From: Bacteroidales bacterium
GTDB taxonomy: Bacteria > Bacteroidota > Bacteroidia > Bacteroidales > UBA3663
DNA length: 64,000 nt
Direction of reading: 5' to 3'
Assembly (NCBI GenBank): GCA_045600445.1
Contig: JAZRXZ010000052.1
Location: 18,771 to 82,770, forward strand
Shown: piece by piece, positions 1 through 64,000 of the stretch
Position numbering within the stretch: the stretch's first letter is position 1
Layout of the letters: each line of letters starts with the position of its first letter
The notes under the pieces: generated by a model
Database searches by the model: none
The model's input: only the letters and a program-made list of their open reading frames with translations
Told to the model about the DNA's origin: nothing
Program-made: the position numbers and the translations under genes

Positions 1-782
1 GCATCGTGATGGTCAAGAACCACGAGAAGGCGCTCCCGATCCAGGAGAAGCAGAAGGTGTACGTAGCCAAGCGTCACTACGTGCCACAGTGGACGTTCTT
101 TGGCATGCAAGGCGAGGACCGTTGGGATTACCCTGTAGACCTCGCATTGGTAGGAAAATACTACGAGGTGGTTGAAAATCCTACAGACGCTGATTTTGCC
201 CTCTGTTTCATCGAGAGCCCAGCCTCAGGCGCTGGCTACGACGTGGCTGACCTCCAGAAGGGCGGCACAGGCTTCCTGCCTATCAGCCTCCAGTATGCCG
301 ATTATAAAGCGGTAGACGCGCGCGAGAAGAGCGTATCGGGCAACAGCATGACCACCCCAGATGGCTCGTATGACTACATGAACCGCACTTATCGCAACAA
401 GACCATTCAGACCTACAATCGCGACGAGATGGCCGTGGTGCAGCAGACCCGCAAGGCGATGGGAGAGAAGCCAGTCATCGTATGCCTCCAGGCCAGCAAG
501 CCTACCGTCCTCACTGGCGTCGAGGAGAATGCCAATGCTATCCTCGTCAGCTTCGGTACTTCTAACCAGCCATTCCTCGACATGATCAGTGGCAAGACTG
601 AGCCTTCGGGCCTCCTCCCTTGCCAGTTCCCTGCTGACATGAAGACCGTGGAGGAGCAGTGCGAGGACGTGCCACGCGACATGACTCCTTACACCGACGC
701 GGATGCTAATAAGTATGACTTCGCCTTCGGTATGAACTGGAGCGGTGTCATCAAGGATGCACGTGTCGAGAAGTATTACTGA
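1..782 (+). CDS. Glycoside hydrolase family 3 (BglX-like), C-terminal part; the 5' end lies outside the window
   Basis: The frame is open to base 1, and the listed M at 6 is an in-frame GTG. The GH3 C-terminal-domain-like sequence (SGLLPCQFPADM...DFAFGMNWSG) is followed by a hairpin plus T-run. Confidence 0.75.
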   Translation, partial: IVMVKNHEKALPIQEKQKVYVAKRHYVPQWTFFGMQGEDRWDYPVDLALVGKYYEVVENPTDADFALCFIESPASGAGYDVADLQKGGTGFLPISLQYADYKAVDAREKSVSGNSMTTPDGSYDYMNRTYRNKTIQTYNRDEMAVVQQTRKAMGEKPVIVCLQASKPTVLTGVEENANAILVSFGTSNQPFLDMISGKTEPSGLLPCQFPADMKTVEEQCEDVPRDMTPYTDADANKYDFAFGMNWSGVIKDARVEKYY

Positions 783-824
783 TCCGTTTTTATAGCTTTC
801 AGCACCTCGCAAGTGCATAAAATA

Positions 825-860
825 ATCGGGCGTTTCCTTGCAAAACGTCCGATTTTTATT
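825..860 (+). terminator. Rho-independent terminator of the partial GH3 gene
   Basis: Hairpin ATCGGGCGTT / AACGTCCGAT (1 mismatch) followed by TTTTT. Confidence 0.65.
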
Positions 861-917
861 GTTTATAGCCTTGCAAAATGCAAGTTTTTATATAGGAGTG
901 ACAATTTATGATGCTCC

Positions 918-1067
918 TTATTGTCTTGTATTCTTTACCCAATCCAGGAAGCTTCCCGGGGTAGCGCATCCAAACTGCTCAAGGTAGTCCATAGCCAACT
1001 GCAGGCTGGCCTTGAGCCCATAATAGTTGTAAGTTTCTTCGATGAGGTTTCTAGCTGCGATTTCCAT
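918..1067 (-). CDS. Hypothetical small protein (49 aa, MEIAARNLIEE...)
   Basis: An exact -7 box (TATCTTTG on the minus strand, 1102-1109) lies inside the longer 68-aa ORF call. The ATG at 1067 is therefore the plausible start. No family recognised. Confidence 0.3.
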   Translation of the reverse strand: MEIAARNLIEETYNYYGLKASLQLAMDYLEQFGCATPGSFLDWVKNTRQ

Positions 1068-1193
1068 AATTATAGTTTTTACTGGTTTTATTTTGATGGC
1101 GCAAAGATAATGAATAAATTTCATTCAGACTATCAAAATTCGTTCATTTTTGCGATTTGCAACATTCTTATAACATTTTTGGATTTGCAAAAT

Positions 1194-1336
1194 GCGCTAC
1201 GCGCTACAGTGCTACAGTTGATATTTTGCCAAAAAACTAGAGAATTTATTCTTTATATATATATTTATATATATAAAAATTTGACTTTGAGTTTTTTCCA
1301 CCAAAAAAATGACTGTAGCACTGTAGCGCGTAGCGC
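1194..1336. repeat. Perfect 25-bp inverted repeat (GCGCTACGCGCTACAGTGCTACAGT at 1194-1218, reverse complement at 1312-1336) around a 93-bp AT-rich spacer
   Basis: Read directly from the sequence. Each arm contains three GTAGC/GCTAC submotifs. A third copy lies at 4054-4079. Confidence 0.9.
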
Positions 1337-1420
1337 TTTGCTTTGAAATTCCGCTGATAATCAGTATGTTATAAATTTCCATTCTTTTCTTAACTCTGTT
1401 TTTGTTTGATTAAGTTGGCT

Positions 1421-1460
1421 AAAAATGCCCCAAAATGCCCCAAAATAACCCAAAATGCCC
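1421..1460. repeat. Four tandem 10-bp units CAAAATGCCC (one variant, CAAAATAACC)
   Basis: Read directly. The A-tracts are phased at 10 bp, which predicts intrinsic bending. Confidence 0.85.
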
Positions 1461-1557
1461 TTAAAAACGAGAAAAGTCCTAAATCAATTTTATTTCACAT
1501 AGCTCATCGTATTTCTTCGTATTTCACACAGCTCATTCTGGTGCGAAAAATTATCCG

Positions 1558-1565
1558 TATCTTTG
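1558..1565 (+). promoter_or_regulatory. Orphan Bacteroidota -7 box TATCTTTG with no credible downstream plus-strand CDS
   Basis: Exact TAnnTTTG match. The downstream plus-strand ORFs are low-complexity and overlap the GH3 terminator region. Confidence 0.4.
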
Positions 1566-1652
1566 CACCGCAAAACAAAAATTCTCTGCCCTCGGGCTCC
1601 ACCATATATACGGTCTTTGACATCTTGTAGTAATAATCGGTTCCCAGAATTT

Positions 1653-1716
1653 CTGGCAAGCAATCCTGCATCAAGAAAGGGTTGTCCGGAAGTGCTGGCA
1701 AGCAATCCTGCATCAA
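1653..1716. repeat. 22-bp direct repeat CTGGCAAGCAATCCTGCATCAA x2 (42-bp period)
   Basis: Read directly. It forms part of a series of degenerate hairpin units downstream of the GH3 stop. Confidence 0.85.
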
Positions 1717-1748
1717 AAAAAGCTTGCCGGGAAGTGCCGACAAGCTTT
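1714..1748 (-). terminator. Rho-independent terminator of the 744-aa GH3 gene
   Basis: On the minus strand: AAAGCTTGTCGG-CACTT-CCCGGCAAGCTTT followed by TTTTTTT. Confidence 0.7.
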
Positions 1749-1784
1749 CTTACATCAGGATAGAAAGATTTGCAGAGTCCTTTT

Positions 1785-4019
1785 TTATTTGATTCTAATC
1801 TCCGCTGTCTGTCGTATATCCTCCGACGATGCGCCGATGAGGAGCTTGACAGGGAGCGATTCGCACACGAAGGCGTGGCGAGCCTCATCCCAGTAGGAGA
1901 GATCTTCCTTGTTGATCGTGAGGGTGACGAGAGACGTCTCGCCAGCCTTGATGTTGACACGAGCGAAGGCGCAGAGCTGCTTGAGAGGGCGGCTCACACG
2001 GCTCTCAGGATAGGTGGCGTAGACCTGGACGACCTCATCGCCATCGAGGCTGCCCGTATTCTTGACAGGCACGGTGAGGGTGACGCTCTGCTTGTCCTGC
2101 TTGAGGTCCTGCACGGCGCTGTACTGGAAGGTTGTGTAGCTCAATCCGTAGCCGAACGGGTAGAGGACGGGCTGATTGAAGTACTGGTAGGTGCGGCCAT
2201 GACGGATATCATAGTCGAGCATGTCGGGCAGGTCAGTGATGTCGCGCACCCAGGTCTGAGTGAGGCGGCCTGCTGGATTGACCTTGCCGAGCAATACATC
2301 GGCCAAGCCCGAGCCCTGCTCCTGGCTGCAGTGGGTGAGGTGCACGATGGCTGGGAGGTGCTCCTGACTCCAGTTGATGGTGTATGGGAAGCTGCTGACC
2401 AAGACGAGCACGGTGTTCTTATTGGCCTTATACATCTGGCGCACGAGGTCTTCGTCAGGGAGCTGGAGGGACTTACGGTCGACGGCTTCGCGTCCGTCGC
2501 TGGGCACAGGAGAGACCTTCCAGTTGCGCGTCGTACCGTATGGATGGTTGCCCACACACACGAGCACCACGTCAGCCTCCTTGGCGAGTCGCTCTGCTTG
2601 GCTCATGGCGTTGCTCGATGCATAGAGGATTTCTACGTCCTTTCCCCACAGATTGCCATTTCGCCCATCTGTTGAGAGCGCCATCTCCAACCCCCGACGT
2701 ATAGTGATGCGATAAGAAGGCTCGCCACCATACCAGTCCGTATCGATGCTGTCAGCCCACTGGCCAATGACTGCGATTTTCTTGATCTTGTCGGCCTTGA
2801 GCGGGAGGATTCCATCGTTCTTGAGCAATACTACCGACTTGGCCGTCACCTCGCGGACGTACTGACGGATGGCAGGGTCTTCCCAAGGCTTAGGCGCCGT
2901 GACGTCCTGTCCGATCTGGAGGTAAGGATTCCGGGTGTCAGGGCCATCGAGCAAACCGAGCTTGAGGGCGGTGTAGAGGTTGCCTCGGATGGCCTTGTCA
3001 ATCTCAGCCTCGGTGACGAGTCCGCGCTGGATGGCTTCGACAATCGACTCACGATAAGGGCTGAGGAACTGACCCACCGTGGTCTTGACCGCAGCCGCTG
3101 AGCCCTCGACCTGCGAAGGGTAGGCGTGATGCGCGTTGACGAGGAGACGCAGGGCGCTACCATCGGTACAGATAATGCCCTTGACGCCCCACTGCTGGCG
3201 TGCGATGGTGTCGTTGGCCGGATGCACCATCATCACGGTGCCGTTCCACTTGTTATAAGCGTCCATGAAACTCTGCGCGCCGCCACGGGTGATACCCATG
3301 TAGAACGGGCGGCTGTAGTACTCGCGGAAGAGGCGCATATCGAAATCGGAAGACGTGCTGTCGCGCCCATCCTCGTTGCTGTTGGCCAGGAAGTGCTTCA
3401 TGAGCGATGCGGTCTTCCAGTAGCGTGGATCATCGCCCTGGAGGCCCCGGATGATGGCCGTGGAGAGGGTGCCGGTGAGGAAGGCGTCTTCGCCAAAGCT
3501 CTCCTCGGTGCGTCCCCAGCGAGGGTCGCGGGCAAGGTCAGCATTCGGAGCACGCATCACGAGCGAATGCTGAGGGCTGAGGGGGCTCTGGAAGTACCAA
3601 CGAGCCTCTTCGGCGGTGATTTCGCCCACGCGCTTGAGGATGTCTACGTCCCAGGTCTCACCGAGGCCGTAAGCCTGCGGGAAGACGGTGGTAGGCTTTG
3701 GGTCGAGGACTTGGGTGCCATCGGGCTTAGTAATCTTGTTCCAACCGCCAGCGCCGCCCAGGGTTAGGCCGTGGAGGCCTTCGAAGTGGCTGCTGTTAGG
3801 AATGCCAAGGCGTGGCACGCCGAGATTGGTGGAGAGGAGGTCAATCTTCTCATCGAGGGTGAGCTGCTTGAGGAGCAGGTCGATGCGCTGATCATCGGTC
3901 TTCTTGAGGTTGCGGAAGGCCAGGGAGTCAGCGGCAGGCTTGGCCTGGAGGGATTGCACAGATCCCCAAAATGAGGATGTGAGGGCCAGGGTGACAAGCA
4001 AGGTAAGGAGCTTTTTCAT
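1785..4019 (-). CDS. Glycoside hydrolase family 3 (beta-glucosidase/beta-xylosidase type), secreted
   Basis: Signal peptide (MKKLLTLLVTLALTSSFWG). GH3 N-terminal region (LTLDEKIDLL...GIPNSSHFEGLHGL), KGIICTDG region and a C-terminal sandwich plus Fn3-like tail. Confidence 0.9.
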   Translation of the reverse strand: MKKLLTLLVTLALTSSFWGSVQSLQAKPAADSLAFRNLKKTDDQRIDLLLKQLTLDEKIDLLSTNLGVPRLGIPNSSHFEGLHGLTLGGAGGWNKITKPDGTQVLDPKPTTVFPQAYGLGETWDVDILKRVGEITAEEARWYFQSPLSPQHSLVMRAPNADLARDPRWGRTEESFGEDAFLTGTLSTAIIRGLQGDDPRYWKTASLMKHFLANSNEDGRDSTSSDFDMRLFREYYSRPFYMGITRGGAQSFMDAYNKWNGTVMMVHPANDTIARQQWGVKGIICTDGSALRLLVNAHHAYPSQVEGSAAAVKTTVGQFLSPYRESIVEAIQRGLVTEAEIDKAIRGNLYTALKLGLLDGPDTRNPYLQIGQDVTAPKPWEDPAIRQYVREVTAKSVVLLKNDGILPLKADKIKKIAVIGQWADSIDTDWYGGEPSYRITIRRGLEMALSTDGRNGNLWGKDVEILYASSNAMSQAERLAKEADVVLVCVGNHPYGTTRNWKVSPVPSDGREAVDRKSLQLPDEDLVRQMYKANKNTVLVLVSSFPYTINWSQEHLPAIVHLTHCSQEQGSGLADVLLGKVNPAGRLTQTWVRDITDLPDMLDYDIRHGRTYQYFNQPVLYPFGYGLSYTTFQYSAVQDLKQDKQSVTLTVPVKNTGSLDGDEVVQVYATYPESRVSRPLKQLCAFARVNIKAGETSLVTLTINKEDLSYWDEARHAFVCESLPVKLLIGASSEDIRQTAEIRIK

Positions 4020-4053
4020 GTTATGATGTTTTATTGGTTGTATTGCATAAAAA

Positions 4054-4079
4054 GCGCTACACGCTACAGTGCTACAGTT
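4054..4079. repeat. Third copy (1 mismatch) of the GTAGC-triplet motif, 35-60 bp upstream of the GH3 start codon
   Basis: GCGCTACACGCTACAGTGCTACAGTTG compared with 1194-1220. Confidence 0.85.
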
Positions 4080-4085
4080 GATTTT

Positions 4086-4838
4086 TTAGTCACTAAGCAC
4101 CAGTTCCACCGGGCAGTGGTCGCTGCCGAGGATTTCGTTGTGGATCTCAGCGCTCTGGAGGCGCTCGCGCAGACGGTCGGAGATGACGAAGTAGTCAATG
4201 CGCCAGCCCACATTCTTCTGACGCGCCTGGAAGCGGTAGGACCACCACGAGTACTTAATCTCGTCAGGATGGAGGAAGCGCCAAGAATCGGTGAACCCAC
4301 GGGAGAGGAGCTGCGTGAATTTCTGTCGCTCTTCGGCGGTGAAGCCAGCGCTCATCGTGTTGGTCTTCGGGTTCTTGAGGTCAATCTCCTCGTGAGCTAC
4401 ATTCATATCGCCGCACACGATGACGGGCTTTTTCTCATCGAGGGCGCGGAGATAGGACTGGAAATCCTCCTCCCACTGCATGCGGTAATCGAGGCGCTTG
4501 AGCCCGTCCTGCGAGTTGGGCGTATAGACGGTGACGAGGTAGAAGTCGGGCATTTCGAGCGTGATGACGCGGCCCTCATGGTCGTGCTCCTCAACGCCTA
4601 TGCCGTAGGTGACACTGAGCGGCTGGTGCTTGGTATAGATGGCTGTGCCAGAATAGCCTTTCTTCTCGGCATAGTTATAGTAGGCCTGATAGCCCTCGAA
4701 CTGTAGGTCGAGCTGGCCCTCCTGCATCTTGGTTTCCTGCAGACAGAAGAAGTCTGCATCGAGCTTACGGAAGTCTTCTTCGAAGTTTTTGCCCACGCAG
4801 GCGCGGAGGCCGTTGACGTTCCATGAAATGAATTTCAT
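4086..4838 (-). CDS. xth: Exodeoxyribonuclease III
   Basis: MKFISWNVNGLRA...CLQETK...GSDHCPV are hallmark EEP/ExoIII motifs over the full length. Confidence 0.95.
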   Translation of the reverse strand: MKFISWNVNGLRACVGKNFEEDFRKLDADFFCLQETKMQEGQLDLQFEGYQAYYNYAEKKGYSGTAIYTKHQPLSVTYGIGVEEHDHEGRVITLEMPDFYLVTVYTPNSQDGLKRLDYRMQWEEDFQSYLRALDEKKPVIVCGDMNVAHEEIDLKNPKTNTMSAGFTAEERQKFTQLLSRGFTDSWRFLHPDEIKYSWWSYRFQARQKNVGWRIDYFVISDRLRERLQSAEIHNEILGSDHCPVELVLSD

Positions 4839-4864
4839 CGGTGATATTTGTTAAATGATTTTGG

Positions 4865-4872
4865 CAAATATA
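4865..4872 (-). promoter_or_regulatory. -7 box (TATATTTG) for xth
   Basis: Exact TAnnTTTG about 26 nt upstream of the ATG at 4838. Confidence 0.55.
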
Positions 4873-4966
4873 AGAAATAATTTCAAATCATGGGTCATTT
4901 GTGCGCAATTTTCCTCGATATTTTACTATTTTTGCACACCTTATTTATTTTATTAGTAAATTTGCA

Positions 4967-4974
4967 CGCGATTT
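4967..4974 (+). promoter_or_regulatory. -7 box (TAAATTTG) for the M13 peptidase gene; a second box TATTTTTG lies at 4927-4934
   Basis: Exact TAnnTTTG about 35 nt upstream of the ATG at 5009. Confidence 0.55.
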
Positions 4975-5008
4975 TAATATATTTACCACATAATTTATAA
5001 TTTCTACA

Positions 5009-7045
5009 ATGAACTTAAAAGGTATTGCGTTTTGGGGTGGAGTAGCTGCAATGGCGCTCTCTTCATGCGCTGGTAAGGTAGCGCAGACAGAGGTGGATCC
5101 TCTCGTTTCGCACATTGACACTACCGTACGTCCTCAGGACGATTTCTTTGACTATGCTACTGGCGCCTGGTTCGCTGAGCATGAGATCGAACCCTCGGAG
5201 AACAGCATGGGTCTCTGGAAGCAGATCGGAGACACGATCAATGCCCAGATCGCCGCTATCTGTCAGCAGGCTGCAGAGAGCCAGAATGAGGCTGGTAGCA
5301 ACAAGCAGAAGATCGGTGACCTTTACTACTCGGGCATGGACACCGCTGCCATCAACCAGAAGGGTCTCGCAGACATCAAGCCTTATCTCGACAAGATTGA
5401 TGCCATGCAGAGCATCAAAGACCTGCCACAGTTAGCTGCTGAGGTGGGGATGATTGCCCGCACGCCATTCTTCTCTGCACATCTCTCACAGGATGATAAG
5501 AACAGCACCCAGTATGTGATGGGCATGAACCAGGGTGGCTTGAGCCTCTCGGGTCGTCGCTTCTATGACGACATGGACGAGCGTGCGCTCAACATCCGCG
5601 CCAAGTTCGTGACCTATATGACCGATATGTTTGTCAACCTCGGCTATGACGCTGACAAGGCTGCTGCTTCGGCTAAGAATGTCATGGAGCTTGAGAACTC
5701 TATGGCTAAGATCTCGCGCAAGGCCGAGGCACTGCGTGACCCATTCGCTAACTATAACAAGATGTCCTTGGCGCAACTCCAGAAGTCAACGCCTGACTTC
5801 GACTGGACCGCTTACTTCACCGCGCAGGGCTATCCTCAGATTGACAGCGTAGTCGTTGGCCAGCCAGAGTACTTCACTCAGCTCAACGGCATCATGAAGA
5901 AGGCTGAGATCAACACGGTGAAGGACTACATGAAGTTCCAGTTCGTTGATGCGCTCGCTGAGTACCTCGATGACAAGACCTACGGCATCAACTTCGACTT
6001 CCGCAGCAAGGTAATGACCGGTGCCCAGGAGCAGCGTCCTCGCTGGAAGCGTTGTGTGGATGTAACCAACCGCGCGCTGGGTGACCTCGTCGGCCAGGTC
6101 TATGTGGCTGAGTATCTGCCAGCTGGCACCAAGGAGAAGTTCATTGAGATCGGCAACGCCATCAAGGCTGAGTTTGCTAACCATATCCAGAACCTCGACT
6201 GGATGAGCGACGTGACCAAAGAGAAGGCCCTCGCTAAGCTCAACGCTGTGAAGATGAAGCTGGCTTATCCTGACAAGTGGAAGGACATGAGCAGCCTTGA
6301 GATCAGCCGCGACTCTTACGTGCAGAATATGATCAACGTGCGCATCTGGAACCACCAGCAGACCGTGGCTAAGTATGGCAAGCCAGTGGACCGTGAGGAG
6401 TGGGGCATGAAGCCTCAGACCTACAACGCATCGTATAGCCCATCGAACAACGCTATCTGCATCCCTGGCTGTAACATCATCGTGCCAGGCTTCAAGGGCA
6501 TGCCTGATGACGCTGTGCTCTATAGCATCATCGGTGGTAGCACCTTCGGCCATGAGATCACCCACGGCTTCGATGATGCGGGCTGCAACTACGACGCAGA
6601 GGGTAACCTCAAGTCATGGTGGACCGAGGAGGACAAGGCTAAGTTCGACGAGAAGACCAAGTTGATTATTGCTCAGTTTGATGGCTATGAGCCACTTCCT
6701 GGCCTCCATATCAATGGCGCTAACACCGCTGGCGAGAACATCGCTGACCTCGGAGGTATCATCATGGGCTTCGAGGCATTCAAGAAGACCAAGCAGTATC
6801 AGGACAACGAGATGATCGGTGGCTTCACCCCAGCACAGCGCTATTTCCTGGCTTACGCTGAGGGTTGGCGCACCATCTACCGCGAAGAGGCTCTGGCTAC
6901 TCGTGTGAAGAGTGACGTGCACTCGCCAGCTAAGTGGCGTGTACTTGGACCTCTGCAGGATCTTGTGGAGTTCTATGAGGCTTTTGATGTGAAGGAGGGT
7001 GACGCTATGTGGCGTCCGGATAGCCTTCGCGTGAAGATCTGGTAA
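5009..7045 (+). CDS. pepO: M13 family zinc metallo-endopeptidase (PepO/neprilysin-like lipoprotein)
   Basis: Zinc-binding HEITHGFD and GENIADLGG motifs, a C-terminal RVKIW tail and a lipoprotein-like signal (ALSSCAG). Confidence 0.9.
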   Translation: MNLKGIAFWGGVAAMALSSCAGKVAQTEVDPLVSHIDTTVRPQDDFFDYATGAWFAEHEIEPSENSMGLWKQIGDTINAQIAAICQQAAESQNEAGSNKQKIGDLYYSGMDTAAINQKGLADIKPYLDKIDAMQSIKDLPQLAAEVGMIARTPFFSAHLSQDDKNSTQYVMGMNQGGLSLSGRRFYDDMDERALNIRAKFVTYMTDMFVNLGYDADKAAASAKNVMELENSMAKISRKAEALRDPFANYNKMSLAQLQKSTPDFDWTAYFTAQGYPQIDSVVVGQPEYFTQLNGIMKKAEINTVKDYMKFQFVDALAEYLDDKTYGINFDFRSKVMTGAQEQRPRWKRCVDVTNRALGDLVGQVYVAEYLPAGTKEKFIEIGNAIKAEFANHIQNLDWMSDVTKEKALAKLNAVKMKLAYPDKWKDMSSLEISRDSYVQNMINVRIWNHQQTVAKYGKPVDREEWGMKPQTYNASYSPSNNAICIPGCNIIVPGFKGMPDDAVLYSIIGGSTFGHEITHGFDDAGCNYDAEGNLKSWWTEEDKAKFDEKTKLIIAQFDGYEPLPGLHINGANTAGENIADLGGIIMGFEAFKKTKQYQDNEMIGGFTPAQRYFLAYAEGWRTIYREEALATRVKSDVHSPAKWRVLGPLQDLVEFYEAFDVKEGDAMWRPDSLRVKIW

Positions 7046-7055
7046 TTAAATAAGT

Positions 7056-8012
7056 ATGATGAAAATAATCAAGTCTTTGATATTGTCTCTTTGTCTTGTG
7101 GCTCTTATGGGCTGCAAGGCAAAGATTGCTTCTACAGAGGAACCATCGGTTTGGGCAGATAGTGCGATGTGGTTCCAGACGGGCGATACGGTCAGTGCCG
7201 ACAAGATCGATTTCTTCTATCTTGTCTCAACCGATGTGATGACTACGCATGATTCGTTGGGCAACGTGCTCTATCGCGCCGTGCTCAATGAAGAGGAGCG
7301 TGCAGCCATTGGCGGTGAGTTCGCGTATGTGAATGAGCACTATAGCCAGGGTGACTATAATTTCTTTGCGCCTTATTATCATCAGTTTAACTTCGAGGCC
7401 ATCGTGCTGCCTAAGGATGAATTCTCCAAGGTCTATGCCGACGTTGCTGCTGAGGTTTGCGAGGCATTTGACTATTATATGAGCCACCTCAACCAGGGCC
7501 GTCCATTCGCCTTGGTGGGTTTCAGTCAGGGCAGCATGTTCATCCGCGATGTGCTGCGGCACATGACCGACGAGCAGTATAGCCAGATGGTGGGTGCCTA
7601 TATGATGGGTTACCGCCTCTCGGCTGAGGACCTCGCTCATCCGCACATCATTGCAGCTCATGATGAGGAGACACGCGGCGTGACGGTTTCTTATAATTCG
7701 GTCATGAACCTTGACGCTGTCTGGCCATTGGTCTCAGAGGGCGCAGTGGATGCTATCAATCCGGTGAACTGGAGGACGGACAATACGCCTGCCCAATTTG
7801 TTTTCTTGGACGACACGCTCACTGTGGCGATGGACGAGGCTTCGCACCAGCTGGTGGTCAACGTGCCTGATCCTACGTTCTATCATGAATGGATGCGCAG
7901 TAACCCGGCTTTCGCGATGGCAAAGGTGCATGAGGATTGTTTGCACCACTGGGACCTGCTGTACTATTCGGATAGGATACATGAGAATATTAGGATTCGC
8001 GCAAGTCACTAA
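7056..8012 (+). CDS. Alpha/beta-hydrolase-like lipoprotein (DUF3089-like)
   Basis: Signal peptide with lipobox (LMGCKA) and nucleophile-elbow-like GFSQGS. The family assignment is from memory only. Confidence 0.5.
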   Translation: MMKIIKSLILSLCLVALMGCKAKIASTEEPSVWADSAMWFQTGDTVSADKIDFFYLVSTDVMTTHDSLGNVLYRAVLNEEERAAIGGEFAYVNEHYSQGDYNFFAPYYHQFNFEAIVLPKDEFSKVYADVAAEVCEAFDYYMSHLNQGRPFALVGFSQGSMFIRDVLRHMTDEQYSQMVGAYMMGYRLSAEDLAHPHIIAAHDEETRGVTVSYNSVMNLDAVWPLVSEGAVDAINPVNWRTDNTPAQFVFLDDTLTVAMDEASHQLVVNVPDPTFYHEWMRSNPAFAMAKVHEDCLHHWDLLYYSDRIHENIRIRASH

Positions 8013-8218
8013 TTATTCAGGTTAAATCTTTTAGCATTCTTTACCTGAGCCTTGAGGCAGTCATGTGTAGCCTTCTCGTTTCTCCAGTTCTGAAGCTCGA
8101 TAGAGATAACACCGATAATCAAAGCAAGGATTACACCACCGAAGAAGATTACTGCCAACCAGTTGTTGCAGAAACAGAGACCCAAAACCAAGATCCAGAG
8201 AATAGAATTTGTTGTCAT
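8009..8218 (-). CDS. Small membrane protein (69 aa, two predicted TM segments)
   Basis: Hydrophobic N-terminal half and its own exact -7 box at 8270-8277. Confidence 0.5.
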   Translation of the reverse strand: MTTNSILWILVLGLCFCNNWLAVIFFGGVILALIIGVISIELQNWRNEKATHDCLKAQVKNAKRFNLNN

Positions 8219-8269
8219 AGTTGTAATTATTTTGTGGCGTATTGCCGTTAATTATTTTTATTTTCGCTG

Positions 8270-8277
8270 CAAAGATA
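8270..8277 (-). promoter_or_regulatory. -7 box (TATCTTTG) for the 69-aa membrane protein gene
   Basis: Exact TAnnTTTG about 52 nt upstream of the ATG at 8218. Confidence 0.5.
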
Positions 8278-8495
8278 GGAGGAGCTTGTAGTATAAGTTG
8301 ATGTACAAGCTCTGAAAAAATGATGAAACGGCCAAAGAAATTTAAGATTTAGGACAAATTGGGACAAGAATCGGTGATAGAGTAATCATTGAGTAATACC
8401 TGGCATAAAGCGCTTAAAAAGTACTTCTTTGATGGCATTATCGGCTCGTAAATATACATTTTACATTAAAATAGCGAATTTTTCTATTAAAATGT

Positions 8496-8873
8496 ATGAT
8501 ATTTAGAGAAAAAACATTATTTTTGTCGAGCTTTTTTGAGAAATTACTAATAAAAAGAACTACTGTGGCGCAAAATTTGAATACCAGAAGACCAGAAGAG
8601 TGTACAAACATCTCGGAGGTCAGACAAGAGATTGATTTGATTGATCAGGAAATCATCCGTCTGCTTTCCACTCGCTTCTCCTATGTACGCGAAGTGGTGA
8701 AGTATAAGGATGGTACAGCCAGTGGCATTGAGGCTAAGGGTCGTCGTGATGAGGTGATCAATACGCGTCGTCAATGGGCTCAGGAGGCAGGACTTGATCC
8801 TGATGCCATTGGAGATATTTATAATCGCCTGGTAGAGTATTTTATCTTTGAGGAAAAGAAACTGGTTAAGTAG
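8496..8873 (+). CDS. Chorismate mutase type II (AroQ) / isochorismate-pyruvate-lyase-like protein
   Basis: AroQ helix-1 pattern ISEVRQEIDLIDQEIIRLLSTRFSYVREV, plus later RRDEVI...YNRLV. The first ~25 codons of the ORF may not be translated; in-frame GTG and TTG lie near 8566-8580. Confidence 0.65.
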   Translation: MIFREKTLFLSSFFEKLLIKRTTVAQNLNTRRPEECTNISEVRQEIDLIDQEIIRLLSTRFSYVREVVKYKDGTASGIEAKGRRDEVINTRRQWAQEAGLDPDAIGDIYNRLVEYFIFEEKKLVK

Positions 8874-8893
8874 AAATTATATTATAATTAAAT

Positions 8894-9841
8894 ATGTTTA
8901 GAAAAGAAATTAAGGTGCTTGACTGCACCATCCGCGATGGCGGCCTGATGAACAAATGGCAGTTCAGCAAGGAGTTTGTTAAGGCTGTATATGATGCCAA
9001 TGTTGCAGCAGGTGTTGATATCATGGAGATTGGCTACATCAGTAGTGCTGATCAGTTCCCTCGCCCTGAGTTCGGTCCTTGGAAGTTCTGTGCTGAAGAT
9101 GAGCTGCGCGAGATTGTTGGCGATAACAATACTCATACCAAGCTTTCTGTGATGGCTGATATTGGCCGTATCAAGTTCGATGATATCCGTCCTAAGGGTG
9201 AGAGTGTCATTGATCTTTTCCGTGTAGCTTGCTACGACTATCAGATTGATAAGGCTATTGAGTTGGCTCACCACGTAATGGATAAGGGTTATGATGCTAC
9301 CATCAACCTCATGGCGGTCTCTAAGGTCAACGATCGGGCGCTGGATCAGGTGCTTGAGGATGTAGCTAACTCACGTGTCGGCACTTTCTATCTCGTTGAT
9401 AGCTTCGGAAGCCTTTACTCTGAGGATATTCATAGCCTGATGGAGAAGTATATCACGGCATTGCCAGGCAAGACCATCGGTTTCCATGGTCATAACAATA
9501 CTCAGTTGGCTTTTGCTAACACCATTGAGTGCATCCGTGGTGGTGCTAACATGCTCGATGCTACCATGCTCGGCATTGGCCGTGGTGCTGGTAACTGTCC
9601 GATGGAGCTGCTCCTCTCGTTCCTTAAGAACCCTAAGTACAAGCTCGAACCAGTCATCAAATGCATCCAGGATTACATCCACCCACTGCAGAAGGAGATT
9701 TCTTGGGGTTACTTCATCCCTTACATGATCACCGGTTCGCAGAATGATCACCCACGTTCAGCAATGGCTTGGATGGCCAGTGATCAGCGTGATGACTATC
9801 TGGCTTATTATGAGTCGGTAGTGAAGAACAAGGAGATCTAA
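8894..9841 (+). CDS. DRE-TIM metallolyase / HMGL-like aldolase family protein
   Basis: N-terminal VLDCTIRDGG and FHGHNNTQLAFANT metal-binding motifs. Confidence 0.7.
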   Translation: MFRKEIKVLDCTIRDGGLMNKWQFSKEFVKAVYDANVAAGVDIMEIGYISSADQFPRPEFGPWKFCAEDELREIVGDNNTHTKLSVMADIGRIKFDDIRPKGESVIDLFRVACYDYQIDKAIELAHHVMDKGYDATINLMAVSKVNDRALDQVLEDVANSRVGTFYLVDSFGSLYSEDIHSLMEKYITALPGKTIGFHGHNNTQLAFANTIECIRGGANMLDATMLGIGRGAGNCPMELLLSFLKNPKYKLEPVIKCIQDYIHPLQKEISWGYFIPYMITGSQNDHPRSAMAWMASDQRDDYLAYYESVVKNKEI

Positions 9842-9863
9842 AGGACCCACCCCGTCGAATAAT

Positions 9864-9903
9864 AAACGTCACCATCCGCATTTTTGCGAGCATGGTGACG
9901 TTT
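9864..9903. terminator. Bidirectional terminator between the aldolase-like and TauE genes
   Basis: 12-bp stem AAACGTCACCAT / ATGGTGACGTTT with T-rich flanks on both strands. An extra GC hairpin CCCTCCC-TTAA-GGGAGGG lies at ~9922-9939. Confidence 0.7.
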
Positions 9904-9961
9904 CTCTTTGAGGGTGGCACCCCCTCCCTTAAGGGAGGGTCGGGGAGGGTCCTTGTGGTCT

Positions 9962-10678
9962 TTATATCAACGCTATCACTCCGCTGATTGCCATATAGAT
10001 ATAGATAATTTTCCTCAGCATTGCGATAGGGATCAGACGGAAGACCTTCGCTCCAATCCACGTGCCTATGAGGACGGCTACAATGCCATAGAGCCAGCCT
10101 TCGGCAACAGCAGAAGTGAAATGACCATTGCGGGCACGAAAGAGGGTCATCATTGTGTTGCCAATGAGAAAATACGTCTGTGCCAGCGCCATGTAGTTTT
10201 CTTTCTTCTCAGTGCAAGCCAGGAAATAAAGGACGGCCGGAGGACCCTGCATACCGAAGAATCCTCCCATGACGCCACTGATCGTTCCCATGCTGATCTG
10301 CATTGGCAAGGTAGGTTGTACCTTCACATGTTTGCTGATAAAGAGGAACCACAGAGATACTAAAATAAGCACCCCACCCAGGATGCGCTTCAGCAGACCA
10401 TCGCCCGCTAAAGACACAAACTGGATGGAGATATAGGATACTACTAAGAATGTCAGAAGGATGGGGAGGAGCTTCCTCCACTCGATGAACTTCCACATCC
10501 TTGAGACAATGATGATAGAAGTGACGAGTGCCAGTGACCCGGAGAGAGTCGTAGCTTCAGCATACGATGGCAACAGGTAGGGCAGGACCGTCATGATGAA
10601 GATGCCGAACCCAAAACCTGAGACTCGCTGCACGAAGGCGGCGCCGAGGCTGAACAGAAAGATTAGTAGTATGGTCAT
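9962..10678 (-). CDS. TauE/SafE family sulfite/anion exporter
   Basis: Polytopic membrane protein. The N-terminus FSLGAAFVQRVSGFGFGI is typical of TauE. Confidence 0.8.
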   Translation of the reverse strand: MTILLIFLFSLGAAFVQRVSGFGFGIFIMTVLPYLLPSYAEATTLSGSLALVTSIIIVSRMWKFIEWRKLLPILLTFLVVSYISIQFVSLAGDGLLKRILGGVLILVSLWFLFISKHVKVQPTLPMQISMGTISGVMGGFFGMQGPPAVLYFLACTEKKENYMALAQTYFLIGNTMMTLFRARNGHFTSAVAEGWLYGIVAVLIGTWIGAKVFRLIPIAMLRKIIYIYMAISGVIALI

Positions 10679-10684
10679 TTGGGT

Positions 10685-12991
10685 TTAGAGGTCCATATTT
10701 GGCTTGCAGACATCATGTCCTGCTACGCTCTGAGCCTTAGCCTGAGTATAGACACCCGTGCCGCGGATATCCTCTACGCTTGCACCGAACTTGACAGTGT
10801 ACTTGCCAGCTGCGGTTTCCCAAGCCTGAGTAGCCTCGTTGTAAGAAGCAAGCTCATATGCGCTGACGGTCATAGTAAGTGTCTGGCTCTCACCTGGCTG
10901 GAGCTCACGTGTCTTAGCGAAAGCCTTCAACTCGTTAGCTGGCTTCTCAAGGCCACCTGCAGGAGCAGAGACGTAGAGCTGAACAGCCTCCTTGCCAGCT
11001 ACCTTACCAGTGTTGGTAACGGTGATCTGAGCGGTGAAACCATCCTTGCCTGCCTTAACTACTGGCTTAGAGTATGCGAAAGTGGTGTAGCTCATACCGA
11101 AGCCGAATGGGTAAGAAACCTCTACACCAGCGGTGTTGAAGAAGCGGTAACCCACGTTGAGTCCCTCCTGATGGAGTGTGTAGTCGGTGTTCTTAACTGG
11201 GCCACGACGCCACCAGTTATTACCCTCAGAGATACCTACGTTAGGATAGTTCTGTGAAGAAGGAACGTCTGCACCTGCAATAGGGAAGGTCATGGTGAGC
11301 TTGCCCGAAGGATTAGCCTTGCCGGTCAATACGTCAACTACAGAGTTGCCACCTTCCTGACCTGGCTGCCAAGCCATGAGGATAGCATCAGGAAGACCCT
11401 TCCAAGAAGCAGTTTCAATAACATTGCCCATGTTGAGCACAACAACCACCTTCTTGCCTGCATGGTGGAAGTACTGACATACATTATTAATAAGATCACG
11501 CTCTACCTCAGTGAGGTTGAAGTCATTCTCGATGTGACGGTCAGCACCTTCACCTGCCTGACGGCCGAGGGTGATGAGTGCAATGTCAGCCTTCTTAGCC
11601 TGAGCAGCAATGGCATTGACAGAAACAGCGAGCTCAGGAAGTACTGGCTTACCCCAGCCACGGCCACCACCATTAGCTGCCTGCTGGCTCTCCTGATACT
11701 TCTTATAATCGTAGTAGAGATTCTTGAGATCCTCAGTAACATTGAGACCTGCATTGGTGATACCCTGCATGAGGTCAACGGTGTAAGCCTTGTTAACGTC
11801 ACCCGAACCAGTACCGCCTGCGATGAAGTCGTAAGAGGTAATACCGAAAACAGCTACGTTCTTGACACCTTCCATTGGGAGAGTGTTTGCGTTATTCTTG
11901 AGCAATACCATACCCTCAGTAGCTGACTGGCGGGTTACCTCAGCATGCTTCTGGAGCTCTGGCTTATTGCTGAACTTATAGCCCTGGAAGCGAGGAGTAC
12001 GTACGATGAACTGAAGCATGCGACGGGTGTTGCGGTCAAGGTCTGCCATTGGGATAGTACCCTCCTTTACACCTTCGATGATGCGGTTGATCTCAGTCTG
12101 GTTACCTGGCTCCATCAGGTCATTGCCGGCAATGACAGCTTTCTTGGTACCTTCCTTAGCACCCCAGTCGGTCATGACAATGCCCTTGTAACCCCACTCG
12201 TCGCGCAGGATGGTAGTGAGCAAGCCGTGGCTCTGCTGAGCAAACTCACCGTTGACCTGGTTGTAAGAAGACATAACTGTCCAAGGATCAGACTCCTTGA
12301 CAGCAATCTCGAAGCCCTTCAAGTAAATCTCACGCAAAGCACGCTGGCTGACTACCTCGTTGACAAAGGTACGGTTGGTCTCCTGAGAGTTGACTGCGAA
12401 GTGCTTGATAGAAGTACCTACTCCCTGGCTCTGAATACCGCGAACGTAAGCTGCTGCAATCTTACCAGCCACGATAGGATCCTCAGAATAATACTCGAAG
12501 TTACGGCCACAGAGAGGTGAGCGGTGGATGTTCATACCTGGTGCGAGGAGTACGTCGCAGCCATATTCGAGCACCTCATTACCGATGCTTTGGCCGACGC
12601 TTTCTACAAGTTCCTGATTCCAGGTACAAGCCAGAGCGGTACCTACAGGGAAGCCAGTTGCATAATAAGTGTTTGGATCATTCTTGCGGGTAGGAGAGAT
12701 ACGTACACCAGCAGGACCGTCAGACAATACGGTTGATGGAATGCCTAAGCGAGGGATGGCACGGGTAGCACCAGCTGCACCTGGGACGAGGTCTGCATGC
12801 TGTCCGAGCATGCCGTTCATGTCTTCCGTTGCCTGTGCAATGCTGTAACCTACACAGAGGGTTGCTTTCTCCTCGAGGGTCATAGCCTTGAGGATTTCGT
12901 CGATGTTGTCAGCATTGAGCTTGAGCTGCTGAGCCATCATAGGCTGAGCGCCTAAGAGCAGCGCGAAGGCTGCAAGATTTTTCATCTTCAT
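10685..12991 (-). CDS. Glycoside hydrolase family 3 beta-glucosidase, secreted
   Basis: KGIVMTDWGA nucleophile region with GH3 N- and C-terminal domains and an Fn3-like tail. The start is set at MKMKNLAAFALLLGAQPMMAQ (signal peptide) because an exact -7 box (13039-13046) lies inside the longer ORF call to 13111. Confidence 0.9.
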   Translation of the reverse strand: MKMKNLAAFALLLGAQPMMAQQLKLNADNIDEILKAMTLEEKATLCVGYSIAQATEDMNGMLGQHADLVPGAAGATRAIPRLGIPSTVLSDGPAGVRISPTRKNDPNTYYATGFPVGTALACTWNQELVESVGQSIGNEVLEYGCDVLLAPGMNIHRSPLCGRNFEYYSEDPIVAGKIAAAYVRGIQSQGVGTSIKHFAVNSQETNRTFVNEVVSQRALREIYLKGFEIAVKESDPWTVMSSYNQVNGEFAQQSHGLLTTILRDEWGYKGIVMTDWGAKEGTKKAVIAGNDLMEPGNQTEINRIIEGVKEGTIPMADLDRNTRRMLQFIVRTPRFQGYKFSNKPELQKHAEVTRQSATEGMVLLKNNANTLPMEGVKNVAVFGITSYDFIAGGTGSGDVNKAYTVDLMQGITNAGLNVTEDLKNLYYDYKKYQESQQAANGGGRGWGKPVLPELAVSVNAIAAQAKKADIALITLGRQAGEGADRHIENDFNLTEVERDLINNVCQYFHHAGKKVVVVLNMGNVIETASWKGLPDAILMAWQPGQEGGNSVVDVLTGKANPSGKLTMTFPIAGADVPSSQNYPNVGISEGNNWWRRGPVKNTDYTLHQEGLNVGYRFFNTAGVEVSYPFGFGMSYTTFAYSKPVVKAGKDGFTAQITVTNTGKVAGKEAVQLYVSAPAGGLEKPANELKAFAKTRELQPGESQTLTMTVSAYELASYNEATQAWETAAGKYTVKFGASVEDIRGTGVYTQAKAQSVAGHDVCKPNMDL

Positions 12992-13038
12992 GGTTTTGTG
13001 TTTTTTATTGAGTATGATTGTATTTTTGTAATCGACTG

Positions 13039-13046
13039 CAAATATA
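13039..13046 (-). promoter_or_regulatory. -7 box (TATATTTG) for the 10685-12991 GH3 gene
   Basis: Exact TAnnTTTG about 48 nt upstream of the ATG at 12991. Confidence 0.55.
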
Positions 13047-13152
13047 CATTTTTTTGTGAGAATCTCCAAATTTACGAAAACAAAAACCGCTGACGTTGCA
13101 CGTAGAGGCAAACATTCAGCGGTATTTGAAAGTATTAGTTACAAAATCCTGT

Positions 13153-14496
13153 TTATTTCACCGAGTCATTCGCAATACTGTCGGTCGAGAATACGATAGT
13201 ATCTGCAGGGAGCTCTGGCGTGTCATCGGGTTGGTCGTAATTATCAGAATCAAACCACTCTGACGGATCATCCCAATCGGAACTTGTCGTATTTATATAT
13301 ATATGTGCATTCTTGGCGAGGTGTCCAGCCGAAGACAACAGGCCGACGATGGCGCATCCGAGACCCAGCACAATGCCAAGGATACAGCAGACAATCGAGG
13401 TGGTAGACATCTTCTTGTCTGAACCTCTCAGCCAACGGACGATGAGCCAAATAATGACAACGAGTACTACGATGACTGCGATAATTCCGATCAGCATCGG
13501 CACTTTGGCCGTACTCAGCAAGGCTGGTAAACCCTCTAATGGTGTTGCATCGAAGAGATTACCTATGAGTTCGCGTCCAATGCCCACTACGGTAACAAGT
13601 GCAATGAAGAACCAAAAGAGCGTAATCAGGATGATAGGGAGCATTAAGACCAGACAGCCTCCGAAGAAAACCTTTAGGCAACCGCTGTTGTTGTTCTGCT
13701 GCTGCTGGTAGCTGGCGTGAGCTTGAGTCTCATCGTGATGGCTGGTAGCTGACTCGCGGAGGATCTCTGCGTTGATATTCTCTGGTGTAACGTTTTCACC
13801 TTTCATGCGCAGCATGTCCTCTGGTGTCTTGGCCTCTGGCATGATGATCCAGAGAATGATATAAAGTACAGGTACACTGATATTAATAACGTCTGGTATC
13901 CACCGAGGCATATAAAACATGAGGAATACGGTCAAGCCGAGGAAACCCAGTCGCCAGAAAGTAGCGTCATTGATACCCGTATCTTTTCCTCCATTAAAAA
14001 ACAAGGCTAAACCAGAACAGACACCACCGAGCTTTTTGTCCTTTGGGTTGCGGTAGAGGTGGCGGTCATTCAGATTCCACTTGTTCTTATTGCCTTCGTT
14101 GGTCGTACTATCGTAGGGCTTACCTGTATAACTTCCAGTATTGCTCGAAGTATTCCCAGTATTGCCTGCACCATTTCCAGTAGTATTTCCTGAAGATTTG
14201 AAAGTTCCATTTTCTGCACTTTCATTCTCCTCCTTGCCATCAATCTCAGCAGGATTACCGATCTTGGCAATGATCTCCTTGATCATGTCTATGTCGATGG
14301 CCTCGTTGCCTTCCTCTTTCTTCTGCCACATGAGCTCAGCCACACGGTGTTCAATGTCATCAGCAATCTCCTCGCCGCCTTCCTGACGGGCAAAGTAGCT
14401 CTTCATCGAGTCTGTGTATTTCTGCAGCAAAGCGTATGCATCTTCGTCAATGCAGTATAATGAACCGAAAAGGTTGATCGTGATATTCTTTTTCAT
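13153..14496 (-). CDS. PspC-domain membrane protein
   Basis: PspC motif LYRNPKDKKLGGVCSGLALFF, several TM segments and a low-complexity G/N/T-rich linker. Confidence 0.8.
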   Translation of the reverse strand: MKKNITINLFGSLYCIDEDAYALLQKYTDSMKSYFARQEGGEEIADDIEHRVAELMWQKKEEGNEAIDIDMIKEIIAKIGNPAEIDGKEENESAENGTFKSSGNTTGNGAGNTGNTSSNTGSYTGKPYDSTTNEGNKNKWNLNDRHLYRNPKDKKLGGVCSGLALFFNGGKDTGINDATFWRLGFLGLTVFLMFYMPRWIPDVINISVPVLYIILWIIMPEAKTPEDMLRMKGENVTPENINAEILRESATSHHDETQAHASYQQQQNNNSGCLKVFFGGCLVLMLPIILITLFWFFIALVTVVGIGRELIGNLFDATPLEGLPALLSTAKVPMLIGIIAVIVVLVVIIWLIVRWLRGSDKKMSTTSIVCCILGIVLGLGCAIVGLLSSAGHLAKNAHIYINTTSSDWDDPSEWFDSDNYDQPDDTPELPADTIVFSTDSIANDSVK

Positions 14497-14500
14497 ATAG

Positions 14501-14902
14501 TTAATAGGTTATTGTGTCATTGATAAATGGTTCTGACGGTGTTATCACTTCTGCTGCCTCCGGCTTTGCCTCAATCAGCGTATTCTTGAGCGCATTTACC
14601 GTGTAAGCCAACTCGTTCCAACTGTCATCCAGCTGTCGCAGCGCCTCCTCACCATCAAGTGTCAGCGCATAATACTTACGCGGAGGTCCTTGCAAGCTCT
14701 CTTGCCATTCATACTTCAGGAGCTTATCATTTTTAAGGCGGGTAAGGAGAGGATAGAGTGTCCCTTCCACCACGAGCATCTTCGCATCCTTCAGTTGAGC
14801 GATGATGTCGTTGGCGTATGAAGGCGCGCGATGGAGGAGTAGCAGGATGCAATACTCCAACATACCTTTGCGCATCTGAGATTTAGTGTTGTCAACGTTC
14901 AT
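14501..14902 (-). CDS. PadR family transcriptional regulator
   Basis: Winged-helix PadR pattern MLEYCILLLL...GTLYPLLTRLKNDKLLKYEW...PRKYYALT. Confidence 0.85.
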   Translation of the reverse strand: MNVDNTKSQMRKGMLEYCILLLLHRAPSYANDIIAQLKDAKMLVVEGTLYPLLTRLKNDKLLKYEWQESLQGPPRKYYALTLDGEEALRQLDDSWNELAYTVNALKNTLIEAKPEAAEVITPSEPFINDTITY

Positions 14903-14985
14903 AGTTCTTTCGTTTGTTTGTGTTAGTTTAGGTCAATAATGCTTGTTTGCATCGTTTATTTTATCATAATTATTGGTTTGCGCTG

Positions 14986-15025
14986 CAAAGGTAGGCATAA
15001 TTTAGATACTATGCAATACATAGTA
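14986..15025 (-). promoter_or_regulatory. PadR/PspC operon promoter (-7 box TACCTTTG, 14986-14993) plus upstream palindrome TACTATG-CAATA-CATAGTA (15007-15025)
   Basis: Exact -7 box. The 7-bp perfect inverted repeat is a candidate PadR operator. Confidence 0.45.
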
Positions 15026-15083
15026 CTGAGAAAATGACAAATCTTAACAAAATTTAAACGTTGATTCCTATATTAATAAATGT

Positions 15084-15560
15084 TCATGCGCGTAGTGATT
15101 CGTTCCACTTTTTCACCACATACTGATAGTAGCTCCGATACATCGCTTGTTGTTTCCCTTTGGCACCTGACAATTCGAAGCTGTGTTTATAGTTGGCTGT
15201 AAGTTTGTCAAGTAGCTTCACACACTTACTGATACTCGTACGTTCACTGGTTACTTTGGCGCCGAAGTGGCGAGTTATGGCAAAGAGGAAGCCTTGCAGA
15301 TTATTCTGCATGTTTTTTTCGGTGGTATAATAAAGGAAGATGATTGACCAGAACAGGGTTTTACTCATACCGCGATCTGGGCCGAACAAAAAATCATGTC
15401 TCGTATTCGGTCCTCCTTCTTTATAATAAAGCCTGAGCATAGCTTCGCCACGGCAGAAGAACTCTTCCTCACTTTCCGTTGAGCAGAAAGGGTTCTCCAC
15501 CGGGCGACCTACAGCACGTTTGGCCTTAGGTGTTATGTCTTCGTCATCTGTCCAGAGCAT
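15084..15560 (-). CDS. Hypothetical protein (158 aa), island cargo
   Basis: Long ORF 5 bp downstream of the 329-aa gene with protein-like composition and an AT-hook-like KRAVGRPV near the N-terminus. No family recognised. Confidence 0.55.
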   Translation of the reverse strand: MLWTDDEDITPKAKRAVGRPVENPFCSTESEEEFFCRGEAMLRLYYKEGGPNTRHDFLFGPDRGMSKTLFWSIIFLYYTTEKNMQNNLQGFLFAITRHFGAKVTSERTSISKCVKLLDKLTANYKHSFELSGAKGKQQAMYRSYYQYVVKKWNESLRA

Positions 15561-15565
15561 GTGCT

Positions 15566-16555
15566 TTACTCCTCTTCAATATCATCCCAGATATCATCAT
15601 CCATCTCTTCCTCTTTTGAGAACAACGACACTCCCAGCGCATCCAGTGTCAGGAAGTTCCACGAATAGCTCTCATCGGGGGTCGATACGTCATACTTGAC
15701 CATCAGCGCCTTCCATTGGGCATGGAGTGCATCCATCTGCTCCTGTGACGGATGGCGTTCTCCCATCGTCCAATGCTCTCTGATCCAAGCCGAAAGCTCT
15801 CGGGCGCAGAGCACCTGATTGTGCCGATAGGTAGGGTCGATGAAGGTGTCGAACGAGTCGTATACCGATTGCTCCAGCAGGTCAAAGCCCAGCAGCTGAC
15901 CCACCAGGATATGGTTCTCGATTTCCCAAAGATCTTCTGCACACTTGCAGATGGCGGCAGTCAGAGCCTTCTGCTTTTCGTCCGTCTTAGTGCATCTCTT
16001 CCATTCCTGATTTACCTGATATTCAAACGATTCTGTTGCCTCCTGACGCGCCACACATGAGTATTTCTCCACATCCATCCAGATCTGGTGTTCCAAGTCA
16101 TAGAGGATGGCCGCCGACAGGTAAGGCATGGGTTGGCCGATGGCCGGATCTCCCTGACAGATCAGCTCAAAAAGCTCCTTGTTTTCGAAGCTCGATGTTC
16201 CATTATTCAAGTTCCATGGCCAAGCCGACCAATCAATCTTCCTACCGCGGAATAGCGGATAGCACACCTCCTTAACGTCCAGATAGAACCCCAGACGCAC
16301 GCGCTTCTCAGCCGAAAGCTGATTGATCTGGCTCAGGTCTCTGACCAGCTCACACAACTCCTGATCGTCAAATACCTCAAGCGTATATTCGGTGATCTGT
16401 GAGTACCGACCCTCGCAAAACATCACATTATTGGCCGTTCTTAGCACCAATTGGCGATATTCCTCGCTCTTTTTTTCGGGCAGATGGGCGAAGTCAACGT
16501 CCTTTATGAAGTGGTCATAATAACCTATGATAATATCTAAAGTCCACGATTTCAT
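15566..16555 (-). CDS. Hypothetical protein (329 aa, Trp-rich, acidic C-terminal tail EEEMDDDIWDDIEEE), island cargo
   Basis: Long ORF with its own -7 box (16612-16619). No family recognised. Confidence 0.6.
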   Translation of the reverse strand: MKSWTLDIIIGYYDHFIKDVDFAHLPEKKSEEYRQLVLRTANNVMFCEGRYSQITEYTLEVFDDQELCELVRDLSQINQLSAEKRVRLGFYLDVKEVCYPLFRGRKIDWSAWPWNLNNGTSSFENKELFELICQGDPAIGQPMPYLSAAILYDLEHQIWMDVEKYSCVARQEATESFEYQVNQEWKRCTKTDEKQKALTAAICKCAEDLWEIENHILVGQLLGFDLLEQSVYDSFDTFIDPTYRHNQVLCARELSAWIREHWTMGERHPSQEQMDALHAQWKALMVKYDVSTPDESYSWNFLTLDALGVSLFSKEEEMDDDIWDDIEEE

Positions 16556-16611
16556 ATGCTTAGCTTTATTTGTGGTAGGGGCGGAAGAGCATTCCTTCTC
16601 AAATCCTGACG

Positions 16612-16619
16612 CAAAGATA
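16612..16619 (-). promoter_or_regulatory. -7 box (TATCTTTG) for the 329-aa/158-aa gene pair
   Basis: Exact TAnnTTTG about 57 nt upstream of the ATG at 16555. Confidence 0.55.
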
Positions 16620-16647
16620 ATACTTTTCCGTCACCCTACCAAATTTA

Positions 16648-16687
16648 GTACACTCTTTTTCTTATTGTTAATTGTTATTTGTTATAA
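16648..16687 (+). repeat. 41-bp heptad-repeat element, copy a
   Basis: GTACACTCTTTTTCTTATTGTTAATTGTTATTTGTTATAA. It is the inverted partner of copy b (3 mismatches). Confidence 0.9.
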
Positions 16688-16729
16688 CCCTCGGCAAAAG
16701 CTCTTTCTATGGCTGCGAGGACCTTACTC

Positions 16730-19069
16730 TCAGGCGGCCGCTTGCATCACCTTCTGGTATCTACCATCGCCCACCTTTCTCACCAATCCGTCAGCCACCC
16801 ATCGGCTGAGCACCATGGCCACCTGAGCATTAGCACCATTCTGCAGACGTAGGGCAATGAGGTCTTGTGTCGTGAAGTCATTAGCGAGCAATGAGAAGAG
16901 CTTCTTATTCTTCGACATACGTGTCTGGCTCTGTTGCAAGGCGTTATCCACCTCGTTGATCTCCTCGTAGGCCTTTCCGCAGAAGGTATAGACACTCTGA
17001 CGCATCGCCTCGGCCGTCCACTTCACCACCTTGCCAATCTCCGCTATCTGCTTCTCATCGGTCGGACAGCCACGCAGGAACCACTCCAGTACGCCCACTC
17101 TCATAGCCACTACCAGCGAGCGCTTGCCCAGATCGTACCACACCTCATCAGGATTCTCGTCATCTTCCTTATCCCACTTATTCTTAATGAGCAGGATATT
17201 TTTTTCGAGCCAAGGCAACTGCACCTTATTACCGTCCTTGCCCGCCTGTGTGAGACGGTCACAAACCTCCTCAAACTGAGCACGTTCAGTATCGGTAAAC
17301 TTCTCATAGTGAGGGAATCCCTTCATTCTCACCTTTGGCATGAAAGCGTAGAGGATTCGGTTGTTGAGGCCACCTTCCGGATTACTGTAGAACTTGTGCA
17401 TAGCGCCCGGAGTACCACAGAAAAGCGTGTTGAGGAAGATCGGGATACGGATGTTTCGTGTCTGCTTACTCTTCGATTCCTTGCCTCCTATGGCATTGTC
17501 GAACGCCTTGCAGTAGAGGTCATCATTGTCTCCATAGATGGTGCGCTTGGCTTTCTGCAGTCGCGCCACCTCCTCGGTAAACTGAATACCGTGCTCGCCC
17601 TTCAGATTGTCCAGATACTCCAGAAACTGACTCGTTGTGATGTCATCACCATAGATTCTGACACGTGGGCGAGGGTCATCGGGTTTCTCCGAGTCGTCCG
17701 AAGCCTTGTTGCATATCGCTAAGTACTCATCGGCTTTCCGGCGTTCCAAAGCATCCTGCACCCTGATTCTCTGCGTCATCTGCTCGAAGAGATGAGCTGC
17801 GAAGGCCTTGCCCGAACCACTCTTGCCCACCACGGCGGTCATGAACGAGAGGGAGTTCTCGCGGCCATCCATGTAATCGAAACGGATATGCGTGCCATAC
17901 AAACCCCAGATCGGAAGCATAGACATAAATGCCTGTGCACGAAGGTGTTTTGGATAATGTGCGAGTATCATCTCCTCCACGGCCGAGAGCTTTGGCAGTT
18001 TGGCCAACTGCACCACTTCTGTATCTTCCTGCTGGTCAATGCTCTCGTTCTTCAGCTCGCTCAATACGCCTCGCATCATCGGAGTGATGGTTCGTCCGTT
18101 GGTAGCAATGGCGCTGCCGATGGTGCGGCGGATCTCCCCGTCAGGCAAGCCCTCGAAGTAAGGCGCTGTGAGCATATATACCGTCTGGAAGTTGTACTCG
18201 CAGATGTGGCGCAACTCACGCACCAGCGCAAACAATACATTATTACGCTCACCCACCTTAGCCACTCCCTGAGTAGCCAGTCGCTTCAACAATGCCTCGA
18301 TGATGGAGCTGTATTTGATGCCGTTGTAGGAGAAGCTATCTGCGATGTTCTGCTGAGCAGTGTTCCCATTTGAAGAATTTGCTCTTGTTTCGCTCATATT
18401 CCCATGCTGGGTATCTGCAGCTTGAGGCAACTTTAAGACCTCCTCCCTTTGAGGGCTCTCACAGCCAAGGCTTGATAAGCCTTCTCGAGAAAGTGGGGTA
18501 GGTCTTTGTCTTTCAAACAAGCCTTTCTTATCCCAAAACATCAGATATTCGTTGCCAGGCAGAAACGACAGTCGTGTAATGTCCTTGATCTTCTCATCGG
18601 CAAACTGCTCCATGCCAAACTGTGCAGCTATTCTTGCCTGGCACTCGCTGATCTTCTCACCTTCGCCCAACACCGTCACCAGTCGAAGTCCCTCGCCGCG
18701 AGGAGTGATGTGCACCAGCACAATACCCAGTTCATGCTCATGGCCCGCGATGTTCTTGATATAGAACAGGCGAGGCGACTCTGGCATGTGATCCCAGTCG
18801 TGGATGCAGAACCCGCTCTCCACGGCAAGCCCGTTCTGCGCCGAAGGTCGCTCCCCGTTTTCGGTCATCTGGCAGGCAAACAGTATCACCGGCAACTGCT
18901 GCTTCCACTGACTTTTCTTCTCCTGATCTGTTTCGGCCTTGATGCGAGCCATTGTCTCGCGTACCTTCTCAGAGTTTATCAACTGCTCGAAGCCCTCAGC
19001 AGTCAAAAGTTTCATGGATTTTTCCAAGCGGGAATCCATGTACCCGATTTGAATGAATTTTTTGTCCAT
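16730..19069 (-). CDS. Mobile-element primase-helicase-like protein (VirE/BT4734-type N-terminal region + DUF3987-like P-loop NTPase)
   Basis: Walker A VVGKSGSGKAFAAHL within a core typical of DUF3987. The N-terminal ~170 aa resemble the BT4734/VirE N-domain. An iteron array lies immediately upstream. Family names are from memory. Confidence 0.7.
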   Translation of the reverse strand: MDKKFIQIGYMDSRLEKSMKLLTAEGFEQLINSEKVRETMARIKAETDQEKKSQWKQQLPVILFACQMTENGERPSAQNGLAVESGFCIHDWDHMPESPRLFYIKNIAGHEHELGIVLVHITPRGEGLRLVTVLGEGEKISECQARIAAQFGMEQFADEKIKDITRLSFLPGNEYLMFWDKKGLFERQRPTPLSREGLSSLGCESPQREEVLKLPQAADTQHGNMSETRANSSNGNTAQQNIADSFSYNGIKYSSIIEALLKRLATQGVAKVGERNNVLFALVRELRHICEYNFQTVYMLTAPYFEGLPDGEIRRTIGSAIATNGRTITPMMRGVLSELKNESIDQQEDTEVVQLAKLPKLSAVEEMILAHYPKHLRAQAFMSMLPIWGLYGTHIRFDYMDGRENSLSFMTAVVGKSGSGKAFAAHLFEQMTQRIRVQDALERRKADEYLAICNKASDDSEKPDDPRPRVRIYGDDITTSQFLEYLDNLKGEHGIQFTEEVARLQKAKRTIYGDNDDLYCKAFDNAIGGKESKSKQTRNIRIPIFLNTLFCGTPGAMHKFYSNPEGGLNNRILYAFMPKVRMKGFPHYEKFTDTERAQFEEVCDRLTQAGKDGNKVQLPWLEKNILLIKNKWDKEDDENPDEVWYDLGKRSLVVAMRVGVLEWFLRGCPTDEKQIAEIGKVVKWTAEAMRQSVYTFCGKAYEEINEVDNALQQSQTRMSKNKKLFSLLANDFTTQDLIALRLQNGANAQVAMVLSRWVADGLVRKVGDGRYQKVMQAAA

Positions 19070-19125
19070 AATTAAAATTTATAGTTAATAATCCGAGCCA
19101 TTATTTTTCGCTCGTTTTTCGATTG

Positions 19126-19133
19126 CAAATATA
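19126..19133 (-). promoter_or_regulatory. -7 box (TATATTTG) for the primase-helicase gene
   Basis: Exact TAnnTTTG about 57 nt upstream of the ATG at 19069. Confidence 0.55.
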
Positions 19134-19185
19134 CATAAAAAAATCCGCGTTTACAAGCCTTTTCTCGCCAAAAGAATGGATTTAT

Positions 19186-19265
19186 AATTAGTGTGGCATA
19201 ATATCGAATTAGTGTGGCATAATCCGTAATTAGTGTGGTATAATATCATAATTAGTGTGGCATAA
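19186..19265. repeat. Four iterons AATTAGTGTGG(C/T)ATAA at 21/21/22-bp spacing (origin-like)
   Basis: Copies start at 19186, 19207, 19228 and 19250. Confidence 0.9.
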
Positions 19266-19294
19266 CTTATGACTGTTCTCGACCATAAGTTATG
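19261..19294. repeat. 11-bp inverted repeat CATAACTTATG / CATAAGTTATG (12-nt spacer) abutting the last iteron
   Basis: Read directly. A T9 tract follows at ~19316-19325. Confidence 0.85.
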
Positions 19295-19368
19295 ATAACG
19301 GTCGGTCATGAGTATGTTTTTTTTTCAGCTTGTCATAATCTATTTAACGAAGACTGATATTCCACGAT

Positions 19369-19407
19369 TATAACAAATAACAATTAACAATAAGAAAACA
19401 AGTGCAC
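19369..19407 (-). repeat. 41-bp heptad-repeat element, copy b
   Basis: TTATAACAAATAACAATTAACAATAAGAAAACAAGTGCAC, the reverse complement of copy a. Confidence 0.9.
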
Positions 19408-19496
19408 CTATTGAGTTAAAGAAGAGAGAAGATGTTCTATATATATAATAGGTATATTTAAAACTCCTTAGAAATTTTCCGTAAAATTCCCTTCCA

Positions 19497-19537
19497 CCCA
19501 CACTATTTTCCTTATTGTTAATTGTTAAATGTTATAA
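19497..19537 (+). repeat. 41-bp heptad-repeat element, copy c
   Basis: CCCACACTATTTTCCTTATTGTTAATTGTTAAATGTTATAA. It is the inverted partner of copy d (2 mismatches). Confidence 0.9.
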
Positions 19538-19636
19538 CAGGTGTTTACCTCAATATAAGCCGTTATAAAATCGAATGCTCTCTTTCTGCGCCAAGGCATC
19601 CTCTTTTCGGTACGCAGTTTAGCATGCCACGCCCAA

Positions 19637-19670
19637 GGCATCCCTTTCACAGTACCGTGACAAGGATGCC
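19637..19670. other. GGCATCC...GTAC...GGATGCC hairpin, the same family as the hairpins at 28672-28832
   Basis: GGCATCCCTTTCAC-AGTACC-GTGACAAGGATGCC. A weaker relative with a CGGTACG centre lies at ~19596-19635. Confidence 0.7.
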
Positions 19671-19838
19671 ACGATCAAGAATTGCAGCTTCCGAAATCCT
19701 GACAGCCTTTTCTTGGCCGTGGATTTCAACATCGCGTACCAGATGTCAGTATTCTTGATGTGCGAAACTGCATTTTGAATTTCGAATGTAAAAAAACGTA
19801 TCGACACAGGTAAAGAACACGAACATGTTAGAATAATA

Positions 19839-19880
19839 AAGACCTCCACTTTCGCTAAGATTGTGGAGGCCTTATTTTTT
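19839..19880. terminator. Hairpin terminator with a strong T-run on the plus strand and a weaker one on the minus strand
   Basis: AAAGACCTCCAC-TTTCGCTAAGATT-GTGGAGGCCTT followed by ATTTTTTT. It may also terminate the minus-strand gene ending at 19935. Confidence 0.65.
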
Positions 19881-19886
19881 TATAAT

Positions 19887-19925
19887 TGTAACATTTAACA
19901 ATTAACAATAAGAAAAATAGTGTGG
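19887..19925 (-). repeat. 41-bp heptad-repeat element, copy d
   Basis: TGTAACATTTAACAATTAACAATAAGAAAAATAGTGTGG. It lies between the stop codon at 19935 and the hairpin at 19839-19880. Confidence 0.9.
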
Positions 19926-19934
19926 TTGTCGCTG

Positions 19935-20849
19935 TTAGATGTGTTTAATCAGGTGTCTGCCCCATACCACGATCATCGCAAAAAGGACGCGGGTAGAGAT
20001 GATCCACCACGCTGAGATGCCGGTGATGGCGAAGACGATGGTATCTTCGAGCATGGAGTGATTCATGATGAGGTGGTAGTTCACATCGTTGGCTTCTTTG
20101 GGGGTGATGACGCCTTTCTCTTCCAGTTCGAGCATCACGGCTGAACCGTAGCTGAGGCCTAAGACGTTGCCTACGAGCCACATATAGGTGGCTTGGCGCG
20201 ATAATCCGAAGACGTGCATCAGTGGCGCGAAGAATTGAGAGAGCTTCGGCAGGAGGTTATAGGCTTCGATGAGACGCTGGATGACCATCAATGAATAGAT
20301 GATGCCGAAGACCATGACCACCATCTTCAGCTGGGAGAGGAGCCAGGTGTAGAGAACTTCCATGAGGCTACTGTCGGCCGCAGCACCCATATAGGCGTAG
20401 GCTTCGGGCATGTCAGGAAGCACAATATTTAAATAGTACGCGCATACGAAGGCCATGATGATGCGGATGATGCCCATTTTGATGAACGAGGAACCGGTCT
20501 TCTTGCACACCGCACACTCCATAGGCAAGGCGTGGCAGAGCGCAATCATCAGACAGATAATCGTGGCTTGGCGTAAGGTGAGTGGGATGGACATCATGGC
20601 CGCAACACCCGCATAGGTGCCAGCCGTGGCTCCGGTGATGAAAATAACGGCCGAAGACCCTGGTAATCCCATGTACTGAAAGATGGGATTGAGGTATTGT
20701 GCAATCCACTCGAGGATGCCGAAATGCTGCAGCAATGCCACAGCTAATGAGATAGGAATCATCAGCTTCAAGAGCCACTTGGCACTTTTGAGTGTAGTTG
20801 GCCAAGCGGCTTTGAGGCTATATAGTAGTTTCTTTTTGAACTGAGACAT
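19935..20849 (-). CDS. Nucleoside-recognition (Gate) domain membrane protein
   Basis: Polytopic membrane protein resembling Bacteroidales nucleoside recognition domain proteins (assignment from memory). Confidence 0.55.
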   Translation of the reverse strand: MSQFKKKLLYSLKAAWPTTLKSAKWLLKLMIPISLAVALLQHFGILEWIAQYLNPIFQYMGLPGSSAVIFITGATAGTYAGVAAMMSIPLTLRQATIICLMIALCHALPMECAVCKKTGSSFIKMGIIRIIMAFVCAYYLNIVLPDMPEAYAYMGAAADSSLMEVLYTWLLSQLKMVVMVFGIIYSLMVIQRLIEAYNLLPKLSQFFAPLMHVFGLSRQATYMWLVGNVLGLSYGSAVMLELEEKGVITPKEANDVNYHLIMNHSMLEDTIVFAITGISAWWIISTRVLFAMIVVWGRHLIKHI

Positions 20850-20854
20850 GTCTT

Positions 20855-21877
20855 TTAGATATTCTTCTTGGCTGCTTCGAGTGCCGCAATGACACGGTCA
20901 CACCATGCATCGTAATCAGGATCTTCTTCCTGACACTCAGGATGCTTGAGGATATAATCTACGGCCATGCGTGCACCCTGGTCGAAGCGGACAGTGGCGC
21001 AGAAGCCAGGGACGGCGCGCTTGAGTTTGGTATTGTCGAAGAGTACAGAACATGACTTATCTCCGATGAGGCCTCCCTCAAAATCGTACTTAGGACCTAC
21101 GGCATGCATGAACTCTGCAGCTACATGATAGGCCTTGAGCTCTACGCCGAGAGCCTGTGCAACGATCTCGTGAATCTGATTCCAAGTAAGGTGCTCATCG
21201 CTCGTGATCTGGAAGGTCTCGCCGATGGCGTGCTTATTGCCCATAAGGCCAACGAAAGCCTTGGCGAAGTCGCTGTTGTGGGTCACCGTCCAGAGCGAAG
21301 TGCCATCGCCCGGGATGATGACTGGCTTGCCATCGAGCATACGCTTGAGTACCTGCCAGCTGCCTTTCGTGCCGTGTGCTGCTACTGGGATACTGCGCTC
21401 GCAGTAGGTGTGGCTTGGGCGGATGATGGTGATAGGGAAACCTTCGTTGCGGTACCACTGCATGAGGAGGTTCTCGCAGGCGATCTTGTTGCGCGAGTAC
21501 TCCCAGTAAGGGTTGCAGAGAGGCGTACCCTCGGTGATGTAAGGCGAGGAGAGTGGCTTCTGATAAGCCGAAGCCGAGCTGATATACATAAACTGGCGTG
21601 TCTTACCCTTGAAGAGGCGATAGTCACGCTCGAGCTGAGTAGTTACGAAACCGATGAAGTCGCAGACAACGTCGAACTGCAGATCCTTGATAGCTTCAGA
21701 GACCGTTTTCTCGTCGTCAATGTCTGCTACGATGGGCTTGACATTAGCCGGAAGTTCGCTGTTGCGATTGCCACGATTGATGAGATAGAGTTCCCAACCT
21801 GGAGTCTGCGCTACAAGAGCGGTGATTGCTGAACTGATGGTGCCTGTGCCACCGATGAAGAGTGCTTTCATTTGCAA
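20855..21877 (-). CDS. NAD-dependent epimerase/dehydratase (extended SDR)
   Basis: Rossmann motif FIGGTGTISSAI and catalytic YSRNK (YxxxK). Confidence 0.8.
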   Translation of the reverse strand: MQMKALFIGGTGTISSAITALVAQTPGWELYLINRGNRNSELPANVKPIVADIDDEKTVSEAIKDLQFDVVCDFIGFVTTQLERDYRLFKGKTRQFMYISSASAYQKPLSSPYITEGTPLCNPYWEYSRNKIACENLLMQWYRNEGFPITIIRPSHTYCERSIPVAAHGTKGSWQVLKRMLDGKPVIIPGDGTSLWTVTHNSDFAKAFVGLMGNKHAIGETFQITSDEHLTWNQIHEIVAQALGVELKAYHVAAEFMHAVGPKYDFEGGLIGDKSCSVLFDNTKLKRAVPGFCATVRFDQGARMAVDYILKHPECQEEDPDYDAWCDRVIAALEAAKKNI

Positions 21878-21916
21878 AGGGGGGGTTATTTATTATAATA
21901 TGGTATTGTTTTAGGG

Positions 21917-21924
21917 CAAAGATA
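21917..21924 (-). promoter_or_regulatory. -7 box (TATCTTTG) for the SDR gene
   Basis: Exact TAnnTTTG about 40 nt upstream of the ATG. Confidence 0.5.
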
Positions 21925-22168
21925 CCGCTTTTTGCAGAGATTTCCAATTATCCCTTGCTATGTATATCTTAGAATGACTAATGAATCGTTGATTTGTTAT
22001 CCAAATGTAGCAAAAATGTAGCATCTTTACTAATTCTTATTTTTCTTTGATCGATTTTTAGCTAGATTTTTGGAGGGTTTGCGCAAAAACTATTCCTTTG
22101 CAATGTGATATTAAAATGATATCATAATTAATCCTACTATTATATAACCAAAAACCTCTAATTAAATT

Positions 22169-23119
22169 ATGGAAAAGAGTAAAGAATTTGAGTTTAAGGG
22201 CGGTTCGATGAACGGTTTCCTGATGTTGATCCTCGTTTTGGCAATGATTGTTGCTATGGTGTATTGTTTCATTGAGAGTGTCGGTCCTGCTGATGAGTTC
22301 TATGTCCTTCCTTTCACTGCTGGTATCATTCTGTTGATTGCCTGGATTATCGGACTTTGTGGTTTCTCTATGCAAGAACCAAACGAAGCCAAGGTACTCA
22401 CATTCTTCGGTAAGTATGTCGGCACTTTCCGTGCTACTGGTTTCTACTGGATCAATCCATTTATGAGCGTTAAGAAGGTAAGTCTTCGTGCCCGTAACTT
22501 CAATGCAGAGCCTATCAAGGTCAATGATAAAGCAGGTAATCCAGTGATGATCGGCCTCGTAGTCGTTTGGCGCTTGAAGGATACTTATAAGGCTATCTTC
22601 GATATTGATACAGACGTTGCAAACTCAAATACTGTTGGCAATGCTTCTGGATTGAGAATGAATAAGTTCGAGAAGTTTGTAGCCGTACAGAGCGACTCTG
22701 CTCTCCGTCAGGTTGCTGGCATGTATGCATACGACAATGACGGTGATGACGAGAAGGAGGTAACCCTTCGAAGTGGCAGTGATGAGGTCAATGAGGTATT
22801 GCTCCGCAAGCTCAATGAGCGCCTTGAGCAGTCAGGCCTTGAGGTTACTGAGGCACGTATCAACTACTTGGCATACGCTCCAGAGATTGCTGCCGTGATG
22901 CTCCGCCGTCAGCAGGCTGCTGCTATTATTACTGCTCGTGAGAAGATTGTTGAGGGTGCTGTTTCGATGGTTAAGATGGCGCTTGATAAGCTCTCTGCTG
23001 AGGAGATCGTTGACCTTGATGATGAGAAGAAGGCTGCTATGGTCAGCAACTTGCTCGTAGTACTCTGTGCTGATGAGCCAGCTCAGCCGGTGATTAATTC
23101 AGGCACTTTGAATCATTAA
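22169..23119 (+). CDS. SPFH/Band-7 domain protein
   Basis: N-terminal TM segments, an SPFH core (EAKVLTFFGKYVGTFRATGFYWINPF...) and an Ala-rich coiled C-terminal part. Confidence 0.8.
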   Translation: MEKSKEFEFKGGSMNGFLMLILVLAMIVAMVYCFIESVGPADEFYVLPFTAGIILLIAWIIGLCGFSMQEPNEAKVLTFFGKYVGTFRATGFYWINPFMSVKKVSLRARNFNAEPIKVNDKAGNPVMIGLVVVWRLKDTYKAIFDIDTDVANSNTVGNASGLRMNKFEKFVAVQSDSALRQVAGMYAYDNDGDDEKEVTLRSGSDEVNEVLLRKLNERLEQSGLEVTEARINYLAYAPEIAAVMLRRQQAAAIITAREKIVEGAVSMVKMALDKLSAEEIVDLDDEKKAAMVSNLLVVLCADEPAQPVINSGTLNH

Positions 23120-23155
23120 TAGGCCTTCAATTAAGGATTGTAAATATAGAAGATT

Positions 23156-23578
23156 ATGAAAGTCTATCCTTCACGTGTAAGTGTCTCTATGACATGTTTC
23201 ATCACGTTGATGATGGGTTATACAGGGTTTGTTGTATACCAATCTGGAGATATTGTTCCTATTATAGTTCTCGTTTTGGCTTTCCTGTTTGTTATGGCTA
23301 TTATGCTCACAATCAGGTATTATGTTGATCCAGAATCAAAGACACTTAAGATTAAGGTGTGTGGCTTGCCTTCTGGAACCGTAGATTTGACGGAGGTAAA
23401 GCGCATCTATAAGTCGAAAAGTATTCTGAGTGCACCTGCTGCATCGCTCCAACGCATCTGTCTTGATATCAAGGCAGGTCCTGATGTGCTGGTTTCGCCT
23501 CGTTATCAGCAGGATTTCCTCGAAGAGATCAAGAAGATCAATCCTGAGATTGACATTGATAAACAATTGCTGGATTGA
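23156..23578 (+). CDS. Membrane protein with a bacterial PH-like C-terminal domain
   Basis: Two N-terminal TM helices followed by an ~80-aa soluble domain. It lies 36 bp after the SPFH gene. Confidence 0.45.
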   Translation: MKVYPSRVSVSMTCFITLMMGYTGFVVYQSGDIVPIIVLVLAFLFVMAIMLTIRYYVDPESKTLKIKVCGLPSGTVDLTEVKRIYKSKSILSAPAASLQRICLDIKAGPDVLVSPRYQQDFLEEIKKINPEIDIDKQLLD

Positions 23579-23587
23579 TGAACGCCT

Positions 23588-23611
23588 TGTAACATTTAAC
23601 AATAAGAAAAA
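23588..23611 (-). repeat. Shortened copy e of the heptad-repeat element (lacks one TTAACAA heptad), ending 2 nt before the Arc-like start codon
   Basis: TGTAACATTTAACAATAAGAAAAA compared with copy d TGTAACATTTAACAATTAACAATAAGAAAAA. Confidence 0.8.
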
Positions 23612-23613
23612 CA

Positions 23614-23814
23614 ATGGCCAAGAAAGAAGGAAACACTACTAAAAGCTTTGTACTACGTGTCGATGGCGCTACGATGGATGCTATCGAGGCGTGGGCTGCT
23701 GATGAGTTCCGTTCGGTCAACGGCCAGATACAATGGATATTGGCCGAGGCGCTCAAAAAAAGCGGCAGGCTGAAGAAAACGAAAGCTTCGCTCCAACAGC
23801 CTGCTGAGGAATAA
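23614..23814 (+). CDS. Arc/MetJ-type ribbon-helix-helix DNA-binding protein
   Basis: KSFVLRVDGATMDAIEAWAADEFRSVNGQIQWILAEALKKSGR matches a beta-strand plus two-helix RHH pattern. Confidence 0.65.
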   Translation: MAKKEGNTTKSFVLRVDGATMDAIEAWAADEFRSVNGQIQWILAEALKKSGRLKKTKASLQQPAEE

Positions 23815-23829
23815 ACAAAAGAGTGATTT

Positions 23830-24126
23830 TTACGGATTTACCATAACCGCTTCCAACTGATCTTCATTCGGCCAATGTGGCAGGAAGAACAGTGGAAGCG
23901 GTTTTCCGCCTACCCCTGTCCAGTCAATCCTGCGAATATAGTTGAAGTCTGGTCCTCCGAAGTCGAAAGAACGTCCATAGAGGAGAATAGCACAGCGAGC
24001 GTGGTCAATCTTCCAGAGACCACCACCATAGCAGGTATCTTCTCCTATATTTAATAAGTCACGATGCAGGTATACGTTGCCGAAGCGAAGCTCTCCGTCT
24101 TCAGAGATGATGAATTTCTGATACAC
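23830..24126 (-). CDS. Hypothetical protein (98 aa, GTG start)
   Basis: Protein-like composition (YGGGLWKID...LYGRSFDFGGPDF). The start codon in the sequence is GTG and there is no in-frame ATG. It lies 76 bp downstream of the CYTH gene. Confidence 0.45.
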   Translation of the reverse strand: MYQKFIISEDGELRFGNVYLHRDLLNIGEDTCYGGGLWKIDHARCAILLYGRSFDFGGPDFNYIRRIDWTGVGGKPLPLFFLPHWPNEDQLEAVMVNP

Positions 24127-24202
24127 CTTTTATTTACTATTTAATCATTTACCATTTACCATTGGTATTTGCAGAATTGTCTTTACCAATGACATAAGAT
24201 AT

Positions 24203-24730
24203 TTACCATTTGCAGTAAGGTACCTTACAAAGCTGTGAATTGTAATATCGATGGTCACCAGTTACTTCTTCACCAATCCATGCAGGGAGCGTGAAGTGGA
24301 CATCTTCGCTGGGAACTTCCAGTTCGGCCACAATAAGTCCTTCGTTATCTCCGTGAAACTCATCTACTTCCCAATGCAGACCTTCTACTATTGTGCCATC
24401 AGCTCGTGTCGCGGTGCATGGATTTCCTGAGGTATCCTTACATGATTCTATTGGAATGACATAGCGATTCTTCTCAATCTGAGGTTGTGCGCACATCAAA
24501 GAGAGCATTTGCTGAGCGTCTGCAACGGGTATCTCGTATTCAAACTCGTGACGTGTGAGTCCTACAGCATGGTCTTTGAACGTAGTAAAAGCGCGTTCTC
24601 CAGCAATGCGAATACGTACCGTCATACCATTGACTGTAGGGATATAACCCTGACGGTAGTAGGTACTTTTGGCCAGCTGACGGAAGGTGTCAGACTTAAT
24701 TAAGAATTTTCTTTCTATCTCTTTTCCCAT
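24203..24730 (-). CDS. CYTH-domain protein (triphosphate tunnel metalloenzyme / CyaB-like)
   Basis: N-terminal EIERKFL (ExExK) signature and a length consistent with an 8-strand tunnel domain. Confidence 0.8.
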   Translation of the reverse strand: MGKEIERKFLIKSDTFRQLAKSTYYRQGYIPTVNGMTVRIRIAGERAFTTFKDHAVGLTRHEFEYEIPVADAQQMLSLMCAQPQIEKNRYVIPIESCKDTSGNPCTATRADGTIVEGLHWEVDEFHGDNEGLIVAELEVPSEDVHFTLPAWIGEEVTGDHRYYNSQLCKVPYCKW

Positions 24731-24786
24731 ATTTTGGACAATTATTCGATATCGTTTATTAGAAAACCTAAAATAAGAATTAAAAA

Positions 24787-24846
24787 ATATGTTCTACAGC
24801 ATATTTTCTTCAAAAATTAAATACAAAAATATGTTCTACAACATGT
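24787..24846. promoter_or_regulatory. Two copies of an 18-bp palindromic box ATATGTTCTACA(G/A)CAT(A/G)T, 42 bp apart
   Basis: Copies at 24787-24804 and 24829-24846 share the 17-mer AAAAATATGTTCTACA. They lie upstream of the CYTH gene (minus) and of the orphan -7 box (plus). Confidence 0.5.
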
Positions 24847-24894
24847 TTGCGCATTTTTCTTGCAGAATAATTTGGAAAACTAACTCAAAAACCA

Positions 24895-25019
24895 TATCTT
24901 TGCATCAACAAAAATATATAAATTGATGGCAATATTAAAGATATAGTCTTAAGTCTTACATCGTAGAAAAAACATACTTGGAGGATCCTACTCGTTGAGA
25001 GTGGGATCTCTTCTTTTTT
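24895..25019 (+). ncRNA. Candidate small RNA: orphan -7 box TATCTTTG (24895-24902) to a hairpin plus T-run (24983-25019)
   Basis: Exact TAnnTTTG with no plus-strand CDS. About 110 nt downstream lies hairpin GATCCTACT/AGTGGGATC followed by TCTTCTTTTTT. The hairpin could equally be the bidirectional terminator of the gene ending at 25038. Confidence 0.35.
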
Positions 25020-25037
25020 ATATGTTCTTATTCTGCT

Positions 25038-25967
25038 TCATGATTGAACCATGCTGAGAATATCACGGTGAATCTTTGAGATTTCATCGTACTCGCCGAA
25101 ATAGAGCTGACTGGTAAGTTCTTTCTCAAAGTGTTTGTTGAATTTCGAACCTTGTGACACAATCAGATCATAGAGCTGATGGCCTCTCACGAAAAGATAG
25201 CAGTTGTCTTGGTGTACACCTTGTGCATTGCAGCGAGCCTCATACCAGGTGGTATCAGCGTCTGGGTAGGTTTGCTTGAGATGCTTTAGAAGCTTTGAGC
25301 AACGTTCACGCAACAAGCGTAAGACCGAATCACCATTATGATATATTGAGCGATGTCCCAAAGGAAGAGCAAGAATGCGATGGAAGACTTTCTGAGGGAA
25401 AGCATCTTCGCCGACTTCCTGCAGGTAGAGCTGCCATACCAGAAGAGGATATACGGCATAGGAATAACTCTTCAGGAACTTTTCGAAAGAAAACTCCGGG
25501 AGAGGAGCCATTGCTTTTTCCTGTTGCTTTGCCTCTTCTTCTCTTGCCACATCTATGGCGCGTTGACAATTTTTATAGTAACAGAAATGATTTTCAAAGC
25601 TATAGGTGTAGGTCTGCAGTACGTAGTGATTAGCGTCAATGCCGCACTCCTCGGTCAGATAGCGGTAATCAGAGTCAATGGCAATCCAGAAACGTTGATC
25701 CAGAAATTCACGGTATTGTAGGCACTGAGTGCAGCCGGCAGTCATATTGCCACTGAAACTGCGACTGGCTGAAATGAAACGGAATTTCCCTTGAGGATAG
25801 GCCTCATGGAGTACCTTTCCCCAGAAGATCTCATCATTCTTATTCTCGATATGAATTGCCGCAGTAGCCCCCGTCAGACGACATTCCGCCTTGAAGCGCT
25901 TGGCAGCACTCTCATAGAAGGCGCGTTTCTCGCTGTTTGAGACGCGTGTGCGGGGTTCGAGATTCAT
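25038..25967 (-). CDS. DUF4435-like (OLD/AriB-type TOPRIM) protein
   Basis: TOPRIM-like acidic motifs in DUF4435 order: IHIENKNDEIFWGKVL (Glu), WIAIDSDYRYL (DxD), YTYSFENHF (YS-ENy-type motif). Confidence 0.6.
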   Translation of the reverse strand: MNLEPRTRVSNSEKRAFYESAAKRFKAECRLTGATAAIHIENKNDEIFWGKVLHEAYPQGKFRFISASRSFSGNMTAGCTQCLQYREFLDQRFWIAIDSDYRYLTEECGIDANHYVLQTYTYSFENHFCYYKNCQRAIDVAREEEAKQQEKAMAPLPEFSFEKFLKSYSYAVYPLLVWQLYLQEVGEDAFPQKVFHRILALPLGHRSIYHNGDSVLRLLRERCSKLLKHLKQTYPDADTTWYEARCNAQGVHQDNCYLFVRGHQLYDLIVSQGSKFNKHFEKELTSQLYFGEYDEISKIHRDILSMVQS

Positions 25968-25994
25968 GGTTGATTCTAATTGTGTAGGATAGGA

Positions 25995-26576
25995 TTAAAT
26001 AGCCAAGGAGATGTTGTGTTCGGCAGCCATGTTTCTCATATTGATGATGGCATATCGTACACGTCCTAAAGCTGTATTGATACTGATCTGCAGCTTTTCG
26101 GCAATATCTTTGAACGACATATCCTCGTAGAAACGCATGCGTATGATTTCTTGCTGATTCTCAGGTAGGAACTTGATCAGACGGCGCACGTCACGAAGCA
26201 CCTGGTCGTAAGACACACGTTCTTCGAGCGACTGGTCGCAGAGTTCCTTGTCATTGAAGATATCGTAACCCGCCTCGGTAGGGCTGATAAACTGTGCTGT
26301 CTGCTCCTGACGGTAGATGTCGACGATGAGGTTATGAGCCAAGCGGAAGAGGAAGCCCTGGAAGCGTCCTTTCTCTGTATAACCCTTGCTCTTGAGCGTG
26401 ACAATGACACGAGTGAAGGTGTCCTGGAAGACGTCTTCGGTAACTTCGCGGTTCTGCACAATCATATATATATAATTGTACAGCTTGTCCTTGTAACGGT
26501 TGAGCAACTCATCAAATGCCTGATTGTTTCCCTCTATGAAAAGAGAAATAAGCACGTCATCAGTAAGATTTTTCAT
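25995..26576 (-). CDS. RNA polymerase sigma-70 family factor (ECF type)
   Basis: Region 2 (YNYIYMIV...DVFQDTF) and region 4 HTH (MSFKDIAEKLQISINTALGRVRYA). Confidence 0.85.
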   Translation of the reverse strand: MKNLTDDVLISLFIEGNNQAFDELLNRYKDKLYNYIYMIVQNREVTEDVFQDTFTRVIVTLKSKGYTEKGRFQGFLFRLAHNLIVDIYRQEQTAQFISPTEAGYDIFNDKELCDQSLEERVSYDQVLRDVRRLIKFLPENQQEIIRMRFYEDMSFKDIAEKLQISINTALGRVRYAIINMRNMAAEHNISLAI

Positions 26577-26780
26577 CTTTTGATCTACTTTATAATTCTT
26601 AAGGAGTAGAACTGTTTCGATAGGCGGAAAGTCGAAATTATAGGGTTTATGATTATTATTCTGTTTGCAAATATGGCATTTTTTTCGATATGTTGGTCTA
26701 TAAATTGGTAAAAATCGCTTATTTTAAGTACTTTTTTCAATTTTTGAACAATTTTTTTGCCAACTTACACAATAAATTCG

Positions 26781-26788
26781 TATTTTTG
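26781..26788 (+). promoter_or_regulatory. -7 box (TATTTTTG) for the nucleotidyltransferase/ATPase operon
   Basis: Exact TAnnTTTG about 79 nt upstream of the ATG at 26867, in the 290-bp divergent intergenic region. Confidence 0.5.
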
Positions 26789-26866
26789 CAGTAGAAATTA
26801 TGAGTAATTAGGTCGTCTCATCAGATAGATGAACCGCCTTGTAAAAAACGATTTATTATTATTAAA

Positions 26867-27769
26867 ATGAAACCAACACTCTTTGTACTTGCTGCCGGTA
26901 TGGGCAGCCGCTATGGTGGACTTAAGCAGCTCGATGGCCTCGGACCTAACGGTGAGACCATTATGGACTATAGTATCTACGACGCTATTCAGGCCGGTTT
27001 CGGCAAGGTAGTCTTTGTTATCCGTCGTGTATTCGAACAGGACTTCCGCGAGAAGATCGTCTCTAAGTATGAGGGTCGCATCCCAGTAGAGCTCGTATTC
27101 CAGGACCTTGATAACTTGCCAGCTGGCTTCAAGGTGCCAGAGGGTCGTGAGAAGCCATGGGGTACTAACCACGCTGTGCTGATGGGCAAGGATGCTATCA
27201 AGGAGCCATTCGCAGTCATCAACGCTGACGACTATTACGGAAGCGAGTCATTCAAGGTGCTGGCTGACTACCTCACCAGCATTGAGGGTACTGAAGGCAA
27301 GTACGCTATGGTCGGCTATCGTGTATGCAATACCCTTTCTGAGGGCGGTACCGTGGCTCGTGGTGTCTGTGAGACCAATGCAGAGGGTTACCTTACCAAG
27401 GTCACTGAGCGCACCAAGATCCTTCGCGAGGAGGATGGTGTAATCCGCTTCATCGAGGAGGACGGCAAGACCGCTTTGGCAGAGAATACTCCTGTATCTA
27501 TGAATATGTGGGCTTTGACCCCTGACTATTTCCGTCATTCTGAGGAGTATTTCATCGAGTTCCTCAAGGAGCATGGCCAGGAGCTCAAGTCTGAGTTCTT
27601 CATCCCACTCATGGTCGATGTCCTCATCAACTCAGGCAAGGCTACCTGCAAGGTACTTGACACTCCATCAAAGTGGTTCGGCGTGACCTACGCTACAGAT
27701 CGTCCCGCCGTTGTTGCTAAGTTCAAGGAGCTCCACGAGCAGGGGCTGTATCCTAATAAGCTGTTCTAA
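26867..27769 (+). CDS. Sugar-phosphate nucleotidyltransferase family protein
   Basis: N-terminal LAAGMGSRYGGLKQL (GxGxR NTP-transferase signature) with a Rossmann-like fold pattern. Confidence 0.75.
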   Translation: MKPTLFVLAAGMGSRYGGLKQLDGLGPNGETIMDYSIYDAIQAGFGKVVFVIRRVFEQDFREKIVSKYEGRIPVELVFQDLDNLPAGFKVPEGREKPWGTNHAVLMGKDAIKEPFAVINADDYYGSESFKVLADYLTSIEGTEGKYAMVGYRVCNTLSEGGTVARGVCETNAEGYLTKVTERTKILREEDGVIRFIEEDGKTALAENTPVSMNMWALTPDYFRHSEEYFIEFLKEHGQELKSEFFIPLMVDVLINSGKATCKVLDTPSKWFGVTYATDRPAVVAKFKELHEQGLYPNKLF

Positions 27770-27787
27770 TTCTTTTGAGCAATCAGT

Positions 27788-28624
27788 ATGAGCAATCTTC
27801 ACATTACCGATATCGTTATTGAGAGTATGTGGGGCGATACCACCTTGGAGTGGCATGGCCTTGATCCTGGCGTCAACATCGTCGTCGGTCAGAACGGCTT
27901 TGGTAAGTCGACGATGCTCAACCTCATCCGCGCCGTCCTGATGAAGGACGACAAGTTTGTCAAGCAGCTCAAGGCTAAGGTCTCTATCACGACTACTGCA
28001 GGAGAGATGACGTTCGATGGTAAGCAGATGGTTCACAAGCCTGCTTTTGGCGGCTATGACAGCCCTGCCTGTTTCTACTACGTCAATACGTTCGATGTGC
28101 CGGCCAGCAAGAAGTCTTCGCTCTCGCAGCTAGGACTCACGCTCGATCAGGTTCTCTATCAGCGCAATCCGGATGTTTTTTCATTCTCTGACTATCGTCT
28201 AGGAATGCTTAAGGACCTACGTTCTGCGTTGGCTAAGCAGGAGCGTATCGATAAGTTCTTCGAGCTCATTAACTCGCTCTTTGTCAACACGGGCAAGACC
28301 ATCGAGATTGATGATAAGAACCGAGTCATCTTCCGCAAGGGTGACCTCATCATCGAGATGGAGCGCCTCTCAGCAGGTGAGAAGCAGATTCTGCTGCTCC
28401 TCTTCACGCTCTTCCTCATGGAAGATAAGCCTACGGTACTTCTTCTTGACGAACCGGAAATTTCTCTGCACATTGAATGGCAGGATCGCCTCATCTCGCT
28501 CATGAGCGAACTGAATCCTAACTGTCAGATCATCATGACTACCCACTCGCCAAATATCTTTGCGGATGGATGGGAAGACAAACTGACGTTTATCAGTGAT
28601 CTTGTCGTTACAAACCCTGAATAA
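27788..28624 (+). CDS. Small ABC-type/AAA_21-like ATPase (278 aa)
   Basis: Walker A GQNGFGKST, signature-like LSAGEKQ, Walker B LLLDEPEISLH and H-loop TTHSP. It lies 18 bp after the nucleotidyltransferase gene. Confidence 0.8.
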   Translation: MSNLHITDIVIESMWGDTTLEWHGLDPGVNIVVGQNGFGKSTMLNLIRAVLMKDDKFVKQLKAKVSITTTAGEMTFDGKQMVHKPAFGGYDSPACFYYVNTFDVPASKKSSLSQLGLTLDQVLYQRNPDVFSFSDYRLGMLKDLRSALAKQERIDKFFELINSLFVNTGKTIEIDDKNRVIFRKGDLIIEMERLSAGEKQILLLLFTLFLMEDKPTVLLLDEPEISLHIEWQDRLISLMSELNPNCQIIMTTHSPNIFADGWEDKLTFISDLVVTNPE

Positions 28625-28630
28625 AAACAA

Positions 28631-28836
28631 AATCCTGACATTGTGTACGCAATGTCAGGATTTTTCTTCTTGGCATCCTTTCTACGGTACGGTGGAAGGG
28701 ATGCCTTTATCGTTGAAGCTGACATCTGGTACGTAATGTCAGCTTCCGACATGTACGAATCTAACACTAGGGACGTAGTGTTAGATCCATATAATTAGGC
28801 ATCCTCTACACGGTACACTGTAGAGGATGCCTTTTT
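28631..28836. repeat. Array of five consecutive hairpins (H1 28631-28662, H2 28672-28705, H3 28715-28746, H4 28760-28785, H5 28797-28832). Stems differ, and four of the five have a GTAC apex
   Basis: H1 and H5 are followed by T-runs on the plus strand. H2 and H5 share outer GGCATCC/GGATGCC stems with the hairpin at 19637-19670. Confidence 0.8.
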
Positions 28837-28878
28837 GTTTTATATCAACACAATGAACGAAGTGTTGATTTCTTATGA

Positions 28879-30873
28879 TCAGAACTGGAAGTAGATAAAT
28901 GGCTGCATCTCTGCCGTGACAAACTGGTAGACAATAAAGACTACCAGCACAGAGACAATCATCATCAATGGCAGAGGCATCTTGGCAAAGCAGAGACGGT
29001 AGCGACGCTTGAAGTTCTCTGGCAGCCAGTGGATGGTCATACCGAAGACGAAGAGTGCAAAGACGGTCCAGTATGCTGAGATGACTTCCCATGGATTGAC
29101 TGTCCATGCTGTTCCAATCTGATGAATCATGTTAGTTGCTATGTTCCAGGCCGTCTCGTTGGCAATGGCTGGATCAAGGTTCGAACCAGAGCGGAAGAAG
29201 AGACGGGTGAAAGTGATGAAGGTGAAGGTCACCAGAATGTTCCAGGAGCGCTGTGTGCCATTGGCAAAAGTGGTGAATCGTTCACGATCCTGCTGCGTGA
29301 AGTAGAACTGCCACAGAGTCTTAACAATCATGCAGATGAGTATGAATGTGTCGGCAATTAGGAAGACATTCCAGAGCGGGAGGAACGTCTCATTAGAGTA
29401 GCGTCGTACGATGAGCAGGATGCACAGGATGTAAGCGGTGAAGATACAACGCTTGATGGTGTGCATATCACGCCAGAACTTAAAGACGACCATACCGACA
29501 CCATTGAGACCACCCCAGATCATGAAGTTGCACGAAGCTCCGTGCCAGAGACCACCCAGAAGCATGGTAATCATCGAGTTCATGTTGGCGTAGATATGAC
29601 GGCGTTTCTCTGGTTTGCGCAACGCTGTGATGAGCGTAAGGCAAGTGATGAGGAGCACGACGGTAGCTACGACCCATGATCCGCTGAGTATCAGCGCAGC
29701 AATGGTGATGATAGCAATCCAGAACCAGGTGCCGAACGTGATGTTGCGATTGCCACCCAGTGGGATGTAGAGATAGGTCTGCAGCCAGCGGCTGAGCGAG
29801 ATATGCCAGCGCTTCCAGAAGTTCTGTGCATTCTCGGCCTTATAAGGTGAATTGAAGTTCTTTGGCAGATAGAATCCCATCATCATCGAAAGTCCGATGG
29901 CAATGTCGGTGTATCCTGAGAAGTCGGCATAAACCTGCAATGAGTAGGTGAAGAGTGCTGCGAGATTCTCAAAACCACTGAAGAGCTGAGGATTCGCAAA
30001 GACTCGATCAATGAAGTTGACGGCCAGATAGTCAGAGAGGACAATCTTCTTGGTAAGACCATTGAGGATCCAGAATACGGCAATACCGAATTGTGTGCGG
30101 CTTAGCGCATAACGACGATAGAGCTGTGGAATGAAATCAGATGCCTTGATGATAGGACCTGCTACGAGCTGAGGAAAGAAACTGACATAGAAGCCGAAGT
30201 CGAAGATATTGCGTACCGGCTTGATGATACCTTTATATACATCGGCCGTGTAGCTGATGACCTGGAAGGTATAGAACGAGATACCTACAGGCAACACAAT
30301 CCTGTCGACACTCCAGAACGGGCGACCGATGGCCTGGTTGGCCAGCTTGGCAGCGATGTTGGTGACTTCGAACTGTGTGCCACACATCTGGTTGATGAGG
30401 TCAACAAAGAAGTAACTGTACTTGAAGTAGCAGAGGATACCCAGGTCTATGGCGACGCTCAGACAGAGCAATGCGAGGGCCTTATAACTACGCGAAACAC
30501 GCTCTTCGCCATCCTCCGACTTCTTCGACCATCGTATATGATAGATTCCTTGTGCGATGAGATAATCCGTGCAAGTAACAAGGATGAGCAGACCTACAAA
30601 GAGTCCGCTGGTCTTGTAATAGAAGAGCAGCGAGATGAGGAAGAGATAGCCGTTGCGCATCACACGATGCCAACCAGCCAGGTTTGTTCCTTTCGTTTTC
30701 TTCAGCGAGCCAGCTACAATGGCAAATCCTATAAAGACGACGGCAAGGAACGCCCAGAAGCGGAACTGGGTGAAGAGGAGCGGAGAGTTGGGATCAAATG
30801 CAAAGATATTGAGCAGATAATCTCCGACCAGACGTAGCATTTCTTCCATGCTGTCAATATTCAGATAGTTCAC
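28879..30873 (-). CDS. MBOAT family O-acyltransferase (AlgI/PatA-like) with an extended C-terminal membrane region
   Basis: Polytopic membrane protein with MBOAT core motifs (FWKRWHISLSRWL...YIPLGGN...LGGLWHGA). Confidence 0.85.
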   Translation of the reverse strand: MNYLNIDSMEEMLRLVGDYLLNIFAFDPNSPLLFTQFRFWAFLAVVFIGFAIVAGSLKKTKGTNLAGWHRVMRNGYLFLISLLFYYKTSGLFVGLLILVTCTDYLIAQGIYHIRWSKKSEDGEERVSRSYKALALLCLSVAIDLGILCYFKYSYFFVDLINQMCGTQFEVTNIAAKLANQAIGRPFWSVDRIVLPVGISFYTFQVISYTADVYKGIIKPVRNIFDFGFYVSFFPQLVAGPIIKASDFIPQLYRRYALSRTQFGIAVFWILNGLTKKIVLSDYLAVNFIDRVFANPQLFSGFENLAALFTYSLQVYADFSGYTDIAIGLSMMMGFYLPKNFNSPYKAENAQNFWKRWHISLSRWLQTYLYIPLGGNRNITFGTWFWIAIITIAALILSGSWVVATVVLLITCLTLITALRKPEKRRHIYANMNSMITMLLGGLWHGASCNFMIWGGLNGVGMVVFKFWRDMHTIKRCIFTAYILCILLIVRRYSNETFLPLWNVFLIADTFILICMIVKTLWQFYFTQQDRERFTTFANGTQRSWNILVTFTFITFTRLFFRSGSNLDPAIANETAWNIATNMIHQIGTAWTVNPWEVISAYWTVFALFVFGMTIHWLPENFKRRYRLCFAKMPLPLMMIVSVLVVFIVYQFVTAEMQPFIYFQF

Positions 30874-32165
30874 TTATAATAGTTTTGATAGTTTCGTTCA
30901 ATAGCGTTATATAGAAGATCTCCAATGAGTTTGTATCCTTCGTTAGTAAAATGGATACGGTCTTTCTTCATCAAGCCTTCCTCGACCCATTTCTCAGAAC
31001 TCTTGATACCTCCCATGAGTCCGTAGACGTCAAAGACAGCTCCGTTCAGTTCCGTTGCCAGCTCCATCATGGCCTGACGAACTCGCTCTGTATTAGGGTT
31101 GGCAATCTTCTTGGCGCGACGGCCTTTGCCAATGGAGAAGGCGCAGTCGTTGTTGGTGATAAACAACAGACAAGCCTCAGGATTGACGCTTCGGATGCGG
31201 TTGATGAGCTGACGATACTGAGCCTTGAAAACCTCAGGATCAAACTCAAGCATCGGTACGTTAGCGTCATTAATGCCTATACCGAAGACAACCAGGTCTG
31301 GAGCAATCAAAGAAAGTTCTTCCTCAAAACGAGGACCTGTGCGAAGCCAAGAAGGTACGGAAGCTCCGTTGATGCCACTCTCAGTATAAGTAATACCGTG
31401 ACGCTCAGAGCGAGGTAACATGCCATGCACTGTGAAGTAATGACGATCTTCTAATGGCTTGTAAGTCTTGCGGTTCTGCTTCGGACTTACCTTACGTGTC
31501 AAGCCGATGAATTGCAGTGTGACCAGGCTGTCTGGCTGTGGCAGATGGAATGTCCAAGAGTCTCGTACTCCAAGATGAGAAAGTATAGGATCTGCAAAAA
31601 GTGTGTCCTGCAAGCTGGTGATGAGGTACGGTATGACTGTCGTATCGCTGGCACATCCCTGGAGGGTCAATTGATTGAAGTTCCAGAGGCCTTCGTTGCC
31701 TAAATTGAGCGTGAGAGAAGCGTCACGGTCAGAGGTGATGGCCGCAGCACCACTCAGTCCTAACTCTGCATCTGGCTCTTTGCTGACGTTGCGTGAACCC
31801 TTCCAGAGTCCGGTGTATTCGTATCGATAGCCTTGAGGACTATTTGTCTTGATGGCACGGAACGGGAAAAGAAATCCTCGCTCGGCCAGAGGGGAGAAGT
31901 GCATACGTATGGTGTTGCTCAGTACTCCTGCCTGCACGTGACTGCCTCCTATATGGAGTACGTTGACGTTGTTTGACACAGAAGCATGAGTACGCAGGTC
32001 GAACCACTTGTCATGGAATGGCTTCAACGCGTCTTTCTTGCCAGGGAGAATGAGTTCCAGATGAGAGGAGTCAATAGGCCAGGTGGCGCGAGTTGTTATG
32101 TTATCTGTCTGAGCCGTAGCGGGTAGGGCCAGGACAGCCAGTAGTAAGATCAGCAGGATTGCCAT
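30870..32165 (-). CDS. SGNH/GDSL-like hydrolase or acyltransferase, secreted
   Basis: Signal peptide, blocks LHIGGSHV and FGIGINDAN plus DRIHFT (DxxH), and a 4-nt overlap with the MBOAT gene. Confidence 0.7.
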   Translation of the reverse strand: MAILLILLLAVLALPATAQTDNITTRATWPIDSSHLELILPGKKDALKPFHDKWFDLRTHASVSNNVNVLHIGGSHVQAGVLSNTIRMHFSPLAERGFLFPFRAIKTNSPQGYRYEYTGLWKGSRNVSKEPDAELGLSGAAAITSDRDASLTLNLGNEGLWNFNQLTLQGCASDTTVIPYLITSLQDTLFADPILSHLGVRDSWTFHLPQPDSLVTLQFIGLTRKVSPKQNRKTYKPLEDRHYFTVHGMLPRSERHGITYTESGINGASVPSWLRTGPRFEEELSLIAPDLVVFGIGINDANVPMLEFDPEVFKAQYRQLINRIRSVNPEACLLFITNNDCAFSIGKGRRAKKIANPNTERVRQAMMELATELNGAVFDVYGLMGGIKSSEKWVEEGLMKKDRIHFTNEGYKLIGDLLYNAIERNYQNYYK

Positions 32166-32183
32166 GTTTTCTTTAAGGGAAAT

Positions 32184-33719
32184 TTACTGTATGGTTACAA
32201 GAGAGTCTACAAGAAGGCTGTCAGCAGAAAGAGAATCCTGCGGCAGTTCGATCTCATACTCTCCGATACGGAACTTATAATATTTATAATAGGTGTCGAG
32301 CGTCTCATAGAGCAAGTCGCTGACTTTCTCGGCGCCCTTAGGGGTGAAGTGGACATAGTCTTCGCCTGCCAGCTGTGGACGGGCGTTGACCCACTGAACC
32401 ATCGACCCTTCACCACCCATAGCTTCGTACATATTCCAGAAGGCGGCACCAGCTTCGGTGATATACTTCTCGAGCAACTGGACGAAACGTGGTATCTGTG
32501 GATAGGTGGCACGAACACCATTGATCGTAGTTGCCATATCTGAAGGACCGATGAAGAGGATACGAGCATCAGGTGCAAGCTCCTTGAAGTAGGCAATCTC
32601 TTTCTGCATGTTGAGACAGAAATTGATCATGCTCTCTTCTGTCTTGAGGTATGGTACAGAGTTGCCACCATATTGCAGGATGATGCACTGAACGTTTTCT
32701 TGCAGGAAGAATGGTTCCATGGTGGAGCGGGTAATCTTGTGGAAGAAGTTGCCTGAGGCTCCTCGCATCGGGACATTATCCATATTGACACCTGTACGTG
32801 TATCAAGCATGACTCCATAGATATTGGTTGGCCCCTGGACATTAATTTTGACGGACTGGCGCAGCGTATCGTACTCAGTCACTTCGCAGATCATTTCGTG
32901 AGTATTGCCATCGCTACGGAGCACGGTAACACGGTCAAACGAAGCCACGTGAGGGAAGCGGTCACTGGTCAAGCCCGTGTAGCTGAGGGTAACAGTGCCA
33001 TTGAGGTGTGTGACTTGTCCTAATGGACCATAGCCATTGTGTCCAGCACGGAAGTCAGCAGAACCGTAGATAAGGTTGTAACCGAGTGATGGGGAGCATG
33101 ACTGGCGAACAGTCATCTTTGGAATAGGCTGTACGGCAGGGAGCATACCTACGCCACCACCACCAAATTCAGCTTGGAAATGTTCGCGTAAGGAAGAGGT
33201 TATTCGGTCCATCTCAATCTGTGAGTCTCCATAATGCAGGATGCGCACATGCTTGGTCTTGGCACTATCAAGTGCAAGGAAAAGCGGATCAAGGTAGGTG
33301 AGATCATTCTCTTCGGTGATAGAGTCGCGATAGCTGACAATCTCGGCCAAGAGGCTATCTGGAGTTGCAGGATCGTACTCGAGTGCCAGACGGCGAAGGC
33401 TGTCGGTAGCAACACTGTCGACGACCTGAATATGGATCTTTGGCATGCAGATGCGGATAGGACTGTTGTGACAGAAATCTACAAATGTAGAGTCCTGCAT
33501 CTCCATCAGTGTGGCCATCTGCTGCTCCATGAGTTCCTCGGGAGTCAGTTCATGTACCTCTTCGACCATCTCCTTGCCTAAACTTAATACCTCATGGAGA
33601 GTTGGGAAGCGTAGGGTAGTAGAGCCGATCTTGACTCCGTCTTTTGGGAAAAACAGGCAGAGGCCTGTCAATAATAACAGGATACCAAAAATAAACAGTA
33701 GAGATTTATATAGCTTCAT
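32184..33719 (-). CDS. SGNH/GDSL-like hydrolase family protein, membrane-anchored
   Basis: Blocks ILHYGDSQIE, GASGN, LQYGGNS and EDYVHFT, with an N-terminal TM anchor. Confidence 0.7.
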   Translation of the reverse strand: MKLYKSLLFIFGILLLLTGLCLFFPKDGVKIGSTTLRFPTLHEVLSLGKEMVEEVHELTPEELMEQQMATLMEMQDSTFVDFCHNSPIRICMPKIHIQVVDSVATDSLRRLALEYDPATPDSLLAEIVSYRDSITEENDLTYLDPLFLALDSAKTKHVRILHYGDSQIEMDRITSSLREHFQAEFGGGGVGMLPAVQPIPKMTVRQSCSPSLGYNLIYGSADFRAGHNGYGPLGQVTHLNGTVTLSYTGLTSDRFPHVASFDRVTVLRSDGNTHEMICEVTEYDTLRQSVKINVQGPTNIYGVMLDTRTGVNMDNVPMRGASGNFFHKITRSTMEPFFLQENVQCIILQYGGNSVPYLKTEESMINFCLNMQKEIAYFKELAPDARILFIGPSDMATTINGVRATYPQIPRFVQLLEKYITEAGAAFWNMYEAMGGEGSMVQWVNARPQLAGEDYVHFTPKGAEKVSDLLYETLDTYYKYYKFRIGEYEIELPQDSLSADSLLVDSLVTIQ

Positions 33720-35800
33720 TTCTTTATAATTACTCTTTCGCCAAGTTCCTTGTCGAATATCTTTTGTATTTCTTTCTTTTCTTTGAGTTGCTGCATGATC
33801 TGCATGATATCGTTCGATGGATCACGCAGTTGTGCTGTCAGCGCTTCAATCTCCATCATGAGGATGCAGTTCTTGAGTTCAAGCACACAACGAGGGATGA
33901 GCACGTCAAGCTGCTCATCATTCTGTGCTACACCCATGGCGTCATAGCGATCCTGAGAGAGGTCAAGCGCGGTGGATTGAGCCTCTGGATCTGTATGTAG
34001 GTTGGAGAAGAAGCGTGTGCTATTCCACTCTATAGAAGTATCTTCTGATGCATCGAGTGCCAACTGGTACATACGGGCATAGAGCGGATGCAGGAAGGTG
34101 ACCCCATCGGCATTGAGTTCATTGTAGATAAAGTCAATGACGCGGAAGTTCTGGGTCACAGGCTGGTTGTCCTCCGGGTTGATATAGGTGAATGGGAAGA
34201 GCTGTCCTCCATATCGTACTATATATCTGATGATATTACGCTCGTAACGGTCGGAGAGAAGCGGGATACGCTGAGGCGCGGCTGGCTCTTGTTCCGGCGT
34301 GTTGAAGTCGAGCGAAGGCTGTGAAGGACCTTGCTGTGAGGTAGGACCTTCGCTCTGTTGCTCGTCTGCTTTCTGCACTGCAGCCAGAACTTCCTCTTTT
34401 ATATCGAGTTCTTCTCGCTCACGCTTAGCTTCTTCACGACGTCGCTCAATCTCCTGGCGATGCACCTCTGCCAGATAGTTCGAACGCTTGGCCTGGTTCA
34501 TCGCTTCCATGACCTGATGTTCAGAGACATTGGTCATCTGGCTGGTCTGTCGCACCAGGATGCTGCTGATGATCGGATCGGAAATCAGCGCAATACTATT
34601 TGCTACATCCTGCACGACACGGGCTTTGGCAATCGGATCGTTGGCATTGATCGATTGCATCATGAGTCGTGTCTTGAATGATACGAAGTCCTGCTGATTC
34701 TTGTCAAAGTATTCCTTGACCTGCTCACTGCTCTGCTTTTTGCAAAAAGAATCAGGGTCTTCACCTGCTGGAAGGAGAAGGAGCTTGACATTCATACCTT
34801 CTGCCAGCAGGAGGTCGATACTCTTGAAAGCTGCTGTGATACCTGCGTTGTCGCTGTCGAACATCAGCGTACAGTTCTTGGTGAAACGCTTGATGACACG
34901 GATATGCTCGGTGGTCAAGGCGGTGCCTGAGGCGGCGATGACATTCTGGAAACCTGCCTGAGACATGCTCAGGACGTCGATGTTGCCTTCCACCACATAG
35001 CAGTTATTTTCTTTGACAATAGCCTGCTTTGCCTCGTAAAGTCCGTAGGGGAAGTCGCTTTTGTGATAGATAGCCGACTCAGGAGAGTTGACATACTTCT
35101 TGAAAGCGTGGTCGACGCGCTGCAGGATTCGGCCACCAAAGGCGATGCACTTGCCTGAGAGCGAGTGATGTGGGAAGATAACACGACCAGCAAAGCGACA
35201 GACAGGGGTCTTCTTCGGATCATCACCAAAACAGAGGCCTACACCTGTGCCATCGAGCAGGTACTTACGGTTGTGACCTTTCTGTAGGGCACGTTCTGCC
35301 AGATCGGTCTTCTTTTCTAAGGCGTAACCGAGGTGGAAACGATGAATCGTTTCGTCCTGGATACCACGCTCACGGAAGTAGGTGAGACCGATATTGCGTC
35401 CCTCAGGCGTGTTGAACAGGTCCTCTTCGAAGCATTTCTGTGCGAACTCATTGACGTTGAACATACCCTCGCGATCGGTCTGACGCTGACGGTCCTCCTC
35501 GTTCATCTTTTTCTCTTCGACCTCGATGCCGTACTTGTTGCCGAGCCATTTGATTGCCTCGTGGAAGGTCATGCTTTCCTTTTTCATCAGGAAGGTGACA
35601 GGGTTTCCGCCTTCTCCACAGGCAAAGCATTTGCAGAGGTTCTTGGTAGGATTGACGTAGAAGCTAGGGCTCTTATCCGCGTGGAAAGGACACAAACCGA
35701 CATAGTTGACACCGCGGCGCCTGAGCGTCACGAACTCAGATACTACGTCAACAATCTGCGCTGTATCTGTGATCTTGTCTATGGTCTGCTGATCAATCAC
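33716..35800 (-). CDS. dnaG: DNA primase
   Basis: Zinc finger CPFHADKSPSFYV...CFACGEGG and TOPRIM motifs (VVEGNIDVLS, MFDSDNAG). Confidence 0.95.
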   Translation of the reverse strand: MIDQQTIDKITDTAQIVDVVSEFVTLRRRGVNYVGLCPFHADKSPSFYVNPTKNLCKCFACGEGGNPVTFLMKKESMTFHEAIKWLGNKYGIEVEEKKMNEEDRQRQTDREGMFNVNEFAQKCFEEDLFNTPEGRNIGLTYFRERGIQDETIHRFHLGYALEKKTDLAERALQKGHNRKYLLDGTGVGLCFGDDPKKTPVCRFAGRVIFPHHSLSGKCIAFGGRILQRVDHAFKKYVNSPESAIYHKSDFPYGLYEAKQAIVKENNCYVVEGNIDVLSMSQAGFQNVIAASGTALTTEHIRVIKRFTKNCTLMFDSDNAGITAAFKSIDLLLAEGMNVKLLLLPAGEDPDSFCKKQSSEQVKEYFDKNQQDFVSFKTRLMMQSINANDPIAKARVVQDVANSIALISDPIISSILVRQTSQMTNVSEHQVMEAMNQAKRSNYLAEVHRQEIERRREEAKREREELDIKEEVLAAVQKADEQQSEGPTSQQGPSQPSLDFNTPEQEPAAPQRIPLLSDRYERNIIRYIVRYGGQLFPFTYINPEDNQPVTQNFRVIDFIYNELNADGVTFLHPLYARMYQLALDASEDTSIEWNSTRFFSNLHTDPEAQSTALDLSQDRYDAMGVAQNDEQLDVLIPRCVLELKNCILMMEIEALTAQLRDPSNDIMQIMQQLKEKKEIQKIFDKELGERVIIKK

Positions 35801-36660
35801 TGCTTTAATTTGACTGTCAAATCTATAAATTCCTGTACACTGAGCTGCTCTGCTCTCTTGTCGAACATAGGATCTGCCAGGATCTCTGCTGCATCGTCAG
35901 GACGCCACTCGGAGATAAGCTGGCGAAGACAGTTGCGGAGGGTCTTGCGTCGAGTGCCGAAGGCGTTTTTGACAAGTGTGCGAAGATCCTTTTCCTCGCA
36001 AGGAAGTGAGGTGACGTTATTGCGTGTCATCTTTATGACTGCTGACTGTACCTTAGGCGGTGGATTGAATACACCTGGAGATACGGTGAAGCAATACTCG
36101 ATGTCATACCATACCTGGATGAGTACAGAGAGGATACCATAGGTCTTACTACCCGGCTTGGCTGCCAGTCGCTCGGCAACTTCCTTCTGAATCATGCCGC
36201 TGCAGACAGGGATGATGTCGCGGTAATCCACCACGCGGAAGAAGATCTGCGAGGAGATATTATAAGGATAGTTACCGATGAGGGAGAATGGCTTGCCTCC
36301 GAAGACTTCTTCGCCATCGAGTGGCAGTTTGAGGAAGTCGGCTTCGATGATACGCTTATCGAGCGAGGAAGGGTAGTGTACACGGAGATATGAAACCGAT
36401 TCGCCGTCGAGCTCCACCACCTTGAGGTTATACTCCTTCTGCAAGAGGAACTGTGTAAGCACACCCATGCCAGGGCCCACTTCGAGCACTGGCAAGTCTT
36501 TGTGATCTTGTAGCGTGTCAGCGATCCTTTCGGCGATGCTAAGATCGGTCAGGAAGTGCTGGCCGAGATTCTTCTTAGCACGGACCTTGTCGTCAAAGGA
36601 CATAGGTCCGACGTCTTCAGATCGTCTGGCACGCTCGGTATATCGTTTGTTATTTTTCAA
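35797..36660 (-). CDS. rsmA: 16S rRNA (adenine1518/1519-N6)-dimethyltransferase
   Basis: KKNLGQHFL and SAM-binding LEVGPGMGVLT. The true start may be the internal ATG at ~36603 (MSFDDKVRAKK...). Confidence 0.9.
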   Translation of the reverse strand: MKNNKRYTERARRSEDVGPMSFDDKVRAKKNLGQHFLTDLSIAERIADTLQDHKDLPVLEVGPGMGVLTQFLLQKEYNLKVVELDGESVSYLRVHYPSSLDKRIIEADFLKLPLDGEEVFGGKPFSLIGNYPYNISSQIFFRVVDYRDIIPVCSGMIQKEVAERLAAKPGSKTYGILSVLIQVWYDIEYCFTVSPGVFNPPPKVQSAVIKMTRNNVTSLPCEEKDLRTLVKNAFGTRRKTLRNCLRQLISEWRPDDAAEILADPMFDKRAEQLSVQEFIDLTVKLKQ

Positions 36661-36665
36661 AACTC

Positions 36666-37982
36666 TTAGGAATTATAGAACTCGGTAAATGCTTTGATAG
36701 CATATTCCTGATCGATGACTGCACCTGTCTCACGTACGCTGTGCATGCCCCAGATGGCGCTACCCATGTCTACGCCACGGAAAGGAAGCGTACCGGTGAG
36801 GATATTGCCTAAGGTGCTGCCACCAGCCACATCTGAGTGGTTGACGAAGCGCTGGAAAGGAACGCCTGCCTTGCGACAGATCTCAGCGAAGACAGCGGCA
36901 CCATCAGCATCGCTAGCATACTTCTGAGCTGCATTGACCTTGATGACAGGACCACCACCGAGGACAGGATGATTTGTAGGATCCATCTTCTCACCATAGT
37001 TAGGATGCCAAGCGTGAGCGTTGTCGGCACTGACCATGAATGACTGTTCGATCATACGATGGAAGTCATCACGAGCGGTCTCTGCACTGACGGTAGGGAA
37101 GGAGTCGCTGATACCTTCGGCCAGGACAAGACGCTCAAGGATCATGCTGAGGAATGGGCTGTGAGCACCCTGCTTGGTGCCGCTACCGGTCTCCTCATTG
37201 TCGAAGATAGCAAGTACCTGTGTTGCCTCTGACTGCTTCTTGCTTCCAAGCATTGCCTCCAGGCCTGCATGACACATGCTGAGGTCGTCGAGACGGCCTG
37301 CGCTGATAAACTCGTTGTTGAGGCCCACGGTGCAGCCAGGAGTGGTGTCGTAGAGGTAGAGGTCGAAGTCAAGGATCTCTTCTACGTTGACGTTGAGCTC
37401 TGCTGCGATCTTATTGATAAGGAGGCTCTTGACACAAAGCTGGTCGTTGATGATACCGAGTACAGGAAGCATGTCTTTCTGCTTGCTTAATGCCACGCCG
37501 TCGTTGACCTGACGGTTGAAGTGGATGGCAAGGTTCGGAATGATTACCAATGGCTCCTTGATAACGAGGAGACGTGTCTGTGGCTTGAGTGGATTGTCGG
37601 TGCGGAGCATCACACGACCAGCGAGTGACAATGGACGATCGAACCAGGTGCTCATGATGGCACCACCGTAGAGTTCGGTATTGAGCTTGACGAAGCCTTT
37701 CTCACACTTCATCTCGGCCGATGGCTTGATGCGGAAAGTTGGACTATCGCTGTGAGCTGTGATGATACGGATACCGGTCTCTGCCATAAGCTTGGCGCCG
37801 ATACGGAAGGCGAAGAGTGCTGAGTCATTCTTTGTGACGTACACCTGATCGCCAGGACGAATCACTGGCATCGGCTGAGTAGGATCCAACTTCTTGAATC
37901 CTGCGGCCTGTAATTGTTCTTCAAGGGTGGCAACAGCCAAGTAATTGACAGGGCTGGCGTTTAAGAAATCTATAAGGTTCAT
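36666..37982 (-). CDS. M18 family aminopeptidase
   Basis: Full-length M18 pattern (FLNASP...HSDSPTF...DNEETGS...GSTLG). Confidence 0.85.
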   Translation of the reverse strand: MNLIDFLNASPVNYLAVATLEEQLQAAGFKKLDPTQPMPVIRPGDQVYVTKNDSALFAFRIGAKLMAETGIRIITAHSDSPTFRIKPSAEMKCEKGFVKLNTELYGGAIMSTWFDRPLSLAGRVMLRTDNPLKPQTRLLVIKEPLVIIPNLAIHFNRQVNDGVALSKQKDMLPVLGIINDQLCVKSLLINKIAAELNVNVEEILDFDLYLYDTTPGCTVGLNNEFISAGRLDDLSMCHAGLEAMLGSKKQSEATQVLAIFDNEETGSGTKQGAHSPFLSMILERLVLAEGISDSFPTVSAETARDDFHRMIEQSFMVSADNAHAWHPNYGEKMDPTNHPVLGGGPVIKVNAAQKYASDADGAAVFAEICRKAGVPFQRFVNHSDVAGGSTLGNILTGTLPFRGVDMGSAIWGMHSVRETGAVIDQEYAIKAFTEFYNS

Positions 37983-38000
37983 ATTTGAAAATGTAAATAT

Positions 38001-38774
38001 TTATAATCCTTTCTTTGCTATCACCTCCTGCAAGTATTGTATTTTTCCTGCAGCGGTCTTGTTTTCCTGTTCCAGACGAAGCTTATCGCGCAGAAGCACT
38101 CCGAGTTCATAGCAGGCAGCAAGACCTGCTCGCTCTTTGGCAGAGATAGTTACTCGCACTTCCTTTTTGCCTCCGAGCAGGGTGCCATATAGTTTAGCGT
38201 CATCTGCATGAGCGGCAATAAAGCTAAACGCACCTCCATCAGTATCGGCATTGACCTGGTCACTACCTGTCTTGCGACCTGCGGTGAATGTCACACTCTC
38301 ATAATTTGTGCCGTCAATGGTGTATCGATAGTTTGAACCATCATTGTAAGGTATCGCCTCTGTCGTGACCGTTGTGCCATCGCCTGCTGTGATGCGAAGC
38401 TGCGTGTGTTCGAGTTTCGATCCGCAGTAGGTACTGATGAGCTGTGTCTGTCCATATTCATCGACGGCACAGTGGAGATAGGTGCGCTGTACATTATCTT
38501 CGGTGGCCATTCCCTTTGGGACAAAGCGTCCGAGATCATCATATTCAGACTTCACAAAGTCAAAAGACACTGAGGTCACCTCGTTGATGCGAGGGATAAT
38601 TGCCTGGATCAGCGAGTCGGTAACATGCAGAGTGTTCTGCTCGGTTGCCAGTTGTTCGACGTATTTCTGGTTCATTGCCTCTCGTCTCTCTGCGGCTGTC
38701 GGTCCTTTGTCTCCATTGTTGCCACAGCTTGCAAGCAAGGGGAGGAGAAGCAGGAAATATATTGTTTTCTTCAT
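38001..38774 (-). CDS. Hypothetical lipoprotein
   Basis: Signal peptide with lipobox LLASCG. No family recognised. Confidence 0.6.
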   Translation of the reverse strand: MKKTIYFLLLLPLLASCGNNGDKGPTAAERREAMNQKYVEQLATEQNTLHVTDSLIQAIIPRINEVTSVSFDFVKSEYDDLGRFVPKGMATEDNVQRTYLHCAVDEYGQTQLISTYCGSKLEHTQLRITAGDGTTVTTEAIPYNDGSNYRYTIDGTNYESVTFTAGRKTGSDQVNADTDGGAFSFIAAHADDAKLYGTLLGGKKEVRVTISAKERAGLAACYELGVLLRDKLRLEQENKTAAGKIQYLQEVIAKKGL

Positions 38775-38785
38775 ATTGTTTTATT

Positions 38786-40999
38786 TTAATTGATTCGCTC
38801 TACATTCTTGACTCCCTTCACAGCATTGATCTTTCTGATCAGGATATTGAGTGAAGATAGATCATTGACCATGACAGTCAGATGACCATGGAAAATACCA
38901 CCTTCAGTATCAATGGAGATGCTACGTAGCAGCGTATTCTGTTCTTTATTGATCACCTGAGAGATGTTCGATACGATTCCGATATCATCCTGACCGACCA
39001 CACGGAGCGTAATGCTATACTGATTGCCGCTCTTGCCACTCCAACGAGCTCGCTGTATGCGGTAAGGATATTGCTCTGCCAGGTTCTTTATATTTACACA
39101 ATCGGCACGATGGATGGTAATGCCACGAGTGATACTTACAAAACCGACCACATCATCGCCATAGATCGGATGGCAGCATCCCGCCAGTTTATACTCGATA
39201 CCTTTGAGGTTACGGTCGATGACCAGTTCGTCCTGACCAGACTGATTGTTGATGTCAAAGTCTGCGGCAGAATGTGCATGTTCTTGTGACTCCTGAATGA
39301 TCGGTGTGCGGTTGAGAAATGCATCATATTCTTTGATCACATGGTCAATAGTGATGTCTTCCCTCGATAGCGCCTGATAGAATTCCGTCTGTGTCTTAAA
39401 TCCGAGTTTGATGATGAAACGAGATAGTTCTGACTCATCGATCTCCATCTTACGGTTCTTGAAGCGACGTTGCAAGAGTTCCTTGCCAGCCTGCGACTCA
39501 TGGCTCTCGATCTCCTTGATCGTCTGTCTGATGCGAGAACGCGCTTTGCTGGTGGTCACAATATTAAGCCAATCAGGCTTTGGCTTCTGCTGGTTCGAAG
39601 TCAGAATCTCCACCGTCTCACCGCTATGCAACTGGTAGTTAAGCTTTACGTTCTTACCACTTACACGTGCACCAACACACTGCATACCGATGCGTGAGTG
39701 AATATGGAAAGCAAAGTCAAGTACAGTGGCACCTTTAGGGAACTTGTGTACGTCACCATTCGGCGTAAAGCAGAAAACCTCTTCGCTGTAGAGTCCCATT
39801 GAGAAGTCCTTCATCAGGTCTCCCGTAGCAATGCCAGATTCGAGTACTTCGCGGATCGATGCCATCACGTCATCTGCTGCACCCTGGCTCTTGATACCTT
39901 TGTATTTCCAGTGAGCTGCGAGGCCACGTTCGGCAATCTCGTCCATACGCTTGGTGCGGATCTGGACTTCTACCCAACGCTCCTTAGGTCCGTATACCGT
40001 GATATGTAGCGACTCATAACCATTGCTCTTAGGGATACTAAGCCAGTCTTTCAGTCGCTTAGGATTCGGCTGATACATATCGGCCACCACGCTGTAAGCC
40101 TGCCAGCAGAGCGCCTTCTCCAATTCTTTCTGATCTGTATCGATGATAATTCGGATGGCAAAGAGATCATAGATCTGGTCGACGCTCTTCTGTTGCTTCT
40201 TGATCTTGTTCCAGATGGAGGCAATGCTCTTGGTGCGTCCTTTGATGTGAAAAGGAGCGGGGAGTACCTCCTTCAATTTTGCTTCGAGAGGTGCAATGAA
40301 CTCATGTATATACGCCTCACGAACAGCTTTAGTATCCTGCAGCTGGTTTACGATGTCATCAAAGACCTCAGGGTGCTCATACTTAACGGCCATATCCTCC
40401 ATCTCACCCTTGATGACATAGAGTCCCAGGCGATGTGCGAGTGGAGTGTAGATGAGACGACTCTCATTGGTCACACGCTGGCGATATTGGAGGTCGCTCG
40501 TATGGTTGAGTATCTTCATCATTACATAGCAATCGCAGATGAGGCAGATGATGATACGGATGTCCTGTGCGAAGGAAAGCATGAGCTTGCGGAAGTTCTC
40601 ATCCTCAAGGTTGTCATGCTCTGCATAGAGGTGTTTTACTTTACCCATGCACGACATCAGGTGAGCTACTTCCTCCCCGAAATCATTGGTTATCTCCTCT
40701 CGGCTGATGACGTCATGCTCTGCTAAAGGATAGAGCAGTACGGTCAGGATGGAACGACGACCCAGTCCTACCTGTTCGTGCAATACCTGGCAGGTCATGA
40801 TCAAGTGGACCAGTTGCTGAACACCATGTGTATCTCTGTCATAGATGCCAGCTTCCACACCTCTTAAAATATACTTGCGTATTAGTCTCCATTCACTGGT
40901 TGCAATACGCGATGGAACAAGCTCCAACAGCTTGCGATAAGCTGTAAAGAACTGCTGATTCTCCTCTGACGTGAAGCGATCTGTTGTGAATAATTTCAT
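38786..40999 (-). CDS. RelA/SpoT family (p)ppGpp synthetase/hydrolase
   Basis: Synthetase motif YESLHITV...VEVQIRTKRMDEIAERGLAAHWKYK, a TGS domain and a C-terminal ACT domain. Confidence 0.9.
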   Translation of the reverse strand: MKLFTTDRFTSEENQQFFTAYRKLLELVPSRIATSEWRLIRKYILRGVEAGIYDRDTHGVQQLVHLIMTCQVLHEQVGLGRRSILTVLLYPLAEHDVISREEITNDFGEEVAHLMSCMGKVKHLYAEHDNLEDENFRKLMLSFAQDIRIIICLICDCYVMMKILNHTSDLQYRQRVTNESRLIYTPLAHRLGLYVIKGEMEDMAVKYEHPEVFDDIVNQLQDTKAVREAYIHEFIAPLEAKLKEVLPAPFHIKGRTKSIASIWNKIKKQQKSVDQIYDLFAIRIIIDTDQKELEKALCWQAYSVVADMYQPNPKRLKDWLSIPKSNGYESLHITVYGPKERWVEVQIRTKRMDEIAERGLAAHWKYKGIKSQGAADDVMASIREVLESGIATGDLMKDFSMGLYSEEVFCFTPNGDVHKFPKGATVLDFAFHIHSRIGMQCVGARVSGKNVKLNYQLHSGETVEILTSNQQKPKPDWLNIVTTSKARSRIRQTIKEIESHESQAGKELLQRRFKNRKMEIDESELSRFIIKLGFKTQTEFYQALSREDITIDHVIKEYDAFLNRTPIIQESQEHAHSAADFDINNQSGQDELVIDRNLKGIEYKLAGCCHPIYGDDVVGFVSITRGITIHRADCVNIKNLAEQYPYRIQRARWSGKSGNQYSITLRVVGQDDIGIVSNISQVINKEQNTLLRSISIDTEGGIFHGHLTVMVNDLSSLNILIRKINAVKGVKNVERIN

Positions 41000-41022
41000 A
41001 CTATTAATATATTTTATGCGTG

Positions 41023-41030
41023 CAAAGATA
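41023..41030 (-). promoter_or_regulatory. -7 box (TATCTTTG) for relA/spoT
   Basis: Exact TAnnTTTG about 24 nt upstream of the ATG at 40999. Confidence 0.5.
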
Positions 41031-41177
41031 GTAATTTTTCCTCAATTTTGAGAATGATTTGAAGATTTTCTTATTTGTTATCCTCCTTTTTTATGTTTTA
41101 TAACATATATTTCTCCCTTTTTTTTATGAAAAGAAGATTTTTTTATTCGAATAAATTTGTTTTTGGTAAAAAATCCT

Positions 41178-41185
41178 TATATTTG
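41178..41185 (+). promoter_or_regulatory. -7 box (TATATTTG) for the DUF4301-like gene
   Basis: Exact TAnnTTTG about 69 nt upstream of the ATG at 41254. Confidence 0.5.
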
Positions 41186-41253
41186 CACCCAAACAAATCA
41201 TACATGAAAACATATAAATCGTGTATATTCTAAAATATAATCTATAAATACTT

Positions 41254-42777
41254 ATGTTTACACAGCAAGATCTTGAAGTGTTTGCCCAGCGTGGCACTAC
41301 AGTTGAGAAAGTAGAGAGCCAGCTTAAGTCTTTTGAGACTGGTTTCCCTTATTTGAAGCTTAAAGGCGCAGCTTCTCCAGAGTATGGTATCATGATTATC
41401 GATGAGGATGGTGCCAAGTATTATCAGGACCTCTGGCAGAAGTATCTCCAGGCTGATAAGACTATTTTGAAGTTCGTTCCTGCATCTGGTGCGGCCAGCC
41501 GTATGTTCAAGAACCTCTTTGAGTTCCTTGAGGCTCCTTATGATGTTCCTACCAATGACTTTGAGAAGAAGTTCTTCGGTGGCATTGAGCAGTTCGCTTT
41601 CTATCCAGAGCTCGACGAGGTTTGCCAGAAGAACGAAGGCAAGGGTATCAAGGATCTCATGGCTGCTGGTCAGTATAAGGCTGTCGTTGGTAATCTGCTC
41701 CTTGAGAAGGGTCTCAACTATGGTCAGCTTCCAAAGGGTCTTCTGACTTTCCACCGTTCTGCTTCAGGTGTTCGCAAGGCTTTCGAGGAGCATCTTGAGG
41801 AAGGTGCAGTTTATGCAGCTAATGGTAAGGGTAATGTAAATCTTCACTTTACTGTAAGTCCTGATCATCTTCCATTGTTCGAGAAGCTCGTTGCTGAAAA
41901 GAAGGCAGCATACGAGCAAAAGTATGGTGTAAAGTATAACATCACCTTCTCAGTTCAGAAGGCTAGCACAGATACCATCGCTGCAAACATGGACAATACT
42001 CCATTCCGCGACGATAAGGGTAATCTCCTCTTCCGTCCAGGTGGCCACGGTGCATTGATCGAGAACCTTAATGAGCAGGAGGCTGATGTTATCTTCGTCA
42101 AGAATATTGATAATGTGGTACCTGAGAAGAAGAAGCAGGCTACCGTCGCATACAAGCAGATCATTGGTGGTGTTCTCGTTGGTCTCCAGCAGAAGATCTT
42201 CAGCTACCTCCAGCAGCTTGAGAGCGGTCACTATACCCACGAGCAGCTCATCGATATGCTCTACTTCCTCCAGACCAAGCTCTACATCAAGAATCCTGAT
42301 ACTAAACTCCTTGAGGATAGCGAGCTCGCTCTCTACATCAAGAATAAGCTCAACCGCCCACTCCGCGTCTGTGGTATGGTTAAGAACGTAGGTGAGCCTG
42401 GTGGCGGTCCATTCATCGCACAGTCTCCTGATGGAACCTATCAGAGCCAGATCCTTGAGTCAAGTCAGATCGATCAGAACGATCCTGAGTCTGTTGCAAT
42501 GTTCAAGGAGGGTACTCATTTCAACCCAGTTGACCTCGTATGTGCAGTACGCGATAAGAATGGTAAGCCATTCGATCTCCTCAAGCATGTTGATCCAATG
42601 ACCGGCTTCATTTCATATAAGTCTAAGAGCGGTAAGGAACTGAAGGCTCTTGAGTTGCCAGGACTCTGGAATGGCGCTATGAGCGATTGGAATACAGTTT
42701 TTGTAGATGTTGACCTTCTTACCTTCAACCCAGTTAAGACCGTTAACGATCTTCTCCGTCCAATGCATCAGTATTAA
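41254..42777 (+). CDS. DUF4301-like protein (UDPGP-like nucleotidyltransferase fold suspected)
   Basis: ~507 aa. The N-terminus FTQQDLEVFAQRGTTVEKVESQLKSFETGFPYLKL recalls DUF4301 proteins of Bacteroidota (from memory). Confidence 0.5.
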   Translation: MFTQQDLEVFAQRGTTVEKVESQLKSFETGFPYLKLKGAASPEYGIMIIDEDGAKYYQDLWQKYLQADKTILKFVPASGAASRMFKNLFEFLEAPYDVPTNDFEKKFFGGIEQFAFYPELDEVCQKNEGKGIKDLMAAGQYKAVVGNLLLEKGLNYGQLPKGLLTFHRSASGVRKAFEEHLEEGAVYAANGKGNVNLHFTVSPDHLPLFEKLVAEKKAAYEQKYGVKYNITFSVQKASTDTIAANMDNTPFRDDKGNLLFRPGGHGALIENLNEQEADVIFVKNIDNVVPEKKKQATVAYKQIIGGVLVGLQQKIFSYLQQLESGHYTHEQLIDMLYFLQTKLYIKNPDTKLLEDSELALYIKNKLNRPLRVCGMVKNVGEPGGGPFIAQSPDGTYQSQILESSQIDQNDPESVAMFKEGTHFNPVDLVCAVRDKNGKPFDLLKHVDPMTGFISYKSKSGKELKALELPGLWNGAMSDWNTVFVDVDLLTFNPVKTVNDLLRPMHQY

Positions 42778-42780
42778 TAT

Positions 42781-44055
42781 ATGAATATGAAACATCGCCT
42801 CATTGCCATGAACTTTCTGGAGTTCGCGGCATGGGGTTCCTATCTCACATCTATGGGTGCCTACCTTGCTTCGGCAGGGTTAGGCACCGATATTGGTAAT
42901 TACTATGCCCTTCAAGGCGTAGTATCTATTTTTATGCCCGCTATTATGGGCATTGTTGCTGATCGATGGGTACAAGCACAACGTCTGCTGTCGTTCTGTC
43001 ATTTCATGTCGGCATTGTTTATTGGTCTTGCAGCCTATATCGGTCTCTCAGCAGGCGATGGTGCTGTTAATGGTCAAGCTCTGTTCTGGGCATATACTGG
43101 CAGTGTGGCGTTCTATATGCCGACCCTTGCACTGAGTTATTCTGTTGCTTATACAGCGCTTGACAAGGCTGGTCTCGACACCGTCAAGGCTTTTCCTCCA
43201 ATCCGTGTGTTCGGCACCGTAGGCTTCCTTTGTGCAATGTGGCTTGTCGACCTTGCAGGTTGGCAGAATACTCCTGTTCAGTTTGTGCAGTCGGCAGTGA
43301 TCAGTGTGATCATGGCTCTGTACTCATTGACCATGCCTGCTTGTCCAGTAGGTGGTGATAGCCAGAAAAAATCTTTCATCGAAGCATTGGGACTCAAGGC
43401 TTTTGCTCTTTTCAAGCAGAAGCAGATGGCCATCTTCTTTATCTTCTCATTCTTCCTGGGTGTCTGTCTTCAGATTACCAATGGCTATGCTAATCCGTTC
43501 ATTCAGTCATTTGGCGACAATCCAGAGTTCCAAGGACTCTTCTTCGTTGAGCATAGTAATATTCTCATCTCACTTTCTCAGGTGTCTGAGACTTTGTGTA
43601 TCCTTCTTATCCCATTCTTCCTCAAGAAGTATGGCATCAAGATTGTTATGCTTATTGCTATGTTAGCATGGGTGGCACGTTTTGGATTCTTCGGCCTCGG
43701 TGATCCAGGTACTGGAGTATGGCTTTTCATCCTTTCTTGCATCTTCTATGGTGTTGCTTTCGATTTCTTCAATATCTCAGGCTCTCTGTTTGTCAACGAG
43801 AAGACCGATATCTCTATCCGTTCATCTGCACAAGGACTCTTTATGTTAATGACCAATGGTCTCGGTGCTACAGTTGGTTCACTTAGTGCCAAGGCTGTTA
43901 TCAATAATTATGTCTATGCGGATGGTCTTTCTGTAGCTGAACAGGCTTCAGGCTGGCAGACATCCTGGTATATTTTCGCTGCTTATTCACTTGTAATGGC
44001 TATTGCTTTTGCTGTACTTTTCCAGTATAAGCACACGCCAGACAAGTCGAAATAA
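42781..44055 (+). CDS. MFS nucleoside:H+ symporter (NupG/XapB-like)
   Basis: 12-TM MFS protein. The N-terminus RLIAMNFLEFAAWGSYLTSMG is typical of the NHS family. Confidence 0.75.
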   Translation: MNMKHRLIAMNFLEFAAWGSYLTSMGAYLASAGLGTDIGNYYALQGVVSIFMPAIMGIVADRWVQAQRLLSFCHFMSALFIGLAAYIGLSAGDGAVNGQALFWAYTGSVAFYMPTLALSYSVAYTALDKAGLDTVKAFPPIRVFGTVGFLCAMWLVDLAGWQNTPVQFVQSAVISVIMALYSLTMPACPVGGDSQKKSFIEALGLKAFALFKQKQMAIFFIFSFFLGVCLQITNGYANPFIQSFGDNPEFQGLFFVEHSNILISLSQVSETLCILLIPFFLKKYGIKIVMLIAMLAWVARFGFFGLGDPGTGVWLFILSCIFYGVAFDFFNISGSLFVNEKTDISIRSSAQGLFMLMTNGLGATVGSLSAKAVINNYVYADGLSVAEQASGWQTSWYIFAAYSLVMAIAFAVLFQYKHTPDKSK

Positions 44056-44078
44056 TCGGAGGTTCATTTCAGTCCTCC

Positions 44079-44112
44079 ACTAGGTCAAGAAAACCCTATA
44101 AAAAACTTAATG
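44079..44112 (+). promoter_or_regulatory. Candidate preQ1-I riboswitch (translational) in front of queD
   Basis: CUAGGUCAAGAAAACCCUAUAAAAAACUUAAUG aligns in register with the class I aptamers of T. tengcongensis and B. subtilis. Matches are P1 UAGG/CCUA, conserved U after P1, ACCC, an A6 tract and P2 AAG/CUU. The AUG follows directly. Confidence 0.6.
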
Positions 44113-44448
44113 ATGTATTACGTCAAGAAATCAATGGAGATCTCAGGTAGTCACTACCTGAGACTCTCACACCAGAGCAAGTGTGAAAACCTGCATGGTC
44201 ACAACTGGATTGTCACCGTCTATTGCAAGTCTAAAGAACTTGACGAGGATGGTATGGTTGTAGATTTTACAGAGGTAAAACGCTTGGTGCATGGTGTACT
44301 CGATCATCAGGATCTCAATGCTATCCTTCCGTTCAATCCTACAGCAGAAAACATCGCTTACTGGATTTGTGGACGTGTTCCTAATTGCTATAAGGTAGAT
44401 GTGCAGGAGAGCACAGGCAACGTAGCTACCTACGAAAAGGACGAATAA
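44110..44448 (+). CDS. queD: 6-carboxy-5,6,7,8-tetrahydropterin synthase
   Basis: Size of 112 aa, with CENLHGHNW and DHQDLN motifs. Confidence 0.9.
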   Translation: MMYYVKKSMEISGSHYLRLSHQSKCENLHGHNWIVTVYCKSKELDEDGMVVDFTEVKRLVHGVLDHQDLNAILPFNPTAENIAYWICGRVPNCYKVDVQESTGNVATYEKDE

Positions 44449-44449
44449 C

Positions 44450-45055
44450 ATGCGCGTCAACGAGATCTTTTATTCACTGCAAGGCGAGGGCCGATATACC
44501 GGTACACCTGCTGTCTTTGTTCGTCTATCAGGATGCAACATGCGCTGCTGGTTCTGCGATACCGATTTCTCCGCCTATCAGGAAATGTCCGAAGAACAGA
44601 TTGTTGACGAAGTCCTGCGCTATCCTTGCGTTCACGTGGTTATTACTGGTGGTGAACCGACGATACAGTTGACACCCTCACTTGTCGACCTTCTGCACCA
44701 GCATGGCAGGTACGTCATGATGGAGACGAATGGCAGTTTGCCATTGGCAGAAGGCTGTGATGTCGACTGGATTACTTGTTCTCCGAAGCTCGAAGATCTG
44801 GTAAACGGTAATCGTCGCATTAAGACTATTCGTATTCAGCGTATTGATGAACTTAAAGTCGTTTATGAAGGCGATGGTAAGCAGGATATGAGTCTTTACG
44901 AAGCTTTTGAAGCTAAGGAATACCGTTTGCAGCCATGTGATGTCAAGGATTCTAAGCGCAATCAGCAGATTCTTGAACAAACGATCGATTACATCTTACA
45001 TCATCCGAAATGGAAACTATCTCTTCAAACCCACAAGATAATCAACGTCCGATGA
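44450..45055 (+). CDS. queE: 7-carboxy-7-deazaguanine synthase (radical SAM)
   Basis: EIFYSLQGEG and CNMRCWFC (CX3CX2C). Confidence 0.9.
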   Translation: MRVNEIFYSLQGEGRYTGTPAVFVRLSGCNMRCWFCDTDFSAYQEMSEEQIVDEVLRYPCVHVVITGGEPTIQLTPSLVDLLHQHGRYVMMETNGSLPLAEGCDVDWITCSPKLEDLVNGNRRIKTIRIQRIDELKVVYEGDGKQDMSLYEAFEAKEYRLQPCDVKDSKRNQQILEQTIDYILHHPKWKLSLQTHKIINVR

Positions 45056-45630
45056 CACCCGTCTCTGATGAAGAACTCCAGCAGGCTATTGTGACCATTC
45101 TGCGAGCCATCGGAGAGGATCCTACCCGTGAAGGCCTTGTTGGCACTCCTGATCGTATCTGTCGTATGTATAAGGAGTTATTCCGTGGTTATGATTCTGC
45201 ACAGAAACCTAGGATTACCACCTTTGAAAATGACTCTCACAGCACCGAGTTGGTCTTCGATGCGGGTGATTTCTATTCGATGTGCGAGCATCACATGATG
45301 CCCTTCTTTGGTAAATACTACTTTGCATATATGCCTAGCGACGAAGGTCGTATCCTTGGCATCAGCAAGATTGCTCGTGTCGTCGGTTATTGTGCAGCAC
45401 GCCTGCAATTGCAAGAACGTCTTGCACGCGACATCATCGATATGCTTGACGATGCTCTCGACCATGAGGCTCTTGGCTTTGCTATTGTTCTCAAAGGTCA
45501 GCACATGTGCAAGAGCATGCGTGGTGTCAAGAATCCTGGTGCGATGTCTGTTTCTTATTACACAGGTATCTTTAAGCAAGATGCTGCTACTCGCAATGAG
45601 TTCCTGCAGATGATTAAGATGAATGACTGA
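45052..45630 (+). CDS. folE: GTP cyclohydrolase I, divergent paralog linked to queDE
   Basis: [14 protein letters not shown] and HMC motifs. The start is set at the ATGA overlap with the queE stop (MTPVSDEE...) rather than at 45010. Confidence 0.85.
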   Translation: MTPVSDEELQQAIVTILRAIGEDPTREGLVGTPDRICRMYKELFRGYDSAQKPRITTFENDSHSTELVFDAGDFYSMCEHHMMPFFGKYYFAYMPSDEGRILGISKIARVVGYCAARLQLQERLARDIIDMLDDALDHEALGFAIVLKGQHMCKSMRGVKNPGAMSVSYYTGIFKQDAATRNEFLQMIKMND

Positions 45631-48472
45631 TAAGGCCTTATTTTATTCTATGTTTTCTTATTATAAACACACTGTAGCTTTACTAAGCTTTTTATTATTT
45701 GCTTGTTTCACTAAAGTTGTAGGTCAGGATTTGCCGGTTTATGATATAAGCTTTCCTGAACCTACGACGAGTCGAACTGTCCGCCACGTAGAACGCGATG
45801 AAAAAGGGTTCATCTGGATTGCTACGCCTATGGGGGTAGAGCGCTATGATGGAAGAAATTTCATTCCTTATCATCTTTCTGAGTCTCGAGAACGTAGTAT
45901 CACGGAGGGTTTCATGACCAAGATTAAATCTTGTTATGGCACGATATGGACCTCTACTGAGCGTGGTGTAGTTACCAGATATGACTCTTCTGTAGACGGT
46001 TTCCGCTATGCTTTCCGTACCTCAAAGAATGATATTTGGGCCAGTGGTAACTATTTTTTTCCTACTGACTATGGATTTTTAATCGGAACAACAAATGGTC
46101 TTCTTCCTTATTATATAAATGGTGACTCTATTGGCGAGTTCTCTCATACTGAGTTGAACATTAGAAGTATCACAGAACATCCTGACGGTAGACATCTCAT
46201 TATCTGTACGATGAAGGGCCTGTTTACTTATGATCCTACTACAGATGACCTTGAACCATTTTCTTCTATCCGTGCTGAAGTAAATAGAATCTTTGTTGAT
46301 AAACGAAACAAATGTCTTTGGGTAGGAACGCAAGGCTCAGGTCTATATCTCGTCGATTATGAAAATCCGTCAGAGATTCATCATGTTAGTTCTACGGAAA
46401 ACAAGATTTTCAATGTTGTCACTCCATTAAATGATGATATTCTTCTCTTAGGTACGGATGGTGATGGTCTCTTGGCGGCATTCTATGAAAATTTACGTGA
46501 CGATCAAAATCACTTGACTGATTGCAAGTTTCACCTTCTTGCTTCAGAGAGTCCTGCTTCGCCTTGTCGTCTTACTAATTCTGTCGTCGATGACATTGTT
46601 GTCGATGGAGAGAATATTTGGTTGGCGCTTTCTCTTGGTGGTATGGCATTGATGAGACCTGTCAATCAGAAAAACCTTCTCAGAAACCCTGATGCGATTT
46701 CTTACGCTGATGGATTCGCATTTGGTGGCAATGTCGATAAATATGGAGATTATTGGGTAGCTTTCAGTCGTAGTTTGGTCCATTATAAAAAAGATGGTTC
46801 TGATCCAGAAATAATTAGCTATCCAAATATGGGTAATCTCTGTATGATTACTGCTTCTGATGGTACAATCTGGATGGGTGGTTATAATACAGGCTTACAT
46901 CATTATTATCCTGCTAACAAGAAGCATGATTATTATCCTTCAGTCTGTGGACAGTCTGTTATCGATTGTGTCTATGCTATTCATGAAGACGTCAACCATG
47001 ATATTTGGGTTGGAGGAATGAATTTCCCTTTGACCTGTATGCATTTCAAGGCCGATGGTAGCTATGATCCAAAGAGTTATGATATCGCAATGATCAGTGA
47101 CATTGCGGAATTGAATACTGATACATTAGTAGTTACTACCTTTGATAGTTTCTATCTGCTAAATATTCATAGTGGAGAGATGCAACGTCTGCTTACAGGT
47201 TATGACGGTATCTATGAATGGGAAAGTACTAATGCCATGGCTTCTGTAACTACTCGTCATGGTCATGAAATCTGGTTCGCTACCCAAGGAGCAGGTATTG
47301 TGTTCTTTGATGCTCATACTGGCCAGGTTGAAAAGTATGGACTAGATGATGTTTTCCCATCACTAGAGCTTTGTGGCATAGAATTTATCAATGACTCTAT
47401 CTTATGTTGCTCGACCGACCATAACGGACTCTTTACTTTCAATGCTAACACCTGTAAAGCTGTACGTAGCATTAATTATGTCCCATCAGGAAGAAGCAAA
47501 GGTGTCTTCATGCGTGGAGCATCAGGGTCTGACCATAATGGACATCTGATTTTTGGAACGGATAATGGAGCAATCGTAGTGACTGCTGAAGATATCACGG
47601 CACCTCAGGATACATTTAATATCGTTGCCAAAGGTGATAATTATAAGGATGGTTATGTACTCTTGCCTCCTGATTCTCATTCGCTATTTTTGCAATTCAC
47701 TACAACCGATATCTATCATCAAGGAGAATATGCTTTTGAGTATCGCATCAAAGGATTAGTTGACGACTGGCAACCTATCGGCGACACAAGAACACTTCGT
47801 TATCAGCAGATTGATCCAGGTGATTATGTTATTGAAGTACGATCTAACAGTGCATCAAGCTATATCGAAGGTATTGAGATTCCTTTAATTGTTCAGCCTG
47901 TTATTTGGTTACGTTGGTACTTCCTCCTGTTGTATGCAATTTTGATTACTTCGTTCTTGTATTTCCTTTTGCATCATTACCAACTGAAACGATTCTCTGA
48001 GATTGATGGACTTACCGGAATCTACAACCGTTACAGTGGTCAGCGTCGCATTATGGATTTGATCAAATATCATCATGCAGGTGTCTTTGTTCTCGTTGAC
48101 TGTGATCGATTCAAGATTGTCAACGATACCTATGGACATAATACTGGAGATACATTGATCAAGGAGATAGCTAATGCTTTGAAGACTACTTTCCCTGATC
48201 AAATTACCCTGCGACTCGGTGGTGATGAGTTCGCGTTCTTCCTTCAGGGTAATTATACACCAGAAACTCTGCAGCCTGAAATCGATCGTCTTTTTGCTGC
48301 TATCAAAGCTATTCGCATCAACGAGATTCAGGATTATACCGCTTCTATCAGCGCTGGTGCTTCTTTCTATGATGGCACCACAGATCAGTCTTTTGAATAT
48401 CTTTATACTGAGGCAGATAATCGTTTGTACGAAAGCAAGAAGTATAGAAACTTCCATATTACCATGGAGTAA
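45623..48472 (+). CDS. Diguanylate cyclase (GGDEF) with a periplasmic beta-propeller/Y_Y_Y sensor region and one TM helix
   Basis: The C-terminus has DGLTGIYNR...DCDRFKIVNDTYGHNTGD...LRLGGDEFAF. The N-terminal ~700 aa have the repeat-rich propeller/Y_Y_Y look of Bacteroidota hybrid two-component sensors. A signal peptide is present. Confidence 0.8.
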   Translation: MTDKALFYSMFSYYKHTVALLSFLLFACFTKVVGQDLPVYDISFPEPTTSRTVRHVERDEKGFIWIATPMGVERYDGRNFIPYHLSESRERSITEGFMTKIKSCYGTIWTSTERGVVTRYDSSVDGFRYAFRTSKNDIWASGNYFFPTDYGFLIGTTNGLLPYYINGDSIGEFSHTELNIRSITEHPDGRHLIICTMKGLFTYDPTTDDLEPFSSIRAEVNRIFVDKRNKCLWVGTQGSGLYLVDYENPSEIHHVSSTENKIFNVVTPLNDDILLLGTDGDGLLAAFYENLRDDQNHLTDCKFHLLASESPASPCRLTNSVVDDIVVDGENIWLALSLGGMALMRPVNQKNLLRNPDAISYADGFAFGGNVDKYGDYWVAFSRSLVHYKKDGSDPEIISYPNMGNLCMITASDGTIWMGGYNTGLHHYYPANKKHDYYPSVCGQSVIDCVYAIHEDVNHDIWVGGMNFPLTCMHFKADGSYDPKSYDIAMISDIAELNTDTLVVTTFDSFYLLNIHSGEMQRLLTGYDGIYEWESTNAMASVTTRHGHEIWFATQGAGIVFFDAHTGQVEKYGLDDVFPSLELCGIEFINDSILCCSTDHNGLFTFNANTCKAVRSINYVPSGRSKGVFMRGASGSDHNGHLIFGTDNGAIVVTAEDITAPQDTFNIVAKGDNYKDGYVLLPPDSHSLFLQFTTTDIYHQGEYAFEYRIKGLVDDWQPIGDTRTLRYQQIDPGDYVIEVRSNSASSYIEGIEIPLIVQPVIWLRWYFLLLYAILITSFLYFLLHHYQLKRFSEIDGLTGIYNRYSGQRRIMDLIKYHHAGVFVLVDCDRFKIVNDTYGHNTGDTLIKEIANALKTTFPDQITLRLGGDEFAFFLQGNYTPETLQPEIDRLFAAIKAIRINEIQDYTASISAGASFYDGTTDQSFEYLYTEADNRLYESKKYRNFHITME

Positions 48473-48562
48473 TACGGAAGAGATAACAAGATTACATCTC
48501 TATTACTATCATAATAAAGCCTTCCCCGACAATCGAGGAAGGCTTACTAATGTTCGATATTC

Positions 48563-48670
48563 TAATAAATTAGATTTTGGGCAGGATGGAGATCCTTTCA
48601 AATCAAATAAATTAGATTGCGAAAGGATAGAGATCCTTTCAAATCTAATAAATTAGATTGCGAAAGGATT
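48563..48670. repeat. 2.6 tandem copies of a 41-42-bp unit (AATAAATTAGATTGCGAAAGGATAGAGATCCTTTCAAATC). The last copy contains the final codons and stop of the isomerase-like gene
   Basis: Copies at 48563-48604, 48605-48645 and 48646-48670. Each full unit contains the hairpin GAAAGGAT-AGAG-ATCCTTTC. Confidence 0.85.
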
Positions 48671-50140
48671 CTCACCAGGATAGAGCTGACCAGCTGGGAG
48701 AGGAGTATTGATATCCTCTACGCCGAGCATCTTGAGAGCCTCGAAGAGAACCTTACCGCAGTGCTCGAATGCGTATGCTCCGTGGTGTGGGAAACGCTTG
48801 CCAACGAGGACGTGACGATAGAAACGAGCGAAGCCTGGGATAGCGTGGATACCGATGCCACCGAATGAGCATGGATCAACGTCAAGGAACTCACCCTGTG
48901 CGATGTAAGAAACGAGCTTAGCATCAGAGTTAGACTGGATACGGAACATGGTAGACTTGCCTGGCATAATCTGGCCCTCGAGAGTACCCTTGGTGATATC
49001 TGGACTCATGAGACGAGCCTGGATGAGCTGATACTTGATCTTGCAGTCCTTCATGCACTGTGAGCAAGTGTTACCACAGTGGAAGCCCATGTAGAGGTCC
49101 TTGAGGTCTGCACCAGCGAGGTTAGCACCAGCAGGGATAACGTCAGCAGGAACAGAGTTGTTGATATCGAGGAGAGTAGCTGGTTTCTCAGTTGCGCACT
49201 CAGCCATGTACTCAGAGAGAGCACCGTAGAGGTCAACCTCACAAGCTACAGGAATACCACGACCAGTGAGACGAGAGTTAACATAGCAAGGCTCGAACTC
49301 GAAAATAGGCTGCCAAGCTGGCCAGCACTTATTTGCGAATACAGCATACTTAGAACCGCCCTTGTTGCCCTCATACCAATCCATGAGTGTAACCTCAAGC
49401 TGAGCCATCTTGTTGATGATCTCTGGGTATGTGTTACGTGCAGCACCAAGCTCTGCCTCCATGTCCTTAGCTACAGCAGCGATCTCAGCAGCCTTACCTG
49501 GTTTAGCTACGATCTCATCGAATGCCTTCTTGAGGTCGAGCTCAGAGTTCTCCTGTACTTCGATACCCATGTCGTACATTGGCTGGATAGGTGCGTTACA
49601 AGCGAGGAAGTCCCAAGGACGTGGACCGAAGCCGATAACCTTGAGGTTACGAACACCGACAACTACGCGAGCGATGTTACGGAAATCAGCGAGTTCCTTA
49701 ACTGCCTCAGCAGGAGTTACGTTTGGATACTCTGGGATATATACCTTAAGACGACGGAGACCTACGCTATAAGAGAAGTTGAGGACACCACAGAGAGCAT
49801 CACCACGATCATTAGCAAGATTAGACTTGCCTTCCTCCTTTGCAGCAAGAACCATGCAAGGACCACCAAACTTCTGGCAGAACAATGTTGTAGGACCCTC
49901 TGGACCGAAGTTACCGAGGAACATACAAACTGCATTGATACCATTCTCCTTAGCCCAGTCAAGAGCCTTGTATGTATCAACGTCGTTCTCGATTGTTACT
50001 GGACAATCATAAACCTCTGGAAGACCAGCTGCCTTAACCTCTGCCATAACAGCAGCAAGACGAGCCTGAGTAAGGGTAATAGGGAAGCAGTCGCGGCTTA
50101 CGCCAACGATACCAAGCTTCACGGTTGGTTGATTAATCAT
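48653..50140 (-). CDS. L-fucose/L-arabinose isomerase family protein
   Basis: 495 aa. The N-terminal KLGIVGVSRDCFP and overall pattern recall FucI-like isomerases (from memory). GC-rich codon usage is typical of highly expressed genes. Confidence 0.5.
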   Translation of the reverse strand: MINQPTVKLGIVGVSRDCFPITLTQARLAAVMAEVKAAGLPEVYDCPVTIENDVDTYKALDWAKENGINAVCMFLGNFGPEGPTTLFCQKFGGPCMVLAAKEEGKSNLANDRGDALCGVLNFSYSVGLRRLKVYIPEYPNVTPAEAVKELADFRNIARVVVGVRNLKVIGFGPRPWDFLACNAPIQPMYDMGIEVQENSELDLKKAFDEIVAKPGKAAEIAAVAKDMEAELGAARNTYPEIINKMAQLEVTLMDWYEGNKGGSKYAVFANKCWPAWQPIFEFEPCYVNSRLTGRGIPVACEVDLYGALSEYMAECATEKPATLLDINNSVPADVIPAGANLAGADLKDLYMGFHCGNTCSQCMKDCKIKYQLIQARLMSPDITKGTLEGQIMPGKSTMFRIQSNSDAKLVSYIAQGEFLDVDPCSFGGIGIHAIPGFARFYRHVLVGKRFPHHGAYAFEHCGKVLFEALKMLGVEDINTPLPAGQLYPGENPFAI

Positions 50141-50211
50141 GATTTTTTAATTTTTTAAATGGGTAATGTTTATGTTATTTAATTTGTAATCAAAATCTAT
50201 TGATTCACATG

Positions 50212-50219
50212 CAAACATA
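50212..50219 (-). promoter_or_regulatory. -7 box (TATGTTTG) for the isomerase-like gene
   Basis: Exact TAnnTTTG about 72 nt upstream of the ATG at 50140. Confidence 0.5.
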
Positions 50220-50469
50220 AGTACTTTTTTCAAACAAAACAAATTTTTAGGAAGAAATCGGCTGTTTTGATACATTTTTTAAGAAATCTGCATCATTATT
50301 ATCGATTAGATTCAATGGTATTAAATGTTTATATAAAGTTTTATTTAATGAAAAATATCAATTATAAAATATATTTAATGTATAAAACGGTACAAATAGG
50401 AATATAACATAATCTATTAATTTAGAAATTTGAGAATAAATACCAATAGAAAAAATGCTATATTAAAAT

Positions 50470-50850
50470 TCATAAGCCAAGTTTTTCTAATCCTATTTTG
50501 ACATAATCTTGTTCTAAATCATTTGGCTTAAAAATTGAATCACCAAGTTTTATGAGGTCTAAATCAATAGGTACAATTCCTTGCTTTTTAGACTCTATTG
50601 AACGGCCCAAATCAGATTCGAAATGTTTTAGTTTATCTCTTATTTCTAAATATGAAAGCTCGGTTTCACCAATAGCTACTTCATTATAATACTTCTTACC
50701 TACTCCACTTCCTACTCCATCTGTTTCATAGTGATGCGAGAATTGAACATCACCATGAAAAAGGTCTATTAATAAAATCTCTGCCTTGTTAAGATTCAAT
50801 AAAGCTTCAACAAGACAGAGATTAGTTCCTATGCTAATAATGAATTTCAT
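50470..50850 (-). CDS. folK: HPPK (FolK)-like protein, short form (126 aa)
   Basis: It aligns by eye to HPPK blocks: IISIGTNL (IAIGSNL), YETDGVG (YRTPPLG), [13 protein letters not shown]...DLGR and PIDLDLI (LDLDI). The usual C-terminal (V)PHP region was not seen. It overlaps folE by 4 nt. Confidence 0.55.
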
Positions 50851-51434
50851 TTAGATATCAAGTTAAGGAATTCTTCTCTTGTCTTAATATCAGTGAATGC
50901 ACCAGTAAAGTCACTTGTAGTTGTAGTTGCATTCATTTTCTGAACTCCTCGCATTTGCATACATAGATGACTTGCTTCGACAACAACCATTACTCCAAGC
51001 GGATGCAAAGTTTCTTGTATACATTCTTTTATCTGTAAAGTCAATCTTTCCTGGACCTGAAGTCGACGTGCAAAAACTTCTACAACACGAGGTATCTTAC
51101 TAAGTCCTACAATATATTTATTCGGAATATAAGCGACATGAACTTTTCCAAAGAAAGGCAACATATGGTGTTCGCACATGCTATAGAAATCTATATCTTT
51201 TACGATAACCATTTGTTGGTAATCCTCACGGAACATAGCCGAACGAAGTATCTCACATGGATCTTGAGCATATCCCTGAGTAAGGAACTGAAGAGACTTA
51301 GCAACCCTCATAGGAGTTTTGATTAATCCCTCACGATCCTTATCTTCGCCAACAAACTCAAGCATCTGTGAAACATTGTCAGCCATTCTTTCGAGTAATT
51401 CCTCCTTATTTACCATCTTATCTGTTAATTTCAA
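50847..51434 (-). CDS. folE: GTP cyclohydrolase I (canonical housekeeping type)
   Basis: [22 protein letters not shown] and [15 protein letters not shown]. Confidence 0.9.
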
Positions 51435-51912
51435 TTTCGTCTTTAATCACAAACATTTCACGGCCATATTCTGGGAATTTCTTCTTCAATTCTCTAAGAG
51501 TAGTAATCGCCTCTTCATTAGTTGTGAAATTTCCTAAAAGTAAGCGCCAGTTTGGAGACTTAAAAATAACATAAGTTGAAAGATCTGGATATACATCTTT
51601 GATATCCTTTTCTATCTTATAGGCTCTGTTTTTTGAAGTAACTTGATTGTTACCTGAAAAAGCTCTGATTCTAAATCCATTTGATATTATTACATCAGAA
51701 CCTTTTCCTTTCCTCGAATTAGCATAATATGCTTTAGGATGATATGAGATTAGATCTTCAAGACGTGAATCTTGATAAACTGCGACTTTGCCTGAACTGC
51801 GCAAGTGTGTTGAGATTGAGACAAGCGTAGTTGTGCTGTCAGTTGGAAGTAACTGAGCTTTTAAAGAAATAACTGAGCAAAAAAACAATAAAAGCAATAT
51901 ACGAATTCTCAT
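51418..51912 (-). CDS. SPOR-domain protein
   Basis: Signal peptide [20 protein letters not shown] and a C-terminal SPOR domain ([10 protein letters not shown]...[14 protein letters not shown]). The start is trimmed from 52026 because the longer ORF runs into tpiA and its terminator. Confidence 0.8.
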
Positions 51913-51919
51913 ATCAATA

Positions 51920-51953
51920 AAAAAATAAAAGGGCGAGCAAAAACCCGCCCTTT
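51920..51953 (-). terminator. Rho-independent terminator of tpiA
   Basis: Minus strand: AAAGGGCGGG-TTTTTGC-TCGCCCTTT followed by TATTTTTT. Confidence 0.7.
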
Positions 51954-51967
51954 GGATTCTTATGAAA

Positions 51968-52723
51968 TTATTTCCAAGCCTCAATGATTGGCATGAAAGT
52001 ATCAACCTTAAGAGCAGCGCCACCAATCAAGCCGCCATCGATATCTGGCTGAGCGAAGAGTTCAGGAGCATTGCTACCCTTGCAAGAACCACCATAGAGG
52101 ATAGAGCAGTTGTCTGCAACCTCAGCGTTGTACTTAGCAGCGATAGAAGCACGAATGAAAGCATGAACTTCCTGAGCCTGCTCGCTTGTAGCAGTAAGAC
52201 CAGTACCGATTGCCCAAACTGGCTCGTAAGCAACTACACTCTTAGCGAAATCTTCAGCAGAAAGAGTATACATAGCCTCCATCTGACCTTCAATAACTGC
52301 CTTGAAAGTACCGTTCTCACGCTCTTCCTTAACCTCACCTACACAGAAAATTGGAGTAAGACCGTTTGCAAGAGCCTGCTGAAGCTTAGCAACGAGAATC
52401 TCGTTGTTCTCGCCATGATACTGACGACGCTCAGAGTGACCAAGGATAACATACTTAGCACCAGTAGAAGCAACCATGTTAGCAGCAACTTCACCTGTGT
52501 AAGCACCCTTATCGTGAGCAGAACAATCCTCTGCACCAACACCAATTACAGAACCTTCTACAGCCTTAACTACAGAAGCAACTGAAATAAATGGAGTACA
52601 AACTACGACATCACAATTTACTGTCTTGCCTGCGAGAGCTTCCTTAAGACCCTCTGCAAGAGCTACGCCTTCCTGGAGAGTAGTATTCATCTTCCAGTTA
52701 CCAGCAACGATCTTTTTTCTCAT
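51968..52723 (-). CDS. tpiA: Triose-phosphate isomerase
   Basis: [14 protein letters not shown] and [11 protein letters not shown] motifs. Confidence 0.95.
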
Positions 52724-52765
52724 TTTTGAAAGTTTTATTAAAAAAATTAATATGAAATATTCAAA

Positions 52766-54064
52766 TTAAATATCGGTTTTCTGCGCTTTTGATTTGTCTT
52801 TTTTAGATTTTAGTGCTAAGACAATCTTTTCAATAGGCAAATATACAATAATTGGTGATAACATCAAAAATAGTAGCCAAAAAACTTTAGTTTTAGCTTT
52901 GTCATCAATTATTTCTCCATAAGTCTGTTCAGTTAACTTTGCAGATGTTATCGCATCAACATCAAGATTACTTAGACAAGTTTTCCAAAGAATTGTACCT
53001 TCCTTCAGCAATACGACACCAGGATTTGCGCGAATAACAGTTTCTAAAATTGTAGCATCACTGTACAAATACTCATATTCAGCGCCTGTACGGTATTTCC
53101 ATTTGTTAACTTGAACTGAATCATTAAGAGTTACACAATAAAAATTATAACCCTCTTCAATAGTATATTCATAAAGATTTTCAATTCTATCCAGATATTT
53201 TTCTTCGGCTGTAGCCAGATTAGGAGATACTAGAAGGAATGTATAATTTGGATCAGTTAATACAGTTTCAGTGTAGTCACCACCAAATTCATCAAATAAG
53301 AAGAAATCTGAAATTGCTGGTTCTTCGACCGTTGCATTCTTACCGTCATTAGTCAGTTCCTTAGTCTCAACAAATTCCCAACCAGAACCTTCGTCTGGAA
53401 GTTCAGTTAATGGAAATTCTTTCTTTTCGCCGTCTTTTTCGTAGACGCAAACATAAGTAATCTCGTCAGAAACAGAATCAGTGCCCATTGCTGAGAATAT
53501 ATTAACTCCTGGTCTATAAGGACGAAAATCGATTAATGGCAATAAATTCGTTCCAATGTAGCAAAGACCGATAGCAATCGCTAATTCCCAATAAGTTATA
53601 ATAGTCGCAAAGTCTTTTCTTGTAGGTTGGTAACAAAAACTTCTATATAGCAATAGTATAACTACACAAATAGACAAAACAATATTTTTCCAGAAAGTTT
53701 CCCAATTAGAAAGAACTATTGCATCTCCAAAGCAACCACAATCTCTAACTGGATTCTCAAGGGCTAGATACAAGGTCAGAGGAGTAAACACCAACATAAA
53801 CAATCCAGCCAAGGTTGCAAAGAAGCGAAGGTTTCTCGCAAAAAGGACATGTAAGCCTATCAAAAATTCCATAAGACATAGAACCCATGACAAGAATAAA
53901 GTCCAATCATTAAGCCAACCTAATCCTAGTACAGCAAAATAGTCATGAAACTTTATGCTTGTTCCTATAGGATCGATACACTTAACAATTCCACTTACAA
54001 TAAAAGTAAAACCAATAACAACTTGGCTTATAATAGCAAGGAATCTTTTCATTCTGCTTCGCAA
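52766..54064 (-). CDS. DoxX/MauE-type membrane domain fused to a thioredoxin-like C-terminal domain (BT_3928-like)
   Basis: Four or five N-terminal TM helices and a conserved position next to tpiA/DUF1599 as in Bacteroides (from memory). Confidence 0.55.
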   Translation of the reverse strand: MRSRMKRFLAIISQVVIGFTFIVSGIVKCIDPIGTSIKFHDYFAVLGLGWLNDWTLFLSWVLCLMEFLIGLHVLFARNLRFFATLAGLFMLVFTPLTLYLALENPVRDCGCFGDAIVLSNWETFWKNIVLSICVVILLLYRSFCYQPTRKDFATIITYWELAIAIGLCYIGTNLLPLIDFRPYRPGVNIFSAMGTDSVSDEITYVCVYEKDGEKKEFPLTELPDEGSGWEFVETKELTNDGKNATVEEPAISDFFLFDEFGGDYTETVLTDPNYTFLLVSPNLATAEEKYLDRIENLYEYTIEEGYNFYCVTLNDSVQVNKWKYRTGAEYEYLYSDATILETVIRANPGVVLLKEGTILWKTCLSNLDVDAITSAKLTEQTYGEIIDDKAKTKVFWLLFLMLSPIIVYLPIEKIVLALKSKKDKSKAQKTDI

Positions 54065-54591
54065 ACAAGTTTAATAAGGGCAAATAGACTATAATTGATC
54101 ATGTCCATATAATTAGCATCGATTCCTTCTGATATCAATGTTTTACCTTCATGATCTTCTATTTGCTTAGTTCTGTTGATCTTCATTAAGATCAAGTCGA
54201 CATAACTGCTAACTCGCATCAATCGCCATGCTTCATCATAATCATGGTTCTTCTTTTCAAGGAGTTCAAGTGTCACCTTAATATATTCATCATATAATGT
54301 GACAACTTGATCAGGGGTCATATCAACATTCTCTGCATGTCCATATTTCAGCTGTATCAATCCCATTACTCCATAGTTTACTATACCTACAAATTCCGGT
54401 ACAATGCCCTCTCCTACTAATGACTCACCTTTGACTTGAAGGCTACGTATACGATTTGCTTTTATGTATATTTGATCTGTAACAGATTCAGGTCGCATAA
54501 TACGCCAAGAAGCACCATAGTCATAAGTTTTTTTTGTAAAAACCTCACGACACATACCTGTTACTACAGAGAGTTCTTCGTTTGTATTCAT
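54049..54591 (-). CDS. DUF1599 domain protein
   Basis: Duplicated motif KKTYDYGASWRIMRPESVTDQIYIKANRIRSLQ / KKNHDYDEAWRLMRVSSYVDLILMKINRTKQIE. Confidence 0.7.
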   Translation of the reverse strand: MNTNEELSVVTGMCREVFTKKTYDYGASWRIMRPESVTDQIYIKANRIRSLQVKGESLVGEGIVPEFVGIVNYGVMGLIQLKYGHAENVDMTPDQVVTLYDEYIKVTLELLEKKNHDYDEAWRLMRVSSYVDLILMKINRTKQIEDHEGKTLISEGIDANYMDMINYSLFALIKLVCEAE

Positions 54592-54595
54592 ATTA

Positions 54596-55609
54596 TTAAT
54601 TTTTTATAATTTCAATTCCTAAAGTCTTTGCTTTTTCTATCGATAGCTGACTTGAAGCGTCAATGTCATAATAAGATTTGTTTGGGACAAATAATTCCAA
54701 TCCTCCGAGTTCAGAACTTGGTGAAGAAATAACTTCTTTATTAACTTCATAGAAATATGGCCAAAATTCACTACTACCTAATAATCTTTGTGACAAACTT
54801 GTCAACCGGTCAGATTCTGTAGCAATAATCTTTACTGGAATACCCAAACTATCAAGAAGAAGGTTTTCCTCAATGACAAGATTTGATAAAGTATCTGAAT
54901 TTTCACACAAAGAATCTGCTATTTCAGATAAATCTTCGTTATCTTCTATTTCTTGTACCGAACTACGATTAAAATAATATATTATTGAAGCCAATATAAG
55001 AATAATAAAAATAGAAAGATACACTAGTCTATGACTCTGACGAGCAGAAATTTCAATATGTTCTATCGGTTTAGCTTCAGTATTATCGTCTTCTTTTGGC
55101 TTTATTGGAGACAAGACACTGTCAGGTTCTGCTGATTTATCTTTTGAAACGGCAACTGAAGTTTCTACTTCATCAGTATTGGCAGAAATCGCTTGATCAG
55201 TATCTATTAGTTGATTATTATCAAGTTCTGAGCATCTACCACTATCCGACGTTTCAACTGGTTCTTCCTCAATGACAATAATACTACTAGATGCCTCTTC
55301 ATTTAATAATTCCTTAGCAAGAACTTCCTTTCCTTTATTTATAACGTATGGTTCAAAAAATGAAAATGGAGAATTAACTTCATCACGCATTATTTCAGAT
55401 AGCATCAATGCAACTCTTCGCATCTCAGATTGTTTAGTGTCAATAACAATGAATCGACCTAAACCTTGAATCTCAACATCTTCTCCATTTCTTACATGAG
55501 CAGAAATAACAGATGCAAATCCCGAAAGAAAACGCGATGCTTCTTCTTCCGATATTCCAGCATATTGAGATAGAATAATAGATAGTTTTTCTGTTTTAAT
55601 TACAGACAT
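54596..55609 (-). CDS. HU/CCDC81-like N-terminal domain membrane protein with a LysM/SPOR-like C-terminal domain
   Basis: HU-like N-terminus (EASRFLSGFASVISAHVRNGEDVEIQGLGRF), an acidic linker and one TM helix. Confidence 0.55.
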   Translation of the reverse strand: MSVIKTEKLSIILSQYAGISEEEASRFLSGFASVISAHVRNGEDVEIQGLGRFIVIDTKQSEMRRVALMLSEIMRDEVNSPFSFFEPYVINKGKEVLAKELLNEEASSSIIVIEEEPVETSDSGRCSELDNNQLIDTDQAISANTDEVETSVAVSKDKSAEPDSVLSPIKPKEDDNTEAKPIEHIEISARQSHRLVYLSIFIILILASIIYYFNRSSVQEIEDNEDLSEIADSLCENSDTLSNLVIEENLLLDSLGIPVKIIATESDRLTSLSQRLLGSSEFWPYFYEVNKEVISSPSSELGGLELFVPNKSYYDIDASSQLSIEKAKTLGIEIIKN

Positions 55610-55612
55610 GAG

Positions 55613-55876
55613 TTACTTGTTCAACTTAATAAAAGAATTAAATCGATAACTAATGCGAGGTGGCAATAAAACTACTTCACCAGTTTCGTCATTCGTTTGA
55701 ATATATTCAGGATGCTTGTGCGAAATGAATTGACCTAAGCCATCGATCTCAACAGTATGTCCTGAAATAGCCTCTTCTGCTAACACATGATTTAAGGCAG
55801 ATACCAATGCTGATACCTGTTGTTTATCAAGTTTTGACTTTTTCTGGACTTCTGATAAGAATTCTTTATGCGTCAT
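55613..55876 (-). CDS. HU family DNA-binding protein
   Basis: 87 aa. The KEFLSEV...VEIDGLGQF...PPRISYRF pattern fits HU/IHF. Confidence 0.75.
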   Translation of the reverse strand: MTHKEFLSEVQKKSKLDKQQVSALVSALNHVLAEEAISGHTVEIDGLGQFISHKHPEYIQTNDETGEVVLLPPRISYRFNSFIKLNK

Positions 55877-56008
55877 TATATATTATTTTATGGGCAAATA
55901 TATAAAATTTAATCGACATTTTTACATAATAATAAACAAAAAATGAATTAATCATGCCAAAATGACATTTTAGCACAGTTTTTGCTTTCATGAATTATTG
56001 TATTAAAG

Positions 56009-56016
56009 TATATTTG
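56009..56016 (+). promoter_or_regulatory. -7 box (TATATTTG) for clpC
   Basis: Exact TAnnTTTG about 24 nt upstream of the start at 56040. Confidence 0.5.
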
Positions 56017-56039
56017 CATTGAATTGAAAATATTGAATA

Positions 56040-58637
56040 TTGATGAATAAGTTTACACCACATCTAAGGCAGATTCTTGAATATAGCAAAGAAGAAGCCG
56101 TAAGACTTAATAACAATCAAATACGCCCTGAACATTTTATTCTCGGTATCATTAAAGATGGAGAAGGAATAGCAGTAGAAGCTTTAATTAGACAAGGTGT
56201 CAATCTCAATGATTTGAAATCCCAAATCGAATGGAATCTTGCAGAAGACAAATCTGGAGATATTGAAGTTGCAGACAAGAATCCTCTTGCCCGCGAAGCA
56301 GACCGTACTCTAAAACTTTCCCAACTTGAAGCACGAATGCTAAAGCAAAATGATATTGATTCTGAACATTTAGTTCTTGCAATCTTGAAGGACACTACTC
56401 TATCAATGAGTAAGCTTCTAGAGCAATATTGCGTCAATTATAATTCTTTCTTTAAGAATGTAGCTGATCTTGAAAAGATTAAACCAACAGATCAGAACAA
56501 TATTAATGCATCTGAACTACCAGGAACTGACGCAAATAGTCAGCCTAAAGCTTCATCTTCATACGAGGATGAGGATGATGAAGATGAATTGCCATATGGT
56601 CAAAACGAGAAAACAAAGAAGGCTCAACAGGCCTCTACTAACAACAATGGCGATAGTACAACTCCAACTCTTGATGCATTTGGTTTTGACTTGACCAAAG
56701 CAGCATTGGAAGGAAAATTAGATCCTGTAGTAGGAAGAGAGGTGGAGATTGAAAGAGTTGCACAAATCCTTTCTAGAAGGAAGAAAAACAACCCTATACT
56801 TCTTGGTGAACCTGGTGTAGGTAAAAGTGCAATTGTCGAAGGTCTCGCTCAACGTATTGTCGAAAAAAAGGTAAGCTGGCTTCTTGCCGACAAGAGAGTC
56901 GTATCTCTTGATATGGCAGGCCTTGTTGCCGGAACAAAGTACAGAGGTCAATTTGAAGAAAGACTTAAAAACATACTCAGAGAACTTCAAGACAATAAGG
57001 ATATCATTCTTTATATCGACGAAATTCATACAATGGTTGGTGCAGGAAATGCCCAGGGATCAATGGATGCCGCAAATATGCTAAAGCCAGCCTTGAGCCG
57101 AGGAGATATTCAATGCATAGGTTCTACTACACTTGATGAATTCCGTAAAACAATTGAGAAAGATGGAGCATTAGAACGTCGTTTCCAAAAGGTCATGGTT
57201 GAACCTACTTCTTATAATGACACATTGACAATACTTCATAACATTAAAGATCGTTATGAGGAACATCATAATGTTACTTACACAGATGATGCGCTTGAGG
57301 CATGTGTTCGTTATACAGAGAGGTACGTTAGTGACAGAAACTTCCCAGATAAAGCAATCGATGCAATGGACGAAGCTGGTTCAAGAATGCATCTATTCAG
57401 CGTTGAGACTCCTGAATCTTTTGAATCAATAGAAAAAGAGATTGAAAAAGTAAAGAAACAAAAAGACGAAGCTATACTCTCTCAAAATTATGAGGAAGCT
57501 GCAACTTACCGAGACCAGCAGAGAAGTCTTGAGAACCAATTGAAAGCAGAAAAGGAAAAGTGGGAATCAGAACAAAAGAACATACGCTCAATTGTTGATG
57601 CAGAAAAGATTGCAGAGGTAGTATCACAGATAACAGGTATTCCTCTATCTAAAGTAGCTTCAAGCGAAAGCGAAAAACTACTTAAACTTAGAGAAAAACT
57701 ATCAAGTGAGGTAATCGGACAAGACAAAGCTATTGATCGAGTTGTAAAAGCAATTCAACGTAATAGAATAGGACTGAAAGATCCAAATAAACCAATTGGA
57801 ACATTCTTATTCCTTGGTCCAACTGGTGTTGGTAAAACTTATCTTGCAAAGAAGCTTGCTGATGAACTCTTTGCAACAAAGAACAGCCTTATTCGCATTG
57901 ATATGAGCGAATACATGGAGAAATTCAGCACAAGTCGATTGATTGGCGCTGCACCAGGTTATATTGGATATGATGAAGGAGGGCAGTTAACGGAACAAGT
58001 ACGTAGACATCCATATAGCGTTGTCCTATTTGATGAAATTGAAAAGGCCGACAAAGAAGTATACAACCTAATGCTTCAACTATTTGATGAAGGCCACTTG
58101 ACTGACGCTTCTGGTCGAAAAGTAGATTTTAAGAATTGCATCATTATTCTCACTAGTAATATCGGAAGCCGCCAAATCAATGACTTCGGTAACGGAGTCG
58201 GCTTCTCAATGAGAACTGATGAAAGACAAAATGAGATGGCTCAGGCTATCGTACAGAAGGAACTGAAAAAGACTTTCTCTCCAGAATTCATCAATCGAAT
58301 TGATGACATAGTATCATTCGATCAGTTGACACATGAAGACATTCGTAAAATTGTTGATATCGAATTAAAGACTTCTCTAGATCGAATCGCTGAGATGGGT
58401 TATCAAGTAGAAGTATCAGACTGTGTTAAGGATTTCCTTGCCAACAAGGGTTATGATAGGCTATATGGCGCACGACCATTGAAGCGTGCAATACAAAATT
58501 ATATAGAGGATGCTTTATGTGAAGATTTATTGATGCATCAGGGCGATACAGAAAATAAACACATTAAAGTAGATATGCCTTTAGAGTCTGATTCTAAGAA
58601 TGGTAACGTAACGCCCGTCTTTACTTTCATTAAGTAA
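56040..58637 (+). CDS. clpC: ATP-dependent Clp protease ATP-binding subunit (ClpC type)
   Basis: Clp_N repeats, two Walker A motifs (GEPGVGKSA, GPTGVGKT) and a UVR-like linker (NYEEAATYRDQQ). An acidic insert (YEDEDDEDE) follows the N-domain. Confidence 0.9.
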   Translation: MMNKFTPHLRQILEYSKEEAVRLNNNQIRPEHFILGIIKDGEGIAVEALIRQGVNLNDLKSQIEWNLAEDKSGDIEVADKNPLAREADRTLKLSQLEARMLKQNDIDSEHLVLAILKDTTLSMSKLLEQYCVNYNSFFKNVADLEKIKPTDQNNINASELPGTDANSQPKASSSYEDEDDEDELPYGQNEKTKKAQQASTNNNGDSTTPTLDAFGFDLTKAALEGKLDPVVGREVEIERVAQILSRRKKNNPILLGEPGVGKSAIVEGLAQRIVEKKVSWLLADKRVVSLDMAGLVAGTKYRGQFEERLKNILRELQDNKDIILYIDEIHTMVGAGNAQGSMDAANMLKPALSRGDIQCIGSTTLDEFRKTIEKDGALERRFQKVMVEPTSYNDTLTILHNIKDRYEEHHNVTYTDDALEACVRYTERYVSDRNFPDKAIDAMDEAGSRMHLFSVETPESFESIEKEIEKVKKQKDEAILSQNYEEAATYRDQQRSLENQLKAEKEKWESEQKNIRSIVDAEKIAEVVSQITGIPLSKVASSESEKLLKLREKLSSEVIGQDKAIDRVVKAIQRNRIGLKDPNKPIGTFLFLGPTGVGKTYLAKKLADELFATKNSLIRIDMSEYMEKFSTSRLIGAAPGYIGYDEGGQLTEQVRRHPYSVVLFDEIEKADKEVYNLMLQLFDEGHLTDASGRKVDFKNCIIILTSNIGSRQINDFGNGVGFSMRTDERQNEMAQAIVQKELKKTFSPEFINRIDDIVSFDQLTHEDIRKIVDIELKTSLDRIAEMGYQVEVSDCVKDFLANKGYDRLYGARPLKRAIQNYIEDALCEDLLMHQGDTENKHIKVDMPLESDSKNGNVTPVFTFIK

Positions 58638-59618
58638 AGTAAACTGATTAGGGTAAAGCAATGATAGACGGCGACGTAGGACAACCAATCCTATGCCGCC
58701 TTTCTTTTTGTCGTCAATTCTATTATCATTATCAGGCGAGCCAATATTATTATCGGTCTTGAATTCTAATATTCCATCATTGACTGACAATTGTATAATA
58801 ATTGCATTGTCCTCATTAATCTCACCACAATGCTTGAAACAATTCTCAACCAAAGGAATCATCATCAATGGAGAAATTAATAAATCTTCTGAACCTTGAA
58901 TATTCGGTTCGAAAATCAAAGCTTTTGGATTACTTAGTCTTAACTTCTGAAGATCTACTAATTGCTTAAGATGCACAATTTCCTCTTTGATAGAAATTTT
59001 CTTTTGTTTGCTACTATAAGTGAGATATCGCATTAGATCAGACAAAGAAGTTACTGCTTTTGAAGCAGCTTCCTGATCTAACCAAACAAGCGCATCTATA
59101 TTATTAAGAGTATTATAAAGAAAGTGAGGATTCAACTGTGCTTTGAGCAATTGATTCTCGTTTTCAGAATTTATTAGTTTTACCTCTGTAAGATTCTCAT
59201 TAAGTATAATACTTAACAGAGCACTCAAAGTAAGAAAAATACAAATAATATAAAAAAGAATATATAGATTATGAATAAGTGACTGAATTGAAACTGGCAA
59301 TAGGTCATGAAACCAATAGAATACTACAGCTAAGGTAATACCACAGATCAAAACAAGCCAGCATCGGAAATATAACCAAAGCATTTCTTTAATTCCATAA
59401 TACCGAACAATTTCATTCTTCAACATACGATATTGAACCCAGGCATTTACAATTCCAATGACCGTTAACAATACCGTCAACATTGTCATTGGAATAAGCA
59501 GTACCAAAAAACCAATAGAGCCTGAAGACAAAATTATCTTCAGGAGCTCTATTGTTATAAATGATCCAATCAGTAAATATAATGATGGAAATAAAAAATA
59601 CTTTACGTTATTCATCAT
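58581..59618 (-). CDS. LytS-type sensor histidine kinase (His_kinase + HATPase_c), no cognate LytTR regulator adjacent
   Basis: Four or five TM helices, then LKAQLNPHFLYNTLNNI and a C-terminal GGIGL ATPase box. It overlaps the clpC 3' end by 57 nt. Confidence 0.75.
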   Translation of the reverse strand: MMNNVKYFLFPSLYLLIGSFITIELLKIILSSGSIGFLVLLIPMTMLTVLLTVIGIVNAWVQYRMLKNEIVRYYGIKEMLWLYFRCWLVLICGITLAVVFYWFHDLLPVSIQSLIHNLYILFYIICIFLTLSALLSIILNENLTEVKLINSENENQLLKAQLNPHFLYNTLNNIDALVWLDQEAASKAVTSLSDLMRYLTYSSKQKKISIKEEIVHLKQLVDLQKLRLSNPKALIFEPNIQGSEDLLISPLMMIPLVENCFKHCGEINEDNAIIIQLSVNDGILEFKTDNNIGSPDNDNRIDDKKKGGIGLVVLRRRLSLLYPNQFTLLNESKDGRYVTILRIRL

Positions 59619-59632
59619 AAAGAAGAAACTAC

Positions 59633-62116
59633 TTATTTGAGTTTCTTTGACTGTTCAGGAGATAAATTTACGCTCCAGCTACCACCTGTAGCAGACTTAA
59701 TCTTTAATCCTGATTTTACATTTGAAACATTAGTCACTAAAAGAGAAATGATCTTTCCATTTCTCCAAGCAAAGGAAACCTCATAGCCACCTCTTACACG
59801 AACGCCATTAAGATGACCTTCTTTCTTCCAATTAACTGGAAGAGCAGGAAGTAACTCAACACCATCCTTAATTGATGATTGAACAAGCATTTCAATAACG
59901 CCTGCGGAACCACCGAAATTACCATCAATCTGGAATGGATTATGAGCGTCTAAAAGATTAGGATATGTACCACCTCCTTTTATTCTATCAGGACCTTTAT
60001 ATTCATCAGGGGTAACAAACATCAGCAATTTTCGATAAATATGATATGCACTTGCTGAATCATGAAGACGAGCGAAAAGATTTACTCTCCAACCTGTACT
60101 CCATCCTGTTGTCTTATCACCCTTAATTTCGAGACTCTTGGCACAAGCTTTTGCTAAAGCAGGATTATTCTTCAAAGAAATATGGTGACCTGGGAACAAT
60201 CCAAAGAGATGTGACTGATGTCTGTGGTGCCAATCTTCATCTTCCCAATCATGGAACCATTCCTGAAGATTTCCTCTAGATCCGATCTTATATGGAAGAA
60301 GTTTCTTCAACGTAGAATTAAGAGTATCAATATACTGCTTATCACATCCAAGGGCTAATGCTGCATCACGAGTATCCAAGAGACATTCTCTAATCATAGC
60401 AAGATCGGCAGTTCCACCATAAAGAGTAGCAGCTTTTACGCCTTTATCAGTAATATACTTTGCTTCTGGAGAAGTGCCTGGTGCTGTAATTAAGTATCCA
60501 TCTTTTTCGATTAGCCAATCAAGGCAGAAATCTGCAGCACCCTTCATTACGGAATATACAGATGAAAGATAGTCTTTGTCTAAAGTAAAGGTATAGTGTT
60601 CCCAAAGATGAGTAGAAAGCCATGCTCCACCCATTGTCCAACAAGCCCAACATGGATCACCACCACGCTGACCTACTGGATTAGTCATACACCAAATATC
60701 ACTATTCTGACCAAGATTCCAACCTCTTTGTACTCCATAATAATTCTTTGCACTGATTTCACCACTCTTAGGGAGGTTCTTAATCCAGCCAATCATAGAA
60801 GAAAGTTGAAGTTCTCCTAAATTAGCGATTTCTGCAGGCCAATAGTTTTCTTCAACATTAATATTAGTAGTATAATTACTACTCCATGGTGGTGTCAAAT
60901 ATTCATTCCAGAGACCTTGAAGATTTGCTGGCACTCCTTCGGTACGTGAGGAAGAAATTAAAAGGTAGCGACCAAACTGGAAATATAATTCTTCCAAGTC
61001 TGGATTATAAGTTGATTCATCGACGTTCTTCTTCAATTGTTCATCTGTATCAAGAGCAAGAATAGAGCTATCAGTCTTTCCTAAATCAATCTCTACCCTA
61101 TTAAATAAATTCTGATAATCTGAGATATGTCTTGACTTTAATTCTTCATATGAGAACTTAGTAGCACTTTCAATACGTTTTTTTACATCAAGTTTATAGT
61201 TTCTTCCTTCTGTTGCCGGATTCTTATAAGGGCCATTGAAACTAGTGACATTACTGAAAATAACGATAGCTTCAGAACAGTCGGTAATCTCAATAACATC
61301 GTTATATGGAGTCTTTACAGATCCGTCCTTAACTACAACGCGAACTATTGTACGGAAATGAGTACCTCTTCTGCTGTCATAATTGAATTTTTCTTCTTCT
61401 CCATCATAATAGCCTGGCAAAGAATTGTAGGCAGCATATCCATCAACTACTAAATCTGCAATACCCGAAGAAGAAAGTTCAGGCACAAAGTCTAATGCTC
61501 TAATTCTATCCTTAATCTTCTCAGATACATTATATGCATTAGTCTTATATGGAAGAAGAGAATGAAAAGCAATTCGGGTATTAATATTCGCGCCATTTGC
61601 ACTCAACTTAAAAATAATTACAGAATCAGGTGCAGATGCAAAATATTCACGAGCGAAATCAACACCATTCTTTTGAAATTTATCAGAAGCAATAGCATTA
61701 CCAATATTCAGTGAACGATAATAATCTTTATATGAAGTATCTCCAACTAAATCAGTAAAAGTCAATGTTCCAAGAGGCTGATAATTTTCGCTATAATGGC
61801 CTTGAACCTGAACATTCAATTCATCTGCTTTCTTATAATCTTCATTAAACAATGCTTTGCGGATTTCTTTAATATGCTTATATGCATCTGGAGAATATGG
61901 TTCGCCTTCTGGCTCACCTGTCCATAATGTAATATCATTTAACGAGATTCTATTCTCATTAACTCCGCCATAAATTGAAGCGCCAAGGTTACCATTACCA
62001 ATAACCAAGGTTTCTTCGAAATAATTTGCAGGCTTACTATAATGTAGAGTTAAGTTATCGTTAGCAAACAAATTTGCCGATGATATAAACAAAGCTCCAA
62101 ATAATATATACTTCAT
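59633..62116 (-). CDS. Glycoside hydrolase family 95 (alpha-L-fucosidase type)
   Basis: Signal peptide. GH95 N-terminal pattern LHYSKPA...EETLVIGNGNLGASIYGG and a (alpha/alpha)6 core of matching length. Confidence 0.8.
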   Translation of the reverse strand: MKYILFGALFISSANLFANDNLTLHYSKPANYFEETLVIGNGNLGASIYGGVNENRISLNDITLWTGEPEGEPYSPDAYKHIKEIRKALFNEDYKKADELNVQVQGHYSENYQPLGTLTFTDLVGDTSYKDYYRSLNIGNAIASDKFQKNGVDFAREYFASAPDSVIIFKLSANGANINTRIAFHSLLPYKTNAYNVSEKIKDRIRALDFVPELSSSGIADLVVDGYAAYNSLPGYYDGEEEKFNYDSRRGTHFRTIVRVVVKDGSVKTPYNDVIEITDCSEAIVIFSNVTSFNGPYKNPATEGRNYKLDVKKRIESATKFSYEELKSRHISDYQNLFNRVEIDLGKTDSSILALDTDEQLKKNVDESTYNPDLEELYFQFGRYLLISSSRTEGVPANLQGLWNEYLTPPWSSNYTTNINVEENYWPAEIANLGELQLSSMIGWIKNLPKSGEISAKNYYGVQRGWNLGQNSDIWCMTNPVGQRGGDPCWACWTMGGAWLSTHLWEHYTFTLDKDYLSSVYSVMKGAADFCLDWLIEKDGYLITAPGTSPEAKYITDKGVKAATLYGGTADLAMIRECLLDTRDAALALGCDKQYIDTLNSTLKKLLPYKIGSRGNLQEWFHDWEDEDWHHRHQSHLFGLFPGHHISLKNNPALAKACAKSLEIKGDKTTGWSTGWRVNLFARLHDSASAYHIYRKLLMFVTPDEYKGPDRIKGGGTYPNLLDAHNPFQIDGNFGGSAGVIEMLVQSSIKDGVELLPALPVNWKKEGHLNGVRVRGGYEVSFAWRNGKIISLLVTNVSNVKSGLKIKSATGGSWSVNLSPEQSKKLK

Positions 62117-62127
62117 AATTCAGTTAA

Positions 62128-64000
62128 TTAAGCTCCAGGAGCAGCATCATTACCAAGAATAATTTCAGTTGCTTTAGAATTCTTAAGTTTTTCAATTTTT
62201 ACAGCATCACTCTTCTCATTTTTTTTGAGTTTATCGATGATTGGAGTAGACAGACCAGCTGTCTTAGCTTCTTCTGGACCAAGAATATCCATTACGATGA
62301 TTTCATTCTGTCCCTTCTTTAGCCAACAACCAGGACAATACAAAGTCTGCTGAGGGCCAATCTTCCAGAAGCGGCCAAGACAATGACCATTAACCCAAAC
62401 AAAGCCCTTACCCCAAGTGCTCATATCAATGAACGTGTCTCCTACTTTGTTCACTTTAAATGATGCTCTATAATAGCCGGCTTTTTCTCTAACAGTTGCT
62501 TTACGAGGAGTGCGTGTAGGACTTGGATTAACTGTCAATGTTGAAGGATCAAGAGTCTTATAATTTACATTCTTTACATTGTCATAACCATATGGAAGTA
62601 ATGTAATATCCCAATTATTGAGAGAATATACAAGTTCATGACCATTCGACTTAGTAATAAGTTCTACACTCTCAGTAATACCCTTTCTATCATTAATTGC
62701 CTTACTATAATTGATACGCCCCATAGCTTCAACGAAGATCTCCAACTTTGCACCTTCTTTTGTTGCAGGAATCTGAATTGCTTCTTCTTTATCTCCACGG
62801 TATAGTTTACCAATATATTCTCCATCAACGAAAATAGTAGCAAAATCTCTAAGTTCATTCAAATAAAGAACAGAAGGTACATCCGTCTTTGGCAAAGAAC
62901 AAGAATAAATCATTGATCCCCATCCCTGATTCAAAGCTTCCATATTGACAACATGCTCAGACTTCTGAGAAGAAGGAAGATTCTCAAAGATTGGAGCCAT
63001 CTCAGTGAAGGTAAACTCAGGAACCGAAATAATTGGCTTTGCCTTAGGAACTGCAGGCAACTTCGTAGCACTATGCTTCTGAAGCAACTCGCGAAGTTCA
63101 TAATACTTTGGTGTAGCAGCGCCTTGTTCGTTGATTGGAGCATCATAGTCATAACTTGTACAATCAGGCTTATATCCTGGAACATTAGCTCCTGCCCACT
63201 GACCGAACGAAGTACCACCATGAGTCATATAAAGAGAGAAAGAGATATTATTATCAAGCATAGTGCTAATGCCTTCAACCATATCCTTCGCTGGACGTGT
63301 CTCATGTGCATGTCCCCAACCATCAAACCATCCACTCCAGAATTCAGAACACATCAATGGAGAATCTGGTCTTAATTCCTTCAATTTTTTAAACTGTTTT
63401 AATACATCTGTTCCTGTACCAAAATTCATTGTCCATTGAAGATCGTCCAATCCATTAAGTTGGAAATTACTTGACCAGTCACACTGGAACATAACGGTCT
63501 TATCCCAACCTTGTGCACGAAGGCAATCACGAATAGCACTTACATAAGGCTTGTTCTCATCATATGAACCATATTCATTCTCTACTTGAACCATGATAAT
63601 AGGGCCGCCGTTCTGAACTGTAAGAGGAACGAGTTGCTCAGCAACCTTGCTTTCGAAGCGCTTAACCGATTCCATAAAATATGAATCAAGATCACGCAAT
63701 TTTATATCATTCTTCTTCAAGAGCCACCAAGGAAGTCCTCCCATCTCCCATTCAGCACAAACATATGGACCAGGACGAACTATTACATACATACCATGCT
63801 TTTGCGCAAGGCGTACGAACTCTGCGACATCGTTGTTACCCGAAAAATCATAAACTCCTTCTTGTGGTTCATGGGCATTCCAGAAAATATAGATACAAAG
63901 AGCATTCATACCAAGAGATTTACACATCTGGATTCTATGCTCCCAATATTCTCGAGGAATACGAGTATAATGAACTTCTGCAGCCTTTACTGTGAAAGGC
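62128..64000 (-). CDS. Glycoside hydrolase family 35 beta-galactosidase; the N-terminus lies outside the window
   Basis: The frame is open to the window edge (..AAEVHYTRIPREYWEHRIQMCKSLGMNA..). It has the acid/base VENEYGSY and the nucleophile region CSEFWSGW. Confidence 0.9.
   Translation of the reverse strand, partial: PFTVKAAEVHYTRIPREYWEHRIQMCKSLGMNALCIYIFWNAHEPQEGVYDFSGNNDVAEFVRLAQKHGMYVIVRPGPYVCAEWEMGGLPWWLLKKNDIKLRDLDSYFMESVKRFESKVAEQLVPLTVQNGGPIIMVQVENEYGSYDENKPYVSAIRDCLRAQGWDKTVMFQCDWSSNFQLNGLDDLQWTMNFGTGTDVLKQFKKLKELRPDSPLMCSEFWSGWFDGWGHAHETRPAKDMVEGISTMLDNNISFSLYMTHGGTSFGQWAGANVPGYKPDCTSYDYDAPINEQGAATPKYYELRELLQKHSATKLPAVPKAKPIISVPEFTFTEMAPIFENLPSSQKSEHVVNMEALNQGWGSMIYSCSLPKTDVPSVLYLNELRDFATIFVDGEYIGKLYRGDKEEAIQIPATKEGAKLEIFVEAMGRINYSKAINDRKGITESVELITKSNGHELVYSLNNWDITLLPYGYDNVKNVNYKTLDPSTLTVNPSPTRTPRKATVREKAGYYRASFKVNKVGDTFIDMSTWGKGFVWVNGHCLGRFWKIGPQQTLYCPGCWLKKGQNEIIVMDILGPEEAKTAGLSTPIIDKLKKNEKSDAVKIEKLKNSKATEIILGNDAAPGA

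Follow-up and report, generated by a model that had tools for sequence, protein, structure and literature searches.

A probable free-standing relative of a type I restriction-subunit domain and a small AT-hook-like protein encoded beside a primase-helicase gene in gut Bacteroidales

Two adjacent genes of a gut Bacteroidales chromosome, coding for hypothetical proteins of 329 and 158 amino acids, form a conserved trio with a neighbouring primase-helicase gene, next to a set of repeated cis elements. Profile comparisons indicate that the larger protein is a strongly diverged, free-standing copy of T1RH-like_C/DUF3387 (PF11867), the helical domain at the C-terminus of HindI-like type I restriction R subunits (HsdR). 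The smaller one is a new family with no detectable relatives outside the trio. The interpretation that we favour, tentatively and short of an even chance, is that the pair would provide the accessory subunits of a compact chromosomal replication module, or mini-replicon.

Organization and conservation of the gene trio

The features lie as follows in the window, the whole stretch of 64,000 nucleotides that was analysed.

15084 to 15560, minus strand: 158-amino acid ORF; disordered N-terminus with an AT-hook-like basic motif and an acidic Trp motif, followed by a globular domain of five helices
15486 to 15533, minus strand: AT-hook-like motif TPKAKRAVGRPVENPF, residues 10-25 of the 158-amino acid protein, predicted disordered
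15566 to 16555, minus strand: 329-amino acid ORF; all-helical body, PF11867-like via intermediate family members, then an acidic Trp-containing tail
15569 to 15622, minus strand: acidic C-terminal tail FSKEEEMDDDIWDDIEEE, residues 312-329 of the 329-amino acid protein
16612 to 16643, minus strand: Bacteroidota-type promoter of the pair; -33 TTTG, 20 nt, -7 TATCTTTG at 16612-16619
16648 to 16687, plus strand: copy of a ~40-nt element with three heptamers (TTGTTAN), between the replicase gene and the promoter of the pair
16730 to 19069, minus strand: 779-amino acid replicase, primase and DUF3987 helicase fused; BT4734-like AEP N-terminus, C-terminal winged-helix-like segment
19126 to 19133, minus strand: -7 box TATATTTG of the replicase promoter, at an offset to the iterons that is conserved across loci
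19185 to 19269, minus strand: four 21-nt iterons, core CCACACTAATT (also CACACTAAT), upstream of the replicase promoter
19368 to 19537, no strand: inverted pair of the ~40-nt element around an AT-rich TATATATATA tract, upstream of the iterons

The replicase gene, the gene for a protein of ~325 amino acids and the gene for one of ~160 occur together in all of the 20+ loci with enough contig. In one of them (L034) the trio is kept with a replicase 41% identical to that of the window, the primase and helicase motifs being maintained, a 329-residue homologue at 21% identity and a small protein aligned by hhalign at E 8e-20; in three others (L036-L038) the order is permuted and the pair lies upstream of the replicase. 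Because the linkage to the DUF3987 primase-helicase gene, present in every locus that is long enough, survives both the permuted gene order and ~20% identity, the two genes behave as core partners and not as the cargo that an earlier reading of the sequence alone (the sequence-only reading) took them to be. That reading had named a lack of co-occurrence beforehand as a possible refutation; the pair co-occurs strictly, and on this count the reading is not refuted. The dN/dS ratios were 0.10-0.23 for all three genes, as rough values with dS near saturation, and the features of the pair are conserved over about 40 homologue clusters under purifying selection.

The two genes of the pair are separated by the 5 nt previously noted, their junction reading TAA-agcac-ATG. 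The -7 box proposed for them is exact and is accompanied by a correctly spaced -33 TTTG, and 13/20 related loci have the same promoter, ~64 nt ahead of the start codon; two-part promoter sites of this kind number 9 in the window vs 1.26 expected from shuffles. The copy of the repeated element said to adjoin the promoter is in place at 16648-16687, and further copies were located at 19368-19407, 19495-19537, 19886-19928 and 23590-23605. These data support that the two genes are conserved as a pair and co-transcribed from a promoter of their own. An Rfam scan of positions 14000-24000 gave only a sub-threshold Phe_leader match, probably by chance.

The replicase carries the AEP motifs IHDWD, GLR and KD, the Walker A sequence GKSGSGKA in its helicase part and a Pfam DUF3987 match at 1.6e-12 (residues 393-609). 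Weak PADLOC matches were obtained at residues 6-186 with RTasVirE-PriCT2 (E 0.0026) and at residues 742-773 with the AbiEi wHTH (E 8e-4). In a mobile element of Bacteroidota, DUF3987 has been shown experimentally to be a replicative helicase with 5'-3' polarity and the partner of a BT4734-type primase, whose motifs were defined in the same work (PMC11724360).

Upstream of the replicase promoter, the iteron core is present in 2-4 copies at 21-nt phase in 15/16 loci, with one exact copy in L017 and diverged versions in L002. In most loci showing both, the distance from the last core to the -7 box downstream of it is 52 or 62 nt; in two it is 41 and 73 nt. An IR-TATATATA-IR layout, with arm sequences specific to each lineage, was found in at least eight related loci, and the inverted pair with its AT-rich TATATATATA tract could possibly be the DNA-unwinding region of an origin. 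In iteron-controlled replicons the Rep gene is preceded by direct-repeat Rep-binding sites and an AT-rich unwinding region. The window unit resembles iteron plasmids and satellite replicons in its ~21-nt direct repeats (two to four, each of two helical turns) next to the replicase promoter and in its AT-rich tract flanked by inverted repeats, but differs from them in being chromosomal, no episomal form having been seen.

The trio and its cis region constitute a 4.85-kb unit (15084-19930) in a gut Bacteroidales chromosome, located amid housekeeping genes and at differing sites in differing lineages. In the window its flanks code for PadR, PspC, Gate-domain, epimerase, SPFH and GH3 proteins, that is, ordinary metabolism and no defence island. 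The unit does not have the make-up of an integrative mobile element (ICE, prophage or satellite): integrase, transposase, transfer or packaging ORFs are absent from 15084-19930 and from the window flanks, there is no tRNA in the window and the sole repeats are the short dispersed ~40-nt elements. Hence, the mobile-element setting supposed by the sequence-only reading does not surround the unit within the window. A small plasmid was considered and discarded, the short contigs being without terminal overlaps and without plasmid or phage matches; no circular contigs of the unit were found among those checked, and the unit is absent from PLSDB, INPHARED and IMG/VR. As neither an episomal form nor plasmid or phage relatives have been seen, the unit may no longer replicate at all. 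A HepT/nucleotidyltransferase toxin-antitoxin pair is found near the trio in L002, and DUF4435 and AAA_21 genes near that in L036.

The 329-residue protein and the HsdR C-terminal domain

The 329-residue protein is rich in Trp (12 residues, 3.6%), as had been noticed, and contains 9 Cys and 62 D+E vs 31 K+R. Its last 18 residues, FSKEEEMDDDIWDDIEEE, have a net charge of -10, and the end of this tail is predicted to be disordered (pLDDT <50 at residues 320-329). Defining an acidic tail as a net charge <= -6 over the last 20 residues, it is present in 26/31 close homologues, with W or F in 25/26, and is missing in P0029 and P0040. The AlphaFold2 model (pLDDT 91.9, pTM 0.87) shows a confident all-helical body. 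The proposal that the protein is DNA-mimic-like was rejected for the protein as a whole, since only the tail of ~18 residues is acidic and disordered. It shares with Ocr and ArdA an overall acidity, culminating in the strongly acidic tail, but not sequence or fold, and the acidity is concentrated in 18 disordered residues instead of being spread on a DNA-shaped surface. Comparison with anti-restriction families (ArdA, Ocr, ArdB/KlcA and similar) gave no Pfam, PHROG, PDB or fold similarity.

Relatives of the protein form 42 homologue clusters, with 54 representatives among 1.84 billion proteins. Neither window protein has a direct family match in Pfam, NCBIfam, PHROG or PADLOC, and no match to a known housekeeping family, which had been looked for, was obtained. 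Searches of PDB sequences returned no real matches, whether profile A1, A2 or A3 or the distant family member P0102 served as query; Foldseek searches with the 329-residue model gave best E values of 1.3 against the PDB (TM <0.25) and 0.44 against the BFVD viral models.

Recognition of the homology was accomplished through intermediate family members, because both the window protein and its close subfamily miss significance against HsdR. The window protein does not match PF11867 at E <= 0.1, hence lies below the gathering score, and an HMM built from 11 HsdR C-termini scores it at only E 4.8; the close subfamily profile A1 reaches a non-significant hhalign E of 1.2e-3 (Prob 19%), and as an HMM it has no discriminating power. 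P0102, retrieved by the A1 profile at E 3e-18, matches PF11867 at E 6.3e-8, with 32.8 bits vs a cut-off of 26.8, and is one of the 4/48 family members that match this domain at E <= 0.1. The family alignment A3 aligned by hhalign with the 11 HsdR C-termini at Prob 96.4 and E 1.4e-9 over 264 columns (residues 18-304), corresponding to HsdR positions 729-1023 of 1050, and after removal of the 10 members with direct similarity the values were still Prob 95.7 and E 1e-8, vs E 0.04-0.94 for reversed and shuffled controls. The A3 HMM gave 17-34 bits for 10/11 HsdR C-termini and <=3 bits for reversed sequences, HsdM and HsdS. Since the HsdR of EcoKI carries EcoEI_R_C and not PF11867, plasmid HsdR genes were taken as comparators.

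The likeness to PF11867 thus consists in a profile-level homology over essentially the entire domain, about 265 columns, and in three diverged motifs, G..LGL...E.AFYDAL corresponding to VGQLLGFDLLEQSVYDSF, A.EL...IR to ARELSAWIRE and KYGYPPD to KYDVSTPD. The 329-residue protein differs from HsdR in being a stand-alone ORF with its own promoter, without nuclease or SF2 motor, in its extra acidic Trp tail and in having as neighbour a DUF3987 helicase instead of hsdM or hsdS. No hsdM or hsdS gene adjoins the pair and the 158-residue partner is unlike both, which sets it apart from type I restriction-modification systems. Therefore, the term domain-less, applied before to both proteins, does not hold for the larger one, whose family is homologous to PF11867, and holds for the smaller one. 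Likewise, the suspected link with restriction survives as homology to a restriction-enzyme domain, and not in the guessed form of DNA mimicry.

The 158-residue partner

The small protein was modelled with a pLDDT of 81.9. Its homologues fall into 39-43 clusters, all of them devoid of Pfam domains. When distant relatives were sought with a profile, the same small family was the only one retrieved, and no PDB match was found by sequence or by fold. Its derivation from HsdM or HsdS was ruled out, hhalign comparisons with HsdM, HsdS and HsdR giving E 0.27-0.73.

The canonical AT-hook core is R-G-R-P amid basic residues. The window motif, KAKRAVGRPV, reads V-G-R-P and is hence a candidate AT-hook, while a distant homologue in L036 bears a canonical KKKRGRGRP. 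The AT-hook-like KRAVGRPV singled out by the sequence-only reading is conserved, KAKRAVGRPVENPF being almost invariant among the homologues and G18, R19 and P20 invariant in 23/23 sequences of alignment A4, which includes homologues at 17-31% identity. A joint loss of hook and acidic tail was considered and rejected: the two do not co-vary, because tail-less 329-residue homologues such as P0040 retain a partner with an intact KRAVGRP motif. The hydrophobic LFWSIIFLYY is also present, as part of a helix of the globular helical bundle that is modelled with confidence (residues 67-80, pLDDT about 92-95). A membrane segment was rejected from the model; the stretch is a buried core helix, because the hydrophobic run has only ~13 residues.

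Possible roles of the pair

In related type I enzymes it is through the C-terminal region of the R subunit that the DNA motor becomes attached to its DNA-bound partner complex. The replication activity, physical contacts and DNA binding that we infer for the trio would belong to a module composed of an origin-like region (inverted repeats around TATATATA, then phased CCACACTAATT iterons), the AEP-primase/DUF3987-helicase/wHTH replicase and the pair. The 329-residue protein would be the adaptor coupling the helicase to its partner, and its acidic Trp-containing tail may act as a docking or auto-inhibitory peptide. The 158-residue protein would be the DNA-side partner, its disordered GRP motif contacting AT-rich DNA at the origin or the iterons and its helical body binding the adaptor. 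The adaptor role is proposed by analogy, because the HsdR C-terminal domain usually accompanies an SF2 motor and not a DUF3987-type helicase. A counter-argument is the C-terminal wHTH-like segment of the replicase itself, which could bind the iterons without the 158-residue protein.

Two described systems approach this arrangement in part. SYNW1659/SYNW1658 of Synechococcus WH8102 is a two-gene operon of a stand-alone DUF3387 gene and a small DUF1651 gene; when it is knocked out, phage genome replication and burst size decrease, from which a direct role in DNA replication was suggested (PMC5490813). By its description it resembles the pair in that a stand-alone DUF3387-type gene comes first, followed by a gene for a small protein; it differs in belonging to another phylum, in having a DUF1651 partner that the 158-residue protein does not match and in the lack of any reported neighbouring primase-helicase or iterons. 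AgaPP/AgaPH, a BT4734-like primase-polymerase with a PriCT-DUF3987 helicase interpreted as replication machinery of integrative mobile elements of Bacteroidota (PMC11724360), shares with the window replicase the DUF3987 helicase, the BT4734-like primase motifs (D-x-D; G-L-K/R) and the phylum. In the window, primase and helicase are fused in one protein of 779 amino acids and there is no integrase, tRNA or pAgo; moreover, HsdR-like and AT-hook partner genes are undescribed for those elements.

Other roles have to be weighed against that of accessory subunits. The trio could instead be a chromosomal defence or exclusion module that senses or attacks invading replicons, for example phage replication, and is formed by the primase-helicase, an HsdR-like adaptor and a DNA-binding subunit. 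The small integrase-less cassette at variable chromosomal sites amid housekeeping genes, the homology to a restriction-enzyme domain, the weak resemblance of the replicase N-terminus to the VirE-PriCT2 part of defence reverse transcriptases and of its C-terminus to AbiEi, and the toxin-antitoxin, DUF4435 and AAA_21 genes near the L002 and L036 trios would agree with such a role. Against this, the pair has no match in PADLOC-DB 2.0 and the replicase has weak ones only (E 8e-4 and 2.6e-3), the trio shows no detectable nuclease or other effector domain, the neighbourhood in the window is that of ordinary metabolism, and phased iterons with an AT-rich origin-like region are hallmarks of replicons and not of known defence systems; we consider the defence role unlikely. 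A somewhat lower probability is given to the pair being a transcriptional control unit of the replicase, in which the 158-residue protein would repress or activate by binding to the iterons and the 329-residue protein would modulate it through the acidic tail as anti-repressor. The iterons do occupy an upstream-operator position, keeping in most loci a constant distance to the -7 box of the replicase, their core includes TAATT, a plausible AT-hook target, core and GRP motif are both near-invariant over deep divergence, and the pair is transcribed independently. However, the support is limited to position, the 329-residue protein far exceeds, in size and conservation, what a simple anti-repressor would require and is homologous to a domain of a motor enzyme, and the wHTH-like segment of the replicase is available. 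Such control overlaps with the role of accessory subunits rather than excluding it.

Anti-restriction, the function guessed at from the sequence alone, is not favoured for the 329-residue protein, even when reformulated as subunit mimicry. The protein would then be a decoy of the HsdR docking domain, with the 158-residue protein as helper or regulator, occupying the R-subunit sites on host type I methyltransferase (M2S) cores so that assembly for restriction is blocked and methylation is left intact. The homology spans the whole C-terminal ~300 residues of PF11867-type HsdR, and the corresponding region is established to mediate assembly with the methylase core in other type I enzymes, EcoKI and EcoR124I. 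The pair has its own conserved promoter, and the reduced phage yield on knockout of the stand-alone DUF3387 operon (PMC5490813) is compatible with a protein that dampens restriction. Nevertheless, there is no obvious occasion for protecting incoming DNA, because the unit lacks transfer, excision and packaging genes and does not occur in PLSDB, INPHARED or IMG/VR. A generic anti-restriction gene would be expected on many kinds of elements, and the pair is found beside one replicase lineage only. Moreover, the extreme divergence from HsdR (HMM E 4.8) is hard to square with a host-specific interface, no type I restriction-modification genes lie nearby, and the small protein is unlike HsdM and HsdS. 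The decoy is accordingly regarded as improbable, and equally doubtful is the broader proposal that the 329-residue protein titrates host type I methyltransferase cores or hijacks them, in their DNA-bound state, as landing pads for the helicase of the element.

Significance

The unit is unusually minimal for a genetic element and apparently undescribed: it has an origin-like region, a fused primase-helicase and two partner genes, but lacks an integrase. To our knowledge, experimental work on a stand-alone DUF3387 gene is limited to a cyanobacterial one, whose phenotype bore on DNA replication. The trio would thus be a second, independent association of this domain with replication, with defined partners and cis elements, in which the C-terminal domain of a type I R subunit appears free-standing and tied to a non-restriction helicase. 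If the decoy were true, it would represent a new anti-restriction principle, based on mimicking an enzyme subunit rather than DNA, and either the decoy or the landing pad would imply that a minimal replicon of gut Bacteroidales, devoid of an integrase, has recruited an assembly domain of a restriction enzyme. The pair as described here offers a first clue to the function of two hypothetical protein families of gut and rumen Bacteroidales.

The gene pair and its promoter

Two adjacent genes, encoding proteins of 329 and 158 amino acids with 5 nt between them, lie in a unit that extends approximately from 15084 to 19930 (4.85 kb) and contains the gene of a primase-helicase replicase.

Features of the unit (window positions)
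15084..15560, (-): ORF, 158-aa protein gene
15552-15560: MLWTDDED, N-terminus of the 158-aa protein, acidic cluster with Trp
15566..16555, (-): ORF, 329-aa protein gene
15569-15601: DDDIWDDIEEE, C-terminus of the 329-aa protein, acidic cluster with Trp (DDDxW)
16612-16643, (-): promoter of the pair by Bacteroidota promoter rules, -33 TTTG and -7 TATCTTTG
16730..19069: replicase gene, DUF3987 helicase domain, Walker A motif
19185-19269: iterons, four of 21 nt (core CCACACTAATT), upstream of the replicase promoter
16648-16687, 19368-19407, 19495-19537, 19886-19928 and 23590-23605: direct and inverted copies of a ~40-nt element of three heptamers (TTGTTAN)

The 329-aa protein contains 12 Trp and 9 Cys, its acidic residues outnumber the basic ones two to one, and its final 18 residues have a net charge of -10; the 158-aa protein contains KAKRAVGRPVENPF and the hydrophobic run LFWSIIFLYY. 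The sequence-only reading had described these ORFs, their spacing, the acidic tail and the hydrophobic segment, and all are present. It had also given the pair its own promoter, which is real by Bacteroidota rules: two-part sites of this type occur 9 times in the window versus 1.26 expected from shuffles, and in 13 of 20 related loci the pair's promoter is kept, about 64 nt 5' of the start codon. Purifying selection acts on each of the unit's three genes (dN/dS 0.10-0.23 versus relatives at 65-82% identity). Both protein families are small and confined to Bacteroidales, with 42 clusters (in 5.8 billion proteins) and 54 representatives (in 1.84 billion) for the 329-aa family and 39-43 clusters for the 158-aa family. 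The 329-aa gene was found in 15 species genomes, nearly all of uncultured Prevotellaceae/Bacteroidales living in the rumen, the horse gut or the guts of other animals.

Relationship of the 329-aa protein to HsdR

Neither protein has a direct match in Pfam, NCBIfam, PHROGs or PADLOC. Nevertheless, the description of both as domain-less does not hold for the 329-aa protein. P0102, a distant member retrieved by the family profile (E 3e-18), scores 32.8 bits against PF11867 (curated cut-off 26.8), which 4 of 48 family members match at E <= 0.1. This domain (T1RH-like_C, formerly DUF3387) lies at the C-terminus of HindI-like type I restriction R subunits; it differs from the C-terminal family of EcoKI HsdR, which is EcoEI_R_C. 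The C-terminal 420 residues of R subunits encoded on plasmids were aligned and compared, profile to profile, with A3, a wide alignment of the family headed by the window protein. The two matched over 264 columns (window-protein residues 18-304; Prob 96.4%, E 1.4e-9), and against full-length R subunits the aligned region fell at positions 729-1023 of 1050. After removal of the ten members with any direct similarity the match to HsdR persisted (Prob 95.7%, E 1e-8), and the 17 closest relatives of the window protein alone gave Prob 89% and E 2e-6. Reversed and column-shuffled controls gave E 0.04-0.94, and profile comparisons with HsdM, HsdS and the 158-aa family E 0.1-0.7. With the A3 HMM, 10 of 11 R-subunit C-termini were detected, scoring 17-34 bits, versus at most 3 bits for every decoy. 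Motif remnants are recognizable, with VGQLLGFDLLEQSVYDSF corresponding to G..LGL..dE.AFYDAL, ARELSAWIRE to A.EL...IR and KYDVSTPD to KYGYPPD. The narrow subfamily of the window protein alone falls below detection against HsdR; the link is therefore transitive. As judged from these profiles, the 329-aa protein is a diverged stand-alone copy of a restriction-enzyme domain, connected to it via intermediates. PDB searches gave no PF11867-type structure, which would explain why the fold searches were empty. In another distant member, P0104, residues 62-113 match DnaB_2 (replication initiation/membrane attachment) very weakly and under the cut-off (E 0.0095), a faint hint towards replication.

Sequence, fold and profile searches detected no relatives of the 158-aa family elsewhere, and profile comparison ruled out kinship with HsdM or HsdS. 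Its AT-hook-like motif lies in a segment predicted to be disordered; G-R-P is invariant in 23 of 23 aligned homologues, a distant one of which carries the canonical AT-hook KKKRGRGRP. The N-terminus reads M-x-W-x-D-D-D, with the Trp invariant in the family alignment, and the Trp-containing acidic clusters at the termini of both proteins may represent one shared docking motif.

Linkage to the replicase and an origin-like region

The pair had been regarded as cargo downstream of a rep gene, a view at odds with its neighbourhood. Wherever a related locus has sufficient sequence, it adjoins, on the same strand, a 750-825-aa DUF3987 protein, including the permuted loci L036-L038, where the pair, with its HsdR-like and AT-hook-like genes, stands upstream of the DUF3987 replicase (L036 4756-8786). 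The trio also stays together in the distant locus L034 at identities of 41% (replicase) and 21% (large protein). L037 and L038 share a metagenome/run with L002 and L003, whose gene order is the standard one, so two diverged versions of the trio coexist in one community. DUF3987 is a demonstrated 5'-3' helicase, the partner of a BT4734-like primase-polymerase, with which it is interpreted as replicating a Bacteroidota mobile element (PMC11724360). The replicase has the BT4734-type primase motifs IHDWD, GLR and KD, conserved in L034, and its ends match weakly a VirE-PriCT2 module and an AbiEi-type winged helix.

In 15 of 16 loci the iteron core is repeated with a 21-nt phase, in 2-4 copies, L017 having a single exact copy; such iterons were noted in the window and in L001, L004, L008-L010, L012-L018, L034, L041 and L050. 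In most loci the last core is separated from the replicase -7 box by 52 or 62 nt, and both core and distance are kept even at a replicase identity of only 41%. L002 has diverged iterons; since its deposited replicase call (2913-5390, 825 aa), which begins ~160 nt before the conserved start, overruns these and the TATATTTG promoter box, the start was probably mis-called. Upstream of the iterons, in at least eight loci, inverted arms of ~30-40 nt, each with three short repeats, surround a TATATATA tract; the layout is the same in related loci, with lineage-specific arms (TGTGATT, TGTAAGT, TTGAAA). In the window one inverted pair of ~40-nt elements flanks a TATATATATA tract and another pair brackets the replicase gene and iterons. 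Copies also occur elsewhere in the genomes of related loci, and the element may serve to unwind an origin, be an invertible segment or be a dispersed repeat of the MITE type. A sub-threshold Rfam Phe_leader match (19833-19933, (-); E 0.2, 28.5 bits versus a gathering score of 55) overlaps one copy and a terminator-like hairpin, and is probably due to chance. With iterons, inverted-repeat tract and linked replicase, the unit looks like an origin, a replicase and two partners.

The unit contains no integrase, transposase or tRNA. Its flanks consist of ordinary genes: to one side PadR and PspC, to the other Gate-domain, epimerase and SPFH genes, beyond which lie GH3 and peptidase genes. Different neighbours occur among other lineages (PheT and SprA; an esterase and a HepT toxin-antitoxin pair; NDK; TyrS; or a response regulator), and close relatives share flanks. 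No circular contigs were found, none of the plasmid and phage records or viral contigs searched has the 329-aa protein or its gene, and the replicase had no match in the plasmid collection, the sole one searched with it. In L002 a HepT-like/nucleotidyltransferase toxin-antitoxin pair (7866-8526) lies directly downstream of the trio. In the window, DUF4435 and AAA_15/AAA_21 ATPase genes, not adjacent to one another, occur at 5-9 kb from the unit (25038-25967, (-), and 27788-28624, (+)), and in L036 an adjacent DUF4435 and AAA_21 pair lies 1.5 kb away from the trio (10325-12188); the proximity may be fortuitous or reflect a loose link to a candidate defence pair.

Discussion

We tentatively favour, as a possibility, that the pair are accessory subunits of a mini-replicon. 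By analogy with related type I enzymes, where this domain ties the R-subunit motor to a DNA-bound partner complex, the 329-aa protein would be an adaptor, and the 158-aa protein the partner binding AT-rich DNA. Acidic aromatic tails of SSB and phage replication proteins serve as docking or auto-inhibitory peptides, and the acidic Trp tail of the 329-aa protein might act likewise. In Synechococcus, the only stand-alone DUF3387 gene studied shares a two-gene operon with a small gene of unknown function; disruption of the operon lowers phage DNA replication and burst size, and the authors suggested that it acts directly in replication (PMC5490813). This phenotype gives independent support to a replication-accessory function.

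Homology to HsdR could suggest an anti-restriction protein acting as an HsdR decoy, but the unit lacks any transfer machinery, the pair is linked exclusively to one replicase lineage and the 329-aa protein is extremely diverged from real HsdR, and we consider a decoy quite improbable. That the pair are dedicated regulators of the replicase promoter, a proposal overlapping with accessory subunits, seems similarly doubtful. A chromosomal defence or exclusion module formed by the trio is unlikely, if somewhat less so. The observations of the sequence-only reading stand, and its interpretation survives in part, without the cargo component and, for the 329-aa protein, without the domain-less one. 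The trio is not an ordinary one: it is a new version of known kinds, in which a restriction-enzyme domain, diverged and free-standing, and an AT-hook-like protein are built into an apparently undescribed primase-helicase unit that lacks an integrase.

Follow-up and report, generated by a model that had tools for sequence, protein, structure and literature searches.

The rep island and its repeats

The window analysed here, a stretch of 64,000 nucleotides from a contig of a Bacteroidales bacterium, carries a small island of three genes (rep, h329 and h158) with housekeeping genes as neighbours, together with five copies of a repeat of about 40 bp (Table 1). Rep contains a DUF3987 P-loop domain (E 1.6e-12) and gives two weak matches, one at its N terminus to VirE/PriCT-like sequences (E 2.6e-3) and the other at residues 742-773 to an AbiEi-type winged helix (E 8e-4), while a VirE_N primase-like domain is present only in distant relatives. 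A family profile search found no solved structural relative of Rep, and no relatives occur among the PLSDB plasmids or among viral contigs; one match of 23% identity lies in a 4-kb record labelled 'Bacteriophage sp.'. The h329 protein matched nothing in Pfam, NCBIfam or PHROG, and its high-confidence predicted model is all-helical. For h158, a helical body is predicted behind a disordered N-terminus, conserved as basic and GRP-containing, that holds the conserved, AT-hook-like KAKRAVGRPVENPF segment. Comparison of both models with solved structures gave no fold match.

Table 1. Features of the rep island and of the repeat copies in the window
Feature	Position	Strand	Description
h158	15084-15560	-	conserved 158-aa protein
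h329	15566-16555	-	conserved 329-aa protein
h329 operon promoter	16612-16643	-	TTTG-N20-TATCTTTG; canonical Bacteroidetes type; conserved in related islands
Copy a	16648-16687	+	third array of the module; 42 nt past the rep stop codon
rep	16730-19069	-	779-aa DUF3987 P-loop protein
rep promoter, -7 box	19126-19133	-	TATATTTG; TAnnTTTG conserved there in related islands
Four direct 21/22-bp iterons	19185-19269	-	core CCACACTAATT on the rep strand
Copy b	19368-19407	-	array of pair b/c nearer to rep; lies between spacer and 21-bp iterons
b/c spacer	19408-19494		73% A+T, (TA)n tract
18-nt box	19452-19469		GTATATTTAAAACTCCTT; within the b/c spacer; invariant in six genomes
Copy c	19495-19537	+	array of pair b/c farther from rep; forms the island's left conserved edge
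c/d segment	19538-19885		host-type intergenic DNA with hairpins
Copy d	19886-19928	-	has the Gate-domain stop codon (19935) on one side and the hairpin terminator on the other
Copy e	23590-23613	+	shortened, two heptads (23590-23611); bPH-domain gene and Arc-like ORF are 35 nt apart, a gap that this copy fills
Arc-like ORF	23614-23814		ATG at 23614, directly after copy e

An earlier note on this DNA had described the five copies, and each of them was re-located in the window where it had been placed. Every full copy is an array made of an iteron-like CACACT end and three direct 7-bp repeats, the heptads of that note, which read nnTAACA on one strand and TGTTAnn on the other. Its count of 3 mismatches between a and b is confirmed over 40 positions, and its count of 2 between c and d holds in the 41-nt frame that it used, with 3 over the full 43 positions. 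The inverted-repeat arms measure 37-43 nt, are 93% complementary and lie 87 bp (b/c), 348 bp (c/d) and 2680 bp (a/b) apart. There are four exact matches to the 17-nt core CTTATTGTTAATTGTTA and a fifth with one mismatch; when up to 3 mismatches are allowed, the window has 9 matches, whereas shuffled sequence would give 0.2. Run over the 64 kb, a profile of 26 family members recovered copies a-d with E-values of 9e-12 to 4e-9 and copy e with 5e-7, and detected no further copies. All five lie within 7 kb. No credible Rfam family was found in 14.5-24.5 kb, and a literature search by the sequence strings returned unrelated matches only.

The surroundings of the inverted pair b/c have several features in keeping with a replication origin. 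The spacer between the two arrays is a putative DNA-unwinding region, and in four of six islands it contains those 30-mers around rep that are richest in A+T. The adjoining 21-bp iterons are conserved among related islands, and the outer end of copies c and d, CCACACTATTT, is itself iteron-like, being one mismatch away from the iteron core. Within 16.5-20 kb the TAnnTTTG motif occurs only in the promoters of rep and h329, and 4 nt separate the -33 TTTG of the latter from copy a upstream of it, a spacing that is conserved. The invariant box of the spacer was also considered as the promoter of a small RNA antisense to mRNA leaders; this was rejected on three counts: the conserved G of TAnnTTTG is missing from the box (TATATTTA), the related boxes of L035 and L038 depart from that motif, and a conserved terminator after the box is absent.

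The segment between c and d is of a different nature. It had been regarded as a 350-bp module forming the interior of an element, a view that must be abandoned, since it consists instead of host REP-like hairpins (AGGCATCC...GGATGCC, at 19591-19682), which recur at 28.66-28.84 kb, and of a terminator-like hairpin at 19843-19869. No homologue of this segment was found in other islands.

A conserved layout with island-specific heptads

The same succession of elements is found in related Prevotella islands, each with different chromosomal neighbours. An array, an AT-rich spacer and an inverted array precede the 21-bp iterons and the TAnnTTTG promoter of a gene for a Rep of about 780 aa, which is followed by a third array, a TTTG-N20 promoter like that of h329, and usually genes for proteins of about 325 and 160 aa. 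This layout was scored, as far as the contigs reach, in ten islands (the window, L025-L027, L034, L035, L036/37 and L038-L040), whose Rep proteins are 51-84% identical to that of the window and, compared pairwise, as little as ~50% identical. Inverted arrays with three heptads per side of an AT-rich spacer are also present in L026, L034, L035 and L038, the rep stop codon lies inside the third array in several relatives, and L040 has kept the arrays without h329 and h158. Copies c, b and a are fixed parts of the rep module; d and e, as satellites, lie beyond it. The link that the earlier note had drawn between the repeats and the rep gene with its origin is upheld. No genes for an integrase, a master repressor, packaging or capsid redirection were found in the islands, which comprise rep, h329 and h158 only.

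The sequence of the heptads differs from island to island (TTGTTAA/T, TTGTTAC, TTGTGAT or TTGAAAT) and is uniform among the copies within each one, down to the satellite copies of L035, which carry L035's own variant. The outer end of the arrays (TACACT/TAGTGTA) is constant between islands and resembles the iteron core. Heptad type does not follow the Rep tree, as illustrated by L036, with a Rep only ~51% identical to the others and yet the TTGTTAC heptad of L027 and L035. With ten islands, co-variation gave only three candidate specificity columns in Rep and three in h158 and did not point to the reader of the heptads.

These comparisons bear directly on the proposal of an inverton (phase-variable switch) or a shufflon, in which a recombinase encoded elsewhere would invert the segment bounded by b/c, c/d or a/b and so switch expression. 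The geometry of the repeats fits such a mechanism, and, as in the invertons of Bacteroidales, they are intergenic and stand a few hundred bp apart, although their arms are longer than usual. Global invertases acting at a distance are known in Bacteroides, and a distant one is conceivable here. Against a switch, the main ORFs of the window gave no recombinase Pfam domain, in line with the earlier note. In metagenomes, relatives of rep often sit on contigs of 2.6-2.9 kb, which suggests that assemblies break at the repeats; inverted repeats longer than the assembler's word would give equal breaks. Flipping would nevertheless have little to switch, given that TAnnTTTG is absent from both strands of the b/c (19408-19494) and c/d (19538-19885) intervals and that rep and its promoter both lie inside a/b. 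Neither is there the variation between genomes, nor the nearby invertase, of known invertons: rep and the next gene are co-directional in 7/7 related islands, the orientation of the spacer relative to rep is constant in at least 4/4 (the comparison of L026 with the window being ambiguous), and solitary copies have no partner with which to recombine. We therefore regard a switch of this kind as highly improbable. The idea that a and b are the ends of a transposon carrying rep was likewise rejected, because b is never without array c and the spacer, and because the break in L040 lies 12 nt beyond an array and not at its end.

Copies outside the islands

The repeat is not confined to the islands. 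In other Bacteroidales genomes it occurs in intergenic DNA, on two different contigs in each of four MAGs, and orphan copies adjoin ordinary genes, such as those for FtsX permeases, ppk and an M23 peptidase. Five array-box-array units have neither rep nor iterons within the fetched 8 kb; they are 77-81% identical to positions 19360-19537 of the window, the invariant 18-nt box included, and their homology stops at TTATAA ends. The array-spacer-array unit is 170-330 bp long. Solitary copies are located 0-131 nt upstream of start codons, and their orientation there is strongly biased (at least 8 loci versus at most 1), a sign of function or selection. In a viral collection the element was absent and the box was matched by chance only, in a coding gene, whereas a scan of JGI metagenomes yielded only (ATTGTTA)n microsatellites, as did the matches of the genome scan outside Bacteroidales. 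Orphan elements beside ordinary genes and rep-less units are not predicted by a pure origin model.

The dispersed copies recall a non-autonomous repeat of the MITE, REPIN or BIME kind, spread through Prevotellaceae and also colonising the rep island, in which the mobile unit would be either the 40-bp element or the whole array-spacer-array with its arrays as terminal inverted repeats. Besides the unrelated housekeeping genes around the paired contigs of the four MAGs and the sharp ends of the rep-less units, this reading accounts for spaced inverted doublets, for the BIME-like alternation of orientation in clusters and for the presence of L035's variant in its satellites. It is less easily reconciled with the lack of target-site duplications around a/b, c/d, b/c or any of the five orphan units, with the absence of a transposase or RAYT from the main ORFs of the window and from the islands, and with a non-palindromic array of three direct heptads. 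Moreover, the copy number is low (five in 64 kb), three copies keep fixed positions in a conserved gene module whose Rep has diverged down to ~50% identity, and the one-sided placement of solitary copies before start codons is a further difficulty. The MITE alternative of the earlier note is thus strengthened by the dispersed copies and the rep-less units and weakened by the missing duplications and transposase, and we consider it unlikely, though the likeliest of the rivals.

A regulatory role has also been proposed, with the arrays as operators of a protein reading tandem heptads (the Arc-like ribbon-helix-helix (RHH) protein, or an island protein such as h158), which would repress or activate the promoters of rep, of the h329 operon and of scattered host genes. 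There is precedent in the omega repressor of pSM19035, which reads 7-bp repeats, and the conserved position of copy a before a canonical promoter, the single orientation of solitary copies ahead of start codons, and the conserved basic, GRP-containing N-terminus of h158 would all suit an operator. The Arc-like ORF that follows copy e matches PF03869 (E 4.5e-5), but no Arc homologue was found in any other fetched locus carrying arrays, and the proposal of an Arc operator, which had this adjacency to commend it, is left weak. In addition, no promoter could fit between array and ATG at L001 or at copy e, b and c flank no TAnnTTTG promoter, and L040 retains its arrays in the absence of h329 and h158. 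A dedicated heptad-reading regulator therefore seems doubtful to us.

A candidate replication module and its analogues

We favour, at roughly even odds (about 0.5), the reading of the repeats as cis-acting protein-binding arrays of a small replication module in Prevotella chromosomes. The earlier idea that tandem heptads would be protein-binding sites is retained. The conserved layout, the island-specific heptads, the AT-rich spacer and the promoters are observed, and from them we infer both that the module would replicate and which protein would read its arrays. The constant orientation of rep, of the next gene and of the spacer across islands also favours this reading; the mismatch between heptad type and the Rep tree, the weakness of the primase and winged-helix hits and the copies outside the islands count against it. 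Copies c and b, opposed around the AT-rich spacer and next to the four iterons and the rep promoter, are the likely core of an origin. There, Rep (779 aa, primase-helicase-like) would recognise the two arrays, possibly by means of a C-terminal winged helix, open up the spacer and load helicase in both directions, as reported for SaPI Pri-Rep. Copy a would probably be a third site, coupling the occupancy by Rep to h329/h158 expression or to copy control. It could also be the 21-bp iterons that Rep actually recognises, in which case the heptads would belong to another protein.

A bolder extension of the origin model, which we hold to be a long shot, is that the array-spacer-array unit is a portable origin, so that the rep-less copies dispersed in Prevotellaceae chromosomes (for instance L004, L007, L010, L018 and L024) would be fired in trans by the primase-helicase of an island. 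If this were true, it would imply local over-replication of adjacent host genes or a recombinase-free spread of the unit, h329 and h158 would be partners of the primase-helicase, and solitary arrays before start codons would be sites in host operons under the control of Rep or h158. Orphan arrays, if functional, would connect the dosage or regulation of host genes with a selfish replicon. The island family, without a recognisable integrase and with two conserved proteins of unknown fold, also has a practical side: a compact, self-contained module of origin-like inverted array, iterons and one initiator of 780 aa would be a candidate for building replicating vectors for Prevotella, a dominant genus of gut and rumen that is genetically poorly tractable.

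The closest analogue of the module would be an origin of the SaPI or P4 type. The origin of SaPIs carries short iterons that run in opposite directions to the left and right of an AT-rich region, with two or more per side; Rep, or a fused Pri-Rep, recognises them with its C-terminal winged helix, and two hexamers self-load (PMC9371898). The module resembles this origin in having short repeats (5-7 nt), in their number (two or more per side) and opposed course around AT-rich DNA, in their position beside a putative primase-helicase gene, in a repeat sequence specific to each element, and in a possible C-terminal winged-helix reader, suggested by the weak match in the window Rep. It differs in that the inverted pair is upstream of rep (downstream in SaPIs) and a single array is downstream, in the extra set of 21-bp iterons, in a DUF3987 P-loop helicase without detectable sequence similarity to solved Rep structures, in the lack of integrase, repressor and packaging genes, and in the orphan copies elsewhere in genomes.

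The alpha protein of the satellite phage P4 joins, in ~780 aa, a primase, a helicase and a C-terminal winged-helix DNA-binding domain, and the ori and crr of this phage are two separate cis sites with short repeats (octamers) in both orientations. A single Rep of ~780 aa (with weak primase and winged-helix assignments) and short repeats at separate cis sites in both orientations are likewise found here, although as heptads instead of octamers; the alpha helicase belongs to another family, and no sequence similarity of the window module to P4 was found. Iteron plasmids such as P1 (incC/incA) and mini-F provide a third comparison, since they have sets of repeats on both sides of rep. Their Rep is a RepA/WH1-WH2 initiator, unlike the one described here, and the flanking arrays of the island are inverted heptad triplets; in both cases, however, arrays flank the initiator gene and direct iterons (21 bp here) lie beside the rep promoter, and the downstream set is a plausible copy-control site.

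The repeat copies and their island

The window is a Prevotella-type chromosome, in which nearly all main ORFs have domains of ordinary housekeeping proteins, enzymes or transporters (GH3, M13 peptidase, DnaG, KsgA, RelA, TIM, ClpB etc.). A domain search found no recombinase, integrase or transposase domain in any of these main ORFs, as the earlier note had held for recombinases. A small insert separates a PadR gene from a Gate-domain gene; it lies wholly on the minus strand and carries the DUF3987 gene rep and the two downstream genes h329 and h158 (see table). Copy a lies between the h329 promoter and rep, and the iterons are followed by copy b, an 87-bp spacer and copy c.

The family of inverted repeats first noticed from the sequence alone was borne out, with copies a to d and a shortened copy e located. 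Complementarity is 93% over 40 nt for a/b and 93% over 43 nt for c/d. Of the 17-nt core there are four perfect copies and one with a single mismatch, and at up to three mismatches it gives nine matches, against 0.2 expected from shuffles; a family profile search of the 64 kb found no copies beyond a to e. We call F the strand reading CACT...TGTTATAA, and R its complement.

Repeat copies and island features in the window (copies a to d from reading the sequence of 16400-20300 together with a repeat finder)
Feature	Position	Strand	Remarks
Copy a	16648-16687	+	
Copy b	19368-19407	-	
Copy c	19495-19537	+	
Copy d	19886-19928	-	
Copy e (shortened)	23590-23611		just before ATG of 66-aa Arc-like ORF
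h158	15084-15560	-	
h329	15566-16555	-	
h329 promoter	16612-16643	-	TTTG-N20-TATCTTTG
rep	16730-19069	-	779 aa; DUF3987
rep promoter	19126-19133	-	TATATTTG
Four 21-bp iterons	19185-19269	-	

Elsewhere in the window, G+C falls to 33-39% at 50001-64000, against 43-60% in the rest, and there are two genes for GTP cyclohydrolase I, the one at 50847-51434 being a duplicate of that at 45010-45630. A DUF4435 protein is encoded at 25038-25967 (-), two genes away from an AAA_15/AAA_21 ATPase, and these genes may represent an ATPase-nuclease defence pair that has been split or has decayed; in the ORF at 27788-28624 (+) the ATPase matches begin only at residue ~143, and the ORF before it (26867-27769, +, 300 aa) has no match.

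A layout shared by related islands

Nine rep contexts fetched from other genomes were oriented rep-plus and read as far as each contig reaches. The common upstream order is an R array, an AT-rich spacer, an F array, two to four iterons (core CCACACTAATT), a TAnnTTTG promoter and rep; downstream, an R array, which in the related islands often contains the rep stop codon, is followed by a TTTG/TTGG-N20-TATCTTTG promoter, a ~325-aa gene and a ~160-aa gene. The chromosomal flanking genes are different in every island. In L040, whose contig starts with the inner end of the upstream F array, rep and the downstream array are present but the two downstream genes are missing, the break falling 12 nt past that array. 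Because the layout recurs in related islands, copies c, b and a belong to a conserved module as constant components; copy d has a counterpart in L035 only, and copy e is an extra. L035 holds further satellites, at 1.6 kb and 3.9 kb on the upstream side of the core and with its own heptad variant, and all five satellites of the window and L035 share one orientation (5/5).

Heptads are uniform among the copies of one island and different between islands: TTGTTAA/T in the window, L025 and L040; TTGTTAC in L027, L035, L036 and L039; TTGTGAT in L026 and L034; and TTGAAAT in L038. Across islands the outer TACACT end does not vary and, in c and d, is one mismatch from the iteron core. L026 also has ~11 tandem copies of a 41-nt repeat (3719-4169), 250 bp upstream of its distal heptad array and unrelated to the heptad arrays in sequence. 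Judging from sequence, we give a probability of about one half to the reading of the heptad elements as origin-type putative binding arrays of a Prevotella Pri-Rep-like island.

Inversion, and copies among host genes

The earlier note had put first an inverton, with a/b flipping rep plus origin and c/d a 350-bp noncoding module. Promoters were looked for in the putative invertible segments with TAnnTTTG, the Bacteroidetes -7 motif, which in 16.5-20 kb marks only the rep and h329 promoters (one of three matches merely overlaps the h329 -33 box) and is absent from both strands of the b/c spacer and the c/d segment. The a/b pair has rep inside it along with the gene's own promoter. In 7/7 islands rep and the gene after it run in one direction, and relative to rep the spacer (AAGGAGTTT(T)A(A)ATA(T)AC, then a TA-rich tract) points the same way in the window, L035, L038 and L039. 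With no -7 motif inside b/c or c/d, no recombinase domain in the main ORFs and this constant gene order, a flip-flop DNA switch is not supported.

The c/d segment, for which no homologue was found in other islands, consists of AGGCATCC...GGATGCC hairpins, recurring at 28.66-28.84 kb, and, at 19843-19869, a hairpin resembling a terminator. The segment is intergenic host DNA on the downstream side of the Gate gene, so c/d is not the unit that had been proposed. A second repeat family (19591-19682 and 28666-28845) comprises hairpins of the form AGGCATCC...GGTAC...GGATGCCTT; two are in the c/d segment and several follow one another downstream of the gene that ends at 28624. They resemble intergenic palindromes of the REP type, or terminators.

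When genomes, one for each species, were scanned with a 24-mer query, eight Bacteroidales/Prevotellaceae MAGs proved to carry the element, in many cases on two contigs of the same genome; matches in other phyla are plain (ATTGTTA)n microsatellites. The genes on either side of the MAG copies are ordinary ones (tandem FtsX/MacB permease paralogues, ppk, M23 peptidase, MutS, DUF5686). No fewer than eight loci have a solitary copy in R orientation, 0-131 nt ahead of a start codon, and at most one has it in F orientation; copy e and a copy at the third FtsX gene of L001 are two more R-oriented cases. In L001 (1801-1835, 4176-4215) and L006 (2797-2837), the element stands in the same orientation at each junction of a run of FtsX/MacB paralogues that are only 26% identical to each other, directly abutting an ATG once and giving TAA stops in all three frames.

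The whole R-spacer-F unit occurs in five rep-less loci (L004, L007, L010, L018, L024), with 77-81% identity to window 19360-19537 and an 18-nt box, GTATATTTAAAACTCCTT, invariant in all six genomes. These units adjoin unrelated genes (MutS, DUF4114 proteins), and homology ends at their TTATAA ends; no target-site duplication was seen at the five units, nor rep or iterons within the 8 kb examined. A simple origin model does not predict the orphan units or the solitary copies near host genes, which keep alive one of its two main rivals, a mobile repeat family, formerly proposed as MITE or IS termini; dispersed copies agree with it, but target-site duplications and a transposase were not seen, and we consider it unlikely. 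The other, that the arrays are operators, we consider quite improbable; its Arc/RHH form draws its support from copy e before the Arc-like ORF, and no Arc homologue was found in any fetched locus.

Rep, its companions and known origins

Rep has 67 close relatives, named, where at all, only 'DUF3987 domain-containing protein [Prevotella sp.]', many of them on contigs of 2.6-2.9 kb, as expected if the assembler breaks at inverted repeats ~2.7 kb apart. It has a P-loop domain, with VirE_N in distant relatives, and its ends give a weak VirE/PriCT match at one and a weak AbiEi-type winged-helix match at the other. The sole phage-collection match, MT839699.1 (GenBank, 4086 bp, 'Bacteriophage sp.', human faeces; unannotated), is 23% identical to Rep across 60% of the protein and may be a small circular relative of the replicon proposed here. 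Predicted structures are all helical for h329 (pLDDT 92) and helical with a disordered basic N-terminus for h158 (pLDDT 84); neither model matched a solved structure (best E 0.9-1.4), and neither protein had a match in Pfam, NCBIfam, PHROG or PADLOC. An N-terminal segment, PKAKRAVGRPVENPF, is almost invariant in h158 and 39 homologues; this segment resembles an AT-hook, is predicted to be disordered and could serve as an arm that binds DNA in the minor groove.

As to the origin-array reading, the AT-richest 30-mers of the neighbourhood lie inside the spacer in 4/6 islands. Folded single-stranded with DNA parameters, the b-spacer-c unit (19362-19543) forms a hairpin with a 37-bp stem (-25.5 kcal/mol, z = -6.8), and a cruciform or hairpin role is possible from this model. 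Copy a directly adjoins the -33 box of the promoter that follows, and would be a third binding site, linking occupancy by Rep with the operon downstream or with copy control. Heptad type does not track the Rep tree: L036 carries TTGTTAC arrays although its Rep has ~51% identity to every other one. Candidate specificity columns are few (Rep R333Q/S337N and the residue that follows RW in the C-terminal helix; h158 E39R/L44R), and it might be the 21-bp iterons, instead of the heptads, that Rep truly binds.

In SaPI origins, 5-6-nt iterons are read by the C-terminal winged helix of Rep, or by that of the fused Pri-Rep of SaPI5, and they lie on both sides of an AT-rich region, where two hexamers are thought to self-load (PMC9371898). 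The b/c arrangement fits this description, with three short repeats per side of an AT-rich tract, the two sides opposed, and a primase-helicase gene adjoining, and in these islands, as in SaPIs, the repeat sequence is specific to each element. A second analogue is P4 alpha with ori and crr.

Follow-up and report, generated by a model that had tools for sequence, protein, structure and literature searches.

An iteron array conserved with a primase-helicase gene in a small integrase-less island of Bacteroidales, and its plausible role as a replication origin

The window, the whole 64,000-nt stretch of Bacteroidales DNA that was analysed, carries an inserted island with three genes, the largest of which encodes a 779-aa primase-helicase. 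On the 5' side of this gene lie a promoter, an array of four direct repeats (iterons), a small inverted repeat, a T-tract and a pair of heptad-built inverted arms around an AT-rich spacer. The features are listed below in window coordinates.

15060..19943, no strand: inserted island of 4,884 bp with three genes, delimited against the empty site in locus L062
15084..15560, minus strand: 158-aa protein, third gene of the module, which follows the 329-aa gene in the family
15566..16555, minus strand: 329-aa acidic all-alpha protein, always downstream of the primase-helicase
16650..16687, plus strand: arm copy A, in the interval that separates the primase-helicase stop from the 329-aa gene's promoter
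16730..19069, minus strand: ORF of the 779-aa primase-helicase
19126..19156, minus strand: Bacteroidetes-type promoter of the primase-helicase gene, from a TAnnTTTG scan and the columns of alignment A1
19186..19265, minus strand: four direct iterons, reading TTAT(G/A)CCACACTAATT in the sense of the gene
19250-19265, 19228-19243, 19207-19222 and 19186-19201: the iteron copies in order towards the gene, spaced by 22, 21 and 21 bp
19261-19271 and 19284-19294, no strand: small inverted repeat CATAACTTATG-N12-CATAAGTTATG, with arms 100% complementary
19317..19325, plus strand: T9 run (A9 in the sense of the gene), ATAAAA in L011 and absent elsewhere
19368..19537, no strand: arm unit with 37-nt inverted arms B (19368-19404) and C (19498-19537) and the heptads ATAACAA/TTAACAA
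19886..19925, minus strand: arm copy D, abutting the stop of the Gate-domain gene, 18 nt in from the island's left boundary

The direct-repeat motif AATTAGTGTGG(C/T)ATAA was found four times on the plus strand, starting at 19186, 19207, 19228 and 19250, with start-to-start spacings of 21, 21 and 22 bp in that order. The 16-mer AATTAGTGTGGCATAA is exact at 19186, 19207 and 19250, and the variant AATTAGTGTGGTATAA occupies 19228. These four 16-mers conform to the iteron-origin pattern of at least three direct repeats phased at about two helical turns, and since the copies recur every two turns they all lie on one face of the DNA. The 779-aa ORF is encoded on the minus strand, and the iterons are therefore upstream of its ATG, at a distance of 117-196 bp. 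When up to three mismatches were allowed, the 64,000-nt window returned five matches against 0.89 expected, a number attained by none of 100 shuffles; the fifth match, at 1359 with three mismatches, is unrelated to the array. The repeats agreed in number, position and spacing with the original prediction from which this analysis set out, and the inverted repeat (19261-19294) and T9 run described there were both located in the window. The range of 60-260 bp upstream of the start that it had given for the whole assembly was roughly right, the T-run lying about 250 bp away, and the search it had proposed for the 16-mer elsewhere, run on the window, revealed no further copies of the array.

The 779-aa protein was predicted to consist of a BT4734-like AEP domain (residues ~1-190), a disordered linker (193-240), a helical domain, a DUF3987 AAA+ core and a winged helix (~720-775). 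Pfam recognised DUF3987 alone (residues 393-609), as did NCBIfam, and a Walker A motif, GKSGSGK, is present at 415-421. Distant homologues aligned over the full length (22-25% identity, ~97% of the length) carry PF08800 together with DUF3987 (PF13148), and an alignment of 34 sequences contained the invariant residues D91 and D93 (CIHDWDH), G127, R129, D158, D163 and K421. The AlphaFold (AF2) model (pLDDT 83) comprises an N-terminal alpha/beta domain, the linker, a helical domain, a P-loop core and a C-terminal winged helix, and its best Foldseek matches were MCM subunits, with E = 2.5e-6 and weaker. PADLOC gave weak matches to an AbiEi wHTH (742-773) and to a VirE-PriCT (RTasVirE-PriCT2) primase module (6-186) and no defence-system match of substance, and a PDB sequence search with the profile of the protein returned P-loop noise only. 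Judged from the alignment and the model, the protein is an AEP primase joined to an MCM-like AAA+ domain and a C-terminal winged helix: the alignment points to a primase fused to a helicase, and the model predicts a hexameric-type helicase ATPase with a C-terminal dsDNA-binding domain. The label of primase-helicase given in the original prediction was thereby borne out by Pfam, alignment, AF2 and Foldseek alike. A Rep_3-type (WH-WH) initiator was not found, the 779-aa protein having a single winged helix. Its relatives were absent from IMG/VR and no homologue was detected on PLSDB plasmids; one match of 23% identity was on a 4-kb 'phage' contig.

BT4734-like proteins constitute one family of AEPs, DUF3987 is a predicted helicase of mobile genetic elements, and for AEP-helicase fusions a role of the winged-helix domain in origin recognition has been predicted (PMC5862659). 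In a Flavobacteriia element, a PriCT-DUF3987 protein acts as a 5'-3' helicase that binds its BT4734-like primase-polymerase (PMC11724360), and replication of the PICMI satellites requires a DUF3987 'primase' (PMC10803314). Two further loci, L021 (6962-7070 and 5943-6002) and L022 (2577-2795), encode VirE_N+DUF3987 homologues of 23-24% identity in which intragenic inverted heptad arrays lie where the gene codes for the disordered linker that joins primase and helicase domains, an arrangement that recalls the intragenic origin of lambda gene O. Unlike these distant homologues, the window gene has no intragenic repeats in its linker region.

The limits of the island were set by a close relative, L062, which was reached through a 96%-identical homologue of the Gate-domain protein; exact-protein look-ups of the PadR, Gate and 779-aa proteins of the window yielded no record. 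In L062 the synteny Gate-PadR-PspC-GH3-TauE is preserved and Gate is followed directly by PadR. Homology is lost at 19944 and 15059, and 15060-19943 therefore replaces 195 bp. No direct repeat or duplication of at least 8 nt, target-site or att-like, was found at the island junctions, and neither the island nor the window DNA up to ~10 kb from it encodes an integrase or recombinase; the element carries none of its own. Elsewhere in the family, a tyrosine integrase with Arm-DNA-bind_5 and HTH_17 proteins lies 1-3.7 kb upstream in L002, an integrase-SAM-like protein is encoded nearby in L003 and an IS200-like transposase nearby in L007, and the flanks of the island are different in every genome. 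Comparison of these sequences indicates that 15060-19943 is a mobile insertion in a Prevotella-type chromosome. The original prediction had pictured an origin embedded in a chromosome without integration machinery; the lack of an integrase within ~10 kb agrees with this, but the locus is more aptly viewed as belonging to a 4.9-kb mobile insertion whose empty site is preserved in a close relative.

The two other genes of the island encode proteins of unfamiliar type. The gene for the 329-aa protein was detected by tblastn in L002-L009, L031 and L037. Its AF2 model (pLDDT 88.8, pTM 0.83) and sequence found no match in PDB, BFVD, Pfam, NCBIfam, PHROG or PADLOC, and its invariant residues include E213-N214-H215, R85, R87, D93 and C98. 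The protein appears to be an orphan fold confined to the island family, where its 42 clusters are all at least 45% identical. The 158-aa protein likewise gave no family, fold or PDB match. Scans of the window for tRNA and Rfam families returned nothing, and small ORFs in 19330-19935 looked spurious. A circular episome was rejected, as the 4.3-4.6-kb Logan contigs lack terminal overlaps; these contigs break at the 36-nt arms, and no circular or amplified form of the island was seen. A partition centromere was rejected as well, there being no ParA, ParM or ParR-like gene after the array. Further along the window, a DUF4435 protein (25038-25967, minus strand) is encoded near an AAA_15/AAA_21 ATPase (27788-28624, plus strand), a pairing that we take to resemble a defence-type ATPase/nuclease pair; it does not belong to the island, because L062, the relative with the empty site, has both genes too.

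A scan of one genome per species identified nine relatives of the 779-aa protein with 59-74% identity, all from Prevotellaceae or Bacteroidales MAGs. Direct copies of the CCACACTAATT core at 21-22-bp spacing were present just 5' of the gene in all nine (two to four copies by repeat finder, three to five by core search). In an alignment of ten loci (A1) the core CACACTAATT was invariant, and the surrounding intergenic DNA averaged ~49% identity. The tabulated family was then of 26 loci, whose members are 44-77% identical over the first 400 residues. An array of two to five CACACTAATT copies, spaced by 20-22 bp and separated from the ATG by 100-126 bp, precedes the homologous gene at 24 of these 26 loci. 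Three to five core copies were counted in 23 loci, and the 24th, L014, holds four degenerate copies (TTATRCCACnnWAAT) at an exact 21-bp spacing. Across the family the core is constant, the spacers and flanks vary, and the core was not found elsewhere within the 7-14-kb loci with up to one mismatch.

There were two exceptions. L010 (82% identity) has no array within its 237 bp of upstream sequence, in which the -7 box is present; the contig ends there, and positions 1-237 hold just one palindromic CCACTTATTAAAGTGG. In L012 two inverted copies of the motif lie 98 bp apart. A more distant homologue, L013 (28% identity), lacks the two accessory genes; the primase-helicase is the sole protein common to this locus and the island, and a different repeat, CACGAATTA, is found 5' of its gene, the first two copies 21 bp apart. 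The winged-helix region RWVADGLIRKV is conserved in the family, as is the iteron core; in L013 the winged-helix sequence differs and the repeat differs too. Short repeats hence adjoin the initiator gene and are conserved with it. Because the array is conserved 5' of a homologous gene in independent genomes, it is far beyond chance, and on this sequence conservation we regard the four iterons as functional DNA.

The promoter of the primase-helicase gene has a -33 TTG at 19156-19154, a 20-nt spacer and the -7 element TATATTTG at 19133-19126. The arrangement TTG-N20-TAnnTTTG, which matches the Bacteroides -33/-7 promoter consensus, is common to all loci downstream of the array, and in alignment A1 the columns of the -7 TTTG and the upstream TTG are invariant or nearly so. 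The proximal iteron of the window ends 29 bp 5' of the -33 element, and the distance from the array end to the promoter across loci is 20-30 bp; the sites are in this sense positioned at a promoter, as in an operator array. Such proximity suggests a transcriptional or autoregulatory role at least as directly as origin firing. A conserved inverted iteron or half-iteron operator over the promoter was looked for and not found. The small inverted repeat is located at the end of the array that is farther from the promoter, and its second arm overlaps the flanking sequence of the distal iteron. In L011, the closest relative with upstream sequence (83% protein identity), this second arm has decayed and the A/T run has shrunk to ATAAAA, and in L001 and L031 both the inverted repeat and the T-tract are missing. 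Support for a function of the inverted repeat is weak or absent, because it is not conserved in these three loci. No DnaA box was found near the array, and TTATNCACA has a single match in the 64 kb, at 40985. The flanks of the array are 65-85% AT; the least stable segment, 19430-19479, is at least 165 bp off.

A second repeat, built from heptads and ~36-40 nt long, occurs four times in the window and there in the island only. It reads CCACACTATTTT-CTTATTGTTAATTGTTAAATGTTATAA and is composed of three heptads and AATAAGGAAAATAGTG; the consensus in other loci is GGTAACAAGTAACAGGTAACAATAAGGAAAATAGTG. Arms B and C enclose a conserved AT-rich spacer of 93 nt (19405-19497), and the least stable 40-mers of the region, at 19430-19479, rank in the top 0.5% of the window. 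Within arm C, positions 19498-19508 read CCACACTATTT, which resembles an iteron in inverted orientation. At 75-87% identity, the arm-spacer-arm unit recurs in L003, L007, L015 and L055; it is absent in L001 and L009, and is displaced by ~900 bp in L005, L006 and L008; it is therefore separable from the iterons. Copy A precedes the promoter of the 329-aa gene, whose -7 element is TATCTTTG at 16619-16612, and a degenerate copy is present at the right edge of the island (15060-15089). Every transcription unit is bordered by an arm repeat, as is the insertion on both sides. The repeat might function in recombination, as a REP-like element or as a leader/promoter module.

Many arm copies, of either orientation and often directly before a gene start, were observed in L002-L008, L012, L015, L037, L055, L057 and L060, and assemblies break 5' of the primase-helicase gene because of this repeat. 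Its terminal AAWTAGTG is similar to the iteron's first half. Outside the island, an arm-like GTAACATTTAACAATAAGAAAAACA is found at 23598-23620, directly before the ATG of a 66-aa ORF (23614-23814). The segment between arms C and D (19538-19885) is unique to the window and forms stable folds on both strands (z = -4.3/-5.1), with a bidirectional terminator-like hairpin at 19832-19880; its GGTACGC/GATTTCAACATC motifs weakly match the intergenic repeats between Gate and PadR in L062. This segment may be host intergenic DNA, possibly inverted between two arms.

The distribution of the array was also assessed in public metagenomes, where a scan for two cores 21-22 bp apart returned 39 loci. The primase-helicase gene is directly downstream of the array in six of them, and 32 are unrelated tandem repeats with whole units of 11, 21 or 22 bp and without family flanks. 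All seven arrays with family-type flanks belong to the element, six with the gene and the seventh, L055, as what we read as a remnant: its arms, two iterons, promoter and 5' leader (11216-11670) are kept at 80-87% identity and are fused to a queH-like 187-aa gene, without the primase-helicase. This solo cis-region could have come about as a deletion remnant or by promoter capture. No match to the array was found in IMG/VR. The original prediction had held that the same array upstream of unrelated genes would mark an ordinary transcription-factor operator; such a pattern was not observed, the family-flanked hits all being tied to the element. Since the metagenome hits are either tied to the element or unrelated tandem repeats, the array is not a regulon operator.

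The arrangement had been described from the outset as the canonical layout of iteron-controlled origins. This is partly right: the repeats are real, phased, conserved and adjacent to an initiator gene. However, the initiator is not of the Rep_3/RepA type, there are no DnaA boxes, neither an operator inverted repeat nor the T-tract is conserved, and plasmid relatives are lacking, with no PLSDB homologue and no circular form among the small contigs that would indicate autonomous replication. The array is accordingly not a classical Rep_3-type plasmid iteron origin. It shares with the plasmids pSC101, R6K, RK2, F and P1 a set of 3-5 direct repeats of 17-22 bp, phased at ~21-22 bp and placed beside the initiator gene and its promoter, with autoregulation expected (PMC4980987). 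Those plasmids differ in using a WH-WH Rep that recruits host DnaB, where a primase-helicase is encoded here, and in having DnaA boxes and a promoter half-iteron operator, neither of which is present in the island.

Closer parallels are found among integrated elements. P4 alpha, a protein of 777 aa, has primase and helicase parts together with a C-terminal winged-helix domain that binds the origin by recognising repeated sites. The window protein is similarly a single polypeptide of ~780 aa with a predicted primase, helicase and C-terminal winged helix, the counterparts of the iterons in P4 being the type I iterons of ori and crr. The primase of P4, however, is not an AEP of the BT4734 family, its octamer iterons are grouped at ori and crr, two clusters far apart, and it has an integrase and capsid-hijacking genes; the two proteins have no sequence similarity, as neither PHROG nor Pfam gave a link beyond the P-loop. 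In Staphylococcus, SaPI Rep and SCCmec Cch2 each use the C-terminal domain to bind iterons adjoining their own genes (PMC7581432), and replication of these islands has been proposed or shown (PMC7581432, PMC9371898). The SaPI Rep and SCCmec Cch/Cch2 systems resemble the present one in being integrated islands with an MCM-like or AAA+ initiator helicase, a C-terminal domain that would contact short direct repeats beside its own gene (a prediction in the case of the window) and a primase that is fused or adjacent. They differ in that their origin is downstream of the helicase gene, whereas the iterons here are upstream by the promoter; in that their iterons are 5-8 bp, against 16 bp at 21-bp phasing; and in that they carry their own recombinases, against none here, where the primase is a fused BT4734-like AEP and the host belongs to Bacteroidota. 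The PICMIs, or minimalist phage satellites, are likewise tiny chromosomal islands (5-6 kb, ~6 genes) with DUF3987-dependent replication (PMC10803314), but int, alpA and insertion in fis are the features by which they are defined, and none of these applies to this locus, for which a helper phage or packaging signal is likewise not known. AgaPP and AgaPH of Flavobacteriia mobile elements show that a BT4734-like AEP and a PriCT-DUF3987 helicase serve as mobile-element replication machinery in Bacteroidota (PMC11724360); these are two separate proteins, unlike the fusion seen here, and their element has an integrase and a tRNA att site, with no origin or iterons described (PMC11724360). The precedents of P4 alpha, SaPI Rep and SCCmec Cch2 (PMC7581432) make an origin role for the array plausible.

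The reading that we favour, at roughly even chances, is that the array serves as the origin of a self-loading primase-helicase of the P4, SaPI and SCCmec kind and probably also in autoregulation. The C-terminal winged helix of the 779-aa protein would bind the iterons, the bound protein would assemble into one or more rings of the AAA+ (MCM-like, DUF3987) helicase, the helicase would open adjacent AT-rich DNA and load itself, and the N-terminal AEP domain would lay down primers. With the array 29 bp from the gene's own -33, its occupancy would probably set transcription of the primase-helicase too. The sequences themselves show the repeats, where they lie and how they are conserved, the promoter motifs, the domain architecture and the insertion; we infer the identity of the iteron binder, the melting of DNA and the start of replication here. 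This origin-binding model is the best supported, because the iterons are the sole cis-element that travels with the family throughout and the winged helix is the sole predicted DNA-binding module. Several observations count against it. Circular or amplified forms were not seen, homologues are missing from known plasmids and from IMG/VR, and SaPI and SCCmec origins are downstream, not upstream, of the helicase gene. The array is directly 5' of a promoter and looks equally like an activator site or operator; the meltable DNA is at least 165 bp away, in a unit lost or displaced in some loci; and L010 is without an array, L055 has an array without the primase-helicase, and L012 has its copies inverted at 98-bp spacing.

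A purely transcriptional operator is accordingly the main and a serious rival, though in our judgement a doubtful one. The array would then be solely a control site for the primase-helicase promoter, bound by the primase-helicase or by another factor. Its constant position 20-30 bp 5' of the conserved -33/-7 promoter in all loci speaks for this, as do the second arm-repeat copy similarly placed relative to the promoter of the 329-aa gene, the array and promoter that precede a queH-like gene in L055, and the absence of DnaA boxes. On the other hand, no regulator gene or DNA-binding fold was recognised in the island besides the winged helix of the primase-helicase itself, and sites upstream of a promoter rather than over it offer a poor geometry for simple repression. 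The array is never 5' of unrelated genes except in the single remnant L055, and a replicase with an origin-recognition-type domain needs a cis-site, of which the array is the only universally conserved candidate.

Origins of SaPIs consist of iteron sets on either side of AT-rich DNA (PMC7581432), as Ubeda reportedly described in 2007. This form would suit a different assignment, in which the true origin is the heptad arms with their AT-rich spacer (19368-19537) and the iterons have an accessory part in autoregulation, handcuffing or copy control. The region's least stable DNA indeed lies between the arms, the arm unit retains 75-87% identity in comparisons of loci whose proteins share only ~57-67%, and very distant homologues carry inverted heptad arrays in their linker-coding part, comparable to the lambda ori in gene O. 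Yet the 36-nt arm is multi-copy, occurs in either orientation and frequently lies directly before the starts of unrelated genes, and its lack in L001 and L009 and its displacement by a gene in L005, L006 and L008 mean that it is not specific to the replicase; we hold this assignment unlikely. Decidedly unlikely, in our estimate, is the broader proposal that the three-gene unit represents a new kind of self-mobilising, integrase-less replicative element of Bacteroidota, with the iterons as its origin and the 36-nt arms, which delimit it as degenerate terminal inverted repeats, as its recombination sites; replication from the iterons would in that case be part of movement or of amplification in place, for example of the onion-skin type on induction. 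A direct part of the repeats in recombination or transposition, as arm-type sites for a tyrosine integrase acting in trans or as transposase-binding sites for movement of the island, we consider very improbable. Phased direct repeats are typical of arm sites and of the ends of Tn7 and Mu, the Tn7 ends having 22-bp TnsB sites; the island is mobile yet without its own integrase, and an integrase or transposase is encoded near the copies in L002, L003 and L007. But the array is at least 680 bp from the left boundary and tied to the promoter and start of the gene, not to an end of the element; most loci have no recombinase within 6-10 kb, and the other end of the island has no copy of the array.

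The locus represents an uncharacterised family of a known type, with iterons beside the replicase gene of a mobile genetic element, and is unusual in lacking an integrase and in having two companion proteins of orphan fold. If the array acts only as an operator, it would be the ordinary autoregulatory site of an uncharacterised mobile-element gene. Prevotellaceae are a dominant group in gut and rumen for which very few genetic tools are available, and if the array is an origin, the gene and ~450 bp would make a minimal portable replicon for them. An origin here would also mean that a widespread family of tiny chromosomal islands carries a complete initiator, helicase and primase without an integrase, and would raise the question of how such islands move and when they fire.

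Follow-up and report, generated by a model that had tools for sequence, protein, structure and literature searches.

The 28 nucleotides at 44081-44108 of the window, by which we mean the whole 64,000-nucleotide stretch of DNA that was analysed, are probably the aptamer of a preQ1 riboswitch of class I (type II-like), placed in the leader of the operon queD-queE-folE, an assignment drawn from sequence comparison. A class I preQ1 aptamer had been claimed here in an earlier note on this DNA, and the claim is upheld by a covarying P1 helix and P2 pseudoknot, by an invariant pocket, and by scores of 29-32 bits against the Rfam family RF00522 for three relatives. We infer that the ligand is preQ1. 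The element is, in our view, real but ordinary, and the understanding of the preQ1-I class is unchanged by it. What is mildly new is that the Bacteroidales subfamily lies below the Rfam threshold, and that its L3 tail coincides with the adenine signal of Bacteroidia.

The host DNA is that of a Bacteroidales genome, Prevotella-like (gut or rumen type), and the aptamer, the hairpin before it and the operon after it are on the + strand. The letters at 44080-44112 are CUAGGUCAAGAAAACCCUAUAAAAAACUUAAUG, exactly as had been quoted before. The gene queD (44113-44448; Pfam PTPS, E 6e-28) is followed by queE, a radical-SAM protein in the QueE position (44450-45055; Pfam Radical_SAM), which begins one nucleotide after the queD stop, and by a folE paralogue encoding GTP cyclohydrolase I (45010-45630; Pfam GTP_cyclohydroI), which overlaps queE. 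Pfam matches and the gene order in related loci point to these three genes as the controlled operon (44113-45630). On the 5' side of queD are a DUF4301 protein and a nucleoside:H+ symporter, the stop codon of the latter being 44053-44055. Two AUG codons stand in tandem and in frame at 44110-44115. The second (44113) aligns with the start of the homologues and is the likelier queD start, because these begin MYY.

Among the window proteins scanned, which came from beyond the first 28 kb, queF was not found; the sole Pfam QueF match in that set was sub-threshold and lay inside the second GTP cyclohydrolase I. The window holds two GTP cyclohydrolase I genes, 42% identical to one another, one in the riboswitch operon and the other beside HPPK/folK. 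That a second GTP cyclohydrolase I would be under the riboswitch and the folK-adjacent copy not suggests a way in which this organism keeps folate and queuosine synthesis apart.

The aptamer can be folded as an H-type pseudoknot, as indicated by its matches to RF00522 and to our own covariance model R1 (see below) and by covariation in the family. The 5' strand of P1 is UAGG (44081-44084) and pairs with CCUA (44095-44098), a hairpin that is predicted by RNAfold and supported by covariation, with the G44084-C44095 pair as the floor of the pocket. P1 has four of five pairs in the window because the outermost pair, C44080/U44099, is a mismatch. The single L1 U (44085), the equivalent of the conserved U6 that contacts preQ1 (PMC11625349), is invariant in 38 of 38 sequences. 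It is followed by C44086, which occupies the position of a fourth P2 pair and forms a C.A mismatch, so that three canonical P2 pairs remain, between AAG (44087-44089) and CUU (44106-44108). The L2 segment AAAAC (44090-44094), in which the AAC before CCU is invariant in the family, ends in the specificity cytosine C44094 (for its role and the AC type rule, see PMC11625349). The L3 tail UAAAAAA (44099-44105) spans -14 to -8 relative to the AUG at 44113; it contains a run of six adenines (44100-44105) and holds the pocket adenine adjoining P2. The 3' strand of P2, CUU at 44106-44108, would double as the expression platform.

The window copy thus keeps its whole pocket and the three core pairs of P2, and the linker between the L1 U and AAG is one nucleotide shorter than in the family. 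Neither the C.A at the fourth P2 pair nor the C.U at the outer P1 pair had been flagged previously. The distance from P2 to the start codon, put at two nucleotides in the earlier note, needs correction: the actual gap to the first AUG is one nucleotide (A44109), and P2 stops one to four nucleotides short of the start codon, depending on which AUG is counted.

Upstream of the aptamer is a hairpin, GGAGG / 11-nt loop / CCUCC (44058-44078; -7.6 kcal/mol, z -2.0), which ends one nucleotide before it. Close relative L001 has no GGAGG/CCUCC hairpin, and, among 37 relatives, 18 have a hairpin of variable sequence that ends 0-4 nt 5' of P1. We treat the upstream hairpin as an optional accessory helix. 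It was also considered as an intrinsic terminator of the symporter gene, but there is no U-run 3' of the hairpin, and it is absent in L001.

Distribution, covariation and scores among Bacteroidales queD leaders

The comparative sample consisted of 80 Bacteroidales queD loci selected by QueD protein only. The element stands flush against the queD AUG in ten of these (L001, L010, L011, L012, L013, L018, L025, L069, L070 and L075) and nowhere else in 408 kb searched on both strands. The carriers are labelled as Prevotella, Prevotellaceae, Bacteroidaceae or unclassified Bacteroidales MAGs. In the window and in all ten related loci the element is directly 5' of queuosine genes; the gene order after it is queD-queE-folE in seven of the ten and queD-queE in the other three. 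A search with R1 gave no further copies before other genes, either in the window or in the 80 loci. Exact-protein look-ups for QueD (with both starts), QueE and FolE, made in search of leaders from the same species, returned no match.

Metagenome contigs were scanned with a pattern in which the core was fixed but both outer pairs of P1 and the fourth pair of P2 could vary. This gave 100 matches, about half of them with a QueD ORF (MYY...HGHNW) starting 3-7 nt downstream. The metagenome matches away from queD were rejected as true copies, as they have no P1/P2 pairing or are inside genes; one that recurs 13-fold sits inside a 770-aa MetH-like ORF. The queD-linked examples were parsed into 38 distinct sequences, 11 of them protein-selected (including that of the window) and the rest from metagenomes, with L140 left out of the alignment because it has no QueD ORF downstream. 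A MAFFT alignment of the leaders (A1) misregistered the stems, and a segment-parsed alignment (A2), with gaps as N, was used instead.

Both helices of the H-type pseudoknot are supported by the comparison of these sequences. At P1 pair 4 the 38 sequences have U-A (32), C-G (5) or A-U (1), and all are paired. P1 pair 5, the outermost, is U-A in 18 and A-U in 16, with 34 of 38 paired and the window's C.U among the four mismatches. The fourth P2 pair is the most varied (G.U 20, U-A 10, G-C 5, C-G 1, A-U 1), and the one sequence in which it is unpaired is the window, with its C.A. Over the whole alignment the proportion of paired cells is 98.5%, compared with 87.0% for shuffles (0/500). Covariation scores 0.270, whereas shuffles give 0.076 (0/500) and slid partners no more than 0.025. 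P1 is 97.8% paired, with GG/CC invariant, including the G-C pair of the pocket floor. The remaining six of the nine pairs never vary. In the metagenome part the search pattern itself imposed them, AAG/CUU included, but the 11 protein-selected sequences show no variation in them either, again with AAG/CUU.

Searched at gathering thresholds, the whole window gave no match in Rfam 15. The cmsearch check against RF00522 that the earlier note had proposed gave 13.4 bits at 44077-44115 (+), in a permissive search covering 44000-44200; this is below the gathering score of 39, and the note's threshold was thus not reached, which is the first of the two outcomes that the note had named as counting against its claim. 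The corresponding E is 2.2 after multiplying by 4227 families, which for this family alone, in 402 nt, comes to about 5e-4. Relatives reach higher scores with RF00522, namely 32.4 bits (L069), 32.3 (L075) and 29.3 (L070), with E of 0.011-0.064 (126 kb, 4227 families) and of 0.011 for two of these matches, while L010 scores 15.5 and L025 13.9 bits. RF00522 was the top or near-top Rfam family, in the same register, at all six leaders tested (window included), and none of the six attained the gathering score (13-32 bits). Annotation at the Rfam threshold would miss the subfamily because its members score in this range, and alignments A2/A3 together with model R1 could seed a better preQ1-I model. 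Matches of mir-980, STnc420 and mir-455 at the site were dismissed as weak and belonging to eukaryotic or enterobacterial families.

Model R1 was built from 27 relatives, with the window and L001 left out, and was run on the window with filters off. Its sole significant match there is at 44077-44110 (25.5 bits, E 0.0022), the next best having 13.1 bits and an E of 1. L001 scores 20.7 bits and the remaining relatives 39-60 bits. The window score carries weight only together with the position of the match, because chance matches from metagenomes, selected by pattern, reach 15-27 bits with R1. By chance, 0.21 matches per window are expected for the bare core AGGU..AAG..ACCCU, which was matched in 19 of 100 shuffles; given this expectation and the sub-gathering score, the window alone cannot decide the identity of the element.

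The window copy is among the two weakest members of the family, and its response may be poor. It could be that the family is true preQ1-I and the window copy a decaying or non-responsive relic, with queD expressed constitutively, which we think unlikely. Such decay would fit the sole mismatch of 38 at P2 pair 4, one of the four outer P1 mismatches, and R1 scores for the window and L001 that are far under those of the other relatives. The closest QueD relatives, L002-L008 (83-86% identical), are without the element, having lost it or never had it, and the leader differs by several indels from that of L001, despite QueD proteins that are 98-99% identical. Against this, the core was kept through those indels in L001, which argues for continued selection, and the pocket and the core of P2 are intact in the window. 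Short L3 tails are found also in L025 and L164, of which L025 still scores 39.1 bits with R1, and the aptamer of Thermoanaerobacter tengcongensis (Tte) is functional with only two canonical pairs in four P2 steps (PMC11625349). A retained class I preQ1 aptamer is the reading that we prefer for the window copy.

Class, subtype and ligand

The class I pocket consists of the C just 5' of the P1 3' strand, the L1 U, an L3 A and the closing G-C pair of P1 (PMC11625349). The corresponding columns (specificity C, L1 U, L3 A and G-C floor) are invariant in the 38 sequences, and their equivalents in the window are C44094, U44085, A44100-44105 and G44084-C44095. Subtypes are told apart by the dinucleotide before the P1 3' strand, UC denoting type I and AC types II and III (PMC11625349). 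The Bacteroidales element is type II-like, as in Tte and Bacillus subtilis (Bsu), because AAC precedes the 3' strand of P1 and only one U follows P1. AC is found in every sequence, with no UU motif and no conserved C interrupting the L3 adenines, although some members have a C early in L3, at no fixed position. The two-ligand type I does not fit, as AC is universal here and any of A, C, U or G can follow the L1 U.

The earlier note had considered the phylum itself worth remarking on. This novelty falls away, as a 2024 JBC review already lists Bacteroidota for class I (PMC11625349). The phyla with class I type I riboswitches include Bacteroidota, and the distribution of type II is similar (PMC11625349, citing McCown 2014 and Roth 2007). 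In the literature searched on preQ1 with Prevotella, Bacteroides or queD, the class I alignments of McCown 2014 aside, nothing specific was found.

The physiological signal could instead be another 7-deazapurine, likeliest preQ0, as the product of the branch that the operon feeds. The steps of GTP cyclohydrolase I, QueD and QueE are those towards CDG and preQ0, not towards preQ1 itself, and, as described above, the scan of window proteins found no queF. Moreover, the type II Tte aptamer binds preQ0 only about 17-fold more weakly than preQ1 (PMC11625349). The pocket residues of the family are nevertheless those of preQ1-binding class I aptamers, and every characterised class I riboswitch on queCDEF genes answers to preQ1 (PMC11625349), which makes a preQ0 signal improbable.

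That the leader is a ligand-independent structure, or owes its likeness to the chance meeting of an A-rich initiation region with a small hairpin, is very improbable: the sub-gathering RF00522 score, the 0.21 core motifs expected per window and the generic occurrence of A-rich tracts before start codons in Bacteroidia (PMC6847099) would allow it, but composition cannot explain covariation in both helices, including the pseudoknot, nor would chance confine the element to queD, where it stands in 10 of the 80 loci and in about half of 100 metagenome matches, with an E of 0.011 for RF00522 in relatives and with non-queD matches that have no P1/P2 pairing or are within genes.

As a class I preQ1 aptamer, the element most resembles that of Tte, which has a single U after P1 and a P1 loop of 10 nt, the same length as in the window element. 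Both are H-type pseudoknots with an AC motif, an A-rich L3 and a short P2, and in both the 3' strand of P2 abuts the initiation region, so that the aptamer itself is the expression platform. The Tte aptamer is type II, translational and a member of RF00522, and non-canonical P2 steps are a further feature in common (PMC11625349). Unlike in Tte, the 3' strand of P2 in Bacteroidales is CUU(N), with no Shine-Dalgarno (SD) bases, and the ribosomes of the host ignore the SD. The Bacteroidales element would instead hide the A-rich segment from -14 to -5, along with the start codon in some members. The 4-bp P1 of the window and scores under the RF00522 gathering score in the Bacteroidales members tested are further differences.

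With the type II, transcriptional riboswitch of Bacillus subtilis queCDEF, the element shares the aptamer type and the association with queuosine-precursor genes, including queD and queE. B. subtilis uses an intrinsic terminator 3' of the aptamer, whereas the Bacteroidales element leaves 0-7 nt, in which none fits, and the window operon queD-queE-folE is without queC or queF. The type I riboswitch of Carnobacterium antarcticum, with two stacked ligands and indirect occlusion of the SD sequence, is similar in that no Watson-Crick burial of an SD is needed; it has UC, a UU motif following the 5' strand of P1, and a conserved C that interrupts the L3 adenines (PMC11625349), in contrast to the AC and single U of the Bacteroidales element. 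The type III riboswitch of Escherichia coli has in common AC at the specificity position, a 1:1 ligand stoichiometry and translational control, but has a UU motif, a pyrimidine-rich loop and a fully buried AAGG SD, and type III is almost confined to Pseudomonadota (PMC11625349).

Position at the start codon and proposed control of initiation

In all 37 leaders measured, CUU is 0-7 nt (mode 5) from the AUG. With P2 this close to the start codon neither a terminator nor another platform fits, and control must therefore act on the initiation of translation. The earlier proposal was of a translational OFF switch in an SD-less leader; its translational part stands, as the reading that the 0-7 nt spacing suggests, whereas the OFF direction is one that we infer. 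A TAnnTTTG box, the Bacteroides -7 promoter element, occurs at most 90 nt 5' of P1 in 24 of the 37 leaders, mostly at 8-42 nt, and because of this short distance the aptamer would often be near the 5' end of the mRNA. In the window, the 90 nt 5' of the element contain no canonical -7 box.

SD-independent initiation in Flavobacterium johnsoniae is promoted by adenines at -14 to -11 (especially -12 and -13), -6 and -3, and also by low structure from -20 to +20 (PMC6847099). The L3 adenines of the family occupy -14 to -9, each of these positions being A in 26-36 of the 37 leaders, and in L001, which has one AUG only, the A of this codon is the final base of P2. The L3 adenines may thus have a role in initiation, and the Bacteroidales subfamily could be an SD-free translational riboswitch in which the L3 A-tract (-14 to -9) doubles as an upstream-adenine initiation signal, a proposal that we hold to be evenly balanced between right and wrong.

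Abundant preQ1 (or, more weakly, preQ0) would pair with C44094 on the floor formed by G44084-C44095 and be contacted by U44085 and an L3 adenine. The bound ligand would stabilise P2 (AAG at 44087-89 with CUU at 44106-08), and the L3 adenines would be laid into the groove of P1. Folding would in this way withdraw the unstructured, A-rich initiation region that Bacteroidia ribosomes use instead of an SD, with the L3 adenines and the -8 to -5 segment put out of the ribosome's reach. Translation of queD would be expected to fall when the aptamer is folded, and that of queE would probably be lowered too, because its AUG is one nucleotide after the queD stop.

If this is true, the OFF state would result from the folding of adenines into the groove of P1 and from the pairing of -8 to -5 within P2, and not from hiding an SD. 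It would be a concrete case of a riboswitch expression platform re-tuned to another mode of start-site selection. The family would also offer a clean natural system for studying a translational riboswitch where ribosomes ignore SD sequences.

A different hairpin in other queD leaders

In 28 of the 80 loci the queD leader has a different element, a stem of 5-7 bp with an invariant 12-nt loop, GAGGUGACAUUA. Its hosts are Bacteroides, Phocaeicola, Parabacteroides, Mediterranea and Tannerellaceae, and it lies just 3' of the -7 box, 28-50 nt before the queD AUG. This hairpin and the preQ1-I element never co-occur in the 80 loci. Pairing of the loop with the start codon region was considered and set aside, as the duplex energies are no better than those of shuffles, and a conserved upstream mini-ORF was rejected because several of the stems have no AUG or GUG. 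Two of the loci were tested against Rfam, with no match to the hairpin, and no description of it was found in the literature.

Compensatory changes are seen at every pair of the stem, and 129 of the 130 cells of the inner five pairs are paired. Covariation scores 0.615, whereas shuffles give 0.276 (0/500) and sliding no more than 0.167. G.U pairs are confined to the + strand. On these sequence grounds, the hairpin is a candidate second cis-regulator in the queuosine pathway, as yet undescribed.

A second hairpin in queD leaders

Among the 80 Bacteroidales loci selected by their QueD protein, a different conserved element is present in the queD leader of Bacteroides, Phocaeicola, Parabacteroides, Mediterranea and Tannerellaceae. 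This element, which lies at 2434-2463 of locus L015 and at the equivalent site in 27 other loci (L016, L020, L022, L023, L027, L028, L031, L033, L037, L040-L042, L044, L045, L047, L048, L051-L054, L059, L065-L068, L071 and L074), is a hairpin with a covarying stem of 5-7 bp and an invariant 12-nt loop, GAGGUGACAUUA, within which lies the SD-like sequence GAGGUGA. The hairpin sits directly 3' of a TAnnTTTG promoter box, 28-50 nt 5' of the AUG, and its covariation score is 0.615 vs 0.276 in shuffled alignments (0/500). It is absent from the window, and the hairpin and the class I preQ1 (preQ1-I) element were never seen together in the queD loci compared. No match to it was returned by Rfam at E<=10 for two hairpin-bearing loci, and a literature search found no paper describing such an element. 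Pairing of the loop with the start codon was also tested and was unsupported. We regard this hairpin as a candidate new regulator acting in cis on queuosine-precursor synthesis.

One of the hairpin-bearing loci, the Parabacteroides contig L023, also has a sub-threshold match to the Bacteroides sRNA BTnc060 5' of queD (2024-2218, -), at 72.5 bits (E 2.9e-09), where the gathering score is 228.9.

Repeat-bearing leaders and a metagenome match

In many queD leaders with neither the hairpin nor the riboswitch (L002, L003, L004, L019, L032, L036, L049, L062, L076 and L078), the 60-100 nt 5' of queD consist of short tandem repeats which continue up to the AUG, with units including TTGTTAATTG, AACTGAN, GGGACTA, GTGAAAG and TTTTACTTGATATAA. 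The motif A[AG]ACT[AG] occurs 0.45 times per 70-nt queD leader vs 0.05 in background.

A metagenome scan with the preQ1-I core pattern gave a match which has no link to queD (L104, 4070-4107, +). This match scores 27.4 bits with R1, the covariance model of preQ1-I relatives built without the window or its near relative L001, and has a full P1 of 5 bp (CCAGG/CCUGG) and a P2 of GAAG/CUUU. The match could be a true preQ1-I riboswitch of another, more GC-rich lineage.

Two GTP cyclohydrolase I genes

The window encodes GTP cyclohydrolase I twice, and the two genes are 42% identical. One copy, folE (45010-45630, +), stands last in the queD-queE-folE operon that the riboswitch controls, a gene order seen again in 7 of the 10 riboswitch-bearing loci; the other (50847-51434, -) adjoins the HPPK gene folK (50470-50850, -). 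This placement, one copy in the operon and one beside folK, suggests that one serves queuosine and the other folate.

Sequences flanking the riboswitch

Two genes on the riboswitch's own strand, for a DUF4301 protein and a nucleoside:H+ symporter (41254-44055, +), lie directly 5' of it. They are separated by a gap of 3 nt and have an identical layout in L001. No canonical promoter box was found in the window between these genes and queD, which may therefore be co-transcribed with the nucleoside transporter gene. A hairpin, GGAGG/11-nt loop/CCUCC (44058-44078, +; -7.6 kcal/mol, z -2.0), lies 3' of the symporter stop codon and 5' of the aptamer. The near-identical locus L001 lacks it, and in half of the relatives the same place holds a hairpin whose sequence is unrelated. 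The window's hairpin could be an accessory helix, a stabiliser of the mRNA 5' end, or a structure belonging to the 3' end of the upstream gene.

On the other side of the aptamer, queD begins with two tandem in-frame AUGs (44110-44115, +), where homologues have one; additional AUGs close to start codons are under-represented in Bacteroidetes (Baez et al.). In the RNAfold prediction, both start codons are covered by pairing of UGAUGU (44111-44116) to ACGUCA (44120-44125).
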